Under the pieces are notes generated by a model. The model saw only the letters and a list, made by a program, of their open reading frames with translations, did not search any database and was not told where the DNA came from. DNA of 39,525 bases from Hyalangium gracile (GTDB lineage: Bacteria > Myxococcota > Myxococcia > Myxococcales > Myxococcaceae): NCBI RefSeq assembly GCF_020103725.1, contig NZ_JAHXBG010000030.1, forward strand, positions 100,337 through 139,861. Reading direction: 5' to 3'. Shown piece by piece: positions 1 to 39,525 of this stretch. Positions within the stretch are counted from its first letter, which is position 1. The number at the start of each line of letters is the position of its first letter. The translations under genes and the position numbers were made by a program.

Positions 1-326
1 GTTGGTACATTGTCGCCGTCGAAACCAAGTGCCTCGCTATGGCACGTACTCCCGTTGAGTTATCGATCGAACTTGAGAGCACGTTCCATGCGCGCGGCGA
101 CCGTCCCGCAGCTATCGACCGACACATGGAACGGGTGGAATGGCTCCGAAAACATCGAGAGGCGGTTCTGGCGCTTTTCGGGCTGCCCGCAGCGAAGGGG
201 AAGAAATGGAAGGTTCAGGGAGTCGTCGTCCTCGATAAGGAACTCATATCCCCGCTACTCGTCCATCTCCCCATGCCTGTCCTGTCGCTGAGGCAGCTCC
301 AGAGCGAGGGCTTGCCTCTGGGCTAG
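1..326 (+). CDS. 5'-partial ORF, hypothetical protein. The frame is open from window base 3 (upstream of the M at 39, the frame reads ...WYIVAVETKCLA...), and an hhhExK-like motif suggests a possible PD-(D/E)xK nuclease-like C-terminus.
   Basis: The frame has no stop between nt 3 and the M at 39, so the gene probably continues upstream. The region is ~57% GC versus ~70% for the window. The 'IVAVETK' motif is suggestive only; no recognisable family. Confidence 0.3.
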   Translation, partial: WYIVAVETKCLAMARTPVELSIELESTFHARGDRPAAIDRHMERVEWLRKHREAVLALFGLPAAKGKKWKVQGVVVLDKELISPLLVHLPMPVLSLRQLQSEGLPLG

Positions 327-588
327 TGAGCAATGTCTAGCCATGAATCCCGCCTTGCATGTCGTCTCTCGCCTTACGACAACTAGGGCAGAGTTCGAAC
401 CACTTCTTCATGTGAACGGCAGCCGCAATCCGATGAAGAAAATGACGGTCGGGTGCCCCTCCATCGTGAGCCTGAGTTCCCTACTTCCGGCGCATGACCT
501 GGCGGATTCTTCTTGAATTAGACGCTCCGACGGTCGACACGACCGTTAAAAACCATCGAATTAACAATGCCGTCTACAGGCCTCATAT

Positions 589-2397
589 CTACGGCCATCG
601 CTCGACAGGGATGGCAAGGTTCTCCGTATGCAAGAGAGGCTCGTTGGGCTTCGAGCCGGGTTCCTTGATGGAGTAGCCATCCGTGCCGAGGGTGTAGCAC
701 ACCGGGAAGCGACGCCCGTCCGGCAGGAGCATCTCCGTGTAGCGGCCGTAGACGGCCTCTCTTCCCTCGATAGAGAGGCCTTCCGTCCAGAGCTGCCCGT
801 ACAGCAGGGTCCCGTCGGGCACGGGATAGTCGTGCTTCCATCCTTCGGGGAGCTCGACCCGGCTGACGATTTTTCCCGCGTGGTAGACGCCCACTCGCCG
901 CTGTCCCCTCCCGCCGGGCTGGTGGATGTCGATGACGACAGGGAGGACATTGCTGCCGATCATGTCCCTCTTGAACAGGTTCAGCTCTTTCATGCGCTGG
1001 ACGGTTTCCGGGGGACAGTCCTCGGGAATGGGCCGCAGTTGGGGCGCGGCGCAGCCGACGCTGAAGGTGGTGCACAGCCAGGCGGCCACGGTCCTGACGG
1101 GCCACGAGTTGCGGAGGGTGGACACGAGCGAACTTCCTTTCTCGGATGAGGCGGGAGCCAACCACTCCCAGCCGGCGGTGAGGAGGCCGAGGCTCAGCAG
1201 AACCAGCCCCACCCCCAGGCCGATTCTCCTCCATCGCTTCCTGCGGAGAGCGGCTTTCTCCTCCAGGGTGCGAACCTCCGCCTCCATCTGCTGGATGGCG
1301 GCGGAGAACTGCTCCAGCGTCTGCACGGCGGAGCGCTCCTGCTGCTGCTGCCGAGCCTCCTGGCCCCGGTGCTCGGCCTGCTGCTGGTGAAGGCGGCGCT
1401 CCTCCTCCTCGTCCTGGGTCCTGGGAGCGGGGCCTCCGGAGGGCAGGGCCAGCGACGCCTTCCACTGCTGGGTGGAGCGCCGCTTGTTGGCCTCCCACAG
1501 CGCCTGCAGCAGCACCTCGGCGCTCGCGTAGCGGTCCTCCGGGCGCTTCTCGAGCAGCCGCATGGCGATGCGGCTGAGCGACTCGGGCACGGCTGGGTTG
1601 AGGCGGTGGGGCGCACGCGGGACGACGGTCTGAATGGCTGTGAGCAGCTCGTCCGCGGGCATCCGCGCGTCGAAGGGCCAGCAGTCGGTGAGCGCCTCGT
1701 ACATGAAGACGCCCACCTGGTAGAGGTCGCCGGCCGGCGTGGCGGTGAAGCGCGCGCCCTTCTTCCAGGAGCCCTCGCGCAGGAAGGCAATGGACTCGGG
1801 CGGAAAGGTGTGGGGCGTGCCGGGAGCCAGTCCCACGGTGAGGGTGGAGCCGCCCGGCAATCGCGCGCTGCCCATGTCCACCAGCACCGGTTTCTGGTCC
1901 TCCGGGACGAGGACGTGCGCGCTCTTGAAGTCGCGGATGAGGATGCCGCGGCGGTGCAGCCCCGCCACCACGCGCACCACGGCGATGAAGATGTCCGCCA
2001 ACTGGGCGGCGGTAGGGCGGGTGCGCTCACGCCAGTCATGGAACGGCTCGCCGGGCACGAAGTCGGTGACGATGAAGAGATAGCCCTTCTTGGGATGCGG
2101 CCACCGGCCGATGGCCCGCACATGAGGCAGTCCGTCGGCGCTGCTGTTGGCCAGGAGGACGGCGCCCTCGTGGCGCATGCGCCCATCCACCTGACTCTCT
2201 TCCAGGTTCTTCTCGCGCGTGTCCTCGGAGAGCTCGGGGGCTGGGCGCACCGCCATCTTCAAGGTGAAGAACTCGCCCGCCAACTCGGCCTTGAATGCAT
2301 GCCCGAAGCTGCCGCTGCCCAGCGAGGCGACGATGTGCCAGGGGCCCACCTTGTCCCCCGGCTTGAGGTGGTCGGGGTGAAACGCCTCCGTCGTCAT
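589..2397 (-). CDS. Membrane-anchored Ser/Thr protein kinase (Hanks-type) with a coiled-coil, one TM helix and a ~180-aa extracytoplasmic C-terminal domain
   Basis: N-terminal kinase motifs: a glycine loop LGSGSFGHAF, the lysine in FTLKM, a catalytic-loop-like IRDFKSAHVLV, and DMGSA in place of DFG. Downstream come a Gln/Glu-rich coiled-coil, a hydrophobic helix GLGVGLVLLSLGLLTAGW and a Cys-containing extracellular domain. The stop lies at 589. Confidence 0.85.
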   Translation of the reverse strand: MTTEAFHPDHLKPGDKVGPWHIVASLGSGSFGHAFKAELAGEFFTLKMAVRPAPELSEDTREKNLEESQVDGRMRHEGAVLLANSSADGLPHVRAIGRWPHPKKGYLFIVTDFVPGEPFHDWRERTRPTAAQLADIFIAVVRVVAGLHRRGILIRDFKSAHVLVPEDQKPVLVDMGSARLPGGSTLTVGLAPGTPHTFPPESIAFLREGSWKKGARFTATPAGDLYQVGVFMYEALTDCWPFDARMPADELLTAIQTVVPRAPHRLNPAVPESLSRIAMRLLEKRPEDRYASAEVLLQALWEANKRRSTQQWKASLALPSGGPAPRTQDEEEERRLHQQQAEHRGQEARQQQQERSAVQTLEQFSAAIQQMEAEVRTLEEKAALRRKRWRRIGLGVGLVLLSLGLLTAGWEWLAPASSEKGSSLVSTLRNSWPVRTVAAWLCTTFSVGCAAPQLRPIPEDCPPETVQRMKELNLFKRDMIGSNVLPVVIDIHQPGGRGQRRVGVYHAGKIVSRVELPEGWKHDYPVPDGTLLYGQLWTEGLSIEGREAVYGRYTEMLLPDGRRFPVCYTLGTDGYSIKEPGSKPNEPLLHTENLAIPVERWP

Positions 2398-2410
2398 GAG
2401 CGCGTCCTCA

Positions 2411-3289
2411 CTACTTTGCCTCGAGGTTCAAGGAGATGCGCTGCTGGCCACTGGCGTCCAGGACTTCCACGGCAAAGGACGTTTTCTCCAAGGGAGGCAG
2501 CACCGCCTCGACCACCAGCGACCCATGCTCACCAGGAGCCAGTTGCTCCGGCTTCATTCGAACCGAGATCACCTTGACGGGTGCTCCTGGTAGACCCGTG
2601 ATGCGCGCCTGACCTGGCGTCCAGGGCGGCTGACCCGGCAGGTTCCAGAGTGAGATGACCACCAGCGTCGAGAGGGTTCCCCGGTAGACAGAGCCGTGCT
2701 TGGGTATCAAGCCCATGGAACTCGGTGAGGGTGTGCCCACGTGGAGATCCCTTTTCTGCACTCCCTCGGTGAGCCACCCGGAGAAGACGAGGCTGGCGGG
2801 CCCCAGCTCCGTGCTCCGGGCCTTGAGTTCCTCCAACTCCGCTTCCTTCTGAGTGAGGGCAGCGATCAGTGCCTCGGGCGTATGGGCCCGCCGGTCCACC
2901 TCCACCTTGGCGTCCACGACGTCCGCCTTGGAGAGGACGGCGAGGACGGCCTTGGCGGGCAGGGCCTTGTCCTTGAACCCCACCTGAAGGATGAGCCGCT
3001 CGCCGGGACTCAGGTCCGCAATGGGCTCCAGGACGAGGGTGTTGTCGCCCACGTCCACCCACCGGAAGCGGGTCCGGTCCACCATGAGGCTGTTCTTGTC
3101 CAGGGGGCCGTTGAAGGCCACGACGGTGGAGTTGCCCGCGGCCACATACACCTCGGGGAGGGAGTCGGCGGGGGTAGAGGGCAGCGAGGCGCGGCGGTCC
3201 TGGCGCTGCCGCGCGGGCTGAGGCTGGGCGGCGGCGGTGCTCGCAGCCAGCAGGGGAACGAGGAGCAACCACGTGATGGGTCGGGTCAA
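2411..3289 (-). CDS. Secreted hypothetical protein with an N-terminal signal peptide, lying 14 nt upstream of the kinase on the same strand
   Basis: MTRPITWLLLVPLLAASTAAAQP is a classic signal peptide. No known domain was recognised. The 14-nt gap to the kinase start suggests co-transcription. Confidence 0.55.
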   Translation of the reverse strand: MTRPITWLLLVPLLAASTAAAQPQPARQRQDRRASLPSTPADSLPEVYVAAGNSTVVAFNGPLDKNSLMVDRTRFRWVDVGDNTLVLEPIADLSPGERLILQVGFKDKALPAKAVLAVLSKADVVDAKVEVDRRAHTPEALIAALTQKEAELEELKARSTELGPASLVFSGWLTEGVQKRDLHVGTPSPSSMGLIPKHGSVYRGTLSTLVVISLWNLPGQPPWTPGQARITGLPGAPVKVISVRMKPEQLAPGEHGSLVVEAVLPPLEKTSFAVEVLDASGQQRISLNLEAK

Positions 3290-3662
3290 CGAAGCAGAAC
3301 CTCCAGGGTTGAGCCTATCACACAGGCGCTCCCGTCATGCGACGCGGGCGCTGTACGCTCCCTGTCCTCGAGGAACTGGGGAGGATGACCGCAACGCCTG
3401 GTCCAGGTGGGTCCGAAGAAATTCTTGCGCGCTGGAGGGAGGCGCCTGTGCCAAGGGAGCGGCCTGGCCACGGAGGCGCCCCTGTGCGCGGACCGGTGCC
3501 CAACTGGTATGACAAGCAGACCAGTACGGACCGGTTGCGCCCGGCAGGAGGGCGGACCGTTCCATGGGAGCTCCCCGCGCCTGCAAGGGGCGCCCCCTGC
3601 GCGCCAGGAGTCTTCCGCGCGGAAAAGGCCGTCAAGCGTCCGCCGTGATAGGGGCCATTCCG

Positions 3663-4451
3663 ATGCATGCTGAATGCGCCTTCCATCCTGGCCATCCATC
3701 GGTCTTCACATGTGCTCGGTGTGGCAGCTTCGCGTGCGAGGCCTGCCGCCGTGAGGGGTCGGAGCCTGAGCTGTTGTGCGAGCGGTGCCTTCGTCCACCT
3801 GCTCGCGAGCTTCTTCCATGGGACCGCGCCGATGCGCGCTGGAGCCTCTTCCTCGCGACGTGCTGGGCGCTCCTCCGCGCGCCACGACATACCCTTGGAC
3901 TCGCGCCGCCGACTCCCACTGCGCGCGGCTCATTACGCTTCGCACTGCAGGCGTGCTCGGTCTATTTCATCGCGGAGTCACTGTTGGCTCGCGTGAACCC
4001 AACGACCACCCTAGATGTCCCCACTCCCGCGCCACTCGCGTTCTTCCTCGACATGGTGCACTGGGGGACCAGTCCGGTGCTGGCCATCCTCGTGATGCTG
4101 GGGGGCTTCGGTGTGCTTCCGTGGATGGACTGGCTCGTGCTTCGCGGCCGGCGAGCCAGCTTTCGTGCGTGCCTGCGTGCCACAGCCCTGGCATGTGCCC
4201 CGATGATCTCGTCCGTGGTCTTCGCGTTGCTCGGGACGCTCCTGCTCGTGACCTGGCAACCATCTCGGCTGTGGAGCATCTGCGCGGGTGCGTTGCCCCT
4301 CTGGTTCTTGGTGCTGTGGCTCTGGTGCGGCACACTGAGGGCTCACGCCCTTCAGATCTTCTTCTCTCTGCGCTGGTGGAGAGCATGGGTGCTTGCCTTT
4401 GCAGGTCCTCTCATGCTGTGTGGACTCGCCATGTCATTGAACCGGATCTGA
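3663..4451 (+). CDS. Zinc-ribbon (three CxxC pairs) N-terminal domain fused to a polytopic membrane domain (Yip1-like/DUF-type); hypothetical
   Basis: Starting from the internal ATG the protein begins MHAECAFHPGHPSVFTCARCGSFACEACRRE...CERC, followed by 4-5 predicted TM helices. The six-frame ORF begins at 3564 but its first 33 codons are Arg/Gly-rich with no start context. Confidence 0.5.
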   Translation: MHAECAFHPGHPSVFTCARCGSFACEACRREGSEPELLCERCLRPPARELLPWDRADARWSLFLATCWALLRAPRHTLGLAPPTPTARGSLRFALQACSVYFIAESLLARVNPTTTLDVPTPAPLAFFLDMVHWGTSPVLAILVMLGGFGVLPWMDWLVLRGRRASFRACLRATALACAPMISSVVFALLGTLLLVTWQPSRLWSICAGALPLWFLVLWLWCGTLRAHALQIFFSLRWWRAWVLAFAGPLMLCGLAMSLNRI

Positions 4452-4579
4452 ACGTTGCCTGAAGCGCAGGGCGGCAAAGAACCTTCACCGTTGGGTGCCG
4501 AGAAGGCTTGACCAGGATCGTTCCAGGCTCGATCCCCGCCTGGAGAATGCCGTCAAGCGTCAGAGTAGACTCCCAGGGC

Positions 4580-5482
4580 ATGAGCCTGGACGCGAACGAG
4601 CGCGCGGCGCTGTCCCTGATGGGCCTCTCCGTAGGAGACGCCTTCGGCGATCAGTTCTTCCGCTTCGCGGAGCAGGAGGAACGGCTCGTCGCCGAGCGCA
4701 TGGCTCCTCCCGGGCCGTGGCCCTACACGGATGACACGGAGATGGCGCTGTCGGTGGTCGCCATGCTGAGGCGGCACGGGAGAATCGAGCAGGACCCGCT
4801 CGCGCTCGATTTCGCCCGTGGCTATGACCCCTCGCGCGGCTATGGCCCCGCGATGCACCGGGTCCTCAACGCCCTGCGTGAAGGACAGCCGTGGGCGGAG
4901 GTCACGCGGCGCGAGTTCTCGGGGCAGGGGTCCTGGGGCAATGGGGCGGCCATGCGTGTGGGCCCCTTGGGGGCCTACTTCGCGGAAGACCTGCACGCCG
5001 TCGTCGAGCAGGCTCGCCGCTCCGCCGAAGTCACCCACGCACATCCCGAGGCGCTCGCGGGCGCCATCGCCGTCGCCGTCGCGGCGGCACTGGCCTGGAA
5101 CTGCCGCCTGGAGAGTCCGCGGCCTGGCCGCGCCGGTTTCCTGGACCGCCTGCTGCCCTTCGTCCCCGCCAGCGATGTCCACAGCCGGTTACGCAAGGCG
5201 CGGGATCTGCCCGCGAACTCCAGCGTCCCCTTCGCCGTGAGCGTGCTCGGCAATGGCACCAACCTGTCCGCGCAGGACACGGTGCCCTTCGCGCTCTGGT
5301 GCGCGGGCGAGCGGCTCGACGACTTCGAACAGGCCCTCTGGCTCACGGTCAGCGGAGGCGGAGACCGGGACACCACGTGCGCCATCGTGGGAAGCATCGT
5401 GGTGCTCGCTTGCGGTGCCGAGAGCATTCCCTCGGCCTGGCTCACTGCCCGGGAGCCATTGCCCAACGCCAGCGAGCGGTGA
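4580..5482 (+). CDS. ADP-ribosylglycohydrolase family protein (DraG/ARH-like)
   Basis: Family signatures are present: MGLSVGDAFGD, PYTDDTEMALSV, SRGYGPAMHRV, GSWGNGAAMRVGPLGAYF and the C-terminal TVSGGGDRDTTCAIVGSI. The start could alternatively be 4508. Confidence 0.8.
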   Translation: MSLDANERAALSLMGLSVGDAFGDQFFRFAEQEERLVAERMAPPGPWPYTDDTEMALSVVAMLRRHGRIEQDPLALDFARGYDPSRGYGPAMHRVLNALREGQPWAEVTRREFSGQGSWGNGAAMRVGPLGAYFAEDLHAVVEQARRSAEVTHAHPEALAGAIAVAVAAALAWNCRLESPRPGRAGFLDRLLPFVPASDVHSRLRKARDLPANSSVPFAVSVLGNGTNLSAQDTVPFALWCAGERLDDFEQALWLTVSGGGDRDTTCAIVGSIVVLACGAESIPSAWLTAREPLPNASER

Positions 5483-5485
5483 CGA

Positions 5486-6349
5486 CTACTTGTACTCGGG
5501 CTCGGTGCGAGCGGAGCGAGCGGGGAGGGGGCGCGGAATGGCCTTCTTCTCGGCGGAGAGCCACTCGCCGTCATAGGTCGTGAGCAGCCGCTCGAGCCCC
5601 TCAGCCCAGAGCGGCGCGGTGTCGTCGATGGATCGACGGATCCACCACGCCGTTGCCGAGCGCACATGGTTCGGATCGTGACCGCCCCAGTTCTCGTCCG
5701 CGGTGCCGAGCACCTCATGGTAGAAGTCGAGGGTCGGGCCGAACGCATCGGTGGCACCCCGCTGGGCGGCGCTCAGGTACGTCTTCCTCTCGGCCTGGAC
5801 CCAGCTGGAGTTGGCGGAGAGCGCGCGCCAGACGCGGTAGTACGTGCGCGCCAGCGTGCGCGCGGAGCGGTCGTAGACGGCCTGGGTCTCCTGGCGCAGT
5901 GCCTCGTCCGTCGCGGCGGGGACCAGCGCCGTCGTCGCCCACTTCACGAAGGCGGGATCGTAACGGCCGAAGTCCTTGGAGCTCTGCAGGTTGAGCTTGC
6001 CGTTCTGGTGCGGGCCCGAGCGGAAGGGCTTCACTGGCGCCAGCGAGAGGAACGTCTTCCAGGAGATGACCGAGAGCGCGCGGCAGAAGAAGTTCCGCAT
6101 GCCCCCTTCGTCGCCATAGTCGAACGCAAGGTCGTCCCCGCAACGCGGTCCGCTCGCCTGGGGCAGCAGGTGCCAGGCCTCGGAGAGGCTCTTGGCCCGC
6201 TTATCCTCGGCGCCTTTCTTCCGCGGGCGCGACGTATCGGCAGGCGGTGCCTTCGACCGGGGACCATCATCGCCGCCGGCGACAGCCGCGCTGGAGAGGA
6301 GGACGGCGGCCAGGGCCACCGCGGACACGGACACGACCAGGAGACGCAT
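5486..6349 (-). CDS. Secreted hypothetical protein (signal peptide MRLLVVSVSAVALAAVLLSSAAVAGG)
   Basis: An internal ATG at 6349 gives a canonical signal peptide. The longer six-frame ORF (to 6595) adds an Arg/Gly-rich leader that is unlikely to be translated. No domain was recognised. The gene converges on the ADP-ribosylglycohydrolase gene. Confidence 0.5.
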   Translation of the reverse strand: MRLLVVSVSAVALAAVLLSSAAVAGGDDGPRSKAPPADTSRPRKKGAEDKRAKSLSEAWHLLPQASGPRCGDDLAFDYGDEGGMRNFFCRALSVISWKTFLSLAPVKPFRSGPHQNGKLNLQSSKDFGRYDPAFVKWATTALVPAATDEALRQETQAVYDRSARTLARTYYRVWRALSANSSWVQAERKTYLSAAQRGATDAFGPTLDFYHEVLGTADENWGGHDPNHVRSATAWWIRRSIDDTAPLWAEGLERLLTTYDGEWLSAEKKAIPRPLPARSARTEPEYK

Positions 6350-6789
6350 GCTTCCTCCGCAGGAAGCCGAGTCTGGCATAACGGCCGTGGAGGAGGGGGC
6401 GCTCGCGCCGTGCGAATCGGAGGAGCAATCTGATCGCAGAGGGTAGGTGGGTGTGGGACCAGGAGGGCCAGCTCGTCCCCACCTGATCCGAAACCCTCTC
6501 CGTCCGGAACCCGACCCCCGCTCCTGGCCAGACGTTCGTTTCTTCAGCCTGAGCCCCGCCGACGTGGCGCGGAGGGTGGCCGAAACGTCATCCACCGTGC
6601 GCTGCGGGTTTCACCCGTGAAAAAAATGCACGGTCCGGGGTACTCCGCACCTTGCCCGTGGGGCATCGGATGTGCACTTGGATGCGCCAACACGGAAGCC
6701 GCGCGTCGCTGGGACGCTCCGGTCTCCGAGGGGGCGCTGATCCTCACAGTACACCGCGGCCTGCCCCCACACGGCCGCGCCGGGACCCT

Positions 6790-7611
6790 ATGTTGACCGT
6801 CCGTTCACTTCGCGTGCTCACCACGATGATCCTGGCCCTGACGGCCCTGAACGCCGCCGGGCAGCAGGAGCAGCTCCTCGAGCCAGCCGTCGTCCGCAAC
6901 CGCCTCTACCGGCCCGCGGGCAACCTGGAGTTCTCACCCAGCGTGGGCGTCTCGATGCTCACCTACCTCACCGCCCACTACACGCTCGACGTGGGGGTGG
7001 CCTACAACCTCTTCGACACCATCGCCGTGGAAGGCCGCGCCGGCTACGCCTTCAGCCGGCAGACGGGCCTGGCCCGCTCCATCTCCGAGAGCTTCCTCGG
7101 CCGCGACGACAAGAAGGTCACCGACGAGCTCCAGGACCTGTGGCGGATGAACCTCCACGGCATCTTCGGCGTGCGCTGGGCTCCCGTGTACGGGAAGCTC
7201 TCGCTGCTGGCCGAGGTCCCCGCGCACTTCCAGGTGTACCTGTGGGGCGGCGGCGGGATGGCCTCGTTCCAGCGCCAGTCGCTGATCCAGTGCTCCCAGG
7301 TGGTGAACCGGGACCTGGGCATCTGCGACGACCGCACCGATCCGCTCGATCGCTCCACCTCCTCCGAGAACTTCTGGGTGAAGGAGTCGCGGGTGGCTCC
7401 GGTGGTGAGCGCGGCGGTGGGCTTCCGGTTCTTCGCCTTCGAGCGGCACGGCGTGAAGTTCGAGCTGCGGGACTGGGTGTTCCGCGACGCCTACCGCGTG
7501 GAGCTGTCTCGGGATGACTGGGAGGCGGGCCGCGAGACGGGCACGCCCGCCGCGAGCCCGGGCTTCACGCACCTGGTCCAGTTCGACATCGGCTACACCT
7601 TCCTCTTCTAA
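6790..7611 (+). CDS. nfsA: Outer-membrane beta-barrel protein, first gene of the Glt/Nfs-type cluster (NfsA/GltA-like)
   Basis: It has a signal peptide (MLTVRSLRVLTTMILALTALNAAGQ), alternating amphipathic beta-strand pattern and a C-terminal ...GYTFLF ending in Phe (OMP signature). Position and ~273-aa size match NfsA/GltA. The naming nfs versus glt is an inference from gene order. Confidence 0.7.
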   Translation: MLTVRSLRVLTTMILALTALNAAGQQEQLLEPAVVRNRLYRPAGNLEFSPSVGVSMLTYLTAHYTLDVGVAYNLFDTIAVEGRAGYAFSRQTGLARSISESFLGRDDKKVTDELQDLWRMNLHGIFGVRWAPVYGKLSLLAEVPAHFQVYLWGGGGMASFQRQSLIQCSQVVNRDLGICDDRTDPLDRSTSSENFWVKESRVAPVVSAAVGFRFFAFERHGVKFELRDWVFRDAYRVELSRDDWEAGRETGTPAASPGFTHLVQFDIGYTFLF

Positions 7612-7617
7612 GAACCC

Positions 7618-8829
7618 ATGCGAACGATCCTGTCCTTCGCGGTGCTTCTGTCCACGGTCGCCGGCGCGCAGCCCGCTGTCGCGCAGGCCGAGCCCACGGT
7701 GCCCGCGCCCGGCGCCGAGACCTCCATTCCGCCCTCGGTGTCCGCGCCCTCGGAGCCCGTGGCCCGTCCTCAGACGCCGCCCGCGCACGAGATGGGGACC
7801 ACCGTCCCCACGGAGCAGTCCCGCCCCGCGCCCCGAGCTCCCTCCGCCGACGAGGCCGAGGAGACCGAGGCCCCGGCGCCCACCGAGGCCGCCGCGCCCG
7901 CTCCGGAGCAGCCCGCCTCGGATGCTCCCGTGGCGGTGGCGGACGTGGACACGGAGCTGCGCACCACGACGCCGGAGCAGCAGCGGCTGGTGCACGGCGC
8001 GCCGCTCTACAACCCGAACGTCTCGGTCCACATCGTCCAGAAGAAGCGCTTCGCGGACGAGGGCAGGCACGAGTTCGCGCTCTACCCGGTGGCGGTGCAG
8101 GTGAACGGCCGCTTCACCAACCACGCGGGCAGCGCGCTCAACTACACGTACCACCTGCAGGAGAACTTCGCCGTCCAGCTCACGGGCCAGTACAACTGGT
8201 ACTCCAACGAGAGCGGCTTCAACCTGGAGCTGATCGACAAGGTGCGCGAGCAGGCGCAGGCGGCCTCCTCGCTGCTGCTGAACTGGGGCGCGCAGGCCGG
8301 CGTCGAGGTGACGCCGTTCTATGGAAAGTTCGCCTTCTACGACAACCACCTGGCGCAGTTCAGCCTCATCATCAGCGGCGGCGCGGGCTTCGGCGGCACG
8401 CGGCACCTGATCCGCCCGGAGGTGGACAACGAGGTGGAGGGCGAGACGTTCACCGTCCCGGCCCGCTTCGGCGACACGGGCACCAAGTTCCTGGGCTCGG
8501 TGGGCGGAGGCTTCCGCATCCAGTTCGGCGACTCCTACGCCGTGCGCTTCGAGGTGAAGGATCTCGTCTACACCGCGCGCGTGGATCGGGTGGACGGCTG
8601 CAACCTGGCCGACTTCGAGAAGATGGAGGCCGCGCGCGCCAGCAACGCCCCGTTCTCCGAGCTGGCGCTCAGCGGCAGCTGCCGGTTCCAGAAGTTCGAC
8701 GGCGTGGACCCCAAGACGAAGAAGAACTACCGCGAGGACATCATCCTCGGGAGGGACCTGGTGGCCGAGCCCTCCTCGGACGTCCTCAACAACGTGAGCT
8801 TCTACGCCGGCTTCTCGATCCTCTTCTGA
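7618..8829 (+). CDS. nfsB: Outer-membrane beta-barrel protein with a Pro/Ala/Glu-rich linker (NfsB/GltB-like)
   Basis: A signal peptide MRTILSFAVLLSTVAGAQPAVAQA is followed by a low-complexity PAPE-rich region and a beta-barrel half ending ...FYAGFSILF. It lies 6 nt after the previous gene, and its stop overlaps the next gene's start (ATGA). Confidence 0.7.
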   Translation: MRTILSFAVLLSTVAGAQPAVAQAEPTVPAPGAETSIPPSVSAPSEPVARPQTPPAHEMGTTVPTEQSRPAPRAPSADEAEETEAPAPTEAAAPAPEQPASDAPVAVADVDTELRTTTPEQQRLVHGAPLYNPNVSVHIVQKKRFADEGRHEFALYPVAVQVNGRFTNHAGSALNYTYHLQENFAVQLTGQYNWYSNESGFNLELIDKVREQAQAASSLLLNWGAQAGVEVTPFYGKFAFYDNHLAQFSLIISGGAGFGGTRHLIRPEVDNEVEGETFTVPARFGDTGTKFLGSVGGGFRIQFGDSYAVRFEVKDLVYTARVDRVDGCNLADFEKMEAARASNAPFSELALSGSCRFQKFDGVDPKTKKNYREDIILGRDLVAEPSSDVLNNVSFYAGFSILF

Positions 8830-10415
8830 TGGAAACCCCTGTCATGTCCCGACTGCTCGCACTCGTCGCCATCGCCCTGGTTCCGCTCACGGCGTCCGCC
8901 CAGGACGCGGGCGCCTACAACCGCGCGCTCGCCGCCTTCAACGCGGGGGATCTCGACACGGCCGCGCCGCTCTTCTTCGAGGCCTCCGAGGGTGGCTCGG
9001 ATCCGGAGACGAAGGGCAAGGCCGAGTACTACCTGGCGCAGACCTTCGCGAAGAAGGGGCTCCCGGTGAGCGCCTTCGTCACCTATGCGGCCATCATCAA
9101 GGAAGGCCCCAAGCACCCCTCGTACCTCAAGGCGGTGGAGGGGCTCGTCGACATGCAGCAGCAGCTGGACGAGCAGAACCTGATCCCCAGCCTCCTGAAC
9201 CAGGCCTACACGGACGAGGTGAGGGATCAGTGGGTGACGCTGCCCCGCGAGGTGCTCGCGCGCATCAACTACCTGGTGGGCACCATCAGCCACCGCCGCG
9301 GCCGCTTCGAGGAGGCGCGCTCGCTGCTGGAGGCCGTGCCGTCCGAGAGCCGCGTCTACGCCAAGGCGCAGTACCTGCTGGGCATCGTCCTGGCGGATCC
9401 GCGCTTCCCGGGCCGTCCGGGCGAGGCCGAGACGCTGGACAAGGCCGCGCTGGCCGCCTTCCAGAAGGTGCTGAGCCAGAAGGGCGAGCAGGCCGAGCGG
9501 CAGCTCGAGCTCAAGGAGACGCGAGAGCTGGCGATGCTGGGGCTCGGGCGCCTGCACTACGGCCGCGGGGAGTACAAGGAGGCGAGCGACGCCTACGAGG
9601 GCGTGCCGCGCTACTCGCGCTACTGGGACCAGGCCCTCTTCGAGAACGGCTTCTCCCGCTTCCAGAACGAGGACTTCGGCGGAGCGCTCGGCAGCCTCCA
9701 GGCGCTGCATGCGCCCCAGTTCGCCGGTGCCTTCCAGCCCGAGTCGTGGATCCTCAAGGCGACCGTCTACTACTACAGCTGCCTCTTCGACGAGGTGAAG
9801 ACGACGCTGGCCGCGTATGACGAGGTGTACGGGCCCATGGCGCAGCAGCTCCAGCCCTTCGTGGGCGAGGACATGGAGTTGATCCCGGCCTTCAACCTGG
9901 TGTCCGCCGCGGAGAACCGGCGGCTGCCGCGCCCCGTCTACCTGTGGATCCGCAACAACGAGCGCGTCCGCGAGGTGATGCGGGTGCTGGCCAACGTGGA
10001 CGCGGAGAAGCGGTCCATCGCTGGGATGTCTTCCTGGAAGGGTAGCGCGCTGGCGACGCAGACGATGGCGGCGCTGGAGGATGTGCGCAACACGCTGCTC
10101 CAGGTGGGCGGCACGCTGGCCAAGAGCCGCCTGCGCGAGGCGGCCGACAACCTGCGCACCTTCTCGGACCAGGCGGAGATCATCCGCGTGCAGACGGCGC
10201 TCGATCAGAAGGATCTGCTCCAGGCCGGCGTGGACCAGAAGGCACTGCTCACCCGGCAGTCGCTCTACCGGCCCGCCATGCCCGGGGCCGCCTGGAACTA
10301 CTGGAAGTTCCAGGGCGAGTTCTGGATCGACGAGATCGGCTACTACCAGTACACCCTCAAGCGGGGGTGTCCGGCGAAGCCGGCCCAGGAGCGCTCCGAG
10401 CTGGGCGCGCGATAG
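8829..10415 (+). CDS. nfsC: Secreted TPR-repeat protein (NfsC/GltC-like)
   Basis: A signal peptide (METPVMSRLLALVAIALVPLTASAQDAG) is followed by multiple TPR-like helical repeats (AEYYLAQTFAKKG, AQYLLGIVLA, LGRLHYGRGEYKEASDAY). The alternative start is 8844. It sits third in the cluster. Confidence 0.75.
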   Translation: METPVMSRLLALVAIALVPLTASAQDAGAYNRALAAFNAGDLDTAAPLFFEASEGGSDPETKGKAEYYLAQTFAKKGLPVSAFVTYAAIIKEGPKHPSYLKAVEGLVDMQQQLDEQNLIPSLLNQAYTDEVRDQWVTLPREVLARINYLVGTISHRRGRFEEARSLLEAVPSESRVYAKAQYLLGIVLADPRFPGRPGEAETLDKAALAAFQKVLSQKGEQAERQLELKETRELAMLGLGRLHYGRGEYKEASDAYEGVPRYSRYWDQALFENGFSRFQNEDFGGALGSLQALHAPQFAGAFQPESWILKATVYYYSCLFDEVKTTLAAYDEVYGPMAQQLQPFVGEDMELIPAFNLVSAAENRRLPRPVYLWIRNNERVREVMRVLANVDAEKRSIAGMSSWKGSALATQTMAALEDVRNTLLQVGGTLAKSRLREAADNLRTFSDQAEIIRVQTALDQKDLLQAGVDQKALLTRQSLYRPAMPGAAWNYWKFQGEFWIDEIGYYQYTLKRGCPAKPAQERSELGAR

Positions 10416-10446
10416 GCTCGGGTAGCACTCGGGCGGTCAGGAGTAA

Positions 10447-10492
10447 CGGGGCAGGCCCGCGCGTTGTTCCGCGCCGTGGCCGCCCCGTTTTC
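10447..10492 (+). terminator. GC-rich stem-loop followed by TTTT between nfsC and nfsD; candidate intrinsic terminator or attenuator
   Basis: The arms cggggcaggcc...ggccgccccg (with a nested cgcgc pairing) are followed by gtttt, 30 nt after the nfsC stop. Confidence 0.4.
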
Positions 10493-10618
10493 CTGTTCAG
10501 CCGTCGAAAGCCGTAGTGCCCTCCGGGGCGCATTCCGTCGTGTTGGCACGGTTGCAGCACTTCTCATTCCAGGAGTGCGCGTCTACCTTCGGTCGTCCCT
10601 TCGATGGCAGGAGTTCGC

Positions 10619-13600
10619 ATGAAGGCGTTCCTTCGTTTCGGTGCGCTGGCGGTGGGTGTAGCGCTCACCGCGAGCGGGGTGGGGGAGGCGGCAGCCTCCA
10701 AGAGGGCGGCGAAGAAGCCTCCAGCGGCGGCAGCCAAGGCGGGCGCGACGTCGAAGAAGTCCACGGCCTCCAGGTCCGCGTCCAAGGACGCCGCGACCAG
10801 GCCGGTGTCGGCCATCCCGGGTGAGCCCGAGGAGAAGGAGCGGCGCAACGGCCCCGCGCGGGTGAGCCCGGCCGCCGGCAAGTTCGCCGATCTGCCGCGC
10901 ATCGCCGACAGCAAGAAGGACGCGCTGGCGGACAAGAAGCGCGACGAGGCCATCGAGGGCTTCAAGCGGCTGATCCCGAAGATCCAGGACGGCACCTCGC
11001 GCAAGGCCGACCTCTTGTACCGGCTCTCGGAGCTGTACTGGGAGAAGTCCAAGTACCTCTACCGGCTGGAGATGGACCGGTACCTGGAGGCGGAGAAGAA
11101 GTACGACGCGGCGGTGGCGCGCGGCGAGAAGGTGGAGGCCCCGAAGGAGGACCACCGCGATAGCGAGCGCTACCGCGCGGAGACGATGAGCCTCTACGAG
11201 GACATCCTGCGCGACTATCCGCAGTACGAGCTGCGTGACGAGGTGCTCTTCTCGCAGGCCTACAACCTCCAGGAGCTGAACCGCGGCCCGGAGGCGGTGA
11301 AGCGCTACGAGGAGCTGATCCGCGACTTCCCGAAGTCGCAGTTCGTCCCGGACGCGTACATCCAGCTGGGCAACCACTACTTCGAGAACAACAAGCTCGT
11401 CCCGGCCAAGCAGAACTACGAGAAGGCGCGCGACACGGGCGTGCCGAAGATCTACGCCTACGCCATCTACAAGCTGGCCTGGTGCGACTACAACAGCGGT
11501 GACTACGAGCAGGGCCTCCAGAAGCTGCAGGAGGCGGTGCAGTTCGCGGAGACGCGCGGCGAGGAGCTGGGCGACCTCAAGACGGAGGCGCTCAATGACC
11601 TGACCGTCTTCTTCGTGCAGCTCGATCAGCCCAAGGAGGCCATCGCCTACTTCAAGGCGAAGGCGCCGACGAAGCGGCAGGCGCGGCTCATCTCCAAGAC
11701 GGCGGTGGGGCTGGCGGACGCCGGCCACTTCGACAGCGCGATCCACATGTTCCGCTGGCTCATCGAGGACAAGCCGATGGGGCCGGGCGCGCCCGAGTAC
11801 CAGCAGGCCATCGTCCGGGCCTACGAGGGGCTGCGCCAGCGCACGCAGGTGCGCTCCGAGATGAAGAAGATGGTGGAGCTCTACCGGCCGGGCGGGACGT
11901 GGTGGGAGGCCAACACCGGCAACAAGACGGTGCTGCGCAACGCCTTCAACGTCACCGAGGAGGCCATGCGCGTGATGGTGACGGAGTACCACCAGGAGGC
12001 GCAGAAGACGCGCCAGGTGGAGACCTACCGGCTCGCGCGCGACATCTACAAGGAGTACGTGGACACGTTCGCCTCCAGCAAGGATCCGGAGTTCATCTCG
12101 GACTCGGCCTTCAACCTGCGCTTCTTCTACGCGGAGATCCTCTGGACGCTCGAGGAGTGGGAGGCGGCCGCCGCCCAGTACGACTCCGTGGTGGCGTTCC
12201 AGATCCCGGACCGCGACTCGGCGCGTGAGGTGTCCAACGAGTCCTACCGCAAGAGCGCCTCGTTCGCCGCGGTGCTGGCCTACGACAAGCTGGTGAAGAT
12301 CGAGCGCGGCCAGCTCACCAAGAGCGACCTCAAGGACGGCCAGAAGGTCGACGAGAACAAGTACAAGGGCGACGTCGAGAAGAAGCGCATCGTCAAGAAG
12401 GACGCGAAGGAGCAGCAGGAGCAGCCGCTCACGCGCTTCGAGGAGCGCCTGGTCGCCGCGTGCGACGTCTACAACAAGCTCTATCCGGACAACCCGGACG
12501 AGGTGGACCTGCGCTACCAGGCGGCGGTCATCCTGTATGACCGGAACCACTTCGTGGACGCCGCGCGGCGCTTCGGAGAGATCATCGTCAAGTACCCGGA
12601 GGAGCGGCGCTCGCGGGACGCGGCGGACCTGACCATGTTCGTGCTCGAGAGCCGCGAGGAGTGGTACGAGCTCAACCAGCTGTCGCGCCAGTTCATGGCC
12701 AACAAGAAGCTGACGAAGCCGGGCACCGAGTTCGCCACCCGCGTGGCCAAGGTGGTGGAGGGCAGCCAGTACAAGTGGGTGGATGAGGTCGTCTACCGCA
12801 AGGAGAAGAACCCGAAGAAGGCCGCCGAGCTCTTCCAGGAGTTCGTCACCGAGTTCCCCAAGTCGGAGAACGCGGACCGGGCGCTCACCTACGCGATGAT
12901 CATCTTCCAGGAGGCCGCCGAGCTGGATCGCGGCGTCGAGGCCGGCGAGCGCGTCCTGCGCGAGTATCCGGATAGCGTCTTCAACCTGAAGGTCCGCTAC
13001 ACGCTGGCCGGCTTCTACGAGAAGATGGCCGAGTTCAAGAAGGCCGCCGAGGCGTACGAGGCCTTCGTCGCCGCCTATGACACCGCCACGGGCAACGGCT
13101 CGGGCGCGAAGAAGGGCAAGGGCGCGAAGAAGGCTCCGGCGTCGAAGGTCGCCCAGAGCGGCGGCGAGCGCCAGCAGCTCATCCAGGAGGCCGAGGCGTG
13201 GGTGGCCGACGCGCTCTTCAACGCGGGCCTCTGGTGGGAGGGCGTGGGCGCCTCGCCGAAGGCCATCGCCGCCTACAGCGCGTACATCTCGCGCTTCCGG
13301 GACCGCAAGGACGTGCCGCAGCTGGCCTTCAACATCGCCCTGGTCCACGAGAAGGACGGACGCTGGGAGAGCGCGGCGAAGGCGTTTGCCTCCTTCGCGG
13401 ACACGTACGCGAAGGACTCGCGCACCACCGCCGGCCAGCTCTACCTGGCGAAGTACCGCGAGCTGATGGCGTACCGGCAGCTCAAGAGCCCGCGGGACAT
13501 GGAGCGCGTGCAGGGCGAGCTGGTGCGCGGCTGGGCCCGGCTCTCCGAGGAGGACAAGAAGAACGTCAGCCTGCTGGACGCCTACGCCCACGCTCGCTTC

Positions 13601-14242
13601 CTGGAGCTGGAGTCGCTGTGGAAGCGCTACACGGACATCAAGTTCTCGCGCGTGTCCACCATCCGGAGGGATCTGGCCGCCAAGCAGCGCGAGATCCAGA
13701 AGGTGGAGAAGGAGTACGCGGCGGTGCTGGCCATCGGCTCGGGCGAGTGGGGCATCGCGGCGCTCACCCGGATCGGGCTTGCGTACTCGGACTTCGCTCG
13801 CAACATCCTCGAGTCGCCGGATCCCAAGGGGCTGGATGAGGATCAGCTGGCCATGTACCGCAGCGAGCTCGAGAACCTGGCGCTCCCGCTCGAGGACAAG
13901 TCCACCGAGGCGCTGGAGAAGGCGCTCGACAAGGCCTACGAGCTGTCCATCTACAACGAGTGGACGCTGGCGGCGCAGGACCAGGTGAACAAGTACCGTC
14001 CGGGGGCCTACGCCCAGGTGCGGCAGGTGCCCTTCCGCGGCAGCGAGTTCTTCGCCACCTCGGACGTGGCCAAGGATCCGGGGATGTCGGCCGCCGCCAC
14101 CGCGGGCGCCGCTCCCGCCGCTCCCGCCGCCGCTGGCACTCCGACGCCGGCTCCGGCGACTCCGGAGTCCCAGTCGGCTCCTCAGTCTCCTCCACAGGGC
14201 TCGCCCGCGCCCGCCGCCACGGTGGGGGAGGCCCGGCCGTGA
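10619..14242 (+). CDS. nfsD: Large (~1207 aa) periplasmic TPR-repeat protein with a Pro/Ala-rich C-terminal tail (NfsD/GltD[AgmU]-like)
   Basis: A signal peptide (MKAFLRFGALAVGVALTASG) is followed by repeated TPR motifs throughout (e.g. YIQLGNHYFENNKLVPAKQNYEKA, AIYKLAWCDYNSGDYEQGLQKLQEA) and a C-terminal APAAPAAAGTPTPAPATP tail. Size and position match the ~1200-aa NfsD/GltD. A GCAGGAG RBS precedes the ATG at 10619. Confidence 0.8.
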   Translation: MKAFLRFGALAVGVALTASGVGEAAASKRAAKKPPAAAAKAGATSKKSTASRSASKDAATRPVSAIPGEPEEKERRNGPARVSPAAGKFADLPRIADSKKDALADKKRDEAIEGFKRLIPKIQDGTSRKADLLYRLSELYWEKSKYLYRLEMDRYLEAEKKYDAAVARGEKVEAPKEDHRDSERYRAETMSLYEDILRDYPQYELRDEVLFSQAYNLQELNRGPEAVKRYEELIRDFPKSQFVPDAYIQLGNHYFENNKLVPAKQNYEKARDTGVPKIYAYAIYKLAWCDYNSGDYEQGLQKLQEAVQFAETRGEELGDLKTEALNDLTVFFVQLDQPKEAIAYFKAKAPTKRQARLISKTAVGLADAGHFDSAIHMFRWLIEDKPMGPGAPEYQQAIVRAYEGLRQRTQVRSEMKKMVELYRPGGTWWEANTGNKTVLRNAFNVTEEAMRVMVTEYHQEAQKTRQVETYRLARDIYKEYVDTFASSKDPEFISDSAFNLRFFYAEILWTLEEWEAAAAQYDSVVAFQIPDRDSAREVSNESYRKSASFAAVLAYDKLVKIERGQLTKSDLKDGQKVDENKYKGDVEKKRIVKKDAKEQQEQPLTRFEERLVAACDVYNKLYPDNPDEVDLRYQAAVILYDRNHFVDAARRFGEIIVKYPEERRSRDAADLTMFVLESREEWYELNQLSRQFMANKKLTKPGTEFATRVAKVVEGSQYKWVDEVVYRKEKNPKKAAELFQEFVTEFPKSENADRALTYAMIIFQEAAELDRGVEAGERVLREYPDSVFNLKVRYTLAGFYEKMAEFKKAAEAYEAFVAAYDTATGNGSGAKKGKGAKKAPASKVAQSGGERQQLIQEAEAWVADALFNAGLWWEGVGASPKAIAAYSAYISRFRDRKDVPQLAFNIALVHEKDGRWESAAKAFASFADTYAKDSRTTAGQLYLAKYRELMAYRQLKSPRDMERVQGELVRGWARLSEEDKKNVSLLDAYAHARFLELESLWKRYTDIKFSRVSTIRRDLAAKQREIQKVEKEYAAVLAIGSGEWGIAALTRIGLAYSDFARNILESPDPKGLDEDQLAMYRSELENLALPLEDKSTEALEKALDKAYELSIYNEWTLAAQDQVNKYRPGAYAQVRQVPFRGSEFFATSDVAKDPGMSAAATAGAAPAAPAAAGTPTPAPATPESQSAPQSPPQGSPAPAATVGEARP

Positions 14243-15687
14243 TGCGCACTCCATCCAAGGTACCCGCAGGGAAGACCGCCATGACGATCGCCCGCACGTT
14301 CGCCGCCGCCGCGCTCGCCTTCACGACCGCGTGCGCCAAGGCTCCCCAGGTCAAGCCGTCACCTGTCACCGAGGTGGCGCCCAGGCCGTCGCCGACGCAG
14401 GTGGCTGCTCAGCCCTCCTCGCCCGCGGCGTCGCCCTCGGCGGCTCCGTCGTCCGGGGCCAACGAGTCCGGGACGCACCAGCTGTTCGTGTCGGCGCTCG
14501 CGTCGTTCGACGCGGGGGACTACGACGCCGCGCGCAAGGGCTTCGAGGAGGTGGTGGCCAAGGCCCCGCAGAGCCTCAACGCCCAGTTCAACCTGGGGCT
14601 CATCGCCGAGCGCCAGGGCCGGCTCGCGGATGCCCAGGCGGCCTACGAGAAGGTCCTCTCGGTGGACGCCAACCACCAGCCCTCGCTGCTGAACCTGGGC
14701 CGGCTGTACCGGCTGCAGGACCAGTTCGAGTCCGCCATCAACCTGTACGAGAAGGCGCTGAAGACGCCGGGCCGCGAGCATGACGTGGCGCTGCTCAACA
14801 ACCTCACGGTGGCCTACCGGCTGGCCGGGAAGTTCGAGCAGGCCGAGGCCACCGCCCGGCGCGTGCTGGCGCGCAGCAAGGACAACCCCGAGGCCTACAA
14901 GAACCTGGCCCTCATCTACTACGACCAGGGGCAGTACCGGCTGGCGGAGGTGGTGAGCGCCAACGCGCGCAAGCTCGCGGAGAGCGATCCGGGCGTCTAC
15001 AACAACCTGGGGATGATCTACCTGAAGCTGAACGATCGCTCCCGCGCGCTGGCCCAGTTCCAGAAGGCCGTGTCGCTCGATCAGAAGTTCGCTCCGGGCC
15101 ACCTGAACATCGGCGCCATGGCGCTGGCCTACCGGGACTACCTGGGCGCGGAGCGCTCCTTCGCCAAGGCGGTGGAGCTCGATCCCACCTCCTACGAGGG
15201 CCACCTCTATTACGCCTACGCGCTCGACGGGCAGAAGGGGCGCGACCCGAAGAAGGGGCTCGCGGCGGGCGAGGCCTTCGAGAAGGTGCTCACCCTGCGC
15301 CCCGAGCAGCCGGATGCCGTCTGCGGCGCCGGCTGGGCCTACGCGGCGGACCGGGGCGGCTGGGACAAGGCGCTCGGCTTCCTCGAGCGCTGCAAGGGGC
15401 TGCAGAGCACCTCCGATCAGGACAAGCAGATGATCGAGGCGAAGCTGCAGGGCATCGCGGCCATGAAGAAGAGCGGCGCGCAGCAGCCCGCCGACGAGGA
15501 GAGGAAGGAAGCCACCCCGGCCCAGGGCGGCGACGGTTCGCTGCTCGACAAGGTGTCCGAGGATGCGGCGCGCCAGGAGGGCACTCCTCCCGAGGAGGTG
15601 GCGCCCGCGGGTGATGCGGCCTCCAGCGAGGCTCCGGCGGGCAATGACGCTCCGAGCAGCACGCCTGCTCCCTCTCCTGTCCCGTGA
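14242..15687 (+). CDS. nfsE: TPR-repeat lipoprotein (NfsE/GltE[AglT]-like)
   Basis: Its start overlaps the nfsD stop (ATGA). A lipoprotein-type signal MTIARTFAAAALAFTTAC is present (alternative start 14281). A Pro/Ser-rich linker is followed by 8+ TPR repeats (YDAARKGFEEVVAKAPQSLNAQFNLGLI..., AYKNLALIYYDQGQY...) and an acidic C-terminal tail. Confidence 0.75.
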   Translation: MRTPSKVPAGKTAMTIARTFAAAALAFTTACAKAPQVKPSPVTEVAPRPSPTQVAAQPSSPAASPSAAPSSGANESGTHQLFVSALASFDAGDYDAARKGFEEVVAKAPQSLNAQFNLGLIAERQGRLADAQAAYEKVLSVDANHQPSLLNLGRLYRLQDQFESAINLYEKALKTPGREHDVALLNNLTVAYRLAGKFEQAEATARRVLARSKDNPEAYKNLALIYYDQGQYRLAEVVSANARKLAESDPGVYNNLGMIYLKLNDRSRALAQFQKAVSLDQKFAPGHLNIGAMALAYRDYLGAERSFAKAVELDPTSYEGHLYYAYALDGQKGRDPKKGLAAGEAFEKVLTLRPEQPDAVCGAGWAYAADRGGWDKALGFLERCKGLQSTSDQDKQMIEAKLQGIAAMKKSGAQQPADEERKEATPAQGGDGSLLDKVSEDAARQEGTPPEEVAPAGDAASSEAPAGNDAPSSTPAPSPVP

Positions 15688-15876
15688 GCACCCCGGACGG
15701 GACAAATGACCGGACGCAGTGAGAAGATTTTTCACCTTTGGGGGCGGGCGACGTGGCAGGCGCGAGGCAAGTTCCCTACGATCCAAGGGGTTGGGCCTGG
15801 ATCGACTCCTGCAAGGATCTGCGGGAACCTCTTCCAGGGCCCGCTGTCGAAACCGATGGGTGAACGGAGGCTGAAG

Positions 15877-16152
15877 ATGAAGCGACTGGCATCGGCGGTG
15901 GTGGCGGCGGCGGTGTGGGCAGGCCCTGCGGTGGCTCAGGAGAAGGACGAAGTGAAGGTCATCCAGGAGGAAGACAAGACGGTCTATCGGAAGAAGACCG
16001 TCATCGACTTCACGGATGTCACGGTCGAGGGCGAGCTCACCAAGCCCGAGGGCTCCTACGTCCTCAACCGGAAGAAGACGGACTTTCAGAGCCTCATCAA
16101 GGTCCGGGACAACTTCAACCCCGAGCTGCAGAAGTCGGTGGACAACCTCTAG
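15877..16152 (+). CDS. nfsF: Small secreted protein (~91 aa) (NfsF/GltF-like)
   Basis: MKRLASAVVAAAVWAGPAVAQE is a signal peptide, and a GGAGG RBS lies 7 nt upstream of the ATG at 15877. The six-frame ORF from 15706 adds an unlikely leader. Size and position match the ~90-aa NfsF/GltF. Confidence 0.6.
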   Translation: MKRLASAVVAAAVWAGPAVAQEKDEVKVIQEEDKTVYRKKTVIDFTDVTVEGELTKPEGSYVLNRKKTDFQSLIKVRDNFNPELQKSVDNL

Positions 16153-16206
16153 CGCCTGAAGGGGGCGCGCGTTTTCTGGGTGTGGAAGGGGAAGGGAACG
16201 ATCCTC

Positions 16207-18138
16207 ATGGCGGCGGCGAAGAACAACGGATTGAGGTTGCGCATCACGGGGCCGGACGGGTCCACGATGGAGACCATCGCGGACGCGGAGAGCATCATCG
16301 TCGGCTCGGGTGCACAGGCGGCGGTGAAGATTCCGGACCCTAGCGTCTCCAACCTCCACCTGATGTTGAAGGTGGACAAGGACGGCGGGGTGACGGCGAT
16401 TGATCTCGGCAGCGAGTCCGGGACGCAGGTGGGCGGGCAGCGGCTGATGGTGCCCAAGCCCCTGGCGTCCGGAGACGTGCTGACGGTGGGCGCATCCCGG
16501 GTGGAGGTGCTCTTCGGAGAGGCGGAGCCGCCGGCGCCCAAGGTGCCGGTGGGCGCGCAGGTGAGCGGCAGGGCCTTCCAGGGCTCGGTGACGCAGCGCA
16601 CGCCGGCGCCTCCGGCCAGGCACGCGGCGCCCGAGGTAGTGGTGCCGCCGTCGAGCCGGACGCTGACGCCTCCGGGGCTGCGGATGAAGGGGGCGGCGAC
16701 GACGCCGGTGCCCCTGCCGACGAAGAAGCCGGAGACGCCGGCCCACCTGCAGGAGCCGCTGCCGCCGGACGCCGTGCCGACGCCCGAGGCCAAGGTGCTC
16801 CAGGTGGCGATGCTCTGGGGCGACCAGATCCTCGAGGTGCAGCACTTCCGGGACGGGGTGCCTGTCACCATCGGCGAGGCCAAGAAGAACTTCTTCCACG
16901 TCTTCACGTCCGAGGTGGGCGCGCGCCACGTGCTCGCGGTGGCCCAGGGCGACAAGGTGGAGCTGCGCGTGCCCGCGGGTGGCGGCGTCTTCGTCACCAC
17001 TCGGGGCGATGTGCGGACCAAGAGCGCGCTGCGCGCTTCCGGCCAGCTGGCGCCGTCGGTGGCGAGCCAGGGCCAGGTCCTCTCGCTGGGCCTGCACGAC
17101 CGGGCGGAGGTGTCGCTCGGGACGATCTCCTTCGTGGTGCGGTACGTGAGGCCGTCGCCAACGGTCCAGGTGAACACGCTGAACGAGGCGGACTTCACCT
17201 ACTTCAAGATCGCCTGCATCACGGTGATGGCGGCCGCGGCGGTGGTGGCGGCCATGCTGCTGACGCCGCGCTCGGAGCTGCCCACGCCGGATGACATCCT
17301 CCGGGACCAGGAGCGCGTGGCGAAGTTCCTCATCAAGCCCGAGCAGAAGGTCGAGGTGAAGAAGCTGAAGCTGGCCGGGGTGGAGGAGGGCGCCAAGGCC
17401 AAGGACGAGGAGGGCAAGTTCGGCAAGGAGGAGGCGAAGAAGGCCGAGGCGGATCCCTCGAAGCCGGGCACTCCGGTGGTGGACAAGACCAAGCGCGAGA
17501 AGGACCGCCAGGTGGTGGGCAAGGTGGGTCTGCTGGGCGCCTTCAAGGGCCTGAAGGGCGGCGCCTCGGATGTGTTCGGGCCGGGCGGCCTGGGCACCGG
17601 CATCAACAACTCGCTCGGTGGCCTGAAGTCGGGCGCGGGGCTGGGGGATGCGCAGGGCGTGGGTGGCCTGGGCTCTCGCGGCAACGGCACGGGCGGTGGT
17701 GGCACGGCGCTGGGCATCGGCGGCCTGGGCACCAAGGGTGACGGTCGCGGCACCGGTGGCCGCGGCGGCATCGACCTGGGTGGCAAGGGCAAGGCGACCA
17801 CGAAGATCATCCCTGGCAAGACGACGGTGGTCGGCGGTCTCGACAAGGAAGTGATCGCCAAGATCATCCGGCAGCACCAGAACGAGATCAAATACTGCTA
17901 CGAGTCCGAGCTGAACAAGAACCCGAGCCTGGCGGGCAAGGTGGCGGTGGCCTTCACCATCGACCCGGCGGGCGCGGTGGCGGACGCCTCGGTGACGGAG
18001 ACGACGCTGAACAACTCCACGGCGGAGAACTGCATGCTGTCGCGCATCCGCCGCTGGAAGTTCCCGGAGCCCAAGGGCGGCGGCGTGGTGGCGGTCACCT
18101 ACCCGTGGCTCTTCTCGCCCGCGGGTACCGAGGAGTAG
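16207..18138 (+). CDS. nfsG: FHA-domain / single-TM / Gly-rich / TonB-C-like protein (NfsG/GltG[AgmX]-like)
   Basis: The N-terminus has an FHA fold pattern (LRITGPDGSTMETIADAESIIVGSG...GGVTAIDLGSESGTQVGGQRL...GDVLTVG). The TM helix is FKIACITVMAAAAVVAAMLL. Lys/Glu-rich and GLGxG-repeat segments follow, then a C-terminal TonB-C-like domain (IIRQHQNEIKYCYESELNKNPSLAGKVAVAFTIDPAGAV...). The track ORF starts at a GTG (16180); the ATG at 16207 with an upstream GAAGGG is preferred. Confidence 0.8.
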   Translation: MAAAKNNGLRLRITGPDGSTMETIADAESIIVGSGAQAAVKIPDPSVSNLHLMLKVDKDGGVTAIDLGSESGTQVGGQRLMVPKPLASGDVLTVGASRVEVLFGEAEPPAPKVPVGAQVSGRAFQGSVTQRTPAPPARHAAPEVVVPPSSRTLTPPGLRMKGAATTPVPLPTKKPETPAHLQEPLPPDAVPTPEAKVLQVAMLWGDQILEVQHFRDGVPVTIGEAKKNFFHVFTSEVGARHVLAVAQGDKVELRVPAGGGVFVTTRGDVRTKSALRASGQLAPSVASQGQVLSLGLHDRAEVSLGTISFVVRYVRPSPTVQVNTLNEADFTYFKIACITVMAAAAVVAAMLLTPRSELPTPDDILRDQERVAKFLIKPEQKVEVKKLKLAGVEEGAKAKDEEGKFGKEEAKKAEADPSKPGTPVVDKTKREKDRQVVGKVGLLGAFKGLKGGASDVFGPGGLGTGINNSLGGLKSGAGLGDAQGVGGLGSRGNGTGGGGTALGIGGLGTKGDGRGTGGRGGIDLGGKGKATTKIIPGKTTVVGGLDKEVIAKIIRQHQNEIKYCYESELNKNPSLAGKVAVAFTIDPAGAVADASVTETTLNNSTAENCMLSRIRRWKFPEPKGGGVVAVTYPWLFSPAGTEE

Positions 18139-18368
18139 GGCTCGGCCGTCTGGCTCGGAGCTGAAGTGTGAGAGCCTCCGGTGCGCCTCAGGGTGCCCGG
18201 GGGCTCTTCTCTTTGCGGGCCGCCTCGGGGGCTCGAGGCGGAGTCGTGGGATGGATGACGTTCGCCCTGAAGAAGTTTCACGTCGAGCGTTGCCGACGTG
18301 CGGGAGGCGTCATTAACGTCCAGCGCCGCTTCGGGATGTTCCTGGGAGGGCCTGCGTCGGGAGGTACT

Positions 18369-18965
18369 GTGAGGAAGTTCCTGCTGGTCGCCGCGCTTGC
18401 GCTGTCCACCTCTGCCCTGGCGGGTCCGCCGCCCGAGGGCGTGGAGTTCAAGCCTCGTCGCGGCTTCTTCACCGAGACGGACATCGGGATGTTCTTCACG
18501 CTCGGCGGGGAGAACACGTACTCGAACGCGCAGTCGTACCTGCAGCTCGGCGTGGGGTATGACCTGACGGAGACGATCTCGCTCGGGCTGCACTTCGGGC
18601 TGGGCTCGTCCGCGGCGAACTGCTTCGCGGGCTACCTGCCGGACTCGGACATCTGCGCCCTGTCGGACAACTTCACGGTGGCCTTCGGCGACATGACGGC
18701 CGCGTACCACGTGCGGATGACCGACCGGCTCTACCTGACGCCGAAGATCGCGGCGGGGTACACGCGGCTGGATCCGGCGCCGGTGGACGTGGACGGGGAT
18801 CCGGGCCGCTCCATCAACGCGCTGAACGCGGGCGTGGGCATCGGCATCGAGTACGGGACGATGATGGACCACTTCTCGGTGGGCGCGGACTTCCTGGCCC
18901 GCTACATCATCGGTCCGAACATCCCCACGTTCGCGCTGTTCCCTCGCGTGAAGTACACGTTCTGA
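18369..18965 (+). CDS. nfsH: Outer-membrane beta-barrel protein (NfsH/GltH-like)
   Basis: A GTG start at 18369 preceded by a GGGAGG RBS gives the signal peptide MRKFLLVAALALSTSALAGPPPEG. The protein is a beta-strand-rich ~198-aa product ending ...PRVKYTF (C-terminal Phe). The alternative in-frame ATG is 18336. It is the eighth gene of the cluster. Confidence 0.65.
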   Translation: MRKFLLVAALALSTSALAGPPPEGVEFKPRRGFFTETDIGMFFTLGGENTYSNAQSYLQLGVGYDLTETISLGLHFGLGSSAANCFAGYLPDSDICALSDNFTVAFGDMTAAYHVRMTDRLYLTPKIAAGYTRLDPAPVDVDGDPGRSINALNAGVGIGIEYGTMMDHFSVGADFLARYIIGPNIPTFALFPRVKYTF

Positions 18966-19134
18966 GGCCTGGGCGCCGGGTCGAACCGGCACCGTCCGAG
19001 CCTGGAGACGCCGACCGTCCGAGCCGCGAGACGGTCAGCACCTCCCGCAGTACGTAACAGGCTGATTTCACGGCGGCCGTGCGCTGGCGTCGGGCCTGCA
19101 ATGGGTCCCCGGGTCTCACTCACCCGGAGAATCC

Positions 19135-20187
19135 ATGCAACCGATTCGTGATGTCTCGCAGCGCAACGCCTGCCTCGCCGATGACCCGGAGGGAGCGGCG
19201 TCGCGGACCACCACCGCGTATGTCGTCCAGAAGGGCGACACGCTCTCGAAGATCGCCGCGGGTCTTCAGCGGCAGGGCCTGGTGGGAAGCACCGCGGAGC
19301 TCGTCCGCCGGATCCTCACCCTCAATCCCCAGATCAAGGATCCGAACCGGATCGAGAAGGGCGACACGCTGCAGTTGCCCGCGGTCCCCGCGCAGGCGCC
19401 TCAGCGGCAGGCGGAGTCGAAGCACAACCGCCTCGAGGGCTACTTCGTCCGCTTCCCGATGACGCCGGCCTACCTGCCGCCGCTCCTGGCGGAGAAGAGC
19501 GGGCCGAGCTTCTCGGCGGGCCTGGCGGCGATGACGGGCAAGGCGCCGGCCCCGGCTCCAGCGGCTTCCTTCCTGCGCACCGACGGCAAGCCGTTCCCGA
19601 CCTCCCAGGATGGGACCCCGCGGTACAAGCAGCGCGACATGGATGCGGGCGGCAATTGGGGGGACCGGTACCTGGGAGACAAGGCTGCGGAACCCAAGCG
19701 CATCGCGGACAAGGGCTGCGCGTTGACGTCCGTGGCGATGGCTCTCAGCAAGCTCTCGGGAGAGACGATCACCCCGGGAGTGCTGGATGCCTTCCTCGAC
19801 ACGCATGACGGCTACGTTGGCAACAGCCTCAAGTGGGCGACGGCGGGGCAGGCGACGCAGTCGCCCATCTCGGTGACGAAGACGACCACCTGGAACCTGG
19901 ACGCCATCGACAAGGAGCTGGATGCGGGGCGTCCCGTGGTGCTGGCGGTGGACTACAAGGTGGGCAGCAGCGGTGGCAATGTCGGCACGGACCACTGGGT
20001 GTGCCTCACGCGCCGGGGCACGGACGGGGTCTACTTCGCCAACGATCCGGCCACGGGCGCGGAGATCCGGTTCCAGAAGCAGTCCGATGGGCAGTTGCAG
20101 CAGATCAATGAGAGCGGAGGCTCCCCGCCGAAGCCGTACCGCAGCTCGGGCGAGTTCGCCACCTTCAGCAAGGCGGTGCAGTCATGA
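19135..20187 (+). CDS. LysM domain protein with a C-terminal papain-like (C39-like/BtrH-type) cysteine peptidase domain; putative cell-wall hydrolase
   Basis: The LysM motif is YVVQKGDTLSKIAAGL...NPQIKDPNRIEKGDTLQLP. The C-terminal domain carries Cys (DKGCALTSVAMAL) and a downstream His (GTDHWVCL) in the arrangement of C39-like peptidases. A GGAG RBS lies 6 nt upstream. Confidence 0.65.
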   Translation: MQPIRDVSQRNACLADDPEGAASRTTTAYVVQKGDTLSKIAAGLQRQGLVGSTAELVRRILTLNPQIKDPNRIEKGDTLQLPAVPAQAPQRQAESKHNRLEGYFVRFPMTPAYLPPLLAEKSGPSFSAGLAAMTGKAPAPAPAASFLRTDGKPFPTSQDGTPRYKQRDMDAGGNWGDRYLGDKAAEPKRIADKGCALTSVAMALSKLSGETITPGVLDAFLDTHDGYVGNSLKWATAGQATQSPISVTKTTTWNLDAIDKELDAGRPVVLAVDYKVGSSGGNVGTDHWVCLTRRGTDGVYFANDPATGAEIRFQKQSDGQLQQINESGGSPPKPYRSSGEFATFSKAVQS

Positions 20188-20356
20188 GGGAGCTGGTGAG
20201 CCTTGCCCGCTTCCTCCTCGTTCTCGCGGCGATCCTGGCGACGGAGGCGCTGGCGGCTCCATCCTTCACATCCGTTTCGGCGTGCGTCCACCCAGGTGCC
20301 AGGCAGTGAAGGAACTGTCGGGAGAGGTCGGATGGACCGGCCTGCTCCAAGCACCT

Positions 20357-21667
20357 ATGAGGGTTGTCATGCACCGAATGCTGGGGATGAGCACGAGCCT
20401 GATCGCGGTCCTGCTGACCGCGTGTGGAGAGGCGGTGGAGCCCCCTGCGCCGCCTCCCGCTCCTCCCACGTACCACCGGGACATCGCGCCGCTGGTCCAG
20501 GAGAAGTGCGGGAGCTGCCACTCCGAGGGAGGGATCGCGCCGTTCGCGCTCGGGACATACGAGGAGGTCTTCGCGCTGCGCGGAGCCATCAAGGGGGCCG
20601 TGAAGGCACGCATGATGCCGCCGTGGATGCCGGGCAAGGACTGCACGGAGTACCTGCAGGATCGCTCGCTCTCGGACGAGCAGATCGCGCTGATCTCGCG
20701 CTGGGTGGATGAGGGTGGAGCGGAGGGAGACCCCGCGGAGGCCCCTGCTGGAGTGTCAGTGCAATCGGGAGGGCTCTCCCGCGCGGATCTGACGCTGGCG
20801 ATGCCCACGGAGTACTCACCAACGCAGACGCCGGATGAGTACCGCTGCTTCATCCTCGACTGGCCGGAGACGGCGGTGCGCTACGTCAGCGGGTTTCGCG
20901 GCAACCCGGGGCAGCCCTCGATCGTTCACCACGTGATCGCGTTCCTGGCGAAGCCCGACGAGGTGGCCGCCTTCCAGGCGTTGGACGCGGCGGACCCGAA
21001 CCCGGGGTACAGCTGCTACGGAGGCCCAGGCCGGCCGGGAAACACGGTGTCGTGGCTCGGCAGCTGGGTGCCGGGCAGCGGCGGCGCGGACTACCCCGCC
21101 GGCACCGGCATTCGAGTGGATCCCGGCTCCAAGATCGTCCTGCAGGTCCACTACAACCTGAGTGGGGCGAACGCGGCGGCCGATCGGACCTCGGTCTCGG
21201 TGCGGCTGGAGTCCTCGGTGCAGAAGGTGGCCATCATGCAGCCCTGGGCCAACCCGAACTGGATCGAGGGGGACAACATGCCCATCCCCGCGGGGCGGGC
21301 GGATGTGCGGCACCGCTTCTCGTTCGATCTGGTGCCTGTGCTCTCGCAGCTGACGCGAGGGGTGTTTCGCAGCAACGAGCCCATCACCGTGTACGCGTCC
21401 GCGTTGCACATGCACACGCTGGGGACGTGGGGCCGGATGGAGATCGAGCGAAGGACCGGGGGCAACGATTGCATGCTCCACATCCCGCGCTGGGACTTCC
21501 ACTGGCAGGGCAGCTACCAGTTCACCCAGCCCAAGGTGGTGAAGGCGGGGGACCGCATCGCCATCGAGTGCCACTGGGACAACAGCCTGCCCATTGCGCA
21601 GGATGTACGGTGGGGTGAGGGAACCAACGATGAAATGTGCCTGGGAACCTTCTACATGACCCAATAG
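20357..21667 (+). CDS. Lipoprotein with an N-terminal CxxCH heme-c (planctomycete-cytochrome-like) domain fused to a copper type II ascorbate-dependent monooxygenase-like (PHM/DBH-fold) domain
   Basis: The lipobox is in MSTSLIAVLLTACGE, and the heme motif is APLVQEKCGSCHSEGGIAPFAL. Downstream His/Met ligands have PHM-like spacing: HH (SIVHHVIAF), H (VLQVHYN), HxH (SALHMHTLG) and M (TNDEMCLGTFYM). The track ORF from 19922 overlaps the LysM gene, so the internal start with a lipoprotein signal was chosen. Confidence 0.65.
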   Translation: MRVVMHRMLGMSTSLIAVLLTACGEAVEPPAPPPAPPTYHRDIAPLVQEKCGSCHSEGGIAPFALGTYEEVFALRGAIKGAVKARMMPPWMPGKDCTEYLQDRSLSDEQIALISRWVDEGGAEGDPAEAPAGVSVQSGGLSRADLTLAMPTEYSPTQTPDEYRCFILDWPETAVRYVSGFRGNPGQPSIVHHVIAFLAKPDEVAAFQALDAADPNPGYSCYGGPGRPGNTVSWLGSWVPGSGGADYPAGTGIRVDPGSKIVLQVHYNLSGANAAADRTSVSVRLESSVQKVAIMQPWANPNWIEGDNMPIPAGRADVRHRFSFDLVPVLSQLTRGVFRSNEPITVYASALHMHTLGTWGRMEIERRTGGNDCMLHIPRWDFHWQGSYQFTQPKVVKAGDRIAIECHWDNSLPIAQDVRWGEGTNDEMCLGTFYMTQ

Positions 21668-21791
21668 TCGTAGAGATAGGTCATTGGATTGGACTTCTAG
21701 CCTTATTTCCTGGGGGATAAGGCTAGAGGGCTTGAAATCTACCAGTGTCATCGCCATGATGCGTCGCGTCGGCTCTTGAGCTGGAGGCGCA

Positions 21792-23174
21792 ATGAAGAAG
21801 TGGTTGGCGATGGCTGTCCTGGCAGGCGTGGGAGTGTTGGGCCTGGTCGTGGAGCCGGCGGCCCAGGTGAAGCAGGGTGGCCCCATCAACGCCGCGGACA
21901 CGGCGTGGATCCTCACCGCGACGGCGCTGGTGCTGCTGATGACGCCGGGCCTGTCGTTCTTCTACGGCGGCATGGTGCGGCTGAAGAACGTGCTGTCCAC
22001 GCTGATGCAGAGCTTCATGGCCATGGCGGTCATCAGCCTGCTCTGGGTGGTGGTGGGCTTCAGCCTCTGCTTCGGAGACAGCTTCCACGGGCTCATCGGA
22101 GATCCGCGAACCTTCTTCATGTTCAGCGGCGTTGGGGGCGAGACGCATCCGGATCTGGCGCCCACCATCCCGCTGCTGCTCTTCGCGCTGTTCCAGCTGA
22201 AGTTCGCCATCATCACACCCGCGCTGATCACGGGCGCGTTCGCCGAGCGCGTGCGCTTCAAGGCCTACGTGCTGTTCATGGTGCTCTTCAGCCTGGTCAT
22301 CTACGCGCCGCTTGCCCACTGGACGTGGCACCCGGAGGGGTTCCTGCGCAAGTGGGGCGTGCTCGACTTCGCGGGCGGCACGGTGGTGCACATGTCCGCG
22401 GGCTTCGCGGCGCTGGCGGGTGCGCTGGTGCTCGGGCGCCGGCAGGTGCACCTGGAGAACGCCTCGCATACGCCCGCCAACCTGCCGTTCGTGCTGCTCG
22501 GGACGGGCATGCTGTGGTTCGGGTGGTTCGGCTTCAACGCGGGCTCGGCGCTGTCGGCCTCGTCGCTGGCGACGCTGGCGTTCGCGACCACCAACACGGC
22601 CTCCGCCGCCGCCATGCTGGGGTGGCTCGCCTTTGACTGGCTGCGCGGCCGCAAGCCGAGCGCCATGGGGGCCTGCGTGGGCGCGGTGGTGGGCCTGGTG
22701 GCGGTGACTCCGGCGGCCGGCTTCATCACGGTGGGCCAGAGCATCATGGTGGGTCTGGTGGCGAGCCTGGTCAGCAACGCCGCCGCGCACTTCAAGAGCC
22801 GCACCGCGGTGGACGACACGCTGGACGTGTTCCCCTGCCACGGGCTGGGCGGTGTGGTGGGCATGGTGCTCACGGGCGTGCTGGCCAAGGATGTGGGGCT
22901 GATCCACGGCGAGACGCGCACCTTCCTCATGCACCTGCTGGGGCTGGTGATCGTCTCCGTGTTCTCCTTCGTCGGCTCGTACCTGCTCTACAAGCTGGTG
23001 GACCGCATCGTCCCGCTGCGCGTGACGAAGGAGCACGAGGAACTGGGGCTCGACCTGAGCCAGCACGGCGAGACGGTGGGGGAGACGGCCGTCGCGCCCG
23101 CGGCGAAGGAGGCTCCGCGCGCCGAATCCGCTTCCAGCACCGGCTCCCAGTCGTCGGTCCCGCTCCCGGCGTAA
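21792..23174 (+). CDS. amtB: Ammonium transporter (Amt family)
   Basis: A signal peptide is followed by the canonical DTAWILTATALVLLMTPGLSFFYGGMVR and by FAGGTVVHMSAGFAALAGALVLGRR; 11 predicted TM segments are present. No glnK follows. Confidence 0.9.
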   Translation: MKKWLAMAVLAGVGVLGLVVEPAAQVKQGGPINAADTAWILTATALVLLMTPGLSFFYGGMVRLKNVLSTLMQSFMAMAVISLLWVVVGFSLCFGDSFHGLIGDPRTFFMFSGVGGETHPDLAPTIPLLLFALFQLKFAIITPALITGAFAERVRFKAYVLFMVLFSLVIYAPLAHWTWHPEGFLRKWGVLDFAGGTVVHMSAGFAALAGALVLGRRQVHLENASHTPANLPFVLLGTGMLWFGWFGFNAGSALSASSLATLAFATTNTASAAAMLGWLAFDWLRGRKPSAMGACVGAVVGLVAVTPAAGFITVGQSIMVGLVASLVSNAAAHFKSRTAVDDTLDVFPCHGLGGVVGMVLTGVLAKDVGLIHGETRTFLMHLLGLVIVSVFSFVGSYLLYKLVDRIVPLRVTKEHEELGLDLSQHGETVGETAVAPAAKEAPRAESASSTGSQSSVPLPA

Positions 23175-23186
23175 GCGGAGCGGTGG

Positions 23187-23219
23187 CGAGGCGGCAGGCG
23201 TCAGCGACGCTCTGCCGCG
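23187..23219 (+). terminator. Stem-loop after the amtB stop (nested palindrome ggcaggcgtc-agc-gacgct-ctgcc)
   Basis: An inverted repeat lies immediately 3' of amtB. No T-run follows (common in high-GC genomes), so the call is tentative. Confidence 0.3.
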
Positions 23220-23324
23220 CAGGATGTCAGAGGTAGGGTCCATTCTCGCTGCATGAGCGAGTGGACGGGCGGGCAGTGGGAGGCGGGGCTTGCGACTACC
23301 GAGTGGACACAGCATCCTGGGCGC

Positions 23325-23888
23325 ATGAGCGACCAGCCTCCTCGGAGTGGAGCGGCATACGAGGATCTGGAGAAGCTTCCACCCAACGTCATAGGTGAGT
23401 TGGTGGGTGGCGAGCTGTACGTCAGCCCGAGGCCTGCCTCACGGCACGCCTTGGCCACGACAGTCCTGGCAGACGAGCTGGTCGGGCCGTTCGGGCGAGG
23501 CAAAGGAGGCCCGGGAGGCTGGCTGCTCCTGTTCGAGCCCGAGCTGCACCTGGGGCAGGACGTGCTGGTTCCGGATCTGGCGGGGTGGCGCCGTGAGCGG
23601 ATGCCCGAGATGCCGGACACCGTGGGCTTTACGCTTCCGCCCGACTGGGCCTGCGAGGTGCTCTCTCCCTCCACGACGGTGCTGGACCGGGGACGGAAGA
23701 TGGGCGTCTACGCTCGCGAGGGCGTGAAGCACCTGTGGCTGGTGGACCCCGCGGCTCGGATGCTGGAGGTCTACCGGCTTGAGGGCGGGCGGTGGCTGCT
23801 GTTGGGCACGCACGTAGGGCAGGTGGAGGTACGTGCCGAGCCCTTCGAGGCACTCGCGTTGGAGCTGGGCGCTCTCTGGGCTCGCTGA
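23325..23888 (+). CDS. Uma2-family (DUF820) putative restriction-endonuclease-like protein
   Basis: MSDQPPRSGAAYEDLEKLPPNVIGELVGGELYVSP...VPDLAGWRRERMP...PDWACEVLSPST shows a PD-(D/E)xK-like arrangement typical of Uma2. An alternative upstream start is 23253. Confidence 0.7.
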   Translation: MSDQPPRSGAAYEDLEKLPPNVIGELVGGELYVSPRPASRHALATTVLADELVGPFGRGKGGPGGWLLLFEPELHLGQDVLVPDLAGWRRERMPEMPDTVGFTLPPDWACEVLSPSTTVLDRGRKMGVYAREGVKHLWLVDPAARMLEVYRLEGGRWLLLGTHVGQVEVRAEPFEALALELGALWAR

Positions 23889-23997
23889 GCTCCAGAGCAC
23901 CCTCCGGGTTCTCCACCGAAACGTCTCCGGGGGCTCAACGTGGCAGAAGCACCACGCGAGCCCCTGAAGCGACGAATTCGGGGCCGCGCTCGTCCCG

Positions 23998-25839
23998 CTA
24001 CGCCTCTTCGCGCTCCTCGCGCTTGCGGTCACGCTCGGCGCGGTAGCGCTCGCCCACCGCGAGCGCCTTCTTGCGCAGGCGCACCGACTTGGGCGTCACC
24101 TCCACCAACTCGTCGTCGGCGATCCACTCCAGCGCCTTCTCCAGCCCCATCTCTCGCGGCGGGGTGAGGATGACGTTCTCGTCGCGGCCCGCGGCGCGGA
24201 TGTTCGTCAGCTTCTTCTCGCGGCAGCAGTTGACGTTCAGCTCGGAGGGGTGGGCGTGCTCGCCGATGATCATCCCCTCGTACACCGTCACGCCCGCGCC
24301 CACGAACAGCGCGCCGCGCTCCTGGATGCTGAACAGCGCGTAGGGCACCGTCTCGCCCAGGCGGTCGGACACCATCGCCCCGTTGCTGCGCTTGGGGATG
24401 TAGCCGAACCACGGCTCGTAGCCGTCGAACTGGCTGCTCATGATGCCCTCACCACGGGTAATGGTGAGGAACTCCGAGCGGAAGCCGATCAGCCCGCGCG
24501 CCGGAATGCGGAACTGGAGCCGCGTGCGGCCCGAGCCCAGCTGCACCATGTCCGCCATGCGGCCCTTGCGAGGCCCCAGCCGCTCGGTGACGGTGCCCAC
24601 GCTGTTCTCGGGCACGTCGCACACCAGCAGCTCCATCGGCTCGTGCACCTGGCCGTCGATCGTCTTCGTGATCGGCTCCGGGTTGGAGGCCGTCAGCTCG
24701 TAGCCCTCGCGGCGCATCGTCTCGATGATGACGGCCAGCTGGAGTTCTCCACGGCCCACCACCCGGAAGGCATCCGGCGTCGCCGTGTCCTCCACGCGGA
24801 TGGCCACGTTGCGGTAGGACTCGCGGTACAGGCGCTCGCGCAGCTGGCGCGAGGTGACGTACTTGCCCTCCTTGCCCGCCAGCGGCCCGTCGTTCACCCG
24901 GAAGATCATCATCATCGTGGGCTCTTCCACGGTGATGCGCGGCAGGGCCACCGGCTTCTCCGGATCGGAGATGGTGTCTCCGATGGAGATGTCCTCGATG
25001 CCCGCGATGGAGACGATCTCTCCCGGGCCCGCGTCGGCGATCTCGGTGCGCTTCAGGCCCTGGAAGCCGTACAGCTTGACGATCTTCCCCTTCTCGATCT
25101 TGCCGCCCTCACGTACCACCGCCACCGGCATGTTCGGGGTGAGCTTGCCCGACAGGATGCGGCCCACCGCGAGGCGGCCCACGTAGTCGTCGTAGTCCAG
25201 GTTGGCCACCAGCAGCTGGGGCACGGTCTGGTCACTCTGGGGCGGGGGAGGGATGTGGTCCAGGATGGCCGAGAAGAGCGGCTCCAGCGTCTTGCCGGGC
25301 ACCTCGAGCTGCGTCGACGCCTGGCCCTGACGCGCGATGGTGTAGAGCACCGGCATCTCGAGCTGCTTATCGTCCGCGCCCAGGTCGATGTAGAGCGAGT
25401 ACACCTGATCCAGCACTTCCTTGGCGCGGGCGTCCTGGCGGTCGATCTTGTTGATGACCAGCACCGTCTTCAGGCCCATGCCCAGCGCCTTGCTGAGCAC
25501 GAAGCGTGTCTGGGGCAGGGGGCCCTCGGCGGCGTCCACCAGCAGGATGACGCCATCCACCAGGCGCAGGCCGCGCTCCACCTCGCCGCCGAAGTCCGCG
25601 TGGCCCGGCGTGTCGATGATGTTGATCTGCTTGCCCTTGTAGGTGACGGCCGTGTTCTTCGCGAGGATGGTGATGCCCTTCTCGCGCTCGAGGTCGTTCG
25701 AGTCCATCACGCGTTCAACGACGGCCTCGTTGGTGCGGAAGATGCCCGCCTGGCGGAGCATGTGGTCGACGAGGGTGGTCTTGCCATGGTCAACGTGGGC
25801 GACGATGGCGACGTTACGGATGTTTTCGCGAGCGATCAT
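23998..25839 (-). CDS. typA: Translational GTPase TypA/BipA
   Basis: [25 protein letters not shown] (G1), [14 protein letters not shown] (G3) and NKIDR (G4) place the protein in the EF-G-like family at ~613 aa. The track ORF begins 25 codons upstream at a non-canonical position. Confidence 0.9.
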
Positions 25840-25999
25840 ACGGACGAAGATTCTGAGCTGAAGGAACAGGGCCTTCCGTGGAACAGGAACTCCCTGAATC
25901 CCACCGGAACGCACGAGGCGGGGGCTTATATGCCGCAGCCCCCCCCGTCCGCAATGAACGCCGGTACTTTGAGGCCCTCGGACCTCACTTTCCTTCGTT

Positions 26000-26926
26000 T
26001 TACCGGGGTGTCACATCCTGCCCGGGGGGCAGACGGGGGCTCGAGGGCACGTGGATGCCCAGCCGGTCGCGCAGGAAGCGCTCGATCCGCAGCTCCACCA
26101 GCTCGCGGTACTCCAGCGGGGTGGTGTGGGTGCCCAGGGGGACGAGCATCAGCTCGGAGCCGGGGATGTGCTCGGCCATCTTCCGGGACAGCCAGGCCGG
26201 GGTGAACTTGTCCCGCTCGCCGGCGATGATGAGCGTGGGCACGTCCACGTGGGGCAGGTGATCCCACGCGGTGTGGTTGGCCATCGAGTCCAGCGTCCGG
26301 ACGAAGACCACGGGGTCCATCTTGGCCAGGTGCTCGAAGTAGGGGGCGAAGTCCTCACGGGAGAGCAGATCCCGGTTCACCTCGACCGTGAGGGCCACCT
26401 GCATGGCCAGCTCCGTCCGCAGCAGCGAGTGGATGAGGCGCCCGGCCCGCTCGGGGTAGCGCTCCACCAGGTGGCGGATGATGGGGAAGACGCGCTTGAG
26501 GTAGGTGGAGTCGTGGAAGGTGTCCAGCGGGTTGCCGTAGCTGCCGCAGATGAGCACCAGCCCCCGGACGCGGTGGGCGTAGCGGCGGTGGAACTCCAGC
26601 GCCACCTGCACGCCCATGGAGTGGCCGAAGATGACGCCCTGCTTCACCTCCGCCGCGTCCATCAGGCGGTCCAGGTCCTCGCAGGTGTAGAGCATGCCGA
26701 CGCGGGAGCGATCCCTCGGCAGCCCCGAGCGGCCATGGCCGCGGTAGTGCCAGCGCAGCACGCGGTGGTACTTCGACAGGTAGGGCGTCAGGTACTTCCA
26801 GGCGAAGCCATCGCAGCCCAGCCCGTCGCACAGCACCATGCCGGGCTCGCCGTCGCCGAGGACCTGGAAGTACAGCTCGGCCTCGTCCGGGACACGCAGG
26901 TAGTCCTGCCGGAAGTAGTGGCTCAT
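26000..26926 (-). CDS. Alpha/beta-hydrolase fold protein
   Basis: A GHSMG nucleophile elbow and an HGxGxS-like oxyanion region (YRGHGRSG) are present. The gene lies 4 nt downstream of the sigma-54 regulator gene on the same strand. Confidence 0.75.
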   Translation of the reverse strand: MSHYFRQDYLRVPDEAELYFQVLGDGEPGMVLCDGLGCDGFAWKYLTPYLSKYHRVLRWHYRGHGRSGLPRDRSRVGMLYTCEDLDRLMDAAEVKQGVIFGHSMGVQVALEFHRRYAHRVRGLVLICGSYGNPLDTFHDSTYLKRVFPIIRHLVERYPERAGRLIHSLLRTELAMQVALTVEVNRDLLSREDFAPYFEHLAKMDPVVFVRTLDSMANHTAWDHLPHVDVPTLIIAGERDKFTPAWLSRKMAEHIPGSELMLVPLGTHTTPLEYRELVELRIERFLRDRLGIHVPSSPRLPPGQDVTPR

Positions 26927-26930
26927 GGGC

Positions 26931-28511
<1,581 letters not shown>

Positions 28512-28624
28512 CCCGCTCCTCGTGCCCATGTCCCGGGCCAGGACATCTCGAGGCTGCCGAGTGTCCGAATTTCAGCCGATGCTCATATACTGAGAGCGGC
28601 GCGCTGTCCGCAGGGTTCTCTCCC

Positions 28625-29659
28625 GTGACTACATCGGCGCATACCCGACGCGGTTCGAGGCAGGCCCACAGTGGCGGACATGGGCACGATCATGCCGGGC
28701 ATGACCATGACCATGACCACGGGCATGGGCACGGGCATGGGCACGGCCATGGGCACGGACACCCGCCTCGGAGGCCGGCCAACCTGGCCGACGAGCGGCG
28801 CAAGGACCGGAATCGGCTGCTGTTCGCGCTGATCCTCACGGCGACCATCGCGCTGGCGGAGGCGGTGGGCGGCTTCCTGACGAACTCGCTGGCGTTGATG
28901 TCCGACGCGGGCCACATGCTCACGGACGTGTCCGCGCTGGCGCTGAGCCTGCTGGCGCTGTGGTTCGCGGGCAAGCCGGCCGACCTGAAGAAGACGTACG
29001 GGTACTACCGGATGGAGATCCTCAGCGCGCTGTTCAACGGCGTGCTGCTGCTGGGGATCACCGGAGTCATCCTCGTGGAGGCCTGGGAGCGCTTCCGCGC
29101 GCCGGCGCCGGTGCAATTGGGCCCCATGGCGGTGGTGGCGACGGTGGGTCTGGTGGCGAACCTGGCGGCGCTGGGCTTCCTGCACCGGACGCACTCGCTC
29201 AACGTGCGCGGGGCGTTCCTGCACGTACTGGGGGATGCGCTGTCCAGCGTGGGCGTGCTCGTGGGCGCGGGGATCATGGCGCTGACGGGCTGGTTCATCG
29301 TGGATCCGCTCATCTCCGTGCTCATCTCGGTGGTGATCGTGGTGGGGGCCATCCGGCTGGTGCGCGACGCGGTGGACGTGCTGCTGGAGGCGGTGCCCGC
29401 GCACGTGGACCTGGAGGCGGTGAGGGAGCTGCTGCTGAAGGTCCAGGGCGTGAGCGCGGTGCACGATCTGCACGTGTGGACAATCTCCAGCGGGCTGTAC
29501 GCGCTCTCGGTGCACCTGGTGGTGGTGAACGCGCTGGCGTGCAACAACGACGAGATCCTCTCGGCGGTGAAGCACGAGCTGTTCGACCGGTTCGGCATCG
29601 ATCACACCACGATCCAGATCGAGAGCGAGGCCTACGCCCACGTGGGCGAGGTGCACTGA
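28625..29659 (+). CDS. Cation diffusion facilitator (CzcD/ZitB-like) metal exporter with a His-rich N-terminus
   Basis: An (HG)n/HDH-rich leader is followed by TM1 LLFALILTATIALAEAVGG, HxxxD-type motifs (SDAGHMLTD, HVLGDALSS) and the C-terminal cytoplasmic domain. The GTG start at 28625 is tentative. Confidence 0.8.
   Translation: MTTSAHTRRGSRQAHSGGHGHDHAGHDHDHDHGHGHGHGHGHGHGHPPRRPANLADERRKDRNRLLFALILTATIALAEAVGGFLTNSLALMSDAGHMLTDVSALALSLLALWFAGKPADLKKTYGYYRMEILSALFNGVLLLGITGVILVEAWERFRAPAPVQLGPMAVVATVGLVANLAALGFLHRTHSLNVRGAFLHVLGDALSSVGVLVGAGIMALTGWFIVDPLISVLISVVIVVGAIRLVRDAVDVLLEAVPAHVDLEAVRELLLKVQGVSAVHDLHVWTISSGLYALSVHLVVVNALACNNDEILSAVKHELFDRFGIDHTTIQIESEAYAHVGEVH
28690..28760 (+). repeat. 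Short tandem nucleotide repeat (catgggcac/ggg variants) encoding an (HG)n His-rich tract of the CDF transporter
   Basis: ccatgaccatgaccatgaccacgggcatgggcacgggcatgggcacggccatgggcacggacac is visible directly in the sequence. Confidence 0.7.
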
Positions 29660-29752
29660 GGCTCCCCGAGGGGCATCCAAGCGGTAGGGAGACGACGCTC
29701 GGTGCTCAGTTGTCTTGCAGAGGCCGAGGAGTCGGACCATCCTCGGCGGCCG

Positions 29753-30796
29753 ATGACTGTGCTGGACAAGGTGCTGGCGCTACGGCCAGCGAACGCGGTG
29801 GCGCGGCTGGGGCAGGGCTCCCGGCTGCCGCTGCTCAGCCCGAGCGAGCTGCTGCGGGCGCTGGAGGGGTCTCCGGCGGCGCTGCCCTGTGTGCCCGTGC
29901 GGGCCAAGGCGTCCGTGCCTGGGCTGCTGGCGGCGGCGAGGGCGGAGGACTCGGTGCTGGGGCTGGCGTGCTCGCACCCGCTGGCGGACCGGGGTGCCAC
30001 GGAGCGCTTCCTGGCCACGGTGAGGGCGGCGGCCGCGGAGGCCGAGCACTCGCGCCCCATCTTCCTGCAGGCCGGGCCGGTGCGGGTGGCGAAGCCCAAG
30101 CCGGAGGGGCTGGCGGTGCAGCAGGAGGCCATCTTCCGGCTGGTGGATGATGGGTTCTCCCTGGTGTCGCTGGACGTGTCGCGGCTGGAGGCGAGCGCGG
30201 CGGTGGAGGTGGTCCGGTCGCTTTCCTCGCCGCTCCGGGAGCGGGAGCTGCCGCTGGAGCTGACCCTCCCGATGCCCGCGCGCGAGAGCGAGAGCCTGAC
30301 GGACACGGCCCGCCCGCTGCTGGCGGGGCTGCGCAAGGGCGGGGTGCCGGTGCGCTTCCTGCGGGTGCCGGCGGCGGTGTTCGGCGAGGAGGATCTGGAC
30401 GTGGGGCTGCTGCACCTGCTGGTGGAGCTGGCCACGGAGTTCGGGGTGAGCGTGACGGTGGCGGACGTGGGGGAGCGCTCCCTGCGATCGCTGCCCACCT
30501 TCGTGGCGGCGGGGGTGCGCAAGGTGGACTGCGCGGGCCCCTTCGAGCGGTTGGCGCTGGCGGCGTGGCCGGCGGACGCCCGGGCCATCGTGGAGCAGAA
30601 GGCGGAGGCCACGGGGGTGCCCCCGGGCGAGCTGCTGGGGCTCATCGAGGAGCAGCTGCAGCCGCTGGAGGACTCCGCGCGCGACAAGCTGGAGGCGCTG
30701 TCCTTCACCGAGGCCACCGAGGTGCTGTCCCTGCTGGGGGTATCGCGGACGGGCTGGCGCTCCATGGTGTGGCTGGCCGAGAACCGGGGCGATTGA
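29753..30796 (+). CDS. Hypothetical protein (no family recognised)
   Basis: It is a long, Ala/Leu-rich ORF with consistent codon bias, and the ATG at 29753 is inside a GTG-initiated track ORF (29702). It ends 4 nt before rsmD. Confidence 0.5.
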   Translation: MTVLDKVLALRPANAVARLGQGSRLPLLSPSELLRALEGSPAALPCVPVRAKASVPGLLAAARAEDSVLGLACSHPLADRGATERFLATVRAAAAEAEHSRPIFLQAGPVRVAKPKPEGLAVQQEAIFRLVDDGFSLVSLDVSRLEASAAVEVVRSLSSPLRERELPLELTLPMPARESESLTDTARPLLAGLRKGGVPVRFLRVPAAVFGEEDLDVGLLHLLVELATEFGVSVTVADVGERSLRSLPTFVAAGVRKVDCAGPFERLALAAWPADARAIVEQKAEATGVPPGELLGLIEEQLQPLEDSARDKLEALSFTEATEVLSLLGVSRTGWRSMVWLAENRGD

Positions 30797-30800
30797 GCCG

Positions 30801-31358
30801 ATGCGAATCGTCGCGGGCAGTGCGAAGGGGCGGGCGATCCAGGGGCCGAAGACGACATCCCGGCACATCCGCCCCACGGCGGACCGGGTGCGGGAGACGC
30901 TCTTCAACGTCCTGGGCCAGTGGCTGGAGGGGCAGGCGGTGTTGGATCTCTACGCGGGCACGGGGGCGCTGGCGCTGGAGGCCCTCTCCCGAGGGGCGGG
31001 CCGGGCGGTGCTGGTGGACTCGGACCGAGAGGCGCTGGGGCTGTGCCGGCAGAACACGGACACCCTGGGGTTCACCGCCCAGGTGGAGATCCTGGGCCAG
31101 CCGGTGGCGAAGGCGGTGGAGGCGTTGGGCCGGCGGGGCGAGAGCTTCGAGCTCATCTTCGCGGACCCGCCCTACGCGGCGCGGGTGGTGGAGACGGTGC
31201 TGGAGCAGGTGGGGAAGGCAGGCTTGGTGGCGCCCGGAGGGCTGCTCGTCATCGAGCACGACAAGCGCGAGCCGGCCCCGGATTCCCACGAGGGCTTTGC
31301 CCGGGAGGACCAGCGCCGGTTCGGGGACACGCTGGTGAGCTTCTACCGCATTCCTTGA
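30801..31358 (+). CDS. rsmD: 16S rRNA (guanine966-N2)-methyltransferase RsmD
   Basis: RIVAGSAKGRAIQGP...TADRVRETLFNVL...LDLYAGTGALALEALSRGA...FADPPY is the RsmD signature. Confidence 0.85.
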   Translation: MRIVAGSAKGRAIQGPKTTSRHIRPTADRVRETLFNVLGQWLEGQAVLDLYAGTGALALEALSRGAGRAVLVDSDREALGLCRQNTDTLGFTAQVEILGQPVAKAVEALGRRGESFELIFADPPYAARVVETVLEQVGKAGLVAPGGLLVIEHDKREPAPDSHEGFAREDQRRFGDTLVSFYRIP

Positions 31359-31391
31359 CCGACCCCCGAGGGCGTCCGAGACTCCTGCGCC

Positions 31392-31874
31392 ATGCCTGTG
31401 GCCATCTATCCAGGTTCCTTCGATCCGCTCACCAACGGGCACGTCAGCCTCATCCAGCGCGGTCTGCAGATGTTCGACCGGCTGATCGTGGCCATCGCGG
31501 TGAACCCGAAGAAAGTGCCGCTCTTCTCGCTGGAGGAGCGGCGCGAGCTCATCCGCCAGGCCTGCCCGGACGAGCGGGTGGAGGTGGACGCCTTCCAGGG
31601 GCTGTTGGTGGAGTACGCCAAGAGCCGACAGGTGAACGTGCTGATCCGTGGGCTGCGGGCGGTGTCGGACTTCGAGTACGAGTTCCAGCTGGCCAACATG
31701 AACCGCAAGCTGGCGCCGGGTATCGAGACCGTCTTCATGATGACGGGTGAGGATTATTTCTACATTTCTTCACAGCTCGTTCGGGAAGTGGCGTCATTCG
31801 GGGGGGATGTGACGGGCCTGGTGCCGGACAACGTGCACGCGAAGCTGCGGGAGAAGTTTGCCCGGAAGCCCTGA
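31392..31874 (+). CDS. coaD: Phosphopantetheine adenylyltransferase
   Basis: [24 protein letters not shown] (the HxGH nucleotidyltransferase motif) is present at ~160 aa. The rsmD-coaD gene pair is conserved. Confidence 0.9.
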
Positions 31875-31925
31875 GACGCTCAGTAGATCTTGTCGGCCCG
31901 GGTGCACTCGCGGTACCACCCGGAC

Positions 31926-33116
31926 ATGCAATTGGCACAGCGCATCAAATCCATCAAGCCGTCCCCCACGCTGGCGCTGAACGCACGCGCGAAGGCGCTG
32001 GCGGCGCAGGGCGTGGACGTGGCGGGGTTCGTGGCGGGAGAGCCGGACTTCGACACGCCGGAGTTCATCAAGCAGGCGGCGATCGACAGCCTGAAGGCGG
32101 GCTTCACGAAGTACACGCCGACGGCGGGCATCCCGGAGCTGCGCGAGGCCATCTGCGCGAAGCTCCAGCGGGACAACCAGCTCACGTACGCGCCGGATCA
32201 GGTGCTGGTGTCGGTGGGGGCGAAGCACTCGCTCTACAACATCTTCCAGGCGCTGCTGAACGAGGGTGACGAGGTCATCATCTTCACGCCGTACTGGGTG
32301 AGCTACCCGGACATGGTGCTGCTGGCGGGCGGCAAGCCGGTCTTCATCGAGACGCGCGAGGAGAACGGCTTCGCGCCGGATCCAGAGGCCATCCGCCGCG
32401 CTCTGACGCCGCGCACGCGGGCGGTGGTGATCAACAGCCCGAGCAACCCCAGCGGGGCGGTGTTCTCGCGGGCGGCGCTGGAGGGCATCGCGGCGGCGGT
32501 GCGCGGGCATGACTGCCTGATCATCAGCGACGACATCTACGAGAAGCTGCTGTACCAGGGGGAGTTCCTGAACATCGCCAACGTGGCGCCGGACCTGTTC
32601 CCGCGGCTGGTGGTGGTGAACGGGATGAGCAAGGCGTACTCGATGACGGGCTGGCGCCTGGGGTACGCGGCGGGGCCGAAACCGCTCATCTCGGGCATGC
32701 AGATGATCCAGGACCAGTCGACGTCAAACCCCACGTCCATGGTGCAGAAGGGGGCGGTGGCGGCGCTGAAGGGCCCCACGGAGTTCATCACCAAGATGGT
32801 GGAGGAGTTCCGGGCGCGGCGGGAGCTGATCGTCTCAGGGCTCAACGCGCTGGACGGGGTGCGCTGCCGCACGCCGGAGGGCGCGTTCTACGTGTTCCCG
32901 GACGTGCGAGGGCTGCTGGGGCGCACGTACAAGGGCGCTCCGGTGGGGACCTCGAGCCGGCTGTCCGAGATCCTCCTGGACGACTTCCGGGTGGCTGTGA
33001 TGCCGGGCGCGCCGTTCGGGGCGGAGGGCTTCCTGCGCCTGAGTTTCGCCACCTCGCGCGAGGTCATCCAGAAGGGCCTGGGACGGATGCGCGATTTCGT
33101 CGCGGCTCTCAGCTGA
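31926..33116 (+). CDS. PLP-dependent aminotransferase, class I/II (aspartate/aromatic type)
   Basis: The PLP-lysine context is GMSKAYSMTGWRLGY, alongside NSPSNPSG and fold-type I patterns. The start is taken at MQLAQRIK; the track ORF begins 12 codons upstream. Confidence 0.85.
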   Translation: MQLAQRIKSIKPSPTLALNARAKALAAQGVDVAGFVAGEPDFDTPEFIKQAAIDSLKAGFTKYTPTAGIPELREAICAKLQRDNQLTYAPDQVLVSVGAKHSLYNIFQALLNEGDEVIIFTPYWVSYPDMVLLAGGKPVFIETREENGFAPDPEAIRRALTPRTRAVVINSPSNPSGAVFSRAALEGIAAAVRGHDCLIISDDIYEKLLYQGEFLNIANVAPDLFPRLVVVNGMSKAYSMTGWRLGYAAGPKPLISGMQMIQDQSTSNPTSMVQKGAVAALKGPTEFITKMVEEFRARRELIVSGLNALDGVRCRTPEGAFYVFPDVRGLLGRTYKGAPVGTSSRLSEILLDDFRVAVMPGAPFGAEGFLRLSFATSREVIQKGLGRMRDFVAALS

Positions 33117-33182
33117 AGAACACGGACCCACGATCCTGGATGCACAGGTCGCGGGTCCCTCGTCTCGGCGCGGGTCCCCCCA

Positions 33183-33572
33183 TCAGCGGATGGGTCCTCC
33201 CGCGCCGGCCGTCCCGCTCTCCCTCGCTACACGGCTCCGCTCGTCGGCCAGCTCCACACGAGCCTGTATGGTGCGTTGGCCCAGTACGTACGGAACCCAC
33301 AGCGCCAACAGCTTCCACACGGCAATACCCGCGTTGGACAGCAGTCGGTCCACCTGTTTCACTCCGTGCTTGCCCTGAGCCCCTCGGGCCAGCGCCACCG
33401 CTTGGCCGATGGCGTACACCGACAGGCTGGCCGCGTGGATGACTCCCAACGTGGCCAGCGCCAGCGACAGCACGCGCTTGGCGTGCAGATCCTCTCCGAA
33501 GAGGCCTTCGAGGCAGGTACGCACCTGCTGCTCAGGGATGGCGGAGGAACTCACCGGCCACGTAGTATGCAC
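33183..33572 (-). pseudogene. Truncated IS4-family transposase N-terminal fragment (remnant)
   Basis: HAKRVLSLALATLGVIHAASLSVYAIGQAVA...HGVKQVDRLLSNAGI matches the conserved N-terminal region of IS4-type DDE transposases. Only ~129 aa are present, and no DDE core follows before the aminotransferase gene. Confidence 0.55.
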
Positions 33573-33642
33573 CGCACCCTACCTGGCGCATCAAGCGTTC
33601 AACTCGGCGCTTGTCTGCTTGCCCGCAAGATGAGGGGATGCC

Positions 33643-33897
33643 TCAGGGTGTTTTGATGAGAATTCCAGTCTCGAATGCTGTGTGAGTCCGAGCGACCGTG
33701 AAGGCTTGATCGAGTTCTTGGGTGCGCAAAATATCGATCCAGGGCGCACTGCGCTTTGCTTTCTCGCATACTGCGAAGGTGAATCCTCTTTCTTGAGCTA
33801 GTTGGAGATCTTCTGCGGGTGGGTTCAGTGAAGGGTCGGACATGTGAGAGCCTTTGCTACGGGCGCATGCCTCAAGGCGATGCGAAGTTGGTGGCAC
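33643..33897 (-). CDS. Small hypothetical ORF in a low-GC islet (possible orphan immunity gene)
   Basis: The ~50% GC here contrasts with the ~70% background. The ORF lies between the IS remnant and the RHS immunity gene. No homology was recognised, and it could be spurious. Confidence 0.25.
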   Translation of the reverse strand: MPPTSHRLEACARSKGSHMSDPSLNPPAEDLQLAQERGFTFAVCEKAKRSAPWIDILRTQELDQAFTVARTHTAFETGILIKTP

Positions 33898-34032
33898 AGC
33901 GCATGGCGCAAGACGTCCAGCGGGTGCTCGATCAACGACTGCTGCCCGTGGTGGTGCTTACCGACGGTGAGCCGGAGATGATGAACCTGCTTGAGCAGGT
34001 GTTGGCCGCGCACGTGCCCAAGGCCACGCGGA

Positions 34033-34359
34033 TTAGGATTCTTTTGCTCCAAAGCTGTGATCCCATGCCGAGAGTGTAACGGCGCACTCTTTTTCGAGTT
34101 CGGGCCATTTTCGACGGACTTGATTAAGCACCTCGGTTAGCCGATCGCGGCTATCGTACGGGAAGGAGTCTCGCATCAGTAATGCAATGCGAGCTTTTTC
34201 TATATTGTCTCCTTCTAGCCATTGTTGTCTTGCCGAGATGATTTGGGACGCCATCTCTTCATCGAGGGCCCACATGAGTTCCTCAAGGATCTCCGCAAAG
34301 CCTTGGTCGGGTAGTGCTTGTGCGCGTCTTGAGAAGAGGAAGTCAGCAATGTTCTCCAT
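34033..34359 (-). CDS. Putative immunity protein for the RHS C-terminal toxin (108 aa, acidic)
   Basis: It starts 12 nt downstream of the RHS stop on the same strand, in low-GC DNA (~48-50%). Position and size are typical of polymorphic-toxin immunity genes. No family was recognised. Confidence 0.5.
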   Translation of the reverse strand: MENIADFLFSRRAQALPDQGFAEILEELMWALDEEMASQIISARQQWLEGDNIEKARIALLMRDSFPYDSRDRLTEVLNQVRRKWPELEKECAVTLSAWDHSFGAKES

Positions 34360-34371
34360 TTGGGCTCCTTT

Positions 34372-37300
34372 CTAATTTTTTCGACGATAGGTAGTTGTAG
34401 TTGCCGAAGACGTATTCGACAAGGGTGTTCCCGCAGTCCGTTTGGGGACTCCGAAAGAATGGATTGATTCTAGTGGGGCAGATTCAATGAATTCAAACCC
34501 CGCGTCCTCCGCTACTTCAGGTTTTACTGCCTTGGCGTACTTGTTCGCTGGGGACCCAGAAACCTTTAGCAAGCCGCCTGGTCGCGTGACACGTGCGATT
34601 TCCTGGGATACTGGCCTGAAGCCATAAGGGTTAATGGCATGCACTTCGTCAAAGTATGATGCTGGAAATGGTAGATCGTTCGCATCCGCAACAATATCCA
34701 CCCCGGGAAGTTTCTTGATATCCACGTTGACCGCACCGGTCATCGGGTTATCTCCCGAGCCGAGATTCAGAATGCGCTTGGGATAAGCCCTTGCGAGTGC
34801 CTCATAGCTTTGTGGCAGTTCTCCGTTCTCACCTGCTGCGGCGGCGCTGTGAGCGCTTCCCCCAGATGGACTCTCCGTCGCTTGTGTGACGCTCTCGTGA
34901 ATGGAGCCGAGCCTGCCAGACGTTGCTGTGCTTCCGATGGGCCGCGCCGCCCGAATGGCGGTGCCAGCACCAGTGACTACTTCGGTTGCTCCTTCCTGCA
35001 AGCCATAGGCTGCAGCGTTGCCTAGATCGTCGGCGAGGCCTGCTATAGTGGAGTATGCTTTGCCTAGAACAGCCCCTCCTGCGCCCCCGAGGATAGAGCC
35101 TACTCCAACCTGTATGGAGACCTCGTGCAGGCTTACGGATGCGCGGCGACCGCTGCTGACATCAATGGACTGTGTCACTAGAGAATCACCACCACCCATT
35201 ACGGCCCCGCCAAAAACTCCTCCAATGGCAGTGGCGAGGACAGTTCCTGCGCCTAGGCTGGTGGCTGCTGCTGTTGCGACACCTCCAGTAGCGATTGACA
35301 GTCCAGCAACACCAGCACCTGCAGTACCTGAGAGTGCAACCTGTCCCCATTGAGTTCTCGACGTGGCATCCGAGAACGAAACGGCTTTGTTCTGATCGGC
35401 CTGCTTGAAGAAGTTCAGTTCTGCGCTGATGAGTGCTGCGCCAATGATGATCAGCGGGATGACTTTACCGCTCGGATCGGTGTACACTGCAGGGTTGTTT
35501 GCGGCGTACACGTATCGGTGCAGGTTCGGAGCGGCAGTCGGAATCAATTCGAGCGGGTCTCTGCTGATAAAGCGACCCAGTTCGTTGTCATAGTATCTTG
35601 CTCGTGCGTACGTGAGTTCAGTCTCTACGTCGAACTGGTGCCCCGTATAGCCGAGCTTGAAGTTATCGGCTGAGGGAGCCGTTTCTCCAATGTGACTCCC
35701 CCACACGTCGTACTTCCTTGCGGTCATTACCCTGCCAGTTGTGGAGGTGGCGTCGGACACGCTGCCTAGAGCATCGTTGCTCAGGAAGTTCGTAGTGGTG
35801 CAAATAGACGTGTTGTCGCTAACAGCCAAGGCCTCATGGGCATAGTGATAGCGGCGCATTGCTTGGCGAACTGTGTCTTTTTCTTGGAGAACGAAGTCGT
35901 CATCTAGCACGTACTCGACGTTCTCTAGTGCTGTGCGGCGCCAGGTTCGCTGGAGGTTAGCATCGTAGTCGTAGCGCCCCGTCTCCAGATTGTTGTCGTG
36001 CACCACTGTCAAAGTGTTGCGGATGTCCCATGAGAAGGACCGAATGCGCGAGGAGGAGATGAAGGAGGTGAGATTGCCGTTAGCGTCATAGCTGATTTGA
36101 CGTTCCCTCGAACTGTCCAGTCGATCGGCAAGGCGAATCAGCCAGTCAACACGGTTGAAGGTTCCGGAGGTGTCGCGCGCGAGTTGACCTGCAGGTAGCG
36201 AGTCGAAGGCGTCAGGCCCCAGTGATGAGACAACGGAAGAGGAGGCGTCTCGCTCTCCAATGCGATTGCCGACAGCGTCCAACTGGTAGAGGACCGCGCG
36301 ACCATCTGCGTAGGCTACGCCCGTGAGCCTGTCGAGGGCGTCGTAGCCGTAGGTGGTGGTCTCGGGAGCAGCGATCGACCCTGTATCGGGTCGAGTGCGT
36401 GTCTCTATCTGGCGCAGACGATTGCCATTGAAGTCGTAGACGTAGACGAAGCGACTTCGTAGCGTGCCCTTGGGCGTGCAGTCTTCGGAAACGGCCCCTT
36501 GGGCCAGGACGAGTTGGGTGATTTGGCCAGCAGCGTCATAGCACCGCGTTTCCGTCAAGCCGTTGGGCAGTTCCGTGTTCTTCAGCAGCGAGTCAGGCCA
36601 GTATTTGAAGTAGGTTGTCCCCTCGGGAATCGTCGCTTGGGAGAGCCGGCCTAGCGCGTCGTACTCGTAGTTCGTCGAGATATTGTCCGGATCTGTAATG
36701 CTCTTTCGCCGCCCCGCTGCGTCGTAGGTGAAGGCGATGTTCTTATTCGAAGGGAGTGTGGTGCTCTCAAGCCTGTCGAGCTTGTCGTACGTGTGTGTGG
36801 TGTGCTGCTGAGCGACAGTGCTCGCATCGGTCCGTTTGGTTTCGATGATGTCGGTGAGATTGCCGTTGGCGTCGTACGTGAAACTCTGCGCCTCGATAGA
36901 GGGGAAGGCTCTCGGCAGAGCGTGGTTCGAGTAGGTGCGTGAGGCCAGGCGGTCCAACAATCCATAGACGGAGGCTGTTACTTGCCCCTTGGCGTCGGTG
37001 AAGGTCTTGAGGTTGCCGTTGGCGTCGTACGTCGAGCGCCAGGTAAGGGTCCCCACGTCGGACAGGGTCTCGGCGCCTGGTTCGAAGAGCGGCAGGGTGG
37101 TTCTGTGCGCCGCAGTCAGCCGCAAGTGCGCGTCGAGGTGGACGTGCTCGGCGGTGCGATGGCCGAGTGCATCGAACTCGAACGTCGAGAGGTTCCCGTT
37201 GGCATCCTGCTTCGCCACGAGGTTGCGTGTGGCGTCGTAGACGAAGGAGTAGTGCCCTTCCAGCGCATCGACCACGTCCGTGAGCTTGCCTACCTCGTCA

Positions 37301-39525
37301 TAGGTGTAGCGGGTGACGTGGGTTCCTGTGCAGACCTGATCCCGGATCTGCTCCACCGTGAGGCCCGTCGCCTGACCGTGCCTCAATGTCGGGTGGCCCA
37401 GCGGGCGCTTCACGCACAGAAGGTTGCCCGTGGCGTCATAGGCGCTTGCCGTGACTCGCTCCAGGGCATCCTCGGAGCGCACTTGCCGGTTCAGGTCGTC
37501 GTAGGTCCAGCGGTTCGTGTAGGGCTTGCCTGGGTCTCTCGGGCGCAGTGTGGAGACCAGGTTGCCGACGGCGTCATAGGTGTGCCGGGTTGTTGCCGCT
37601 TCCGGCGTGCCTACTCCTCGTGTCTCCTCCAGCAGTCGACCCGCGGCGTCGTAGCGGTAGCTGCTCGTGTGATGGTTAGGATCGATCCGTGTCACCGCCA
37701 GGCCTGCGGCGTTGTAGGTCGTAGACTCAGTGCGGATCGTGTTGCCGAGGCCTCGCATCTCGTTCACCCGCCGGCCCAGGCCATCATGGAGACGCACGGT
37801 GGGAATCTCGCGCCGGTCCACCAGGGTCTCGCTGCGTGCGGCATCGTCGTACGTATTGGTCTGGGTGTAGCGTGCCGTGGGCTGGTTGATGTCGAAGTCC
37901 TGCTGCTTCGTGAACCTTCCCGCAGCGTCATAGTCGTAGCGGGTCGTGTGTCCCTTGGCATCGCGTGCGACTCGCAGGTTCTGCGCGTCGAAGCGGGACT
38001 CGCGAACATGGTTCAGTGCGTCATGCACGCGCACCTCGCGATGCAGGCCGTCCTGGACGTGAATGGTTTCAAACGTGCGAGCGTCCCGCTCCACCACGCG
38101 AACCAGACCGGTGTCGGTATCAGGCGTATCGAGGTACAGGCGCTCCAGCGTGGTGAGCGGTGTGCCTCCTCGGGAGATGCTCTCCACCAGCCGCTCGAGC
38201 GCCGGCCGGCCCGCGACGTCGTAGCCCGTGGTCCGGACGATGCCGCGACCATCCGTCTGCTGAATGGCGTGACCCTCGCCGTCATAGACGAAGGACTCGA
38301 TGACGCCCATGGGCTTGCGCCGCTCCAACAGCCTCCCCAGCGCGTTGTGCTTCTCCTCGGTGCGTCGGTTCAGCGCGTCCACCTGGGCTGCCAGGTGGCC
38401 GTGACTGTCGTATTCGAAGCGGGTGGTCAGCCCGAGCGCGCTTCCCACGCTCGAGTCATCCGGCGTGCGCCCCAGTGTGCCGCTCGGCTCGCTGGCCGCG
38501 TCCACCGTCTGCTGGTAGGTCCGGTCCAGGTCGTCCTTGAGGACCACCGTCAAGAAGCCGCGGGCATCCTTCGTCGCGACCGCGTTCTGCGCGTCGGCGT
38601 AGGCCATCCGCGTTTCGTAGGTGTCCGTCGCATTCCCCAGGCTCTTGAATGTCTCCTTCACCTCGACGGGACGGTTCAGCCCGTCGTACCGCGCCGTGCG
38701 ACGACGCTGCTCGATGCCTCCCGCCAGCCAGCGCTCCACCTTGGGGTTGCCATTGAGGTCGTATTCGCGTCTCTCCTCTCGGCCCACCGGATCCACCGTG
38801 CGCACGAGTCGGTTGGCGAAGTCGTACTCCATGCGCGTCTCGTGGGCGTTTCCGTCCACACTTCGCGTCTTGTTGCCCACCAGATCGAAGCGCGCGAGTG
38901 TCTCGTAACGCTGAGGTGGCGCATCCATGTCCGGCCCAGGCACGCTCGGGCTCTGCACGCGCACTACGCGATACAGCGAGTCGAGCCCGTAGTTCGTCCG
39001 ATGGCCGTGGATGTCTGTCTCGAAGGCCCGGTTGCCTGCGGCGTCGTAGCCATACGTGGCCACCACGCCCTGCTGCCCCACAATGCCTTCCACTCCATTC
39101 TGCGCCAGGAAGGCACCTCCCACCGCAGGGGCTATGCTCACGCGCACGGGCCGGTCGGCGAAGTCATAGTCCGTCTTCGTCTCGACTCCCCGCCGGTCGG
39201 TGACGCTCACCCGATTGCTGGCCTCGTCGTAGCCGTAGCGCGTCTCGAGCGGGCTCGACAACCCTCCGCCTGACTCCGTGACGCGTGTCACGCGATTCAG
39301 CGCGTCCAAGGTGTAGAGGCGCTCGAAGTGCGTGGCCGGGTGGTACTCTCGGCGGAGCTGGCCTTCGGGGTAGTACTCGCGCTGCTGCACCACCGATGGG
39401 GAGGCGCCCTTGCTGTTCACGCGAATCACGGTGGTGGGGCGGTCCAGTCCGTCGTACTCCTGCAGCGTCTTGTGTCCAAAGGTGTCGGACTCGGACAGCA
39501 AGCGCCCTCTGCCGTCGAACTCCCG
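34372..39525 (-). CDS. RHS/YD-repeat polymorphic toxin (5'-partial; >1715 aa in window) with a C-terminal Gly/Ala-rich hydrophobic segment and a minimal class-I SAM-methyltransferase-like toxin domain
   Basis: Dozens of YD repeats are present (GxxYxYDxxGNL, RYxYD..GRL). The RHS core terminator is RARYYDNELGRFISRDPL...NPAVYTDPSGK. The ~363-aa C-terminal tip contains ILNLGSGDN (motif I), VNVDI, ADANDLPFPASYFDEV (motif II) and VTRPGGLL (motif III). The frame is open to the window end. Confidence 0.85.
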   Translation of the reverse strand, partial: REFDGRGRLLSESDTFGHKTLQEYDGLDRPTTVIRVNSKGASPSVVQQREYYPEGQLRREYHPATHFERLYTLDALNRVTRVTESGGGLSSPLETRYGYDEASNRVSVTDRRGVETKTDYDFADRPVRVSIAPAVGGAFLAQNGVEGIVGQQGVVATYGYDAAGNRAFETDIHGHRTNYGLDSLYRVVRVQSPSVPGPDMDAPPQRYETLARFDLVGNKTRSVDGNAHETRMEYDFANRLVRTVDPVGREERREYDLNGNPKVERWLAGGIEQRRRTARYDGLNRPVEVKETFKSLGNATDTYETRMAYADAQNAVATKDARGFLTVVLKDDLDRTYQQTVDAASEPSGTLGRTPDDSSVGSALGLTTRFEYDSHGHLAAQVDALNRRTEEKHNALGRLLERRKPMGVIESFVYDGEGHAIQQTDGRGIVRTTGYDVAGRPALERLVESISRGGTPLTTLERLYLDTPDTDTGLVRVVERDARTFETIHVQDGLHREVRVHDALNHVRESRFDAQNLRVARDAKGHTTRYDYDAAGRFTKQQDFDINQPTARYTQTNTYDDAARSETLVDRREIPTVRLHDGLGRRVNEMRGLGNTIRTESTTYNAAGLAVTRIDPNHHTSSYRYDAAGRLLEETRGVGTPEAATTRHTYDAVGNLVSTLRPRDPGKPYTNRWTYDDLNRQVRSEDALERVTASAYDATGNLLCVKRPLGHPTLRHGQATGLTVEQIRDQVCTGTHVTRYTYDEVGKLTDVVDALEGHYSFVYDATRNLVAKQDANGNLSTFEFDALGHRTAEHVHLDAHLRLTAAHRTTLPLFEPGAETLSDVGTLTWRSTYDANGNLKTFTDAKGQVTASVYGLLDRLASRTYSNHALPRAFPSIEAQSFTYDANGNLTDIIETKRTDASTVAQQHTTHTYDKLDRLESTTLPSNKNIAFTYDAAGRRKSITDPDNISTNYEYDALGRLSQATIPEGTTYFKYWPDSLLKNTELPNGLTETRCYDAAGQITQLVLAQGAVSEDCTPKGTLRSRFVYVYDFNGNRLRQIETRTRPDTGSIAAPETTTYGYDALDRLTGVAYADGRAVLYQLDAVGNRIGERDASSSVVSSLGPDAFDSLPAGQLARDTSGTFNRVDWLIRLADRLDSSRERQISYDANGNLTSFISSSRIRSFSWDIRNTLTVVHDNNLETGRYDYDANLQRTWRRTALENVEYVLDDDFVLQEKDTVRQAMRRYHYAHEALAVSDNTSICTTTNFLSNDALGSVSDATSTTGRVMTARKYDVWGSHIGETAPSADNFKLGYTGHQFDVETELTYARARYYDNELGRFISRDPLELIPTAAPNLHRYVYAANNPAVYTDPSGKVIPLIIIGAALISAELNFFKQADQNKAVSFSDATSRTQWGQVALSGTAGAGVAGLSIATGGVATAAATSLGAGTVLATAIGGVFGGAVMGGGDSLVTQSIDVSSGRRASVSLHEVSIQVGVGSILGGAGGAVLGKAYSTIAGLADDLGNAAAYGLQEGATEVVTGAGTAIRAARPIGSTATSGRLGSIHESVTQATESPSGGSAHSAAAAGENGELPQSYEALARAYPKRILNLGSGDNPMTGAVNVDIKKLPGVDIVADANDLPFPASYFDEVHAINPYGFRPVSQEIARVTRPGGLLKVSGSPANKYAKAVKPEVAEDAGFEFIESAPLESIHSFGVPKRTAGTPLSNTSSATTTTYRRKN

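Follow-up and report, generated by a model that had tools for sequence, protein, structure and literature searches.

Gene content and layout of the locus

The window examined here is a stretch of 39,525 nucleotides from Hyalangium gracile (NCBI RefSeq assembly GCF_020103725.1, contig NZ_JAHXBG010000030.1, positions 100,337 to 139,861), and at positions 6790-18965 it holds an nfsA-H-type cluster of eight intact ORFs, all on the plus strand (Table 1). GC3 in these ORFs ranges from 0.81 to 0.96, and their codon-position GC pattern is that of real genes in this 68% GC genome; by the same measure, two antisense ORFs on the minus strand (10583-14254 and 14359-17877) were rejected as high-GC shadows. 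All eight gene lengths agree with those of orthologues from six other genera, and the cluster is therefore intact. The order and architectures given in the original prediction (two outer-membrane proteins, a TPR protein, a TPR protein of ~1200 aa, a TPR lipoprotein, a protein of ~90 aa, an FHA-TM-TonB-C protein and a last outer-membrane protein) were confirmed for all eight ORFs by domain models and signal peptides. The beta-barrel calls for NfsA, NfsB and NfsH rest on matches to TIGR04565 / OMP_b-brl together with a C-terminal Phe, with NfsA scoring 176.9 bits and NfsB 63.8 bits against TIGR04565 (cut-off 60). The same prediction had described the genes as joined by start/stop overlaps, which holds for B/C and D/E, where 1-nt TGATG overlaps are found (at B/C only with the nfsC start at 8829, not 8844), but not for the remaining junctions, which are gaps of 6 (A/B), about 200 (C/D), 189 (E/F), 54 (F/G) and about 200-230 bp (G/H).

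Table 1. Features of the nfs locus of H. gracile, in window coordinates
Feature	Position	Strand	Characteristics
Presumed promoter and regulatory region of nfsA	6596..6789	+	Blocks conserved with S. aurantiaca, A. violaceum, M. xanthus
nfsA orthologue, outer-membrane beta-barrel, 273 aa	6790..7611	+	Signal peptide, C-terminal ...TFLF
nfsB orthologue, outer-membrane beta-barrel, 403 aa	7618..8829	+	Signal peptide, Ala/Pro-rich N-terminal region, C-terminal ...SILF
nfsC orthologue, secreted TPR protein, 528 aa (523 aa from ATG 8844)	8829..10415	+	Signal peptide, TPR matches
Strong hairpin, terminator- or stabiliser-like	10438..10495	+	23 nt after nfsC stop codon
Conserved non-coding two-box block, promoter-like	10558..10603	+	TTCTCA-17 nt-TACCTT, upstream of nfsD
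nfsD orthologue, about 1207-aa TPR protein	10619..14242	+	N-terminal hydrophobic membrane anchor or signal; alternative ATG 10604
nfsE orthologue, TPR lipoprotein, 481 aa	14242..15687	+	Strong TPR, possible lipobox ...AFTTAC
nfsF orthologue, small secreted protein, 91 aa	15877..16152	+	Signal peptide
nfsG orthologue, 643 aa	16207..18138	+	FHA, one TM helix (about residues 329-356), Gly/Lys-rich linker, TonB_C / AgmX-PglI C-terminal domain
nfsH orthologue, small outer-membrane beta-barrel, 198 aa (GTG 18369) or 209 aa (ATG 18336)	18369..18965	+	Signal peptide, C-terminal ...KYTF

Start codons were placed with the help of ribosome-binding sites. The nfsD start was set at 10619 by the invariant site CAGGAGYTCGC-ATG, the ATG of nfsE is preceded by GGGGGAGG, and nfsH probably starts at GTG 18369, ahead of which lies GGGAGG. 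Upstream of nfsA, the conserved blocks are AAACGT..CC, GTGAAAAAAATGCACGG, CTTGCCCG and TGGATGCGCCA, and this region is 78% identical to that of H. minutum over 229 nt. The 323 bp that precede nfsA in Myxococcus xanthus confer expression specific to sporulation (PMC2875238), and the region is bound by Nla6, MrpC and FruA (bioRxiv 10.1101/2023.07.26.550624). A search of the entire window against Rfam gave zero matches at the gathering threshold, and a generic scan of the nfs locus for sigma-70 and terminator patterns found nothing exceeding background.

Orthology to Nfs and the Glt-type alternatives

By BLASTP, the eight products matched NfsA-H of M. xanthus DK1622 (MXAN_3371-3378) one-to-one and over their full length, at 61-78% identity (A 66%, B 64%, C 78%, D 68% over 1208 aligned positions, E 61%, F 77%, G 66%, H 76%). 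The reference locus used for this comparison was the location of the best G match (CP000113.1, 3914282-3936330), where the genes A-H encode 294/442/512/1219/499/96/682/200 aa and the corrected nfsD and nfsF starts lie at 3918630 and 3923942; since these lengths and corrected starts agree with what Mueller et al. 2010 (PMC2875238) give for nfsA-H in their Table 3 and text, it is the real nfs operon. Identity was 70-86% to the Stigmatella aurantiaca orthologues (80% for NfsA, full length) and 63-85% to those of A. violaceum. The best local BLASTP matches to the Glt G1 proteins reached only 26-30% for D, 26-30% for E, 40-48% for F, 28-33% for G (full-length matches) and 25-29% for H, so that the comparison of the two families, put forward with the original prediction, stands at 61-78% for Nfs versus 25-48% for GltD-H. 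The transmembrane segment of NfsG also has an Nfs-type sequence (DFTYFKI...MLLTPR), distinct from Glt.

Neighbour-joining trees of the D and G subunits, built from a modest sample without the G4 and G5 paralogues of M. xanthus, both placed H. gracile within the Nfs clade (bootstrap 100) and as sister to Stigmatella (bootstrap 100), with an internal branching of the clade that follows genus relationships. Family models gave the same picture, as C, E, F and G of H. gracile all scored below the NCBIfam cut-offs for GltC (220.6 against 450 bits), GltE (108.5 against 225), CglF/GltF (79.6 against 90) and GltG (352.1 against 650). M. xanthus NfsC, NfsE, NfsF and NfsG, used as controls on the same models, likewise remained below the cut-offs (213.9, 123.9, 67.9 and 337.1 bits), whereas true GltE, GltF and GltG from Myxococcus faecalis passed them (757, 141.7 and 1076.5 bits).

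Taken together with the downstream synteny described below, the identities, trees and family models all agree with the Nfs identity first proposed from the sequence, and the cluster is very probably the H. gracile orthologue of M. xanthus nfsA-H, the sporulation paralogue of the Glt complex, with its mechanism and function assigned by orthology. [quoted passage not shown]

Two other identities were weighed. The locus could be the Agl-Glt gliding complex itself, with G2 (gltA-C) and G1 (gltD-H) fused in Hyalangium, since its composition and order equal those of gltA-H and its H protein exceeds the cut-off of the NCBIfam 'CglE' (GltH) model (212 against 70 bits). That pass is uninformative, however, because M. 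xanthus NfsH, at 214 bits, outranks true GltH, at 177 bits, on this model, which is thus unable to separate the two; C, E, F and G fall well under their Glt cut-offs, best local identity to GltD-H is 25-48% as against 61-86% to Nfs, the cluster is not adjoined by gltI, gltJ or gltK, and the phylogeny already refutes a gliding identity, which we regard as negligible in probability. Hardly any weight can be given either to another Glt-like paralogue of unassigned function, comparable to M. xanthus G4/G5 or to clusters of uncultured deltaproteobacteria: Myxococcales do hold several paralogous clusters (PMC3169522), and metagenome-assembled loci with contiguous genes of this kind exist, but all eight H. 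gracile genes are highly identical to G3 (nfs), the downstream synteny is shared with it and the D and G trees group the cluster with it, and D and G of the metagenome-assembled clusters show only 26-29% identity (trimmed alignments).

These same loci bear on the value of contiguity, which had been advanced as an argument for Nfs. The eight genes are indeed contiguous, but this is of little diagnostic value alone, because two uncultured deltaproteobacterial loci (L061 and L063) carry contiguous B-C-D-E-F-G-like genes, and a third (L071, contiguous from C to G) lacks only the B-like ORF, all three lying outside the Nfs and core Glt clades. G1 and G2 are also grouped together in Anaeromyxobacter (Luciano et al. 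2011, PMC3169522).

Wider searches addressed G homologues. A search with NfsG among 1.8 billion representatives returned 150 diverse homologues, and none of the 20 scanned reached the GltG cut-off; a stepping-stone search with one homologue (P0190) gave named GltG proteins. A contig scan with GltG of a metagenome-assembled Archangiaceae genome (P0344), with exact peptides of that protein as patterns, found only metagenome-assembled loci, and a homologue search with an Archangium-type GltG found uncultured lineages only.

Genomic neighbourhood, related systems and proposed mechanism

Downstream of the cluster, bipA, an abhydrolase gene, a PocR-sigma54 activator gene, a CDF gene, a hypothetical gene, rsmD and coaD follow in the same succession as in M. 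xanthus and are 59-88% identical to their counterparts there. The local context is only partly conserved, because the Ribosomal_L3-family gene found upstream of nfsA in other genera is absent from the H. gracile window, where the upstream neighbour is an unrelated hypothetical gene, and because three genes (LysM/C39-like, Cu-monooxygenase-like and Amt) are inserted between nfsH and bipA. The eight-gene order itself is kept in H. minutum, S. aurantiaca, A. violaceum, C. fuscus and Corallococcus, and was the same in 7/7 genera compared, with Hyalangium as one more genus with nfs. No gltI-, gltJ- or gltK-like gene was found in the window, none follows H, and no giant TPR gene (GltI) was found near the A-H cluster; in a true G1 locus, a GltI of 4091 aa follows GltH. 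The window also holds no MotA/ExbB- or ExbD-type gene, in line with the expectation from the sequence that an AglRQS-type motor would not be encoded in it.

The H. gracile cluster resembles that of M. xanthus in its eight genes, their order and strand, domain architectures, downstream neighbourhood and the clade of D and G, as well as in its spacing, including the ~200-bp gaps at C-D and E-F. It differs in having about 40 aa fewer in both NfsB and NfsG, where low-complexity linkers are shorter, in the flanking genes (the Ribosomal_L3-family gene not adjacent, three extra genes before bipA), and in a much stronger hairpin after nfsC. The closest cultured relative compared is S. aurantiaca DW4/3-1, sister in both trees, whose nfs locus (STIAU_2471-2480) was noted by Mueller et al. 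2010 (PMC2875238); it has the same nfsC-nfsD intergenic elements as H. gracile, including TGGCACGG..GCAGCA, but carries an opposite-strand response-regulator gene between nfsG and nfsH that H. gracile does not have. With the Agl-Glt system (GltA-K plus AglRQS) the cluster shares paralogous subunits A-H of matching architecture. Glt, however, is split into G1, with gltD-H followed by gltI and gltJ, and G2, with gltA-C and gltK at a separate locus, whereas the H. gracile locus is single and without GltI, GltJ and GltK. Presumably, Glt and Nfs share one logic, in which a TonB-like G protein coupled to a TolQR-like proton channel moves an envelope-spanning complex. Similarities extend to Tol-Pal / TonB-ExbBD, through the TonB_C-type C-terminal domain and single TM helix of NfsG, the matches of NfsD to YbgF/CpoB-like TPR models, and the TolQR/ExbBD-family motor expected as energy source. 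Unlike these systems, Nfs is built from far more subunits, which bring in TPR scaffolds, an FHA domain and dedicated outer-membrane barrels; its motor genes are unlinked to the cluster, and its output is lateral surface transport, not import or outer-membrane constriction.

By orthology, the eight products would form an envelope-spanning complex. NfsG would span the inner membrane by one TM helix, with its FHA domain in the cytoplasm and its TonB-like C-terminus in the periplasm, and NfsD would be a TPR protein with an N-terminal anchor. NfsC and the lipoprotein NfsE are predicted to be periplasmic TPR proteins, NfsF a small secreted protein, and NfsA, NfsB and NfsH outer-membrane beta-barrels. 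The M. xanthus NfsG binds AglR, and the proton-motive-force-driven AglRQS channel, a motor of TolQR/ExbBD/MotAB type with its genes outside the nfs locus, carries Nfs complexes around the cell as it becomes round; the complexes drag strands of Exo polysaccharide, and a compact spore coat therefore forms (Wartel et al. 2013, PMC3858216). From these M. xanthus experiments we infer localisation, motor coupling, spore-coat function and developmental regulation for H. gracile, whose Nfs would be a proton-motive-force-driven machine, coupled to an assumed AglRQS partner, that compacts the Exo spore-coat polysaccharide. Induction of nfs during sporulation, and the dependence of Exo coat compaction on it, are known only for M. 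xanthus (PMC2875238, PMC3858216). The presence of nfs fits a spore-forming, fruiting myxobacterium such as Hyalangium.

For annotation, the genes, now labelled generically in public records (NfsG is 100% identical to NCBI 'TonB family protein [Hyalangium gracile]'), can be named nfsA-H; beyond this the significance is little. Because the 'CglE' model fails to separate NfsH from GltH, automatic annotation may wrongly assign NfsH to gliding.

The nfsC-nfsD intergenic region

The hairpin after nfsC has a folding energy of -41.3 kcal/mol (z -6.4), and hairpins of different sequence occur at the equal position in five other genera, while that of M. xanthus is weak. In the alignment of these hairpins, 81.8% of cells were paired versus 74% in shuffles (0/500 shuffles reached this value), and seven pairs were changed on both sides. 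In the block ahead of nfsD, boxes of the form CACTTCTCAWTC... and ...TCTACYTT...GTNCCT, with a variable spacer, are kept in 7/7 genera compared. A sigma-54-like TGGCACGGTTGCAGCA at 10544-10559 precedes this block in Hyalangium and Stigmatella, and is not conserved outside these two genera. The TGGCAC motif alone is no evidence, because the sigma-54 consensus has fewer matches in the window (8) than expected by chance (16), and it was set aside. A 15-codon upstream ORF in the block (VRVYLRSSL...) was also rejected, as it has no start codon in A. violaceum and its conservation ignores codon positions.

These elements raise the question of whether nfsABC and nfsD-H are separate transcription units in the Nfs orthologue, through a terminator or attenuator and a promoter inside the cluster, in which case stoichiometry or timing would depart from the single-operon model proposed for M. 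xanthus. The strong hairpin with its supporting covariation and the two-box block common to seven genera are consistent with such a division, as is the failure of Mueller et al. 2010 (PMC2875238) to amplify cDNA across nfsC-nfsD. The same authors, however, ascribed that RT-PCR failure to secondary structure and found a PnfsD::mCherry fusion to be silent; moreover, the M. xanthus hairpin is weak, the sigma-54-like motif is neither conserved nor above chance, and the conserved block may act in translation or RNA stability instead. Two separate transcripts are, in our judgment, doubtful. Equally tentative is the broader idea that the nfs 'operon' might consist of two modules, with transcription terminated or attenuated inside it and nfsD-H controlled either by a promoter within the operon or at translation; if true, this would revise the single-transcript model derived from M. 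xanthus. The conserved intergenic elements offer a concrete target for studying expression of the two halves of the machine, and the spot where they lie coincides exactly with the point at which the paralogous glt genes divide into the G2 (gltA-C) and G1 (gltD-H) loci.

An nfs operon in Hyalangium gracile

The eight genes correspond one-to-one, with full-length BLASTP matches, to those encoding the sporulation proteins NfsA-H of Myxococcus xanthus, at identities of 66% (A), 64% (B), 78% (C), 68% (D), 61% (E), 77% (F), 66% (G) and 76% (H). Identities to Stigmatella aurantiaca were above these values (70-86%), and those to Archangium violaceum were comparable to them. An NCBI protein of Hyalangium gracile matches G at 100% identity, and the M. 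xanthus DK1622 counterpart of G is found in CP000113.1 3914282-3936330. Gene lengths in the DK1622 cluster (294/442/512/1219/499/96/682/200 aa), as well as the corrected nfsD (3918630) and nfsF (3923942) starts, agree with those given in Table 3 and in the text of Mueller et al. 2010 (PMC2875238) for nfsA-H, MXAN_3371-3378, so that the reference locus is the nfs operon defined by experiment.

Architectures (see table) were derived from Pfam and NCBIfam, with hydropathy and terminal sequences in agreement, and confirmed every architecture described in the original prediction, which had been made from sequence without database searches. GC content is 65-72% across most of the window, and a GC3 of 0.81-0.96 marks the eight ORFs as real frames; long antisense ORFs across the cluster were rejected by codon-position GC as high-GC shadows. 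The start/stop overlaps predicted for the cluster hold only at B/C and D/E (1 nt each, TGATG), the former provided that nfsC starts at 8829 and not 8844, and the remaining spacers are 6, ~200, 189, 54 and ~200-230 bp, near those reported for M. xanthus nfs (Mueller et al. 2010, PMC2875238). The nfsD start is set by an invariant ribosome-binding site (CAGGAGYTCGC-ATG), and nfsH most likely starts at GTG 18369, with a GGGAGG ribosome-binding site ahead.

Features of the window and their positions
Feature	Position	Strand	Description
Ser/Thr kinase	589-2397	-	
DUF2381 protein	2411-3289	-	
ADP-ribosylglycohydrolase	4508-5482		
Hypothetical protein	5486-6595	-	369 aa
nfsA-H	6790-18965	+	Eight ORFs
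nfsA, nfsB		+	TIGR04565 outer-membrane beta-barrel domain above cut-off, signal peptide and C-terminal Phe in each
nfsC		+	Secreted TPR protein
nfsC-nfsD spacer	10416-10618		
Hairpin	10438-10495		
Two-box block	10558-10603		46 nt
nfsD	from 10619	+	TPR protein, ~1200 aa; hydrophobic segment at N-terminus
nfsE		+	Strong TPR matches; possible lipobox FTTAC
nfsE-nfsF intergenic	15688-15876		
nfsF		+	Secreted, 91 aa
nfsG	16207-18138	+	FHA domain, single transmembrane helix (~residues 329-356), Gly/Lys-rich linker, TonB_C / AgmX-PglI C-terminal domain
nfsH	18336-18965	+	Small beta-barrel; C-terminal Phe
Inserted genes	19135-23174		LysM + peptidase C39-like; copper type II monooxygenase-like; Amt ammonium transporter
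Small unannotated ORFs	33183-34359		
108-aa ORF among these	34033-34359	-	
RHS-repeat protein	34372-39501	-	1709 aa

Separation from the gliding machinery

The D and G phylogenies proposed in the original prediction, run as neighbour-joining trees with 100 bootstrap replicates, placed the window's D and G within the Nfs clade (bootstrap 100), adjoining Stigmatella (100), with Glt as a separate clade (support 99-100). True Glt reference proteins were reached via a distant homologue leading to NCBI-named GltG proteins, and the comparison set comprised several metagenome-assembled G1 (gltD-H) loci and that of Myxococcus faecalis, which encodes GltD, E, F, G, H, a 548-aa ORF and a 4091-aa GltI. 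Identities to these proteins were 26-30% for D and E, 40-48% for F, 28-33% for G (full-length matches) and 25-29% for H. As an independent test, NCBIfam Glt models were scored on the window proteins, M. xanthus Nfs and M. faecalis Glt, giving, respectively, 108, 124 and 757 bits for GltE (cut-off 225), 80, 68 and 142 for CglF/GltF (cut-off 90) and 352, 337 and 1076 for GltG (cut-off 650); GltC (cut-off 450) gave 221 for the window and 214 for M. xanthus Nfs, with no M. faecalis value. By alignment, the transmembrane helix of G is also of the Nfs and not the Glt type. The assignment to Nfs and not Glt is correct; the system has been characterised before, and its presence in this species is expected.

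Contiguity, which had been taken to point to Nfs, is a weak argument for this correct conclusion, because contiguous B-C-D-E-F-G-like genes also occur in two loci from uncultured deltaproteobacteria (L061 and L063), with C to G in a third (L071), all three outside both the Nfs and core Glt clades, and because G1 and G2 (gltA-C) are grouped together in Anaeromyxobacter (Luciano et al. 2011, PMC3169522). The window holds no gltI/J/K-like gene, and the predicted absence of an AglRQS-type motor from it was borne out, with no MotA/ExbB- or ExbD-type gene there.

In M. xanthus, viable spores need all nfs genes and the operon is induced at sporulation (PMC2875238), its nfsA promoter region being bound by Nla6, MrpC and FruA (bioRxiv 10.1101/2023.07.26.550624). 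NfsG binds AglR, the AglRQS proton channel and proton-motive force drive NfsD foci that orbit the spore together with Exo polysaccharide, and cells without Nfs or Agl have a loose coat (PMC3858216). Given the orthology, the best explanation is that the same mechanism would operate in H. gracile, with AglRQS driving Nfs movement with Exo polysaccharide.

The NfsG helix (DFTYFKI...MLLTPR) and the GltG helix (DFTALNIFL..FF...FVITA.N) are each kept within their own clade, at ~25% mutual identity. Both proteins have been reported to bind the same AglR, and AglR binding may be determined outside the helix, or two sequence types may be tolerated. The NCBIfam model NF033755, 'adventurous gliding motility protein CglE' (GltH), scored NfsH (the window gene and L002:12202-12804 of M. 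xanthus) at 212-214 bits, above true GltH (L081:12062-12694 of the M. faecalis G1 locus) at 177 bits, all far above the 70-bit cut-off, so that automatic annotation will call this sporulation protein a gliding protein.

Intergenic elements

Within the nfsC-nfsD spacer lies a strong hairpin (dG -41.3 kcal/mol, z -6.4), found at the same position in 6/7 genera and weak in M. xanthus (comparison loci L082:4170-4407, L083:3952-4271, L084:4237-4441, L085:4136-4407, L086:4134-4392 and L002:4135-4348). Its sequence varies between genera with compensatory changes, seven pairs being changed on both sides, and 81.8% of cells are paired, a level reached by none of 500 shuffles. The block 3' of it keeps two boxes in all seven genera, TTCTCA-N17-TACCTT, around a variable 17-nt spacer, and is followed by the invariant ribosome-binding site. 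These elements are positioned at the seam between a G2-like module (A-C) and a G1-like module (D-H). In M. xanthus, cDNA across this junction could not be amplified and a PnfsD reporter was silent (Mueller et al. 2010, PMC2875238). Judged from sequence, hairpin and block may form an internal terminator/attenuator plus a promoter or translational element; they may otherwise act as an RNA-stability or translational element.

Between nfsE and nfsF, non-coding elements are conserved in four genera (GGAAnnTTTTTTC); Hyalangium and Stigmatella also share an inverted repeat there, GATCCAAG...CTTGGATC.

Gene neighbourhood

All seven genera examined share the eight-gene order; the S. aurantiaca operon, otherwise conserved, is interrupted between nfsG and nfsH by a response-regulator gene on the opposite strand (L082:12014-12481). 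Beyond three inserted genes, nfsH is followed by bipA, an alpha/beta hydrolase, a PocR-sigma54 activator, a CDF transporter, a hypothetical gene, rsmD, coaD and an aminotransferase, in the exact M. xanthus order, and the first seven, compared directly, are 59-88% identical to M. xanthus. The insertion between nfsH and bipA, relative to M. xanthus, is probably genus-level, since H. minutum (L084) shares the monooxygenase and Amt genes. Upstream of nfsA (1-6595) synteny breaks down. Myxococcus, Stigmatella, Archangium, Cystobacter and Corallococcus have a Ribosomal_L3-family gene ahead of nfsA; the window lacks it, and four other genes stand in its place.

At the window end, an RHS-repeat protein is encoded in a stretch of clearly lower GC (54-59% vs ~68%); Pfam gave no match above cut-off for its C-terminal 230 aa, and small unannotated ORFs come after the gene. 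By these sequence features it resembles a polymorphic toxin gained by horizontal transfer, together with a possible immunity gene.

Follow-up and report, generated by a model that had tools for sequence, protein, structure and literature searches.

Peptidylglycine alpha-hydroxylating monooxygenase (PHM) and dopamine beta-hydroxylase (DBH), with which animals produce amidated peptides and noradrenaline, are textbook copper enzymes, for which it is still debated how electrons cross the ~11 Å gap between the two coppers and how substrate coupling is enforced. Both enzymes are ascorbate-dependent and awkward to produce. In the animal enzymes, two single electrons travel from ascorbate to CuH and from there to CuM, where O2 is activated and the C–H bond of the substrate is hydroxylated (PMC6123673). 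More specifically, each copper of PHM takes one reducing equivalent from ascorbate, with CuH being bound by H107, H108 and H172 (PMC6123673).

The gene analysed here is located in a GC-rich (0.65-0.70) window of 39,525 nucleotides from the myxobacterium Hyalangium gracile, the window being the whole stretch of DNA under analysis. Read from the ATG at 20357, the open reading frame (ORF) at 20357-21667 (+ strand, stop codon included in the coordinates) encodes 436 aa, and its product corresponds with 100% identity to the 432-aa RefSeq protein WP_224248973.1 (P0001), annotated as "monooxygenase [Hyalangium gracile]". The RefSeq start is the ATG at 20369, four codons downstream of ATG 20357 and with a GAGGG sequence ~7 nt upstream of it, and this ATG is the likelier start of the two. 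A search of NCBIfam with the ORF product matched no model. The ORF coordinates and every motif quoted in a first-pass annotation of the bare sequence could be confirmed, namely LLTAC23, CGSCH51-55, SIVHHVIAF (containing H191/H192), VLQVHYN (H265), ALHMHTLG (H351/H353) and TNDEMC (M427).

The N-terminus of the ORF product carries a basic n-region and a hydrophobic core that are followed by L-T-A-C23, so that the signal peptide ends in a lipobox of the type [LVI][ASTVI][GAS]C. Conservation was scored, and a family profile built, over a set of 56 relatives with identities down to 34%. Cys23 is conserved in 52 of these 56, and the residue at position +2 (Gly in H. gracile) is mainly G, S or A throughout the family. 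We predict from these features that the gene product is a Sec-exported lipoprotein, the mature part of which consists of two modules, a cytochrome c and a copper core (Table 1).

Table 1. Features of the H. gracile locus, with positions given in the window and residues numbered on the ORF product.
Feature	Coordinates	Strand	Support
Whole ORF, predicted lipoprotein combining a cytochrome c domain and a two-copper core of the PHM/DBH type	20357..21667	+	100% identity to WP_224248973.1
Predicted signal peptide with lipobox L-T-A-C, sequence MRVVMHRMLGMSTSLIAVLLTAC; Cys23 is the predicted lipidated mature N-terminus	20357..20425	+	
Predicted monoheme c-type cytochrome domain, aa 38-125, PccH-like class I	20468..20731	+	
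CGSCH (C51, C54, H55), putative covalent heme attachment site and proximal His	20507..20521	+	Invariant, 56/56
M87-P88-P89, with M87 as the probable distal heme ligand	20615..20623	+	Invariant, 56/56; ligand role inferred
Predicted PHM N-subdomain equivalent, aa 141-298, beta-sandwich with CuH (electron-entry) site	20777..21250	+	Pfam, hhalign/HMM, Foldseek
H191-H192, predicted equivalents of CuH ligands H107/H108 of rat PHM	20927..20932	+	Profile and hhalign pairing; conserved in 55/56
H265, predicted equivalent of CuH ligand H172 of PHM, within VLQVHY	21149..21151	+	Profile and hhalign; conserved in 55/56
Predicted PHM C-subdomain equivalent, aa 299-436, beta-sandwich with CuM (O2/substrate) site	21251..21664	+	Pfam, profile, hhalign, Foldseek
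H351-M-H353, predicted equivalents of CuM ligands H242/H244 of PHM	21407..21415	+	Profile and hhalign; conserved in 55/56
M427, predicted equivalent of CuM ligand M314 of PHM, in invariant E-M-C	21635..21637	+	Profile and hhalign; conserved in 56/56

Pfam recognised the C-terminal half of the copper core (Cu2_monoox_C, PF03712; 34.4 bits versus a cut-off of 23, aa 341-429 of the ORF product), while the model for the N-terminal half remained marginally under its threshold (Cu2_monooxygen, PF01082; 29.4 bits versus a cut-off of 30, aa 154-267). At E<=0.01, the same two models matched 56/56 and 49/56 of the relatives, respectively. A single-sequence phmmer search against the PDB sequences returned no relevant match and the family profile was needed, with which human DBH (4zel, E 2.8e-15) and rat PHM (1opm/1phm, E 6.4e-14) were retrieved over both subdomains. 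Alignment of the family with the rat PHM fragment in hhalign yielded a probability of 99.0% (E 7.3e-18) and paired all six Cu ligands. An alignment-based AlphaFold2 model of the whole protein (pLDDT 91.4, pTM 0.86) was in turn submitted to Foldseek against the PDB, where the best 31 matches were all PHM or DBH chains (E ~1e-15; TM, normalised to the target, of 0.56-0.71 for the PHM chains), followed by unrelated jelly-roll capsid proteins at E>5e-5.

The Pfam, family-profile, hhalign and Foldseek evidence points to homology and not to a chance resemblance, and by its predicted fold and its aligned ligands the protein is a confirmed member of the PHM/DBH superfamily. This bears out the double beta-sandwich that the first-pass annotation had read from the motif spacing, as well as its assignment of the His and Met residues to CuH and CuM, which pair one-to-one in both the profile and the hhalign alignments. 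Because the fold matches that of PHM and DBH and the ligands correspond, neither a wrong fold nor mismatched ligands, the two outcomes that had been named as speaking against this assignment, were found.

Residue pairings with PHM were derived by counting PHM chain positions in the profile alignment. Next to the ligands, C164 paired with C81, C405 with C293, C428 with C315, Q263 with Q170, Q384 with Q272 and Y162 with Y79 (H. gracile protein first), so that C405 and C428 are the equivalents of the C293-C315 disulfide of PHM; this cysteine pair, the two Gln and Y162 were paired by hhalign. The equivalence of the six ligands to those of CuH and CuM thus has the profile alignment and the fold match as its basis, and heme and copper occupancy as well as monooxygenase chemistry are inferred from it. 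A further set of invariant residues (R163, Q384, W302, W383 and W419) is specific to the family and could lie along the cleft or at the interface with the heme.

As the fold and the ligands are shared, and as VLQVHY and DEMC are motif-identical to PHM, the protein might be a true PHM orthologue that alpha-hydroxylates the C-terminal glycine of secreted or ribosomal peptides for amidation, with the heme replacing ascorbate. In PHM, R240, N316 and Y318 are established from structural work as the residues that hold the carboxylate and the backbone of the peptidyl-glycine. However, R240 and N316 paired with A349 and L429 in the hhalign alignment, and Y318 corresponds to T431 when the ungapped register is continued for two residues beyond the last aligned position. 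None of the three is thus kept in the H. gracile protein, and the family as a whole has A, G, N, L or S at position 349, L, V or I at position 429 and a variable residue at position 431. Moreover, neither a lyase partner nor a gene for a precursor peptide is found repeatedly in the vicinity, and the family profile scores DBH slightly above PHM. Because the substrate-binding residues are absent, the protein is not a PHM orthologue, an identity that we regard as very unlikely, and to judge from the aligned residues its substrate is not a glycine-extended peptide. The earlier suggestion of peptide modification, in the form of a PHM-like amidation, is hereby not supported, the three key residues being replaced by residues that are variable or hydrophobic family-wide.

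N-terminal of the copper core, residues 38-125 are helical in the AlphaFold2 models (pLDDT 86.7 for the isolated domain) and adopt a predicted cytochrome c fold of the PccH-like class I. The closest solved folds to this domain are those of PccH (4RLR), FoxE (5MAB) and the N-terminal heme domain of YhjA (9QDT), and a Foldseek search with the isolated heme-domain model gave no significant match. The attachment motif C51-G-S-C54-H55 is invariant in all 56 relatives and occurs together with the lipoprotein signal peptide, which places the protein in the compartment in which c-type heme is attached. The spacing between H55 and M87 is fixed at 32-33 residues, and heme ligation by His55 and Met87 is probable from these sequence features. 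The lipoprotein-anchored, N-terminal c-type cytochrome of the first-pass annotation was therefore upheld by the lipobox, the invariant CxxCH and the fold.

Pfam matches to cytochrome models are weak in the H. gracile protein itself (Cytochrome_CBB3, 17.7 bits versus a cut-off of 27; PccH, E 0.032). At E<=0.01, Pfam cytochrome models matched 34/56 of the relatives, and in longer relatives they rise above threshold. A profile of the heme domain gave short matches to the heme sites of the alpha subunit of anammox hydrazine synthase (E 3.9e-4) and of PccH. The domain had initially been called planctomycete-cytochrome-like; PSCyt1 was not listed at E<=1 for the H. gracile protein or at E<=0.01 for the 56 relatives, and at the level of sequence this label is one of resemblance and not of membership.

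A phmmer search against 1.84 billion cluster representatives yielded 12,942 proteins with E<=1e-3, of which 1,978, each standing for a 50%-identity cluster, reached E<=1e-30, with most of the top matches being 420-480 residues long and covering the query from ~residue 30 to the end. Contigs sampled as one genome per species contain at least 588 loci with a gene for a relative. Of these, the 80 best almost all belong to Myxococcota (Myxococcaceae, Polyangia, Nannocystaceae and Bradymonadia), next to a few from Oligoflexus, Haliea, Gaiellaceae and Vicinamibacteria, and some genomes carry two copies of the gene. Databases label this protein "monooxygenase" and some of its relatives "mono/diheme cytochrome c family protein", and since these labels already exist, the sequence family is not new. 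Our full-text literature search, with most subscription journals outside its scope, found no characterised member and no cytochrome-PHM fusion; a "PHM" encountered in PMC8262917 was rejected as it is the name of a strain. Likewise, the PDB profile and Foldseek matches included no solved structure of a bacterial member. A homologue from Stigmatella Sg a15 (AIS92913.1) may stem from a deposited gene-cluster record.

Upstream of HH, a CxxCH motif occurs in 115 of 116 close relatives and in 110 of 143 representative clusters. At least one CxxCH is present in 140 of these 143 clusters, and MPP in all of them. By these sequence counts, fusion of a cytochrome to the copper core is the rule within the clade and applies to nearly every member. 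The linker between W116 and D144 is nearly fixed as well, at 25-32 residues. Longer variants include relatives of 830 residues with two cytochrome-type domains ahead of the same copper core, as expected of an electron wire, and one relative of 1,064 residues to which EF-hands are added.

Ascorbate would not generally be expected as a reductant in the bacterial periplasm, and the fused cytochrome c together with the periplasmic location would argue for a donor other than ascorbate. We consider it reasonably probable that the protein is a periplasmic, ascorbate-independent monooxygenase in which CuH receives its electrons singly from a built-in heme c. Periplasmic carriers of the respiratory chain (the cytochrome c pool) would reduce the heme in one-electron steps, and the heme would pass each electron to CuH (H191/H192/H265), thereby taking the role that ascorbate has in the animal enzymes. 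From CuH, electrons would be relayed across the interdomain cleft to CuM (H351/H353/M427), which would bind O2 and hydroxylate a C–H bond in a cleft-bound substrate. It is plausible that CuH is served by heme c in place of ascorbate, and both the direction and the route of electron flow given here are proposals. A built-in donor fits because the heme fusion is near-universal, the linker near-fixed and the model confident, and because multi-heme variants exist. The near-fixed H55-M87 spacing and W116-D144 linker, in combination with the pTM of 0.86, further suggest that the modelled domains would meet in a rigid interface rather than being held by a loose tether. PccH is a periplasmic electron carrier with an unusually low potential of -35 mV (PMC13591261), and by analogy a PccH-like potential, if present here, would favour reduction of the copper.

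Instead of donating electrons, the heme domain might have a sensory, structural or chaperone function, in which case the copper core would receive its electrons from another donor, either a small molecule or a protein. In relative P0172, all five Cu histidines are replaced while the heme motif and M427 are retained, which means that the heme domain can outlast the copper sites, and one report documents a repurposed non-canonical cytochrome c in M. xanthus (PMC8833165). However, a canonical CxxCH and Met that are both invariant, a cytochrome domain that is fused in nearly every member, the existence of multi-cytochrome variants and a confident model in which the heme domain packs tightly against the core all weigh against such a role, and we judge it quite improbable.

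The gene is preceded by an Nfs/Glt-like block (TPR proteins, an FHA and TonB_C protein and an outer-membrane barrel) and then by a gene with LysM and Peptidase_C39_2 domains, and is followed by genes for an ammonium transporter (Amt), a Uma2 nuclease and BipA/TypA. At the locus of the H. versicolor orthologue (79% identity; L005), the Nfs block is followed by the monooxygenase gene and then by Amt, Uma2 and BipA. Since the gene thus follows an Nfs-like block on the same strand in both species, a sporulation or cell-envelope role alongside the LysM-peptidase and the Nfs spore-coat machinery could be envisaged. This is contradicted by synteny, as the collinear locus of H. versicolor lacks the LysM-peptidase gene, and as a tblastn search with the LysM-peptidase found no homologue in any of 86 related loci. 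Gene contexts are unrelated in H. rubrum (68% identity), a MAG (66%) and Archangium gephyra (58%), and intergenic gaps of 170-180 bp upstream and 125 bp downstream separate the gene from its neighbours.

For the comparison of neighbours, the ORFs of the 86 loci were called with a crude caller, which missed the LysM gene itself, and were clustered by all-against-all BLASTP. This clustering revealed no recurrent neighbours except a Ser/Thr kinase in 14 loci, regarded as myxobacterial background, and the Amt, Uma2, BipA and Nfs neighbours were shared solely with H. versicolor, the Nfs-like ORFs likewise matching that locus only. A promoter and terminator scan of 20000-21900 returned one promoter-like site (21732-21760, ahead of Amt) and no terminator, a scan that is uninformative for a GC-rich myxobacterium. 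The gene acts as a stand-alone unit and has no conserved partners. Because the LysM gene is absent elsewhere and no neighbours recur, the proposed link to LysM, Nfs and sporulation is unsupported, and we hold such a role to be extremely unlikely. Both parts of the contextual proposal thereby fall, the LysM-peptidase being missing from the H. versicolor locus and all 86 related loci, and the Nfs context being common to H. versicolor only, with no neighbour above background. For annotation, this means that the gene is not to be tied to its Nfs or LysM neighbours.

Without conserved neighbours, nothing in the context points to a substrate. The absence of a conserved neighbour that would supply or consume an organic substrate, the loss of the substrate-anchoring R240, N316 and Y318 of PHM and the occurrence of stand-alone genes, in more than one copy in some genomes, would also suit an electron sink, in which the heme takes electrons from the cytochrome c pool and the coppers reduce a small oxidant with no organic substrate involved. 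Such oxidants could be O2 (to H2O2 or H2O), nitrite, NO or peroxide, by comparison with cytochrome c-fused copper nitrite reductases. Nevertheless, 55-56 of the 56 relatives retain the CuM Met and all the other ligands of the PHM-type set, the characterised members of the PHM/DBH fold are all C–H hydroxylases, and Foldseek gave no likeness to nitrite reductases of the cupredoxin type. PHM is, moreover, not known to reduce O2 without substrate. An electron sink therefore appears unlikely.

Taking the heme-fed monooxygenase further, the clade might constitute a distinct ascorbate-independent class of PHM/DBH-type enzymes, wired to the respiratory chain by a rigidly docked heme c and hydroxylating C–H bonds in the periplasm on a class of substrates new to copper monooxygenases. 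This is a tentative proposal that we find possible but somewhat doubtful; under it, the substrate may for example be a lipid of the envelope, an amine derived from prey or a secreted metabolite, the clade may also be the bacterial stock that gave rise to the animal neuroendocrine enzymes, and if it is true, the heme would be a built-in optical trigger for the long-debated transfer from CuH to CuM. More generally, a bacterial homologue with a covalent, spectroscopically visible one-electron donor would let electron entry and CuH-to-CuM transfer be triggered and timed. The size of the family (~2,000 clusters of 50% identity at E<=1e-30; at least 588 genomic loci, most of them in Myxococcota) points to an unrecognised form of periplasmic oxygenation that would be powered by the respiratory chain and common in predatory soil bacteria. 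The bare annotation "monooxygenase" hides a heme domain that is missed by Pfam thresholds. The first-pass observation of this domain fusion is sound, and its electron-donor idea is attractive and testable; its context and peptide-modification ideas fail.

Compared to PHM (1PHM, 1OPM, 1SDW), the H. gracile protein has the same two predicted beta-sandwiches, a CuH site of three His and a CuM site of two His and a Met, and it keeps VLQVHY, DEMC, the equivalent of the C293-C315 disulfide and the counterparts of Q170 and Q272. Unlike PHM, to which it is ~20% identical and of which it lacks R240, N316 and Y318, it is a bacterial lipoprotein that has a fused cytochrome c instead of soluble ascorbate and no PAL lyase partner. 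The same catalytic core is found in DBH (4ZEL), tyramine beta-monooxygenase and MOXD1, with DBH being the best profile match. DBH also resembles the H. gracile protein in having an extra N-terminal domain before the copper core, which in DBH is a DOMON domain (PMC4846438). However, the N-terminal domain of the H. gracile protein is a predicted helical c-type cytochrome and not a beta-sandwich DOMON, for which there was no Pfam match in the protein, and a C-terminal dimerisation domain is missing as well, the protein ending 9 residues past M427. Because it has neither the DOMON nor the dimerisation domain, it is not a DBH orthologue.

With regard to the heme domain, PccH of Geobacter sulfurreducens (4RLR) differs in being a free-standing carrier, whereas the domain described here is covalently fused to an enzyme. 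In cytochrome c-fused copper nitrite reductases, a heme domain feeds the copper site. The same principle applies to the cytochrome domain of cellobiose dehydrogenase that serves lytic polysaccharide monooxygenase (LPMO; for PMO/LPMO electron transfer, see PMC11725913). In these heme-fed copper enzymes, as proposed for the H. gracile protein, single electrons pass from a heme domain to a copper site, and because the heme domain delivers the electrons, no soluble reductant is needed. Their copper folds are unrelated to that of the H. gracile protein (a cupredoxin trimer and the LPMO histidine brace, respectively), which makes the likeness an analogy in working principle and not homology.

The gene encoding the two-copper monooxygenase lipoprotein (WP_224248973.1) is preceded by a run of Nfs/Glt-like genes, all transcribed in the same direction. 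A Pfam scan of this block revealed TPR proteins of 528, 1,212 and 575 aa, an FHA and TonB_C protein of 652 aa, an outer-membrane beta-barrel, a small ORF of 148 aa, and a 403-aa ORF that had no Pfam match. Where compared (part of the H. versicolor block), the block was collinear between the two species, with 87–96% identity.

Features of the H. gracile window
Feature	Position	Strand	Pfam or size
Nfs/Glt-like block	about 6652-18965	+	
LysM + Peptidase_C39_2 gene	19135-20187	+	LysM, Peptidase_C39_2
Monooxygenase gene	20357-21667	+	
Uma2-family nuclease gene	23253-23888		
RHS-repeat gene	34372-39501	-	RHS_repeat, E 1.4e-76; 1,708 residues

The monooxygenase gene is separated from the Nfs-like block by a LysM and Peptidase_C39_2 gene. 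In H. versicolor, the corresponding locus (L005) is collinear except that it lacks this gene, with only a 391-bp gap (7610-8000) in its place, and tblastn revealed no homologue of it in any of the 86 loci encoding monooxygenase relatives. The LysM and Peptidase_C39_2 gene is a species-specific insertion or deletion. Downstream of the monooxygenase gene, H. gracile carries a single Uma2-family nuclease gene, whereas H. versicolor has two in tandem (L005 11189-12467). Farther along, GC content around the RHS-repeat gene drops to 0.55–0.62, from about 0.68, and the presence of an RHS-repeat protein within this low-GC stretch suggests a horizontally acquired toxin locus.

With regard to the monooxygenase itself, the RefSeq start codon (20369, MHRM...) is located four codons downstream of the start assigned in the first-pass annotation (20357, MRVV...), and a Shine-Dalgarno-like GAGGG sequence is found ~7 nt upstream of the RefSeq start. 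The mature lipoprotein is identical for either start.

Among the protein relatives of the monooxygenase, P0172 (439 aa, encoded outside the window) has all five copper histidines substituted (by R, R, A, Q and R), while the CxxCH motif, the counterpart of M87 (the probable distal heme ligand) and the CuM methionine are retained. P0172 is a copper-less natural variant in which the heme domain is still present. P0183, P0206, P0221 (~830 aa) and P0255 (1,064 aa) are longer, with two cytochrome c or Haem_bd-type domains N-terminal to the PHM-like core and a C-terminal extension of ~280 residues without Pfam match; P0255 contains EF-hand motifs in addition. Finally, P0044 (AIS92913.1) of Stigmatella aurantiaca Sg a15, 65% identical to the H. 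gracile monooxygenase, is an individual GenBank protein deposit that was possibly submitted as part of a gene-cluster region.

Follow-up and report, generated by a model that had tools for sequence, protein, structure and literature searches.

The window, i.e. the whole stretch of 39,525 nucleotides of Hyalangium gracile DNA analyzed here, carries on its minus strand a large RHS-repeat gene directly followed by a short open reading frame (ORF), the candidate immunity gene studied here (Table 1). The RHS gene extends beyond the window, so that the N-terminus of its product is located outside. The RHS nature of this carrier was confirmed by matches to RHS_repeat (E 3.4e-80 over 8 stretches) and to the Rhs_assc_core model TIGR03696 (E 5.5e-12), and the DPSGK motif at the end of the core corresponds to residues 1350-1354 of the partial RHS ORF. 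RHS repeats, core and a variable C-terminal domain, hereafter named the tip, are all present. The RHS gene terminates with a TAG codon at 34372-34374 and the ATG of the short ORF is found at 34359-34357, which leaves a gap of exactly 12 nt (34360-34371) between the two co-oriented genes. The initial annotation had described a 108-aa acidic ORF 12 nt past the RHS stop, co-oriented and lying in the same low-GC islet, and had recognized in this arrangement the typical position of an immunity gene. Coordinates, isoelectric point and GC content agreed with this description, and the same layout was found in the fetched loci L001, L005, L007, L010, L019 and L020.

Two further elements of the RHS gene were examined. 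About 110 nt 5' of the ORF ATG, a weak match to a sigma-70-like promoter was detected; one such match was found for 0.6 expected by chance, and it could conceivably drive expression of the ORF independently of the toxin. The Gly/Ala-rich segment that separates the Rhs core end from the tip contains glycine-zipper-like runs, and it is partly conserved in L005 and absent in L001 and L019. Judging from its sequence, it is possibly a membrane-translocation or entry module, or a linker.

The base composition of this region differs from that of its surroundings. GC content is 0.505 in the ORF and 0.511 in the tip, compared with 0.68 across positions 1-33000 of the window, and the GC3 of tip and ORF together is about 0.5, compared with 0.83-0.95 in neighbouring host genes. 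A low-GC islet could be delimited at approximately 33600-37000 (GC 0.51-0.59 versus 0.68). This islet also takes in about 1.5 kb of RHS repeats located 5' of the core end, where GC3 is 0.56 versus 0.83 further 5'. The extension of low GC and GC3 into the repeats suggests that a large 3' part of the RHS gene was swapped in by recombination. Downstream of the ORF, two weak matches to transposase fragments were detected, one IS4-like and one ISKra4-like, together with an 84-aa ORF without family. They look like the decayed edge of a mobile low-GC islet.

Table 1. Coordinates of features in the window and in the loci compared with it (positions are those of the respective locus).
Locus	Feature	Positions	Strand	Remarks
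Window	Candidate immunity ORF	34033..34359, stop codon included	minus	108 aa, ATG start, acidic, predicted all-helical
Window	Shine-Dalgarno site AAGGAG	34365..34370	minus	5 nt 5' of the ORF ATG, inside the 12-nt gap; read from the sequence
Window	Putative toxin tip	34375..34779	minus	135 aa, basic, class I SAM methyltransferase-like; NLGSGDNP...NVD...HAINPYGF...ARVTRPGGLLKVSG
Window	Gly/Ala-rich hydrophobic segment, between Rhs core end and tip	34780..35463	minus	~228 aa; from the translation
Window	Rhs core end, DPSGK motif (DPxG-type)	35464..35478	minus	PAVYT just before; motif search
Window	RHS-repeat toxin gene	34372..39525	minus	ORF list; N-terminus outside the window
Window	Sigma-70-like promoter match TTGAAT-18-TAGAAT	34467..34496	minus	Consensus scan; inside the tip coding region
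Window	IS4-like transposase fragment	33183-33572	minus	Weak, E 0.027
Window	ISKra4-like transposase fragment	33819-34079	plus	Weak, E 0.016; 47-nt overlap with the 3' end of the ORF
Window	84-aa ORF	33643-33897	minus	Without family
L001	Tip	7588-7986		2.2-Mb metagenomic contig; RHS/YD-shell protein ends in the tip, 12-nt gap; partner ~26% identical to that of the window
L005	Tip	288-692		Tip 69% identical; partner 64% identical
L019	Tip	492-878		RHS tail and tip, 6-nt gap
L020	Tip	1475-1876		Non-RHS carrier and tip; tandem-doubled partner, 4-nt overlap
L002/L003/L004/L006	Tip remnant and partner			Gammaproteobacteria MAG; 70-aa C-terminal remnant, within an orphan-cassette array
L007	Tip	2424-2825		Standalone, 149 aa
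L010	Tip variant	2753-3070		RHS-borne
L021	Fused family member (P0021)	422-1270
L022	Three tandem family members	5251-7572
L023	Three tandem family members	839-3160
L008	ORF after divergent tip	2179-2742		~185 aa
L009	ORF after divergent tip	2240-2788		~185 aa
L024	ORF after CdiA-like tip relative	3430-3978		182 aa

The product of the short ORF and an annotated "hypothetical protein" of Hyalangium gracile are 100% identical, and an exhaustive phmmer search of 1.84 billion cluster representatives (clusters at 50% identity) retrieved 146 homologous representatives at E<=1e-3, 40 of them at E<=1e-10. The ORF is therefore more than a chance reading frame. Members of this family are mostly metagenomic, nearly all measure 100-115 aa (median 110), and 97% have a pI below 6; the protein of the window itself has a pI of 4.6 and a net charge of about -8. 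In an alignment of 70 members, which was too divergent for deriving search patterns, residue W47 is invariant, and W30, A59, L60, P86 and C92 are near-invariant. Their pattern suggests core or structural sites in a helical repeat and not a catalytic constellation. Tandem doublets occur in the family (P0005, P0006, P0037 and P0044), as do fusions, to a GNAT domain in P0021 and to HEAT_2 repeats in P0088. P0089 (1511 aa, 7 matching stretches) is a eukaryotic repeat protein and was discarded as a spurious member. A second Hyalangium gracile paralogue, WP_224244263.1 (P0158, 108 aa), is encoded on another contig (475 kb) and is 73% identical over 80 aligned residues.

Comparison of the ORF with Pfam, NCBIfam, PADLOC and PHROGs gave no meaningful match. 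The same was true of the 70 family members against Pfam, where one stray match to DUF982 (E 0.0096) appeared, and all matches of the family profile to PDB sequences had E>0.7. The ORF was found neither in a scan of genome contigs nor, by tblastn, in plasmids. The initial annotation had stated that this protein has no recognisable family; this stands for the curated libraries just named, and gives way elsewhere to an uncurated family of 146 representatives.

The AlphaFold2 model of the small protein, computed with the 70-sequence alignment, has a pLDDT of 96 and a pTM of 0.88 and contains six helices. The arrangement of these helices in the model is that of an alpha-alpha solenoid of the HEAT/ARM-like type. 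Since six helices are present, the ORF product is predicted to be a mini alpha-solenoid of about three hairpins, a binder-type protein without obvious catalytic constellation. A Foldseek search of the PDB with this model returned nothing with E<1. A sequence kinship to canonical HEAT repeats was considered and rejected: none of the 70 members matches the HEAT models of Pfam, and hhalign gave a probability of 0.2% for the comparison with the HEAT_2 repeats of P0088. The N-terminus, MENIADFLFSRRAQALPDQG, shows no hydrophobic signal-like stretch, and the model is that of a soluble six-helix domain. The protein, devoid of recognizable signal peptide or transmembrane segment, is probably cytoplasmic.

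The tip was then compared with known enzymes. The Methyltransf_11 model matched the 135-aa tip with 21.5 bits, for a gathering cut-off of 21.2, and a longer piece with 18.8 bits; among nine tips, five matched at E<=0.1. When a profile of the nine tips was searched against the PDB, the 24 best matches were all SAM-dependent methyltransferases (best E 2.7e-4). In a joint alignment with ordinary standalone methyltransferases (L013, L016 and L018), G7 and G9 of motif I (GxG) and N18 and D20 at the end of strand 2 are invariant, and LPF...FD...RVLKPGG motifs are common to both groups. Ordinary small methyltransferases (L013, L015-L018 and L025-L028) are 37-43% identical to the tip in their N-terminal half. 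The tips differ from Methyltransf_11-type enzymes after strand 4, where they carry a conserved NP(Y/F) signature of their own in place of (V/I)(L/I)EH and are 6-8 residues shorter, and in their own C-terminal half, H.FGV...G..L.T....TYRR. Unlike ordinary methyltransferases, they are basic and occur as putative toxin tips with candidate immunity genes. A single-sequence AlphaFold2 model of the tip reached a pLDDT of 36.8, and the resemblance of the tip to the SAM methyltransferase fold is drawn from sequence profiles only. In the RHS-borne variant of L010, L011 and L012, about 30 residues corresponding to strands 2-3 are missing; the resulting sequence, NVDPPYEHY, recalls the DPPY motif known from amino-methyltransferases. 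This variant may be degenerate or may represent a distinct subtype.

No match to a toxin family was obtained when the tip was compared with described toxin families and with curated toxin or immunity libraries. Full-text literature searches retrieved no methyltransferase-type polymorphic, T6SS or Rhs toxin and no immunity protein of such a toxin, and the word "methyltransferase" occurs 0 times in the text of Zhang et al. 2012 (PMC3482391). A word-indexed protein search with the tip gave no match, not even to the tip itself, and a scan of genome contigs recovered only the Gammaproteobacteria MAG already found. In viral contigs, the tip matched only ordinary methyltransferases, through their N-terminal half and with no member of the small-protein family nearby; a phage link is therefore not supported.

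The initial annotation had raised the question of whether the tip and the ORF always travel together. The small-protein family and the tip were each modelled as an HMM, and all fetched loci were scanned with both. Eight independent loci, counting the window, were reached via the small protein. In six of them (the window, L001, L005, L019, L020 and the group L002/L003/L004/L006), the family member directly follows the tip or what remains of it (70 aa), and in two (L021 and L022/L023) it does not; the sample is small and made mostly of short contigs of metagenomic origin, and since the tip itself served to find some of the loci, counts of co-occurrence are biased. Tip and partner overlap by at most 4 nt and are at most 19 nt apart. 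The array of L002 also holds a Colicin_D/Colicin_immun pair and a Tox-ART-HYD1/DUF6881 pair. Additional loci were reached via the tip search. In L007, a standalone tip is directly followed by a family member, and in L010/L012 an RHS protein bearing the tip with the 30-aa internal deletion is followed by a family member, with a second copy 2 kb downstream. The sequences of L011 and L014 end at the tip, and two records without DNA have the same layout, a large gene then one or two small genes.

Tip and ORF were thus found as a pair in the window, L001, L005, L007, L010/L012, L019 and L020, and as remnant and partner in L002/L003/L004/L006, in answer to the question raised above. The tip matched directly upstream of the partner may be borne by an RHS protein (the window, L001, L010/L012 and L019) or a non-RHS protein (L020), stand alone (L007) or be reduced to a remnant (L002). 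The pairing follows the tip and not the RHS carrier. This adjacency is kept even by family members as low as 20-36% in identity, in very different hosts.

In the two loci without tip, the family members are fused or in tandem. The member of L021 is part of an in-frame fusion, with a GNAT acetyltransferase domain on its N-terminal side, and has no tip upstream. In L022 and L023, three members follow one another in tandem and no tip lies in the vicinity; the first of them is joined to HEAT_2 repeats, and the second has an N-terminal extension of 150 aa. This triplet resembles a polyimmunity cluster without toxin. The link between family and tip is therefore not obligatory. The initial annotation had held that conservation of the ORF independently of RHS tips would speak against an immunity function. 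Taken literally, such independence exists in L021 and L022/L023. Toxin-less single or tandem immunity genes are known in polymorphic-toxin systems, where they have been named "polyimmunity loci" (Zhang et al. 2012, PMC3482391), and since such loci are a known feature, L021 and L022/L023 are consistent with immunity and do not refute it.

The properties of the two partners were also compared between loci. Each of the seven pairs combines a basic tip (pI 8.0-11.7) with an acidic partner (pI 4.5-5.0), and these opposite charges give indirect support to a possible binding between the two. Between loci, tips share 43-69% identity and partners 20-64%, indicating that the partner evolves faster than the tip. 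Loci with more similar tips also tend to have more similar partners (Pearson r 0.61, p 0.003; Spearman 0.41, p 0.06), for a small number of pairs that are not independent. Correlated divergence is the usual signature of toxin-immunity co-diversification, here with a small n.

More divergent tips are associated with other partners. In L008, a 151-aa standalone tip overlaps by 4 nt a partner of another family, and the ~185-aa ORFs that follow the tips of L008 and L009 are homologous to each other (E 2e-12). A distant relative of the tip keeping ENPY...RIIQPGGVLKTTG forms the end of a hemagglutinin-repeat (CdiA-like) protein on a plasmid of Leptotrichia wadei (L024), and the ORF downstream from it is unrelated to the others. 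As divergent tips adjoin two other unrelated ORF families, one toxin fold appears to have recruited at least three candidate immunity families. L008/L009 and L024 would each follow the usual pattern, in which one toxin clade goes with one immunity family. These sequence comparisons portray the tip as a putative polymorphic toxin module for which no fewer than three alternative families of partners exist.

Could the small protein act for the tip instead of against it? As an accessory factor (chaperone, stabiliser or activator), it would assist folding of the tip, its encapsulation in the RHS shell or its delivery. A tight linkage to the tip would also be expected of a dedicated chaperone, and HEAT-like solenoids are generic binders. 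Known T6SS/Rhs chaperones (Eag/DUF1795, DUF4123 and DUF2169) are, however, encoded upstream and matched to N-terminal or transmembrane regions, not paired with the toxin tip. Family members moreover persist beside a truncated, non-functional 70-aa tip remnant and exist as toxin-less tandem triplets, both of which fit immunity and do not fit a chaperone, and in L007 tip and partner occur without any delivery scaffold. We regard a role as accessory factor as highly improbable. The standalone two-gene versions of L007 (149-aa tip and family member) and L008 (151-aa tip and other partner) are also what would be seen if tip and ORF were a toxin-antitoxin module, of the addiction or abortive-infection type, that became fused to an RHS protein, with the ORF acting as antitoxin within one cell. 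These versions may equally be plain orphan cassettes, and the pair had no match to PADLOC defence models. The RHS proteins of the window, L001, L010/L012 and L019 end in the tip, which comes after the DPxG core end; a relative of the tip ends a CdiA-like protein, and L002 is a classic orphan-cassette array. The chances of a toxin-antitoxin module appear slimmer still; mechanistically, the small protein would be the same neutralising binder.

The existence of members without tip in L021 and L022/L023, and the fusion of one of them to a GNAT acetyltransferase, would suit an ORF that does not bind the tip directly, being either an unrelated hitchhiker or an enzyme that reverses the modification made by the toxin. 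No match to an enzyme family was found, and the six conserved residues of the family look structural, not catalytic. For a hitchhiker, adjacency to the tip held at such low identity across such different hosts is unexpected. Of the explanations weighed here, we find an ORF without direct binding to the tip the least credible.

Comparative genomics therefore leads us to consider the ORF as very probably the cognate immunity protein of the methyltransferase-like tip, a function that we infer from genomic context. The recurrent adjacency of tip and partner, the fast divergence of the partner and the orphan array all lend support to the immunity function proposed in the initial annotation. The ORF would be translated from the RHS transcript, a shared transcript being likely because of the 12-nt gap and the ORF's own AAGGAG site, and its product would stay in the cytoplasm of the producer, as neither signal peptide nor hydrophobic segment is present in it. 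There, it would adopt a compact and strongly acidic fold, a HEAT/ARM-like solenoid of six helices, bind the basic tip 1:1 and block its substrate- or cofactor-binding face, so that producer and kin would be protected from toxin that is self-produced or delivered by siblings. Tip and immunity gene would form a single horizontally mobile low-GC cassette, which may be grafted onto different delivery scaffolds, RHS or others, and may also decay into orphan cassettes.

A broader proposal, which we put forward tentatively and with some doubt, is that the ORF founds an immunity family directed against undescribed interbacterial toxins of the SAM methyltransferase fold. Such toxins would kill their target cells, or arrest them, by methylation of an essential nucleic acid or protein, or through another SAM-dependent reaction, and the acidic mini-solenoid would serve as a substrate mimic or active-site plug. 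At least three immunity families would be involved, and the toxins would be borne by RHS, CdiA-like and other carriers. The NP(Y/F) signature found after strand 4 in the tips occupies the position of motif IV in amino-methyltransferases.

Rhs-CT/RhsI and CdiA-CT/CdiI are polymorphic toxin-immunity pairs (Zhang et al. 2012, PMC3482391; Ruhe, Low & Hayes 2020, as cited in PMC13018210). As in these pairs, the small protein described here is predicted to be cytoplasmic, and its gene is co-oriented with, and directly downstream from, a variable C-terminal toxin domain that follows DPxG; the foreign composition of the cassette, the orphan cassettes and arrays, and the presence of one tip on different scaffolds are also shared. 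Unlike in these pairs, the putative toxin tip and the candidate immunity protein match no curated toxin or immunity family. Imm-HEAT proteins are HEAT-repeat immunity proteins of Tox-REase-7/Ntox34 (Zhang et al. 2012, PMC3482391). By its predicted solenoid, the ORF product structurally resembles this class but falls outside it by sequence; it also differs in the number of its helical hairpins, only about three for 108 aa, and in being paired with a different type of toxin. In myxobacteria, similar immunity genes located downstream from YD-shell toxins were recently demonstrated to bind other C-terminal domains and to neutralise them (PMC13018210). The domains of that study are of the ART, HINT, nuclease, protease and OMP types; none is methyltransferase-like, and the word "methyltransferase" occurs 0 times in it. 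The locus of the window is similar to these bacterial teneurin-like/YD-shell toxins of Myxococcaceae in its RHS-shell protein, seen here without its N-terminus, its variable C-terminal domain and its small downstream gene.

The assignment of the ORF as an immunity gene corresponds to the textbook Rhs arrangement and is not surprising in itself, while the pair is undescribed. What is new is a family, with a fold predicted at high confidence, for unannotated proteins from 146 clusters, as well as genomic evidence, obtained independently, in favour of the tip being a true toxin module, namely dedicated and fast-evolving partners, orphan cassettes and several scaffolds. The interest lies mainly in the toxin that the ORF marks, and a demonstration that this tip is a methyltransferase toxin would raise it further. 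Since no methyltransferase-fold polymorphic toxin was found described, a putative toxin together with its antidote would offer a ready experimental handle on methylation as an interbacterial weapon. Such pairs bear on kin discrimination in myxobacteria.

Follow-up and report, generated by a model that had tools for sequence, protein, structure and literature searches.

Results

The RHS gene and its C-terminal tip

The window analyzed in this work is a stretch of 39,525 nucleotides from Hyalangium gracile in which the genes checked are housekeeping genes, except for an RHS gene and the cassette at its 3' end. The RHS open reading frame (34372..39501, minus strand) comprises 1709 codons and reaches the edge of the window, its N-terminus lying beyond it. 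Residues 1-1346 of the open frame (35464..39501, minus strand) form the RHS repeat shell, which was delimited from the translation and from the Pfam model RHS_repeat, found in this frame in 20 stretches with an E-value of 1.3e-76. The core terminates in ...RDPLELIPTAAPNLHRYVYAANNPAVYTDPSGK, and its last residue, K1346, corresponds to position 35464 of the window. As read from the sequence, the C-terminal end of the core (35467..35559, minus strand) carries two D-P motifs (DPLEL...x...TDPSG) in the arrangement RDPLEL-x22-TDPSGK, where E replaces G in the first DPxG motif. This is the expected site of autoproteolysis and demarcation, and homologous carriers have the same DPxG boundary ahead of their linkers; by analogy with what is generally known of Rhs proteins, the tip would be cleaved and released at this place. 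The tip that follows has exactly 363 residues (35463..34375), so the reading of the open frame and the RHS_repeat match confirm what an earlier note on this DNA had proposed from the letters alone, namely an RHS protein with a variable tip of ~363 residues past YTDPSGK.

The first 226 residues of the tip (34786..35463, minus strand) were recognized by hydropathy and composition as a Gly/Ala-rich linker, with 19% Ala, 17% Gly and seven GxxxG spacings. Kyte-Doolittle analysis places hydrophobic segments at tip residues 1-22, 42-93 and 115-134 (approximately 35398-35463, 35185-35340 and 35062-35121), and the Gly/Ala-rich hydrophobic segment with GxxxG spacing described in the earlier note is thus borne out. 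The linker had no match in Pfam and NCBIfam searches, and when it was compared by phmmer with the linkers of the other members of the family described below, only the self match was obtained. Across the family the linkers vary from 3 to 391 aa, many of them similarly hydrophobic, with no detectable homology. Given this lack of homology, the idea that the linker is a conserved, family-specific translocation domain was abandoned.

A compact methyltransferase-like domain ends the tip

The last 137 residues (34375..34785, minus strand; TAG stop codon at 34372-34374) form the predicted toxin domain, for which homology and an AlphaFold2 (AF2) model indicate a minimal class I SAM-methyltransferase fold. 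The four class I motifs claimed for the tip are all present as quoted and in order, ILNLGSGDN, VNVDI, ADANDLPFPASYFDEV and ARVTRPGGLL. Motif I (34747..34773, minus strand) includes strand 1 and the Gly loop in the family alignment, and the Gly-rich loop directly follows the AF2 strand 14-17, as is characteristic of class I enzymes. VNVDI (34717..34731, minus strand) corresponds to strand 2 in both the alignment and the model, and aligns with its counterpart in P0176, a Methyltransf_11 protein; its Asp, D22, stands at the end of the AF2 strand 28-31, the acidic ribose-binding position of class I methyltransferases. Where strand 4 ends lies INPYGF (34618..34635, minus strand; context HAINPYGF), which by alignment and model occupies the position of motif IV, that is, the substrate or base pocket. 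The motif strings of the earlier note stand, but its numbering of them was loose, and it had not singled out the most telling conserved element, the invariant N-P with Y/F-G behind it that closes strand 4; a methyltransferase block is present as it proposed, but the conserved domain measures ~137 aa instead of ~100.

Conservation was evaluated in an alignment of 55 family members, with residues numbered along the domain. G9, G11, N20, P53 and N81 are invariant, N7, N13, D22 and N52 are conserved in at least 90% of the members, and the invariant or near-invariant pair N52-P53, followed by Y/F-G, closes strand 4 throughout the family. When alignment and AF2 model are considered together, the conserved residues map to the cofactor and active-site loops.

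With the 137-aa domain alone, the Pfam model Methyltransf_11 gave an E-value of 3.8e-4 and 21.5 bits, against a cut-off of 21.2, and with the whole 363-aa tip 19.2 bits, under the same cut-off; 23 of the 55 family members match this model at E<=0.1. A phmmer search with the domain retrieved small Methyltransf_11 proteins (P0113, E 1.2e-8; P0128, E 8.7e-8), and the small proteins matched in this way score 33.7-52.2 bits with Methyltransf_11 (cut-off 21.2). The alignment of the family profile with P0176 by hhalign reached a probability of 98.6% (E 1.2e-15) and spans from motif I to strand 5. The AF2 model of the domain has a pLDDT of 85.9 and a pTM of 0.82, and Foldseek searches with it returned methyltransferases only, the best being the rRNA m1A enzymes RRP8 and NpmA/KamB, with a top TM-score of 0.68 for the A1408 methyltransferase 7jlz. 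Structure comparison recognizes the class I fold, with its seven-stranded sheet and the hairpin of strands 6 and 7; the loop between these two strands, which is likely to bind the substrate, is modelled with low confidence (pLDDT ~50). The matches to Methyltransf_11 are of the kind (Methyltransf_11/25-like) that the earlier note had expected from profile and structure searches. Searches against the curated toxin families (Pfam Tox-/Ntox, NCBIfam) gave no match for the domain, and the only curated models matched were those of methyltransferases, which favors the SAM-methyltransferase reading over a known nuclease or other toxin family.

From these comparisons of sequence and predicted structure, we regard the 137-aa domain as confirmed to be a real, very compact class I SAM-methyltransferase fold. 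In the AF2 model it lacks the helices between strands 1, 2 and 3 (A and B) and the N-terminal lid; because these elements are missing, its affinity for SAM might be poor, or its ligand might be a different one. To our knowledge, it is smaller than any methyltransferase known to be active, and about the smallest class I methyltransferase-like fold known.

The domain is a C-terminal module of unrelated carriers

A phmmer search of the domain against 1.84 billion proteins gave 574 matches at E<=1e-3, 86 of which had E<=1e-10. Among the best 150 cluster representatives, ~120 have the full domain, in almost all cases at the very end of the C-terminus; in 109 of these 150 best matches it ends at most 12 aa from the end of the protein. 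The carriers are mutually unrelated and include SpvB/TcdB-RHS, DUF6531-RHS and subtilase-RHS proteins, pre-toxin TG proteins, HINT-like proteins (with ...VLVHN ends) and a haemagglutinin-repeat protein. Tips are 45-61% identical while the RHS bodies are ~25% identical. The family is present in at least eight phyla (Myxococcota, Pseudomonadota, Desulfobacterota, Actinomycetota, Bacillota, Bacteroidota, Fusobacteriota and Gemmatimonadota), orphan and truncated copies occur in it, and its members are annotated only as 'hypothetical protein'. As judged by sequence, the domain founds a family that has no Pfam or NCBIfam model. The protein P0043 (5310 aa), with 42 weak 'stretches', was excluded from the family as a false positive arising from its repeats.

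The downstream gene and the base composition of the cassette

The toxin stop codon is separated from the next gene by a 12-nt gap containing an AAGGAG ribosome-binding site (34365..34370, minus strand), which starts 2 nt past the stop codon and ends 5 nt ahead of the next ATG. This gene (34033..34359, minus strand) encodes an acidic, all-helical, HEAT-like protein of 108 aa that, by its conserved position, its pI and its AF2 model, is predicted to confer immunity. Related loci were scanned with the 10 closest domain sequences, and the gene that comes immediately after the toxin domain is a homologue of the partner in 13 of 20 genome loci and in all six metagenome loci; the earlier note, which had taken the downstream gene as part of a toxin/immunity module, is upheld by this arrangement. 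The partner proteins have a pI of 4.4-5.1, and the toxin domain is basic (median pI 8.9). The AF2 model of the partner (pLDDT 92) shows a HEAT-like fold with no membrane helix, as expected for a soluble protein. Searches with the 108-aa protein gave no Pfam, NCBIfam or PDB sequence match and no curated Imm family; since its homologues directly follow the domain in 13 of 20 genomes, we predict that the product of 34033..34359 is the cognate immunity protein.

The base composition changes along the gene. GC3 breaks sharply at the junction of core and tip, from 0.64-0.89 to 0.43-0.55, while overall GC declines gradually from about codon 900 with no single step, being 59% in the Gly/Ala-rich linker, 51% in the methyltransferase domain and 50.5% in the downstream gene. 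Hence, of the GC drop that had been proposed from the RHS body to the tip and the downstream gene, the break at the junction holds for GC3, but overall GC does not fall in one step and is still 59% in the linker. Approximately 460 bp downstream there is a remnant of an IS4 transposase, one ORF being an IS4 transposase fragment by tblastn, and the ORFs between the immunity gene and an aminotransferase gene had no matches in Pfam and NCBIfam searches. The GC3 break, the nearby IS4 remnant and the co-inherited partner support the view that the methyltransferase tip and the downstream gene were acquired as one unit.

Discussion

A proposed mechanism and its alternatives

The comparisons and models presented above document the fold, its homology, the family, the C-terminal position on unrelated carriers, the linkage of the predicted immunity gene and the compositional break. 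They support the reading of this RHS tip as a minimal class I SAM-methyltransferase fold that was acquired with its downstream gene and that is not a described payload. Beyond this, we consider it probable that the 3' end of the RHS gene of H. gracile is a toxin/immunity cassette in which the last 137 aa of the tip methylate an essential target, preferably an RNA or DNA base, and the HEAT-like protein protects the producer. According to this model, the RHS shell would enclose the 363-aa tip, which would be freed at the DPxG core end and may reach or cross the inner membrane of the target cell with the help of its hydrophobic, Gly/Ala-rich linker. The toxic part would be the last 137 aa, a stripped-down class I SAM-dependent methyltransferase that appears to retain what is needed to bind SAM (a Gly loop behind strand 1, the Asp that ends strand 2 and, past strand 3, the (A/G)-D-A segment), and in which the helix that follows strand 4 in small-molecule methyltransferases seems to have been replaced by the invariant N-P-(Y/F)-G loop. 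Once in the rival cell, the domain would use the SAM of the victim to methylate an essential cytoplasmic target, presumably a base in rRNA, tRNA or DNA. A nucleic-acid base is preferred as the target because rRNA adenine-N1 methyltransferases come closest in fold and because NP(Y/F)G occupies the base-stacking position of motif IV. The producer would be shielded by the adjacent acidic HEAT-like protein, most likely through one-to-one binding and blocking of the domain.

The domain could instead be an active methyltransferase toxin whose target is a protein (e.g. a translation factor or a division protein), a small molecule or a lipid, a reading to which we give a minor share of the probability. 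Its closest relatives in sequence are Methyltransf_11, Methyltransf_25 and UbiE-type enzymes, and Methyltransf_11-type enzymes usually act on small molecules; moreover, the hydrophobic linker could keep the enzyme at the membrane. Nevertheless, the helix that follows strand 4 in the small-molecule Methyltransf_11 enzymes (...EHL) is swapped here for NP(Y/F)G, the best superpositions of the whole domain, strands 6 and 7 included, are with rRNA base methyltransferases, and a basic domain with an acidic immunity protein is a pattern common, although not diagnostic, for toxins that bind nucleic acids. It is improbable that the fold binds SAM and kills without methylating a target, either by destroying or sequestering SAM or by transferring an aminocarboxypropyl or adenosyl group. 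The SAM-binding motifs are certainly conserved, enzymes with other chemistry (MccD and the cyclase SpnF) are among the structural neighbours, and N20, N52 and N81 are invariant Asn residues of an unusual kind, outside the standard catalytic set of methyltransferases. Against this, the known SAM-degrading enzymes, the phage SAM lyases, have a fold different from that of class I methyltransferases, an injected protein would be unlikely to deplete the SAM pool by stoichiometric sequestration, and the conserved loops (those that follow strands 4 and 5 and the one that joins strands 6 and 7) would fit a pocket for a macromolecule or substrate better than a hydrolytic site.

Two other explanations make the methyltransferase-like domain accessory or inactive. 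That the Gly/Ala-rich segment is the real killer, acting as a pore-former or ionophore of the glycine-zipper kind (compare Tse5-CT, EsxX and the ionophoric CdiA-CTs), also seems improbable to us, even though the tip has its hydrophobic GxxxG segments at residues 1-22, 42-93 and 115-134, many other carriers of the domain have hydrophobic Gly/Ala-rich linkers, and glycine-zipper toxins that depolarize membranes have been documented on Rhs, LXG and CdiA carriers (PMC9637101, PMC10684867, PMC12744356, PMC11630599). The linker is not conserved: P0020 has a mere 3 aa of it and the orphan cassettes lack it, whereas the partner gene accompanies the methyltransferase domain; the partner is soluble and has no membrane helix, but immunity to pore-formers is usually given by membrane proteins; and the residues of the cofactor site are under strong purifying selection. 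We give the lowest probability of all to a pseudo-enzyme whose toxicity would come from binding a cellular partner tightly, or to a decayed, non-functional relic. The extreme reduction of the domain, the frequency of orphan and truncated copies in the family and the nearby IS4 remnant would agree with it; however, the copy in the window continues a long, intact RHS reading frame and has all the residues that are invariant or nearly so in the family, its partner gene is intact and has a well-placed ribosome-binding site, and conservation lies on loops of the catalytic type rather than on a surface patch.

A possible new class of interbacterial toxin

The warheads known from polymorphic toxins cleave nucleic acids or cell walls, act as deaminases or ADP-ribosyltransferases, destroy or misuse nucleotide cofactors (NAD+ and ATP among them), or form pores. 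We know of no antibacterial toxin that kills by methylation, and methylation is not obviously lethal. The survey of Zhang et al. (2012) mentions neither methyltransferase, AdoMet nor S-adenosyl, and the one 'methylase' that it names belongs to restriction-modification. In our literature search there was no described antibacterial methyltransferase among polymorphic toxins; mentions of methyltransferases in T6SS and Rhs papers were incidental, with the in-silico candidate Tfe7 (PMC7970981) as the only exception. The suspicion of the earlier note that a SAM-methyltransferase is not a described RHS payload is therefore in line with the literature and with the Pfam and NCBIfam toxin families.

A very small domain of the SAM-methyltransferase type, with a predicted antidote gene beside it and a widespread, hitherto undescribed family around it, points to methylation of an essential target as a further way in which bacteria may kill rivals. 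More tentatively, the family could comprise the first interbacterial toxins that kill by methylation: 'enzymatic alkylating agents' of ~135 aa that would use the SAM of the victim to place a methyl group on the base-pairing face, with a HEAT-like inhibitor in the producer; we hold this to be possible but rather doubtful. The targets of such toxins might be a critical position of rRNA or tRNA, or RNA or DNA broadly (m1A- or m3C-type lesions), or the methyl marks might trigger the methylation-dependent restriction enzymes of the victim. If true, a SAM-dependent methyltransferase warhead would be a new chemical way of killing and would raise the question of which single methyl group kills a bacterium, the answer to which could reveal a vulnerable site of the ribosome or of a tRNA. 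In addition, the very small fold may be of interest for enzyme minimalism or serve as a tool, and Pfam-style models of the toxin and its immunity partner would improve the annotation of many genomes.

Comparison with known systems

The nearest relatives in sequence are small stand-alone enzymes of the Methyltransf_11/23 type (P0176 from Polyangiaceae, P0113, P0128), which match the toxin domain directly by phmmer (E 1e-8 to 1e-6), have a compressed link between strands 1 and 2, and share with it the layout LNLGSGxxxxPGAxNVD...VV.D...LPF...sFDEVha...rVLkPGG. In contrast with the toxin domain, these proteins are free-standing (144-192 aa) and not C-terminal tips, no partner gene was seen for them, their strand 4 leads into the normal ...EHL helix, and their C-terminal half is different; in the toxin family the helix gives way to NP(Y/F)GFNP, and the strand 6-strand 7 region is its own.

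In predicted structure, the domain resembles the rRNA adenine-N1 methyltransferases (RRP8/nucleomethylin, 2zfu; NpmA, KamB, NpmB1 and UncKam: 3p2e, 3mq2, 7ehf, 7jlz), which are also small single-domain enzymes. NpmA has an aromatic residue after the Pro that ends strand 4 (FPWG), at the position of NPYG in the toxin, although the alignment is weak. However, these enzymes have ~205-220 aa, with the helices A and B and the N-terminal elements that are missing in the toxin, and they protect or mature ribosomes and do not kill. By hhalign there is no significant sequence relation between the toxin domain and NpmA (probability 3%), and a tRNA m2G10 methyltransferase aligns weakly (E 0.04), with its D-Y-P-Y motif on INPYGF. 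A sequence link to NpmA or to the (D/N)PPY amino-methyltransferases was for this reason discarded, there being no significant one, and only the positional resemblance was kept. The motif IV tetrapeptide (D/N/S)-P-P-(Y/F/W) is absent from the family, which has N-P-(Y/F)-G at the matching position; with a single Pro but the position of motif IV, the likeness to amino-methyltransferases would therefore be one of mechanism and not of membership.

By composition, the first 134 residues of the tip, hydrophobic, Gly/Ala-rich and GxxxG-spaced, recall Tse5-CT, EsxX and the ionophoric CdiA-CT toxins, but here an enzyme domain follows the segment and the partner is soluble instead of a membrane protein. 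Methyltransferases shown or proposed to enter another cell include NleE (PMC4239114), a secreted effector directed at eukaryotic hosts, which differs in its fold, has host proteins as targets and has no immunity protein, and Tfe7 of Pseudomonas fluorescens F113 (PMC7970981), an RlmD homologue predicted in silico as a T6SS candidate from gene position only; the latter is a full-length enzyme of the housekeeping type, without an immunity gene, and not the tip of a polymorphic toxin.

The likeness to several Rhs toxins extends to the whole organization of the system. Tre23 ADP-ribosylates 23S rRNA (PMC8661411), Tre-Tu ADP-ribosylates EF-Tu (PMC9825190), and TreThr modifies tRNA (PMC13617354), and in these toxins, as in the cassette of H. 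gracile, an Rhs shell carries a C-terminal enzyme tip past the DPxG end, with an adjacent immunity gene. They have an ADP-ribosyltransferase fold and use NAD+, whereas the domain described here has a Rossmann-like methyltransferase fold and its cofactor would be SAM; nonetheless, they kill by adding a group from an abundant cellular cofactor to an essential macromolecule, and the toxin of H. gracile would do the same.

The RHS gene and its variable tip

The RHS protein is encoded on the minus strand by an open reading frame of 1709 codons (34372..39501) that extends to the window edge, so the N-terminus of the protein is missing. It contains 20 RHS repeats (Pfam, E 1.3e-76), and the shell ends in RDPLELIPTAAPNLHRYVYAANNPAVYTDPSGK, with K1346 at position 35464. 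Counting from this core end gives a tip of 363 residues (35463..34375), as the earlier note had proposed. Residues 1-226 of the tip form a linker with 19% Ala, 17% Gly and seven GxxxG spacings, in which hydrophobic stretches occupy tip residues 1-22, 42-93 and 115-134. The last 137 residues (34375..34785) carry, in the order claimed in that note, the motif strings ILNLGSGDN, VNVDI, ADANDLPFPASYFDEV and ARVTRPGGLL. The toxin stop codon, TAG (34372-34374, minus strand), is followed 2 nt later by an AAGGAG ribosome-binding site that lies 5 nt ahead of the ATG of the next gene; this partner gene has 108 codons (34033..34359, minus strand).

GC3 is 0.64-0.89 in the shell but drops to 0.43-0.55 over the tip. 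Approximately 460 bp past the partner gene there is an N-terminal fragment (~80-90 aa) of an IS4-family transposase (33186-33572, minus strand), which shows 59% identity to ISAs18-family transposases (E 4e-25), has no match in Pfam or NCBIfam, and probably marks the edge of an acquired cassette. The other genes of the window are ordinary chromosomal genes, i.e. those encoding BipA, a sigma-54 activator, a TPR protein and an aminotransferase. Long ORFs also overlap one another on opposite strands and run antisense to real genes, among them 36982-39273 (plus strand) and the pair 10583-14254 (minus strand) and 10604-14242 (plus strand). Such shadow ORFs are expected at 67% GC, and given that Pfam matches fall on only one strand of each pair, they are no evidence of overlapping genes.

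The C-terminal domain has a methyltransferase fold

The resemblance to methyltransferases that had been read from the motifs is above chance. The isolated 137-aa domain matches Methyltransf_11 of Pfam barely above the threshold (21.5 bits vs 21.2, E 3.8e-4), though the whole 363-aa tip scores below it (19.2 bits, E 0.002). An exhaustive phmmer search with the domain against 1.84 billion representative proteins gave 574 matches with E<=1e-3, 86 of them at E<=1e-10; the weaker significant matches (E 1e-8 to 1e-6) include free-standing proteins of 144-192 aa that are clear members of Methyltransf_11 (33.7-52.2 bits vs a cut-off of 21.2). A profile of 55 family members, 23 of which match Methyltransf_11 individually (E<=0.1), also recognized a Polyangiaceae 'methyltransferase domain-containing protein', P0176, in a database of 5.8 billion sequences (E 6e-7), and the hhalign comparison of both spans motif I to strand 5 (98.6% probability, E 1.2e-15). 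In the profile search of PDB sequences the matches were weak, and 17 of the 18 obtained (E<=1) were methyltransferases or proteins with this fold. The giant repeat protein P0043 (5310 aa; E 2.8e-20, 10 stretches) was rejected as a family member, since re-scoring gave 42 very weak repeat matches, denoting a false positive that its repeats had produced.

The compressed link between strands 1 and 2, LNLGSGxxxxPGAxNVD, is common to the toxin domain and the free-standing Methyltransf_11 relatives (P0113, P0115, P0128, P0133, P0135, P0139, P0149, P0150 and P0176). Because this feature is already present in them, small free-standing proteins of this kind are, judging from the sequences, the likely source from which the toxin domain descends.

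The last 146 residues were modelled with AlphaFold2 (mean pLDDT 85.9, pTM 0.82), and the model adopts the methyltransferase fold that the earlier note had anticipated; the top Foldseek match is UncKam, a 16S rRNA A1408 methyltransferase, with a query-normalised TM-score of 0.68. In the model, strands 1, 2 and 3 are linked by short loops and helices A and B are absent; two short helices remain ahead of strands 5 and 6, and the connection between strands 6 and 7 is a long conserved loop of low model confidence.

Among 55 diverse family members G9, G11, N20, P53 and N81 are invariant, and N7, N13, A18, D22, N52, P58, G96 and G119 are conserved in at least 90%. According to the model and the alignment, G9 and G11 make up the loop of motif I, strand 2 terminates in the acidic D22, strand 3 leads into an (A/G)-D-A segment, strand 4 terminates in N52-P53-(Y/F)-G, and N81 is in the loop that comes after strand 5; in the established fold of class I methyltransferases these places belong to the cofactor site and the active site. 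After strand 4 the free-standing relatives show the usual ...EHL helix, whereas the toxin family has NP(Y/F)GFNP. In weak local alignments that are not significant, the FPWG of NpmA and the motif IV D-Y-P-Y of the tRNA m2G10 methyltransferase fall on the NP(Y/F)G loop. The Trp of the NpmA motif stacks on a flipped-out adenine. Since neither alignment is significant, the loop is a lead to a base-flipping nucleic-acid substrate and no demonstration of one.

The domain is a module of polymorphic toxins

In the top 150 representatives the domain is complete in 122, and in 109 it ends at most 12 residues from the protein C-terminus. The carriers include SpvB/TcdB-type RHS proteins, DUF6531-RHS proteins, one subtilase-RHS protein, a Paenibacillus protein with a pre-toxin TG domain, and a haemagglutinin-repeat (CdiA-like) protein of Leptotrichia wadei encoded on the 35-kb plasmid pJMUB3934p1 (L027, 3001-3411), where the domain is the extreme C-terminus and a 182-aa hypothetical protein comes next. 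Some carriers read ...VLVHN directly before the domain, in a HINT-domain-like manner. Genome matches were found in Desulfobacterales, Janthinobacterium, Microbulbifer, an alphaproteobacterial MAG, Myxococcales/Polyangium, many actinomycetes, Gemmatimonadales and Chitinophaga, and the profile search added Clostridiales, Paenibacillus and Cronobacter. Identity to the window is ~25% for the RHS bodies and 45-61% for the tips.

In six metagenome contigs (L001-L006) a start-less copy of the toxin domain forms an orphan cassette with its immunity gene (e.g. L001, 7980-8771). A full SpvB/TcdB/RHS gene is located about 3 kb upstream of the cassette, and the interval holds two ORFs of 279 and 424 aa that lack annotation. 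The ORF called in the cassette, of 122 aa, begins at an internal Met, and motif I (LNLGSGRNP) can still be read in frame upstream, past a stop codon. One alphaproteobacterial MAG has another copy of the domain (L014, 6721-7098), beginning right where the immunity gene ends; this copy has lost its 5' part, with motif I and strand 2 missing, has stop codons ahead, and looks like a displaced-tip relic. The methyltransferase-fold domain is thus a polymorphic-toxin module.

The partner gene

The 108-aa protein, annotated by NCBI in Hyalangium gracile (Myxococcota) as 'hypothetical protein' (100% identity), gave no match in Pfam or among PDB sequences. It has an 80-aa relative on a different NCBI contig (P0203, 73% identity) and a metagenome homologue with 30% identity (E 2e-22). 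Homologues are present at 13 of 20 genome loci, and in 11 of these the partner starts 3-62 nt after the toxin-domain match finishes; in the other two, the called ORF overlaps the domain end or starts 169 nt downstream. In all six metagenome loci the distance is 13 nt. Four of the seven genome loci that lack a partner have truncated toxin matches. In Actinomadura flavalba (L012, 6393-7061) the partner has 222 aa, apparently the immunity domain twice in tandem. Given that the partner follows the methyltransferase domain whatever the carrier or linker, this domain is what needs neutralising.

The partner family is acidic (pI 4.4-5.1) and the toxin domain basic (median pI 8.9). With neither a membrane segment nor an enzyme fold, the partner is probably not a demethylase; its properties are those expected of an inhibitor that binds a cytoplasmic enzyme toxin stoichiometrically.

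Possible mechanism

We consider it reasonably probable that the tip would be released from the RHS shell, that the 137-aa domain would bind the SAM of the victim and methylate an essential cytoplasmic target, and that the HEAT-like binder would protect the producer. Within this reading a nucleic-acid base is the favoured target, in view of the nearest structures, the resemblance of the NP(Y/F)G loop to motif IV and the pattern of charge. Methylation of a protein, a lipid or a metabolite is a serious alternative, of clearly lower probability, and consumption of SAM or some other SAM chemistry seems improbable.

The linker itself could be the real toxin. Glycine-zipper segments form toxic pores in Tse5-CT, EsxX and some CdiA-CTs (PMC9637101, PMC10684867, PMC12744356, PMC11630599), which makes a membrane role plausible, and similar hydrophobic Gly/Ala-rich stretches occur in about one third of the carrier linkers. 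However, no homologue of the linker was detected among the carriers of the family, in which 3 to 391 residues separate the DPxG end from the domain. The linker cannot be the defining toxin of the family, and that it is the toxin here appears slightly less probable still than SAM consumption; by analogy, it may plausibly serve membrane insertion or translocation of the enzyme, or have a second activity. That the domain is a pseudo-enzyme or a relic is the least probable explanation; the window copy retains all the mapped cofactor and active-site positions of the family.

Comparison with known toxin systems

Neither the toxin domain nor the partner has a model in Pfam (2025 copy) or NCBIfam (2026), and in the source databases the family members are named 'hypothetical protein' or after the carrier part only (RHS repeats, pre-toxin TG domain). 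The reference catalogue of polymorphic toxins (Zhang et al. 2012) nowhere mentions a methyltransferase toxin, and full-text searches, though most subscription journals were outside their scope, retrieved no antibacterial one. The only precedents found were host-directed effectors such as NleE (PMC4239114) and the T6SS candidate Tfe7 (PMC7970981), which was proposed in silico and has no immunity gene. The tip described here is a well supported prediction of a new toxic chemistry that can readily be tested, its activity and target being putative. The type of system, an RHS shell with a C-terminal tip and an immunity gene, is classical, but the class of its warhead is not.
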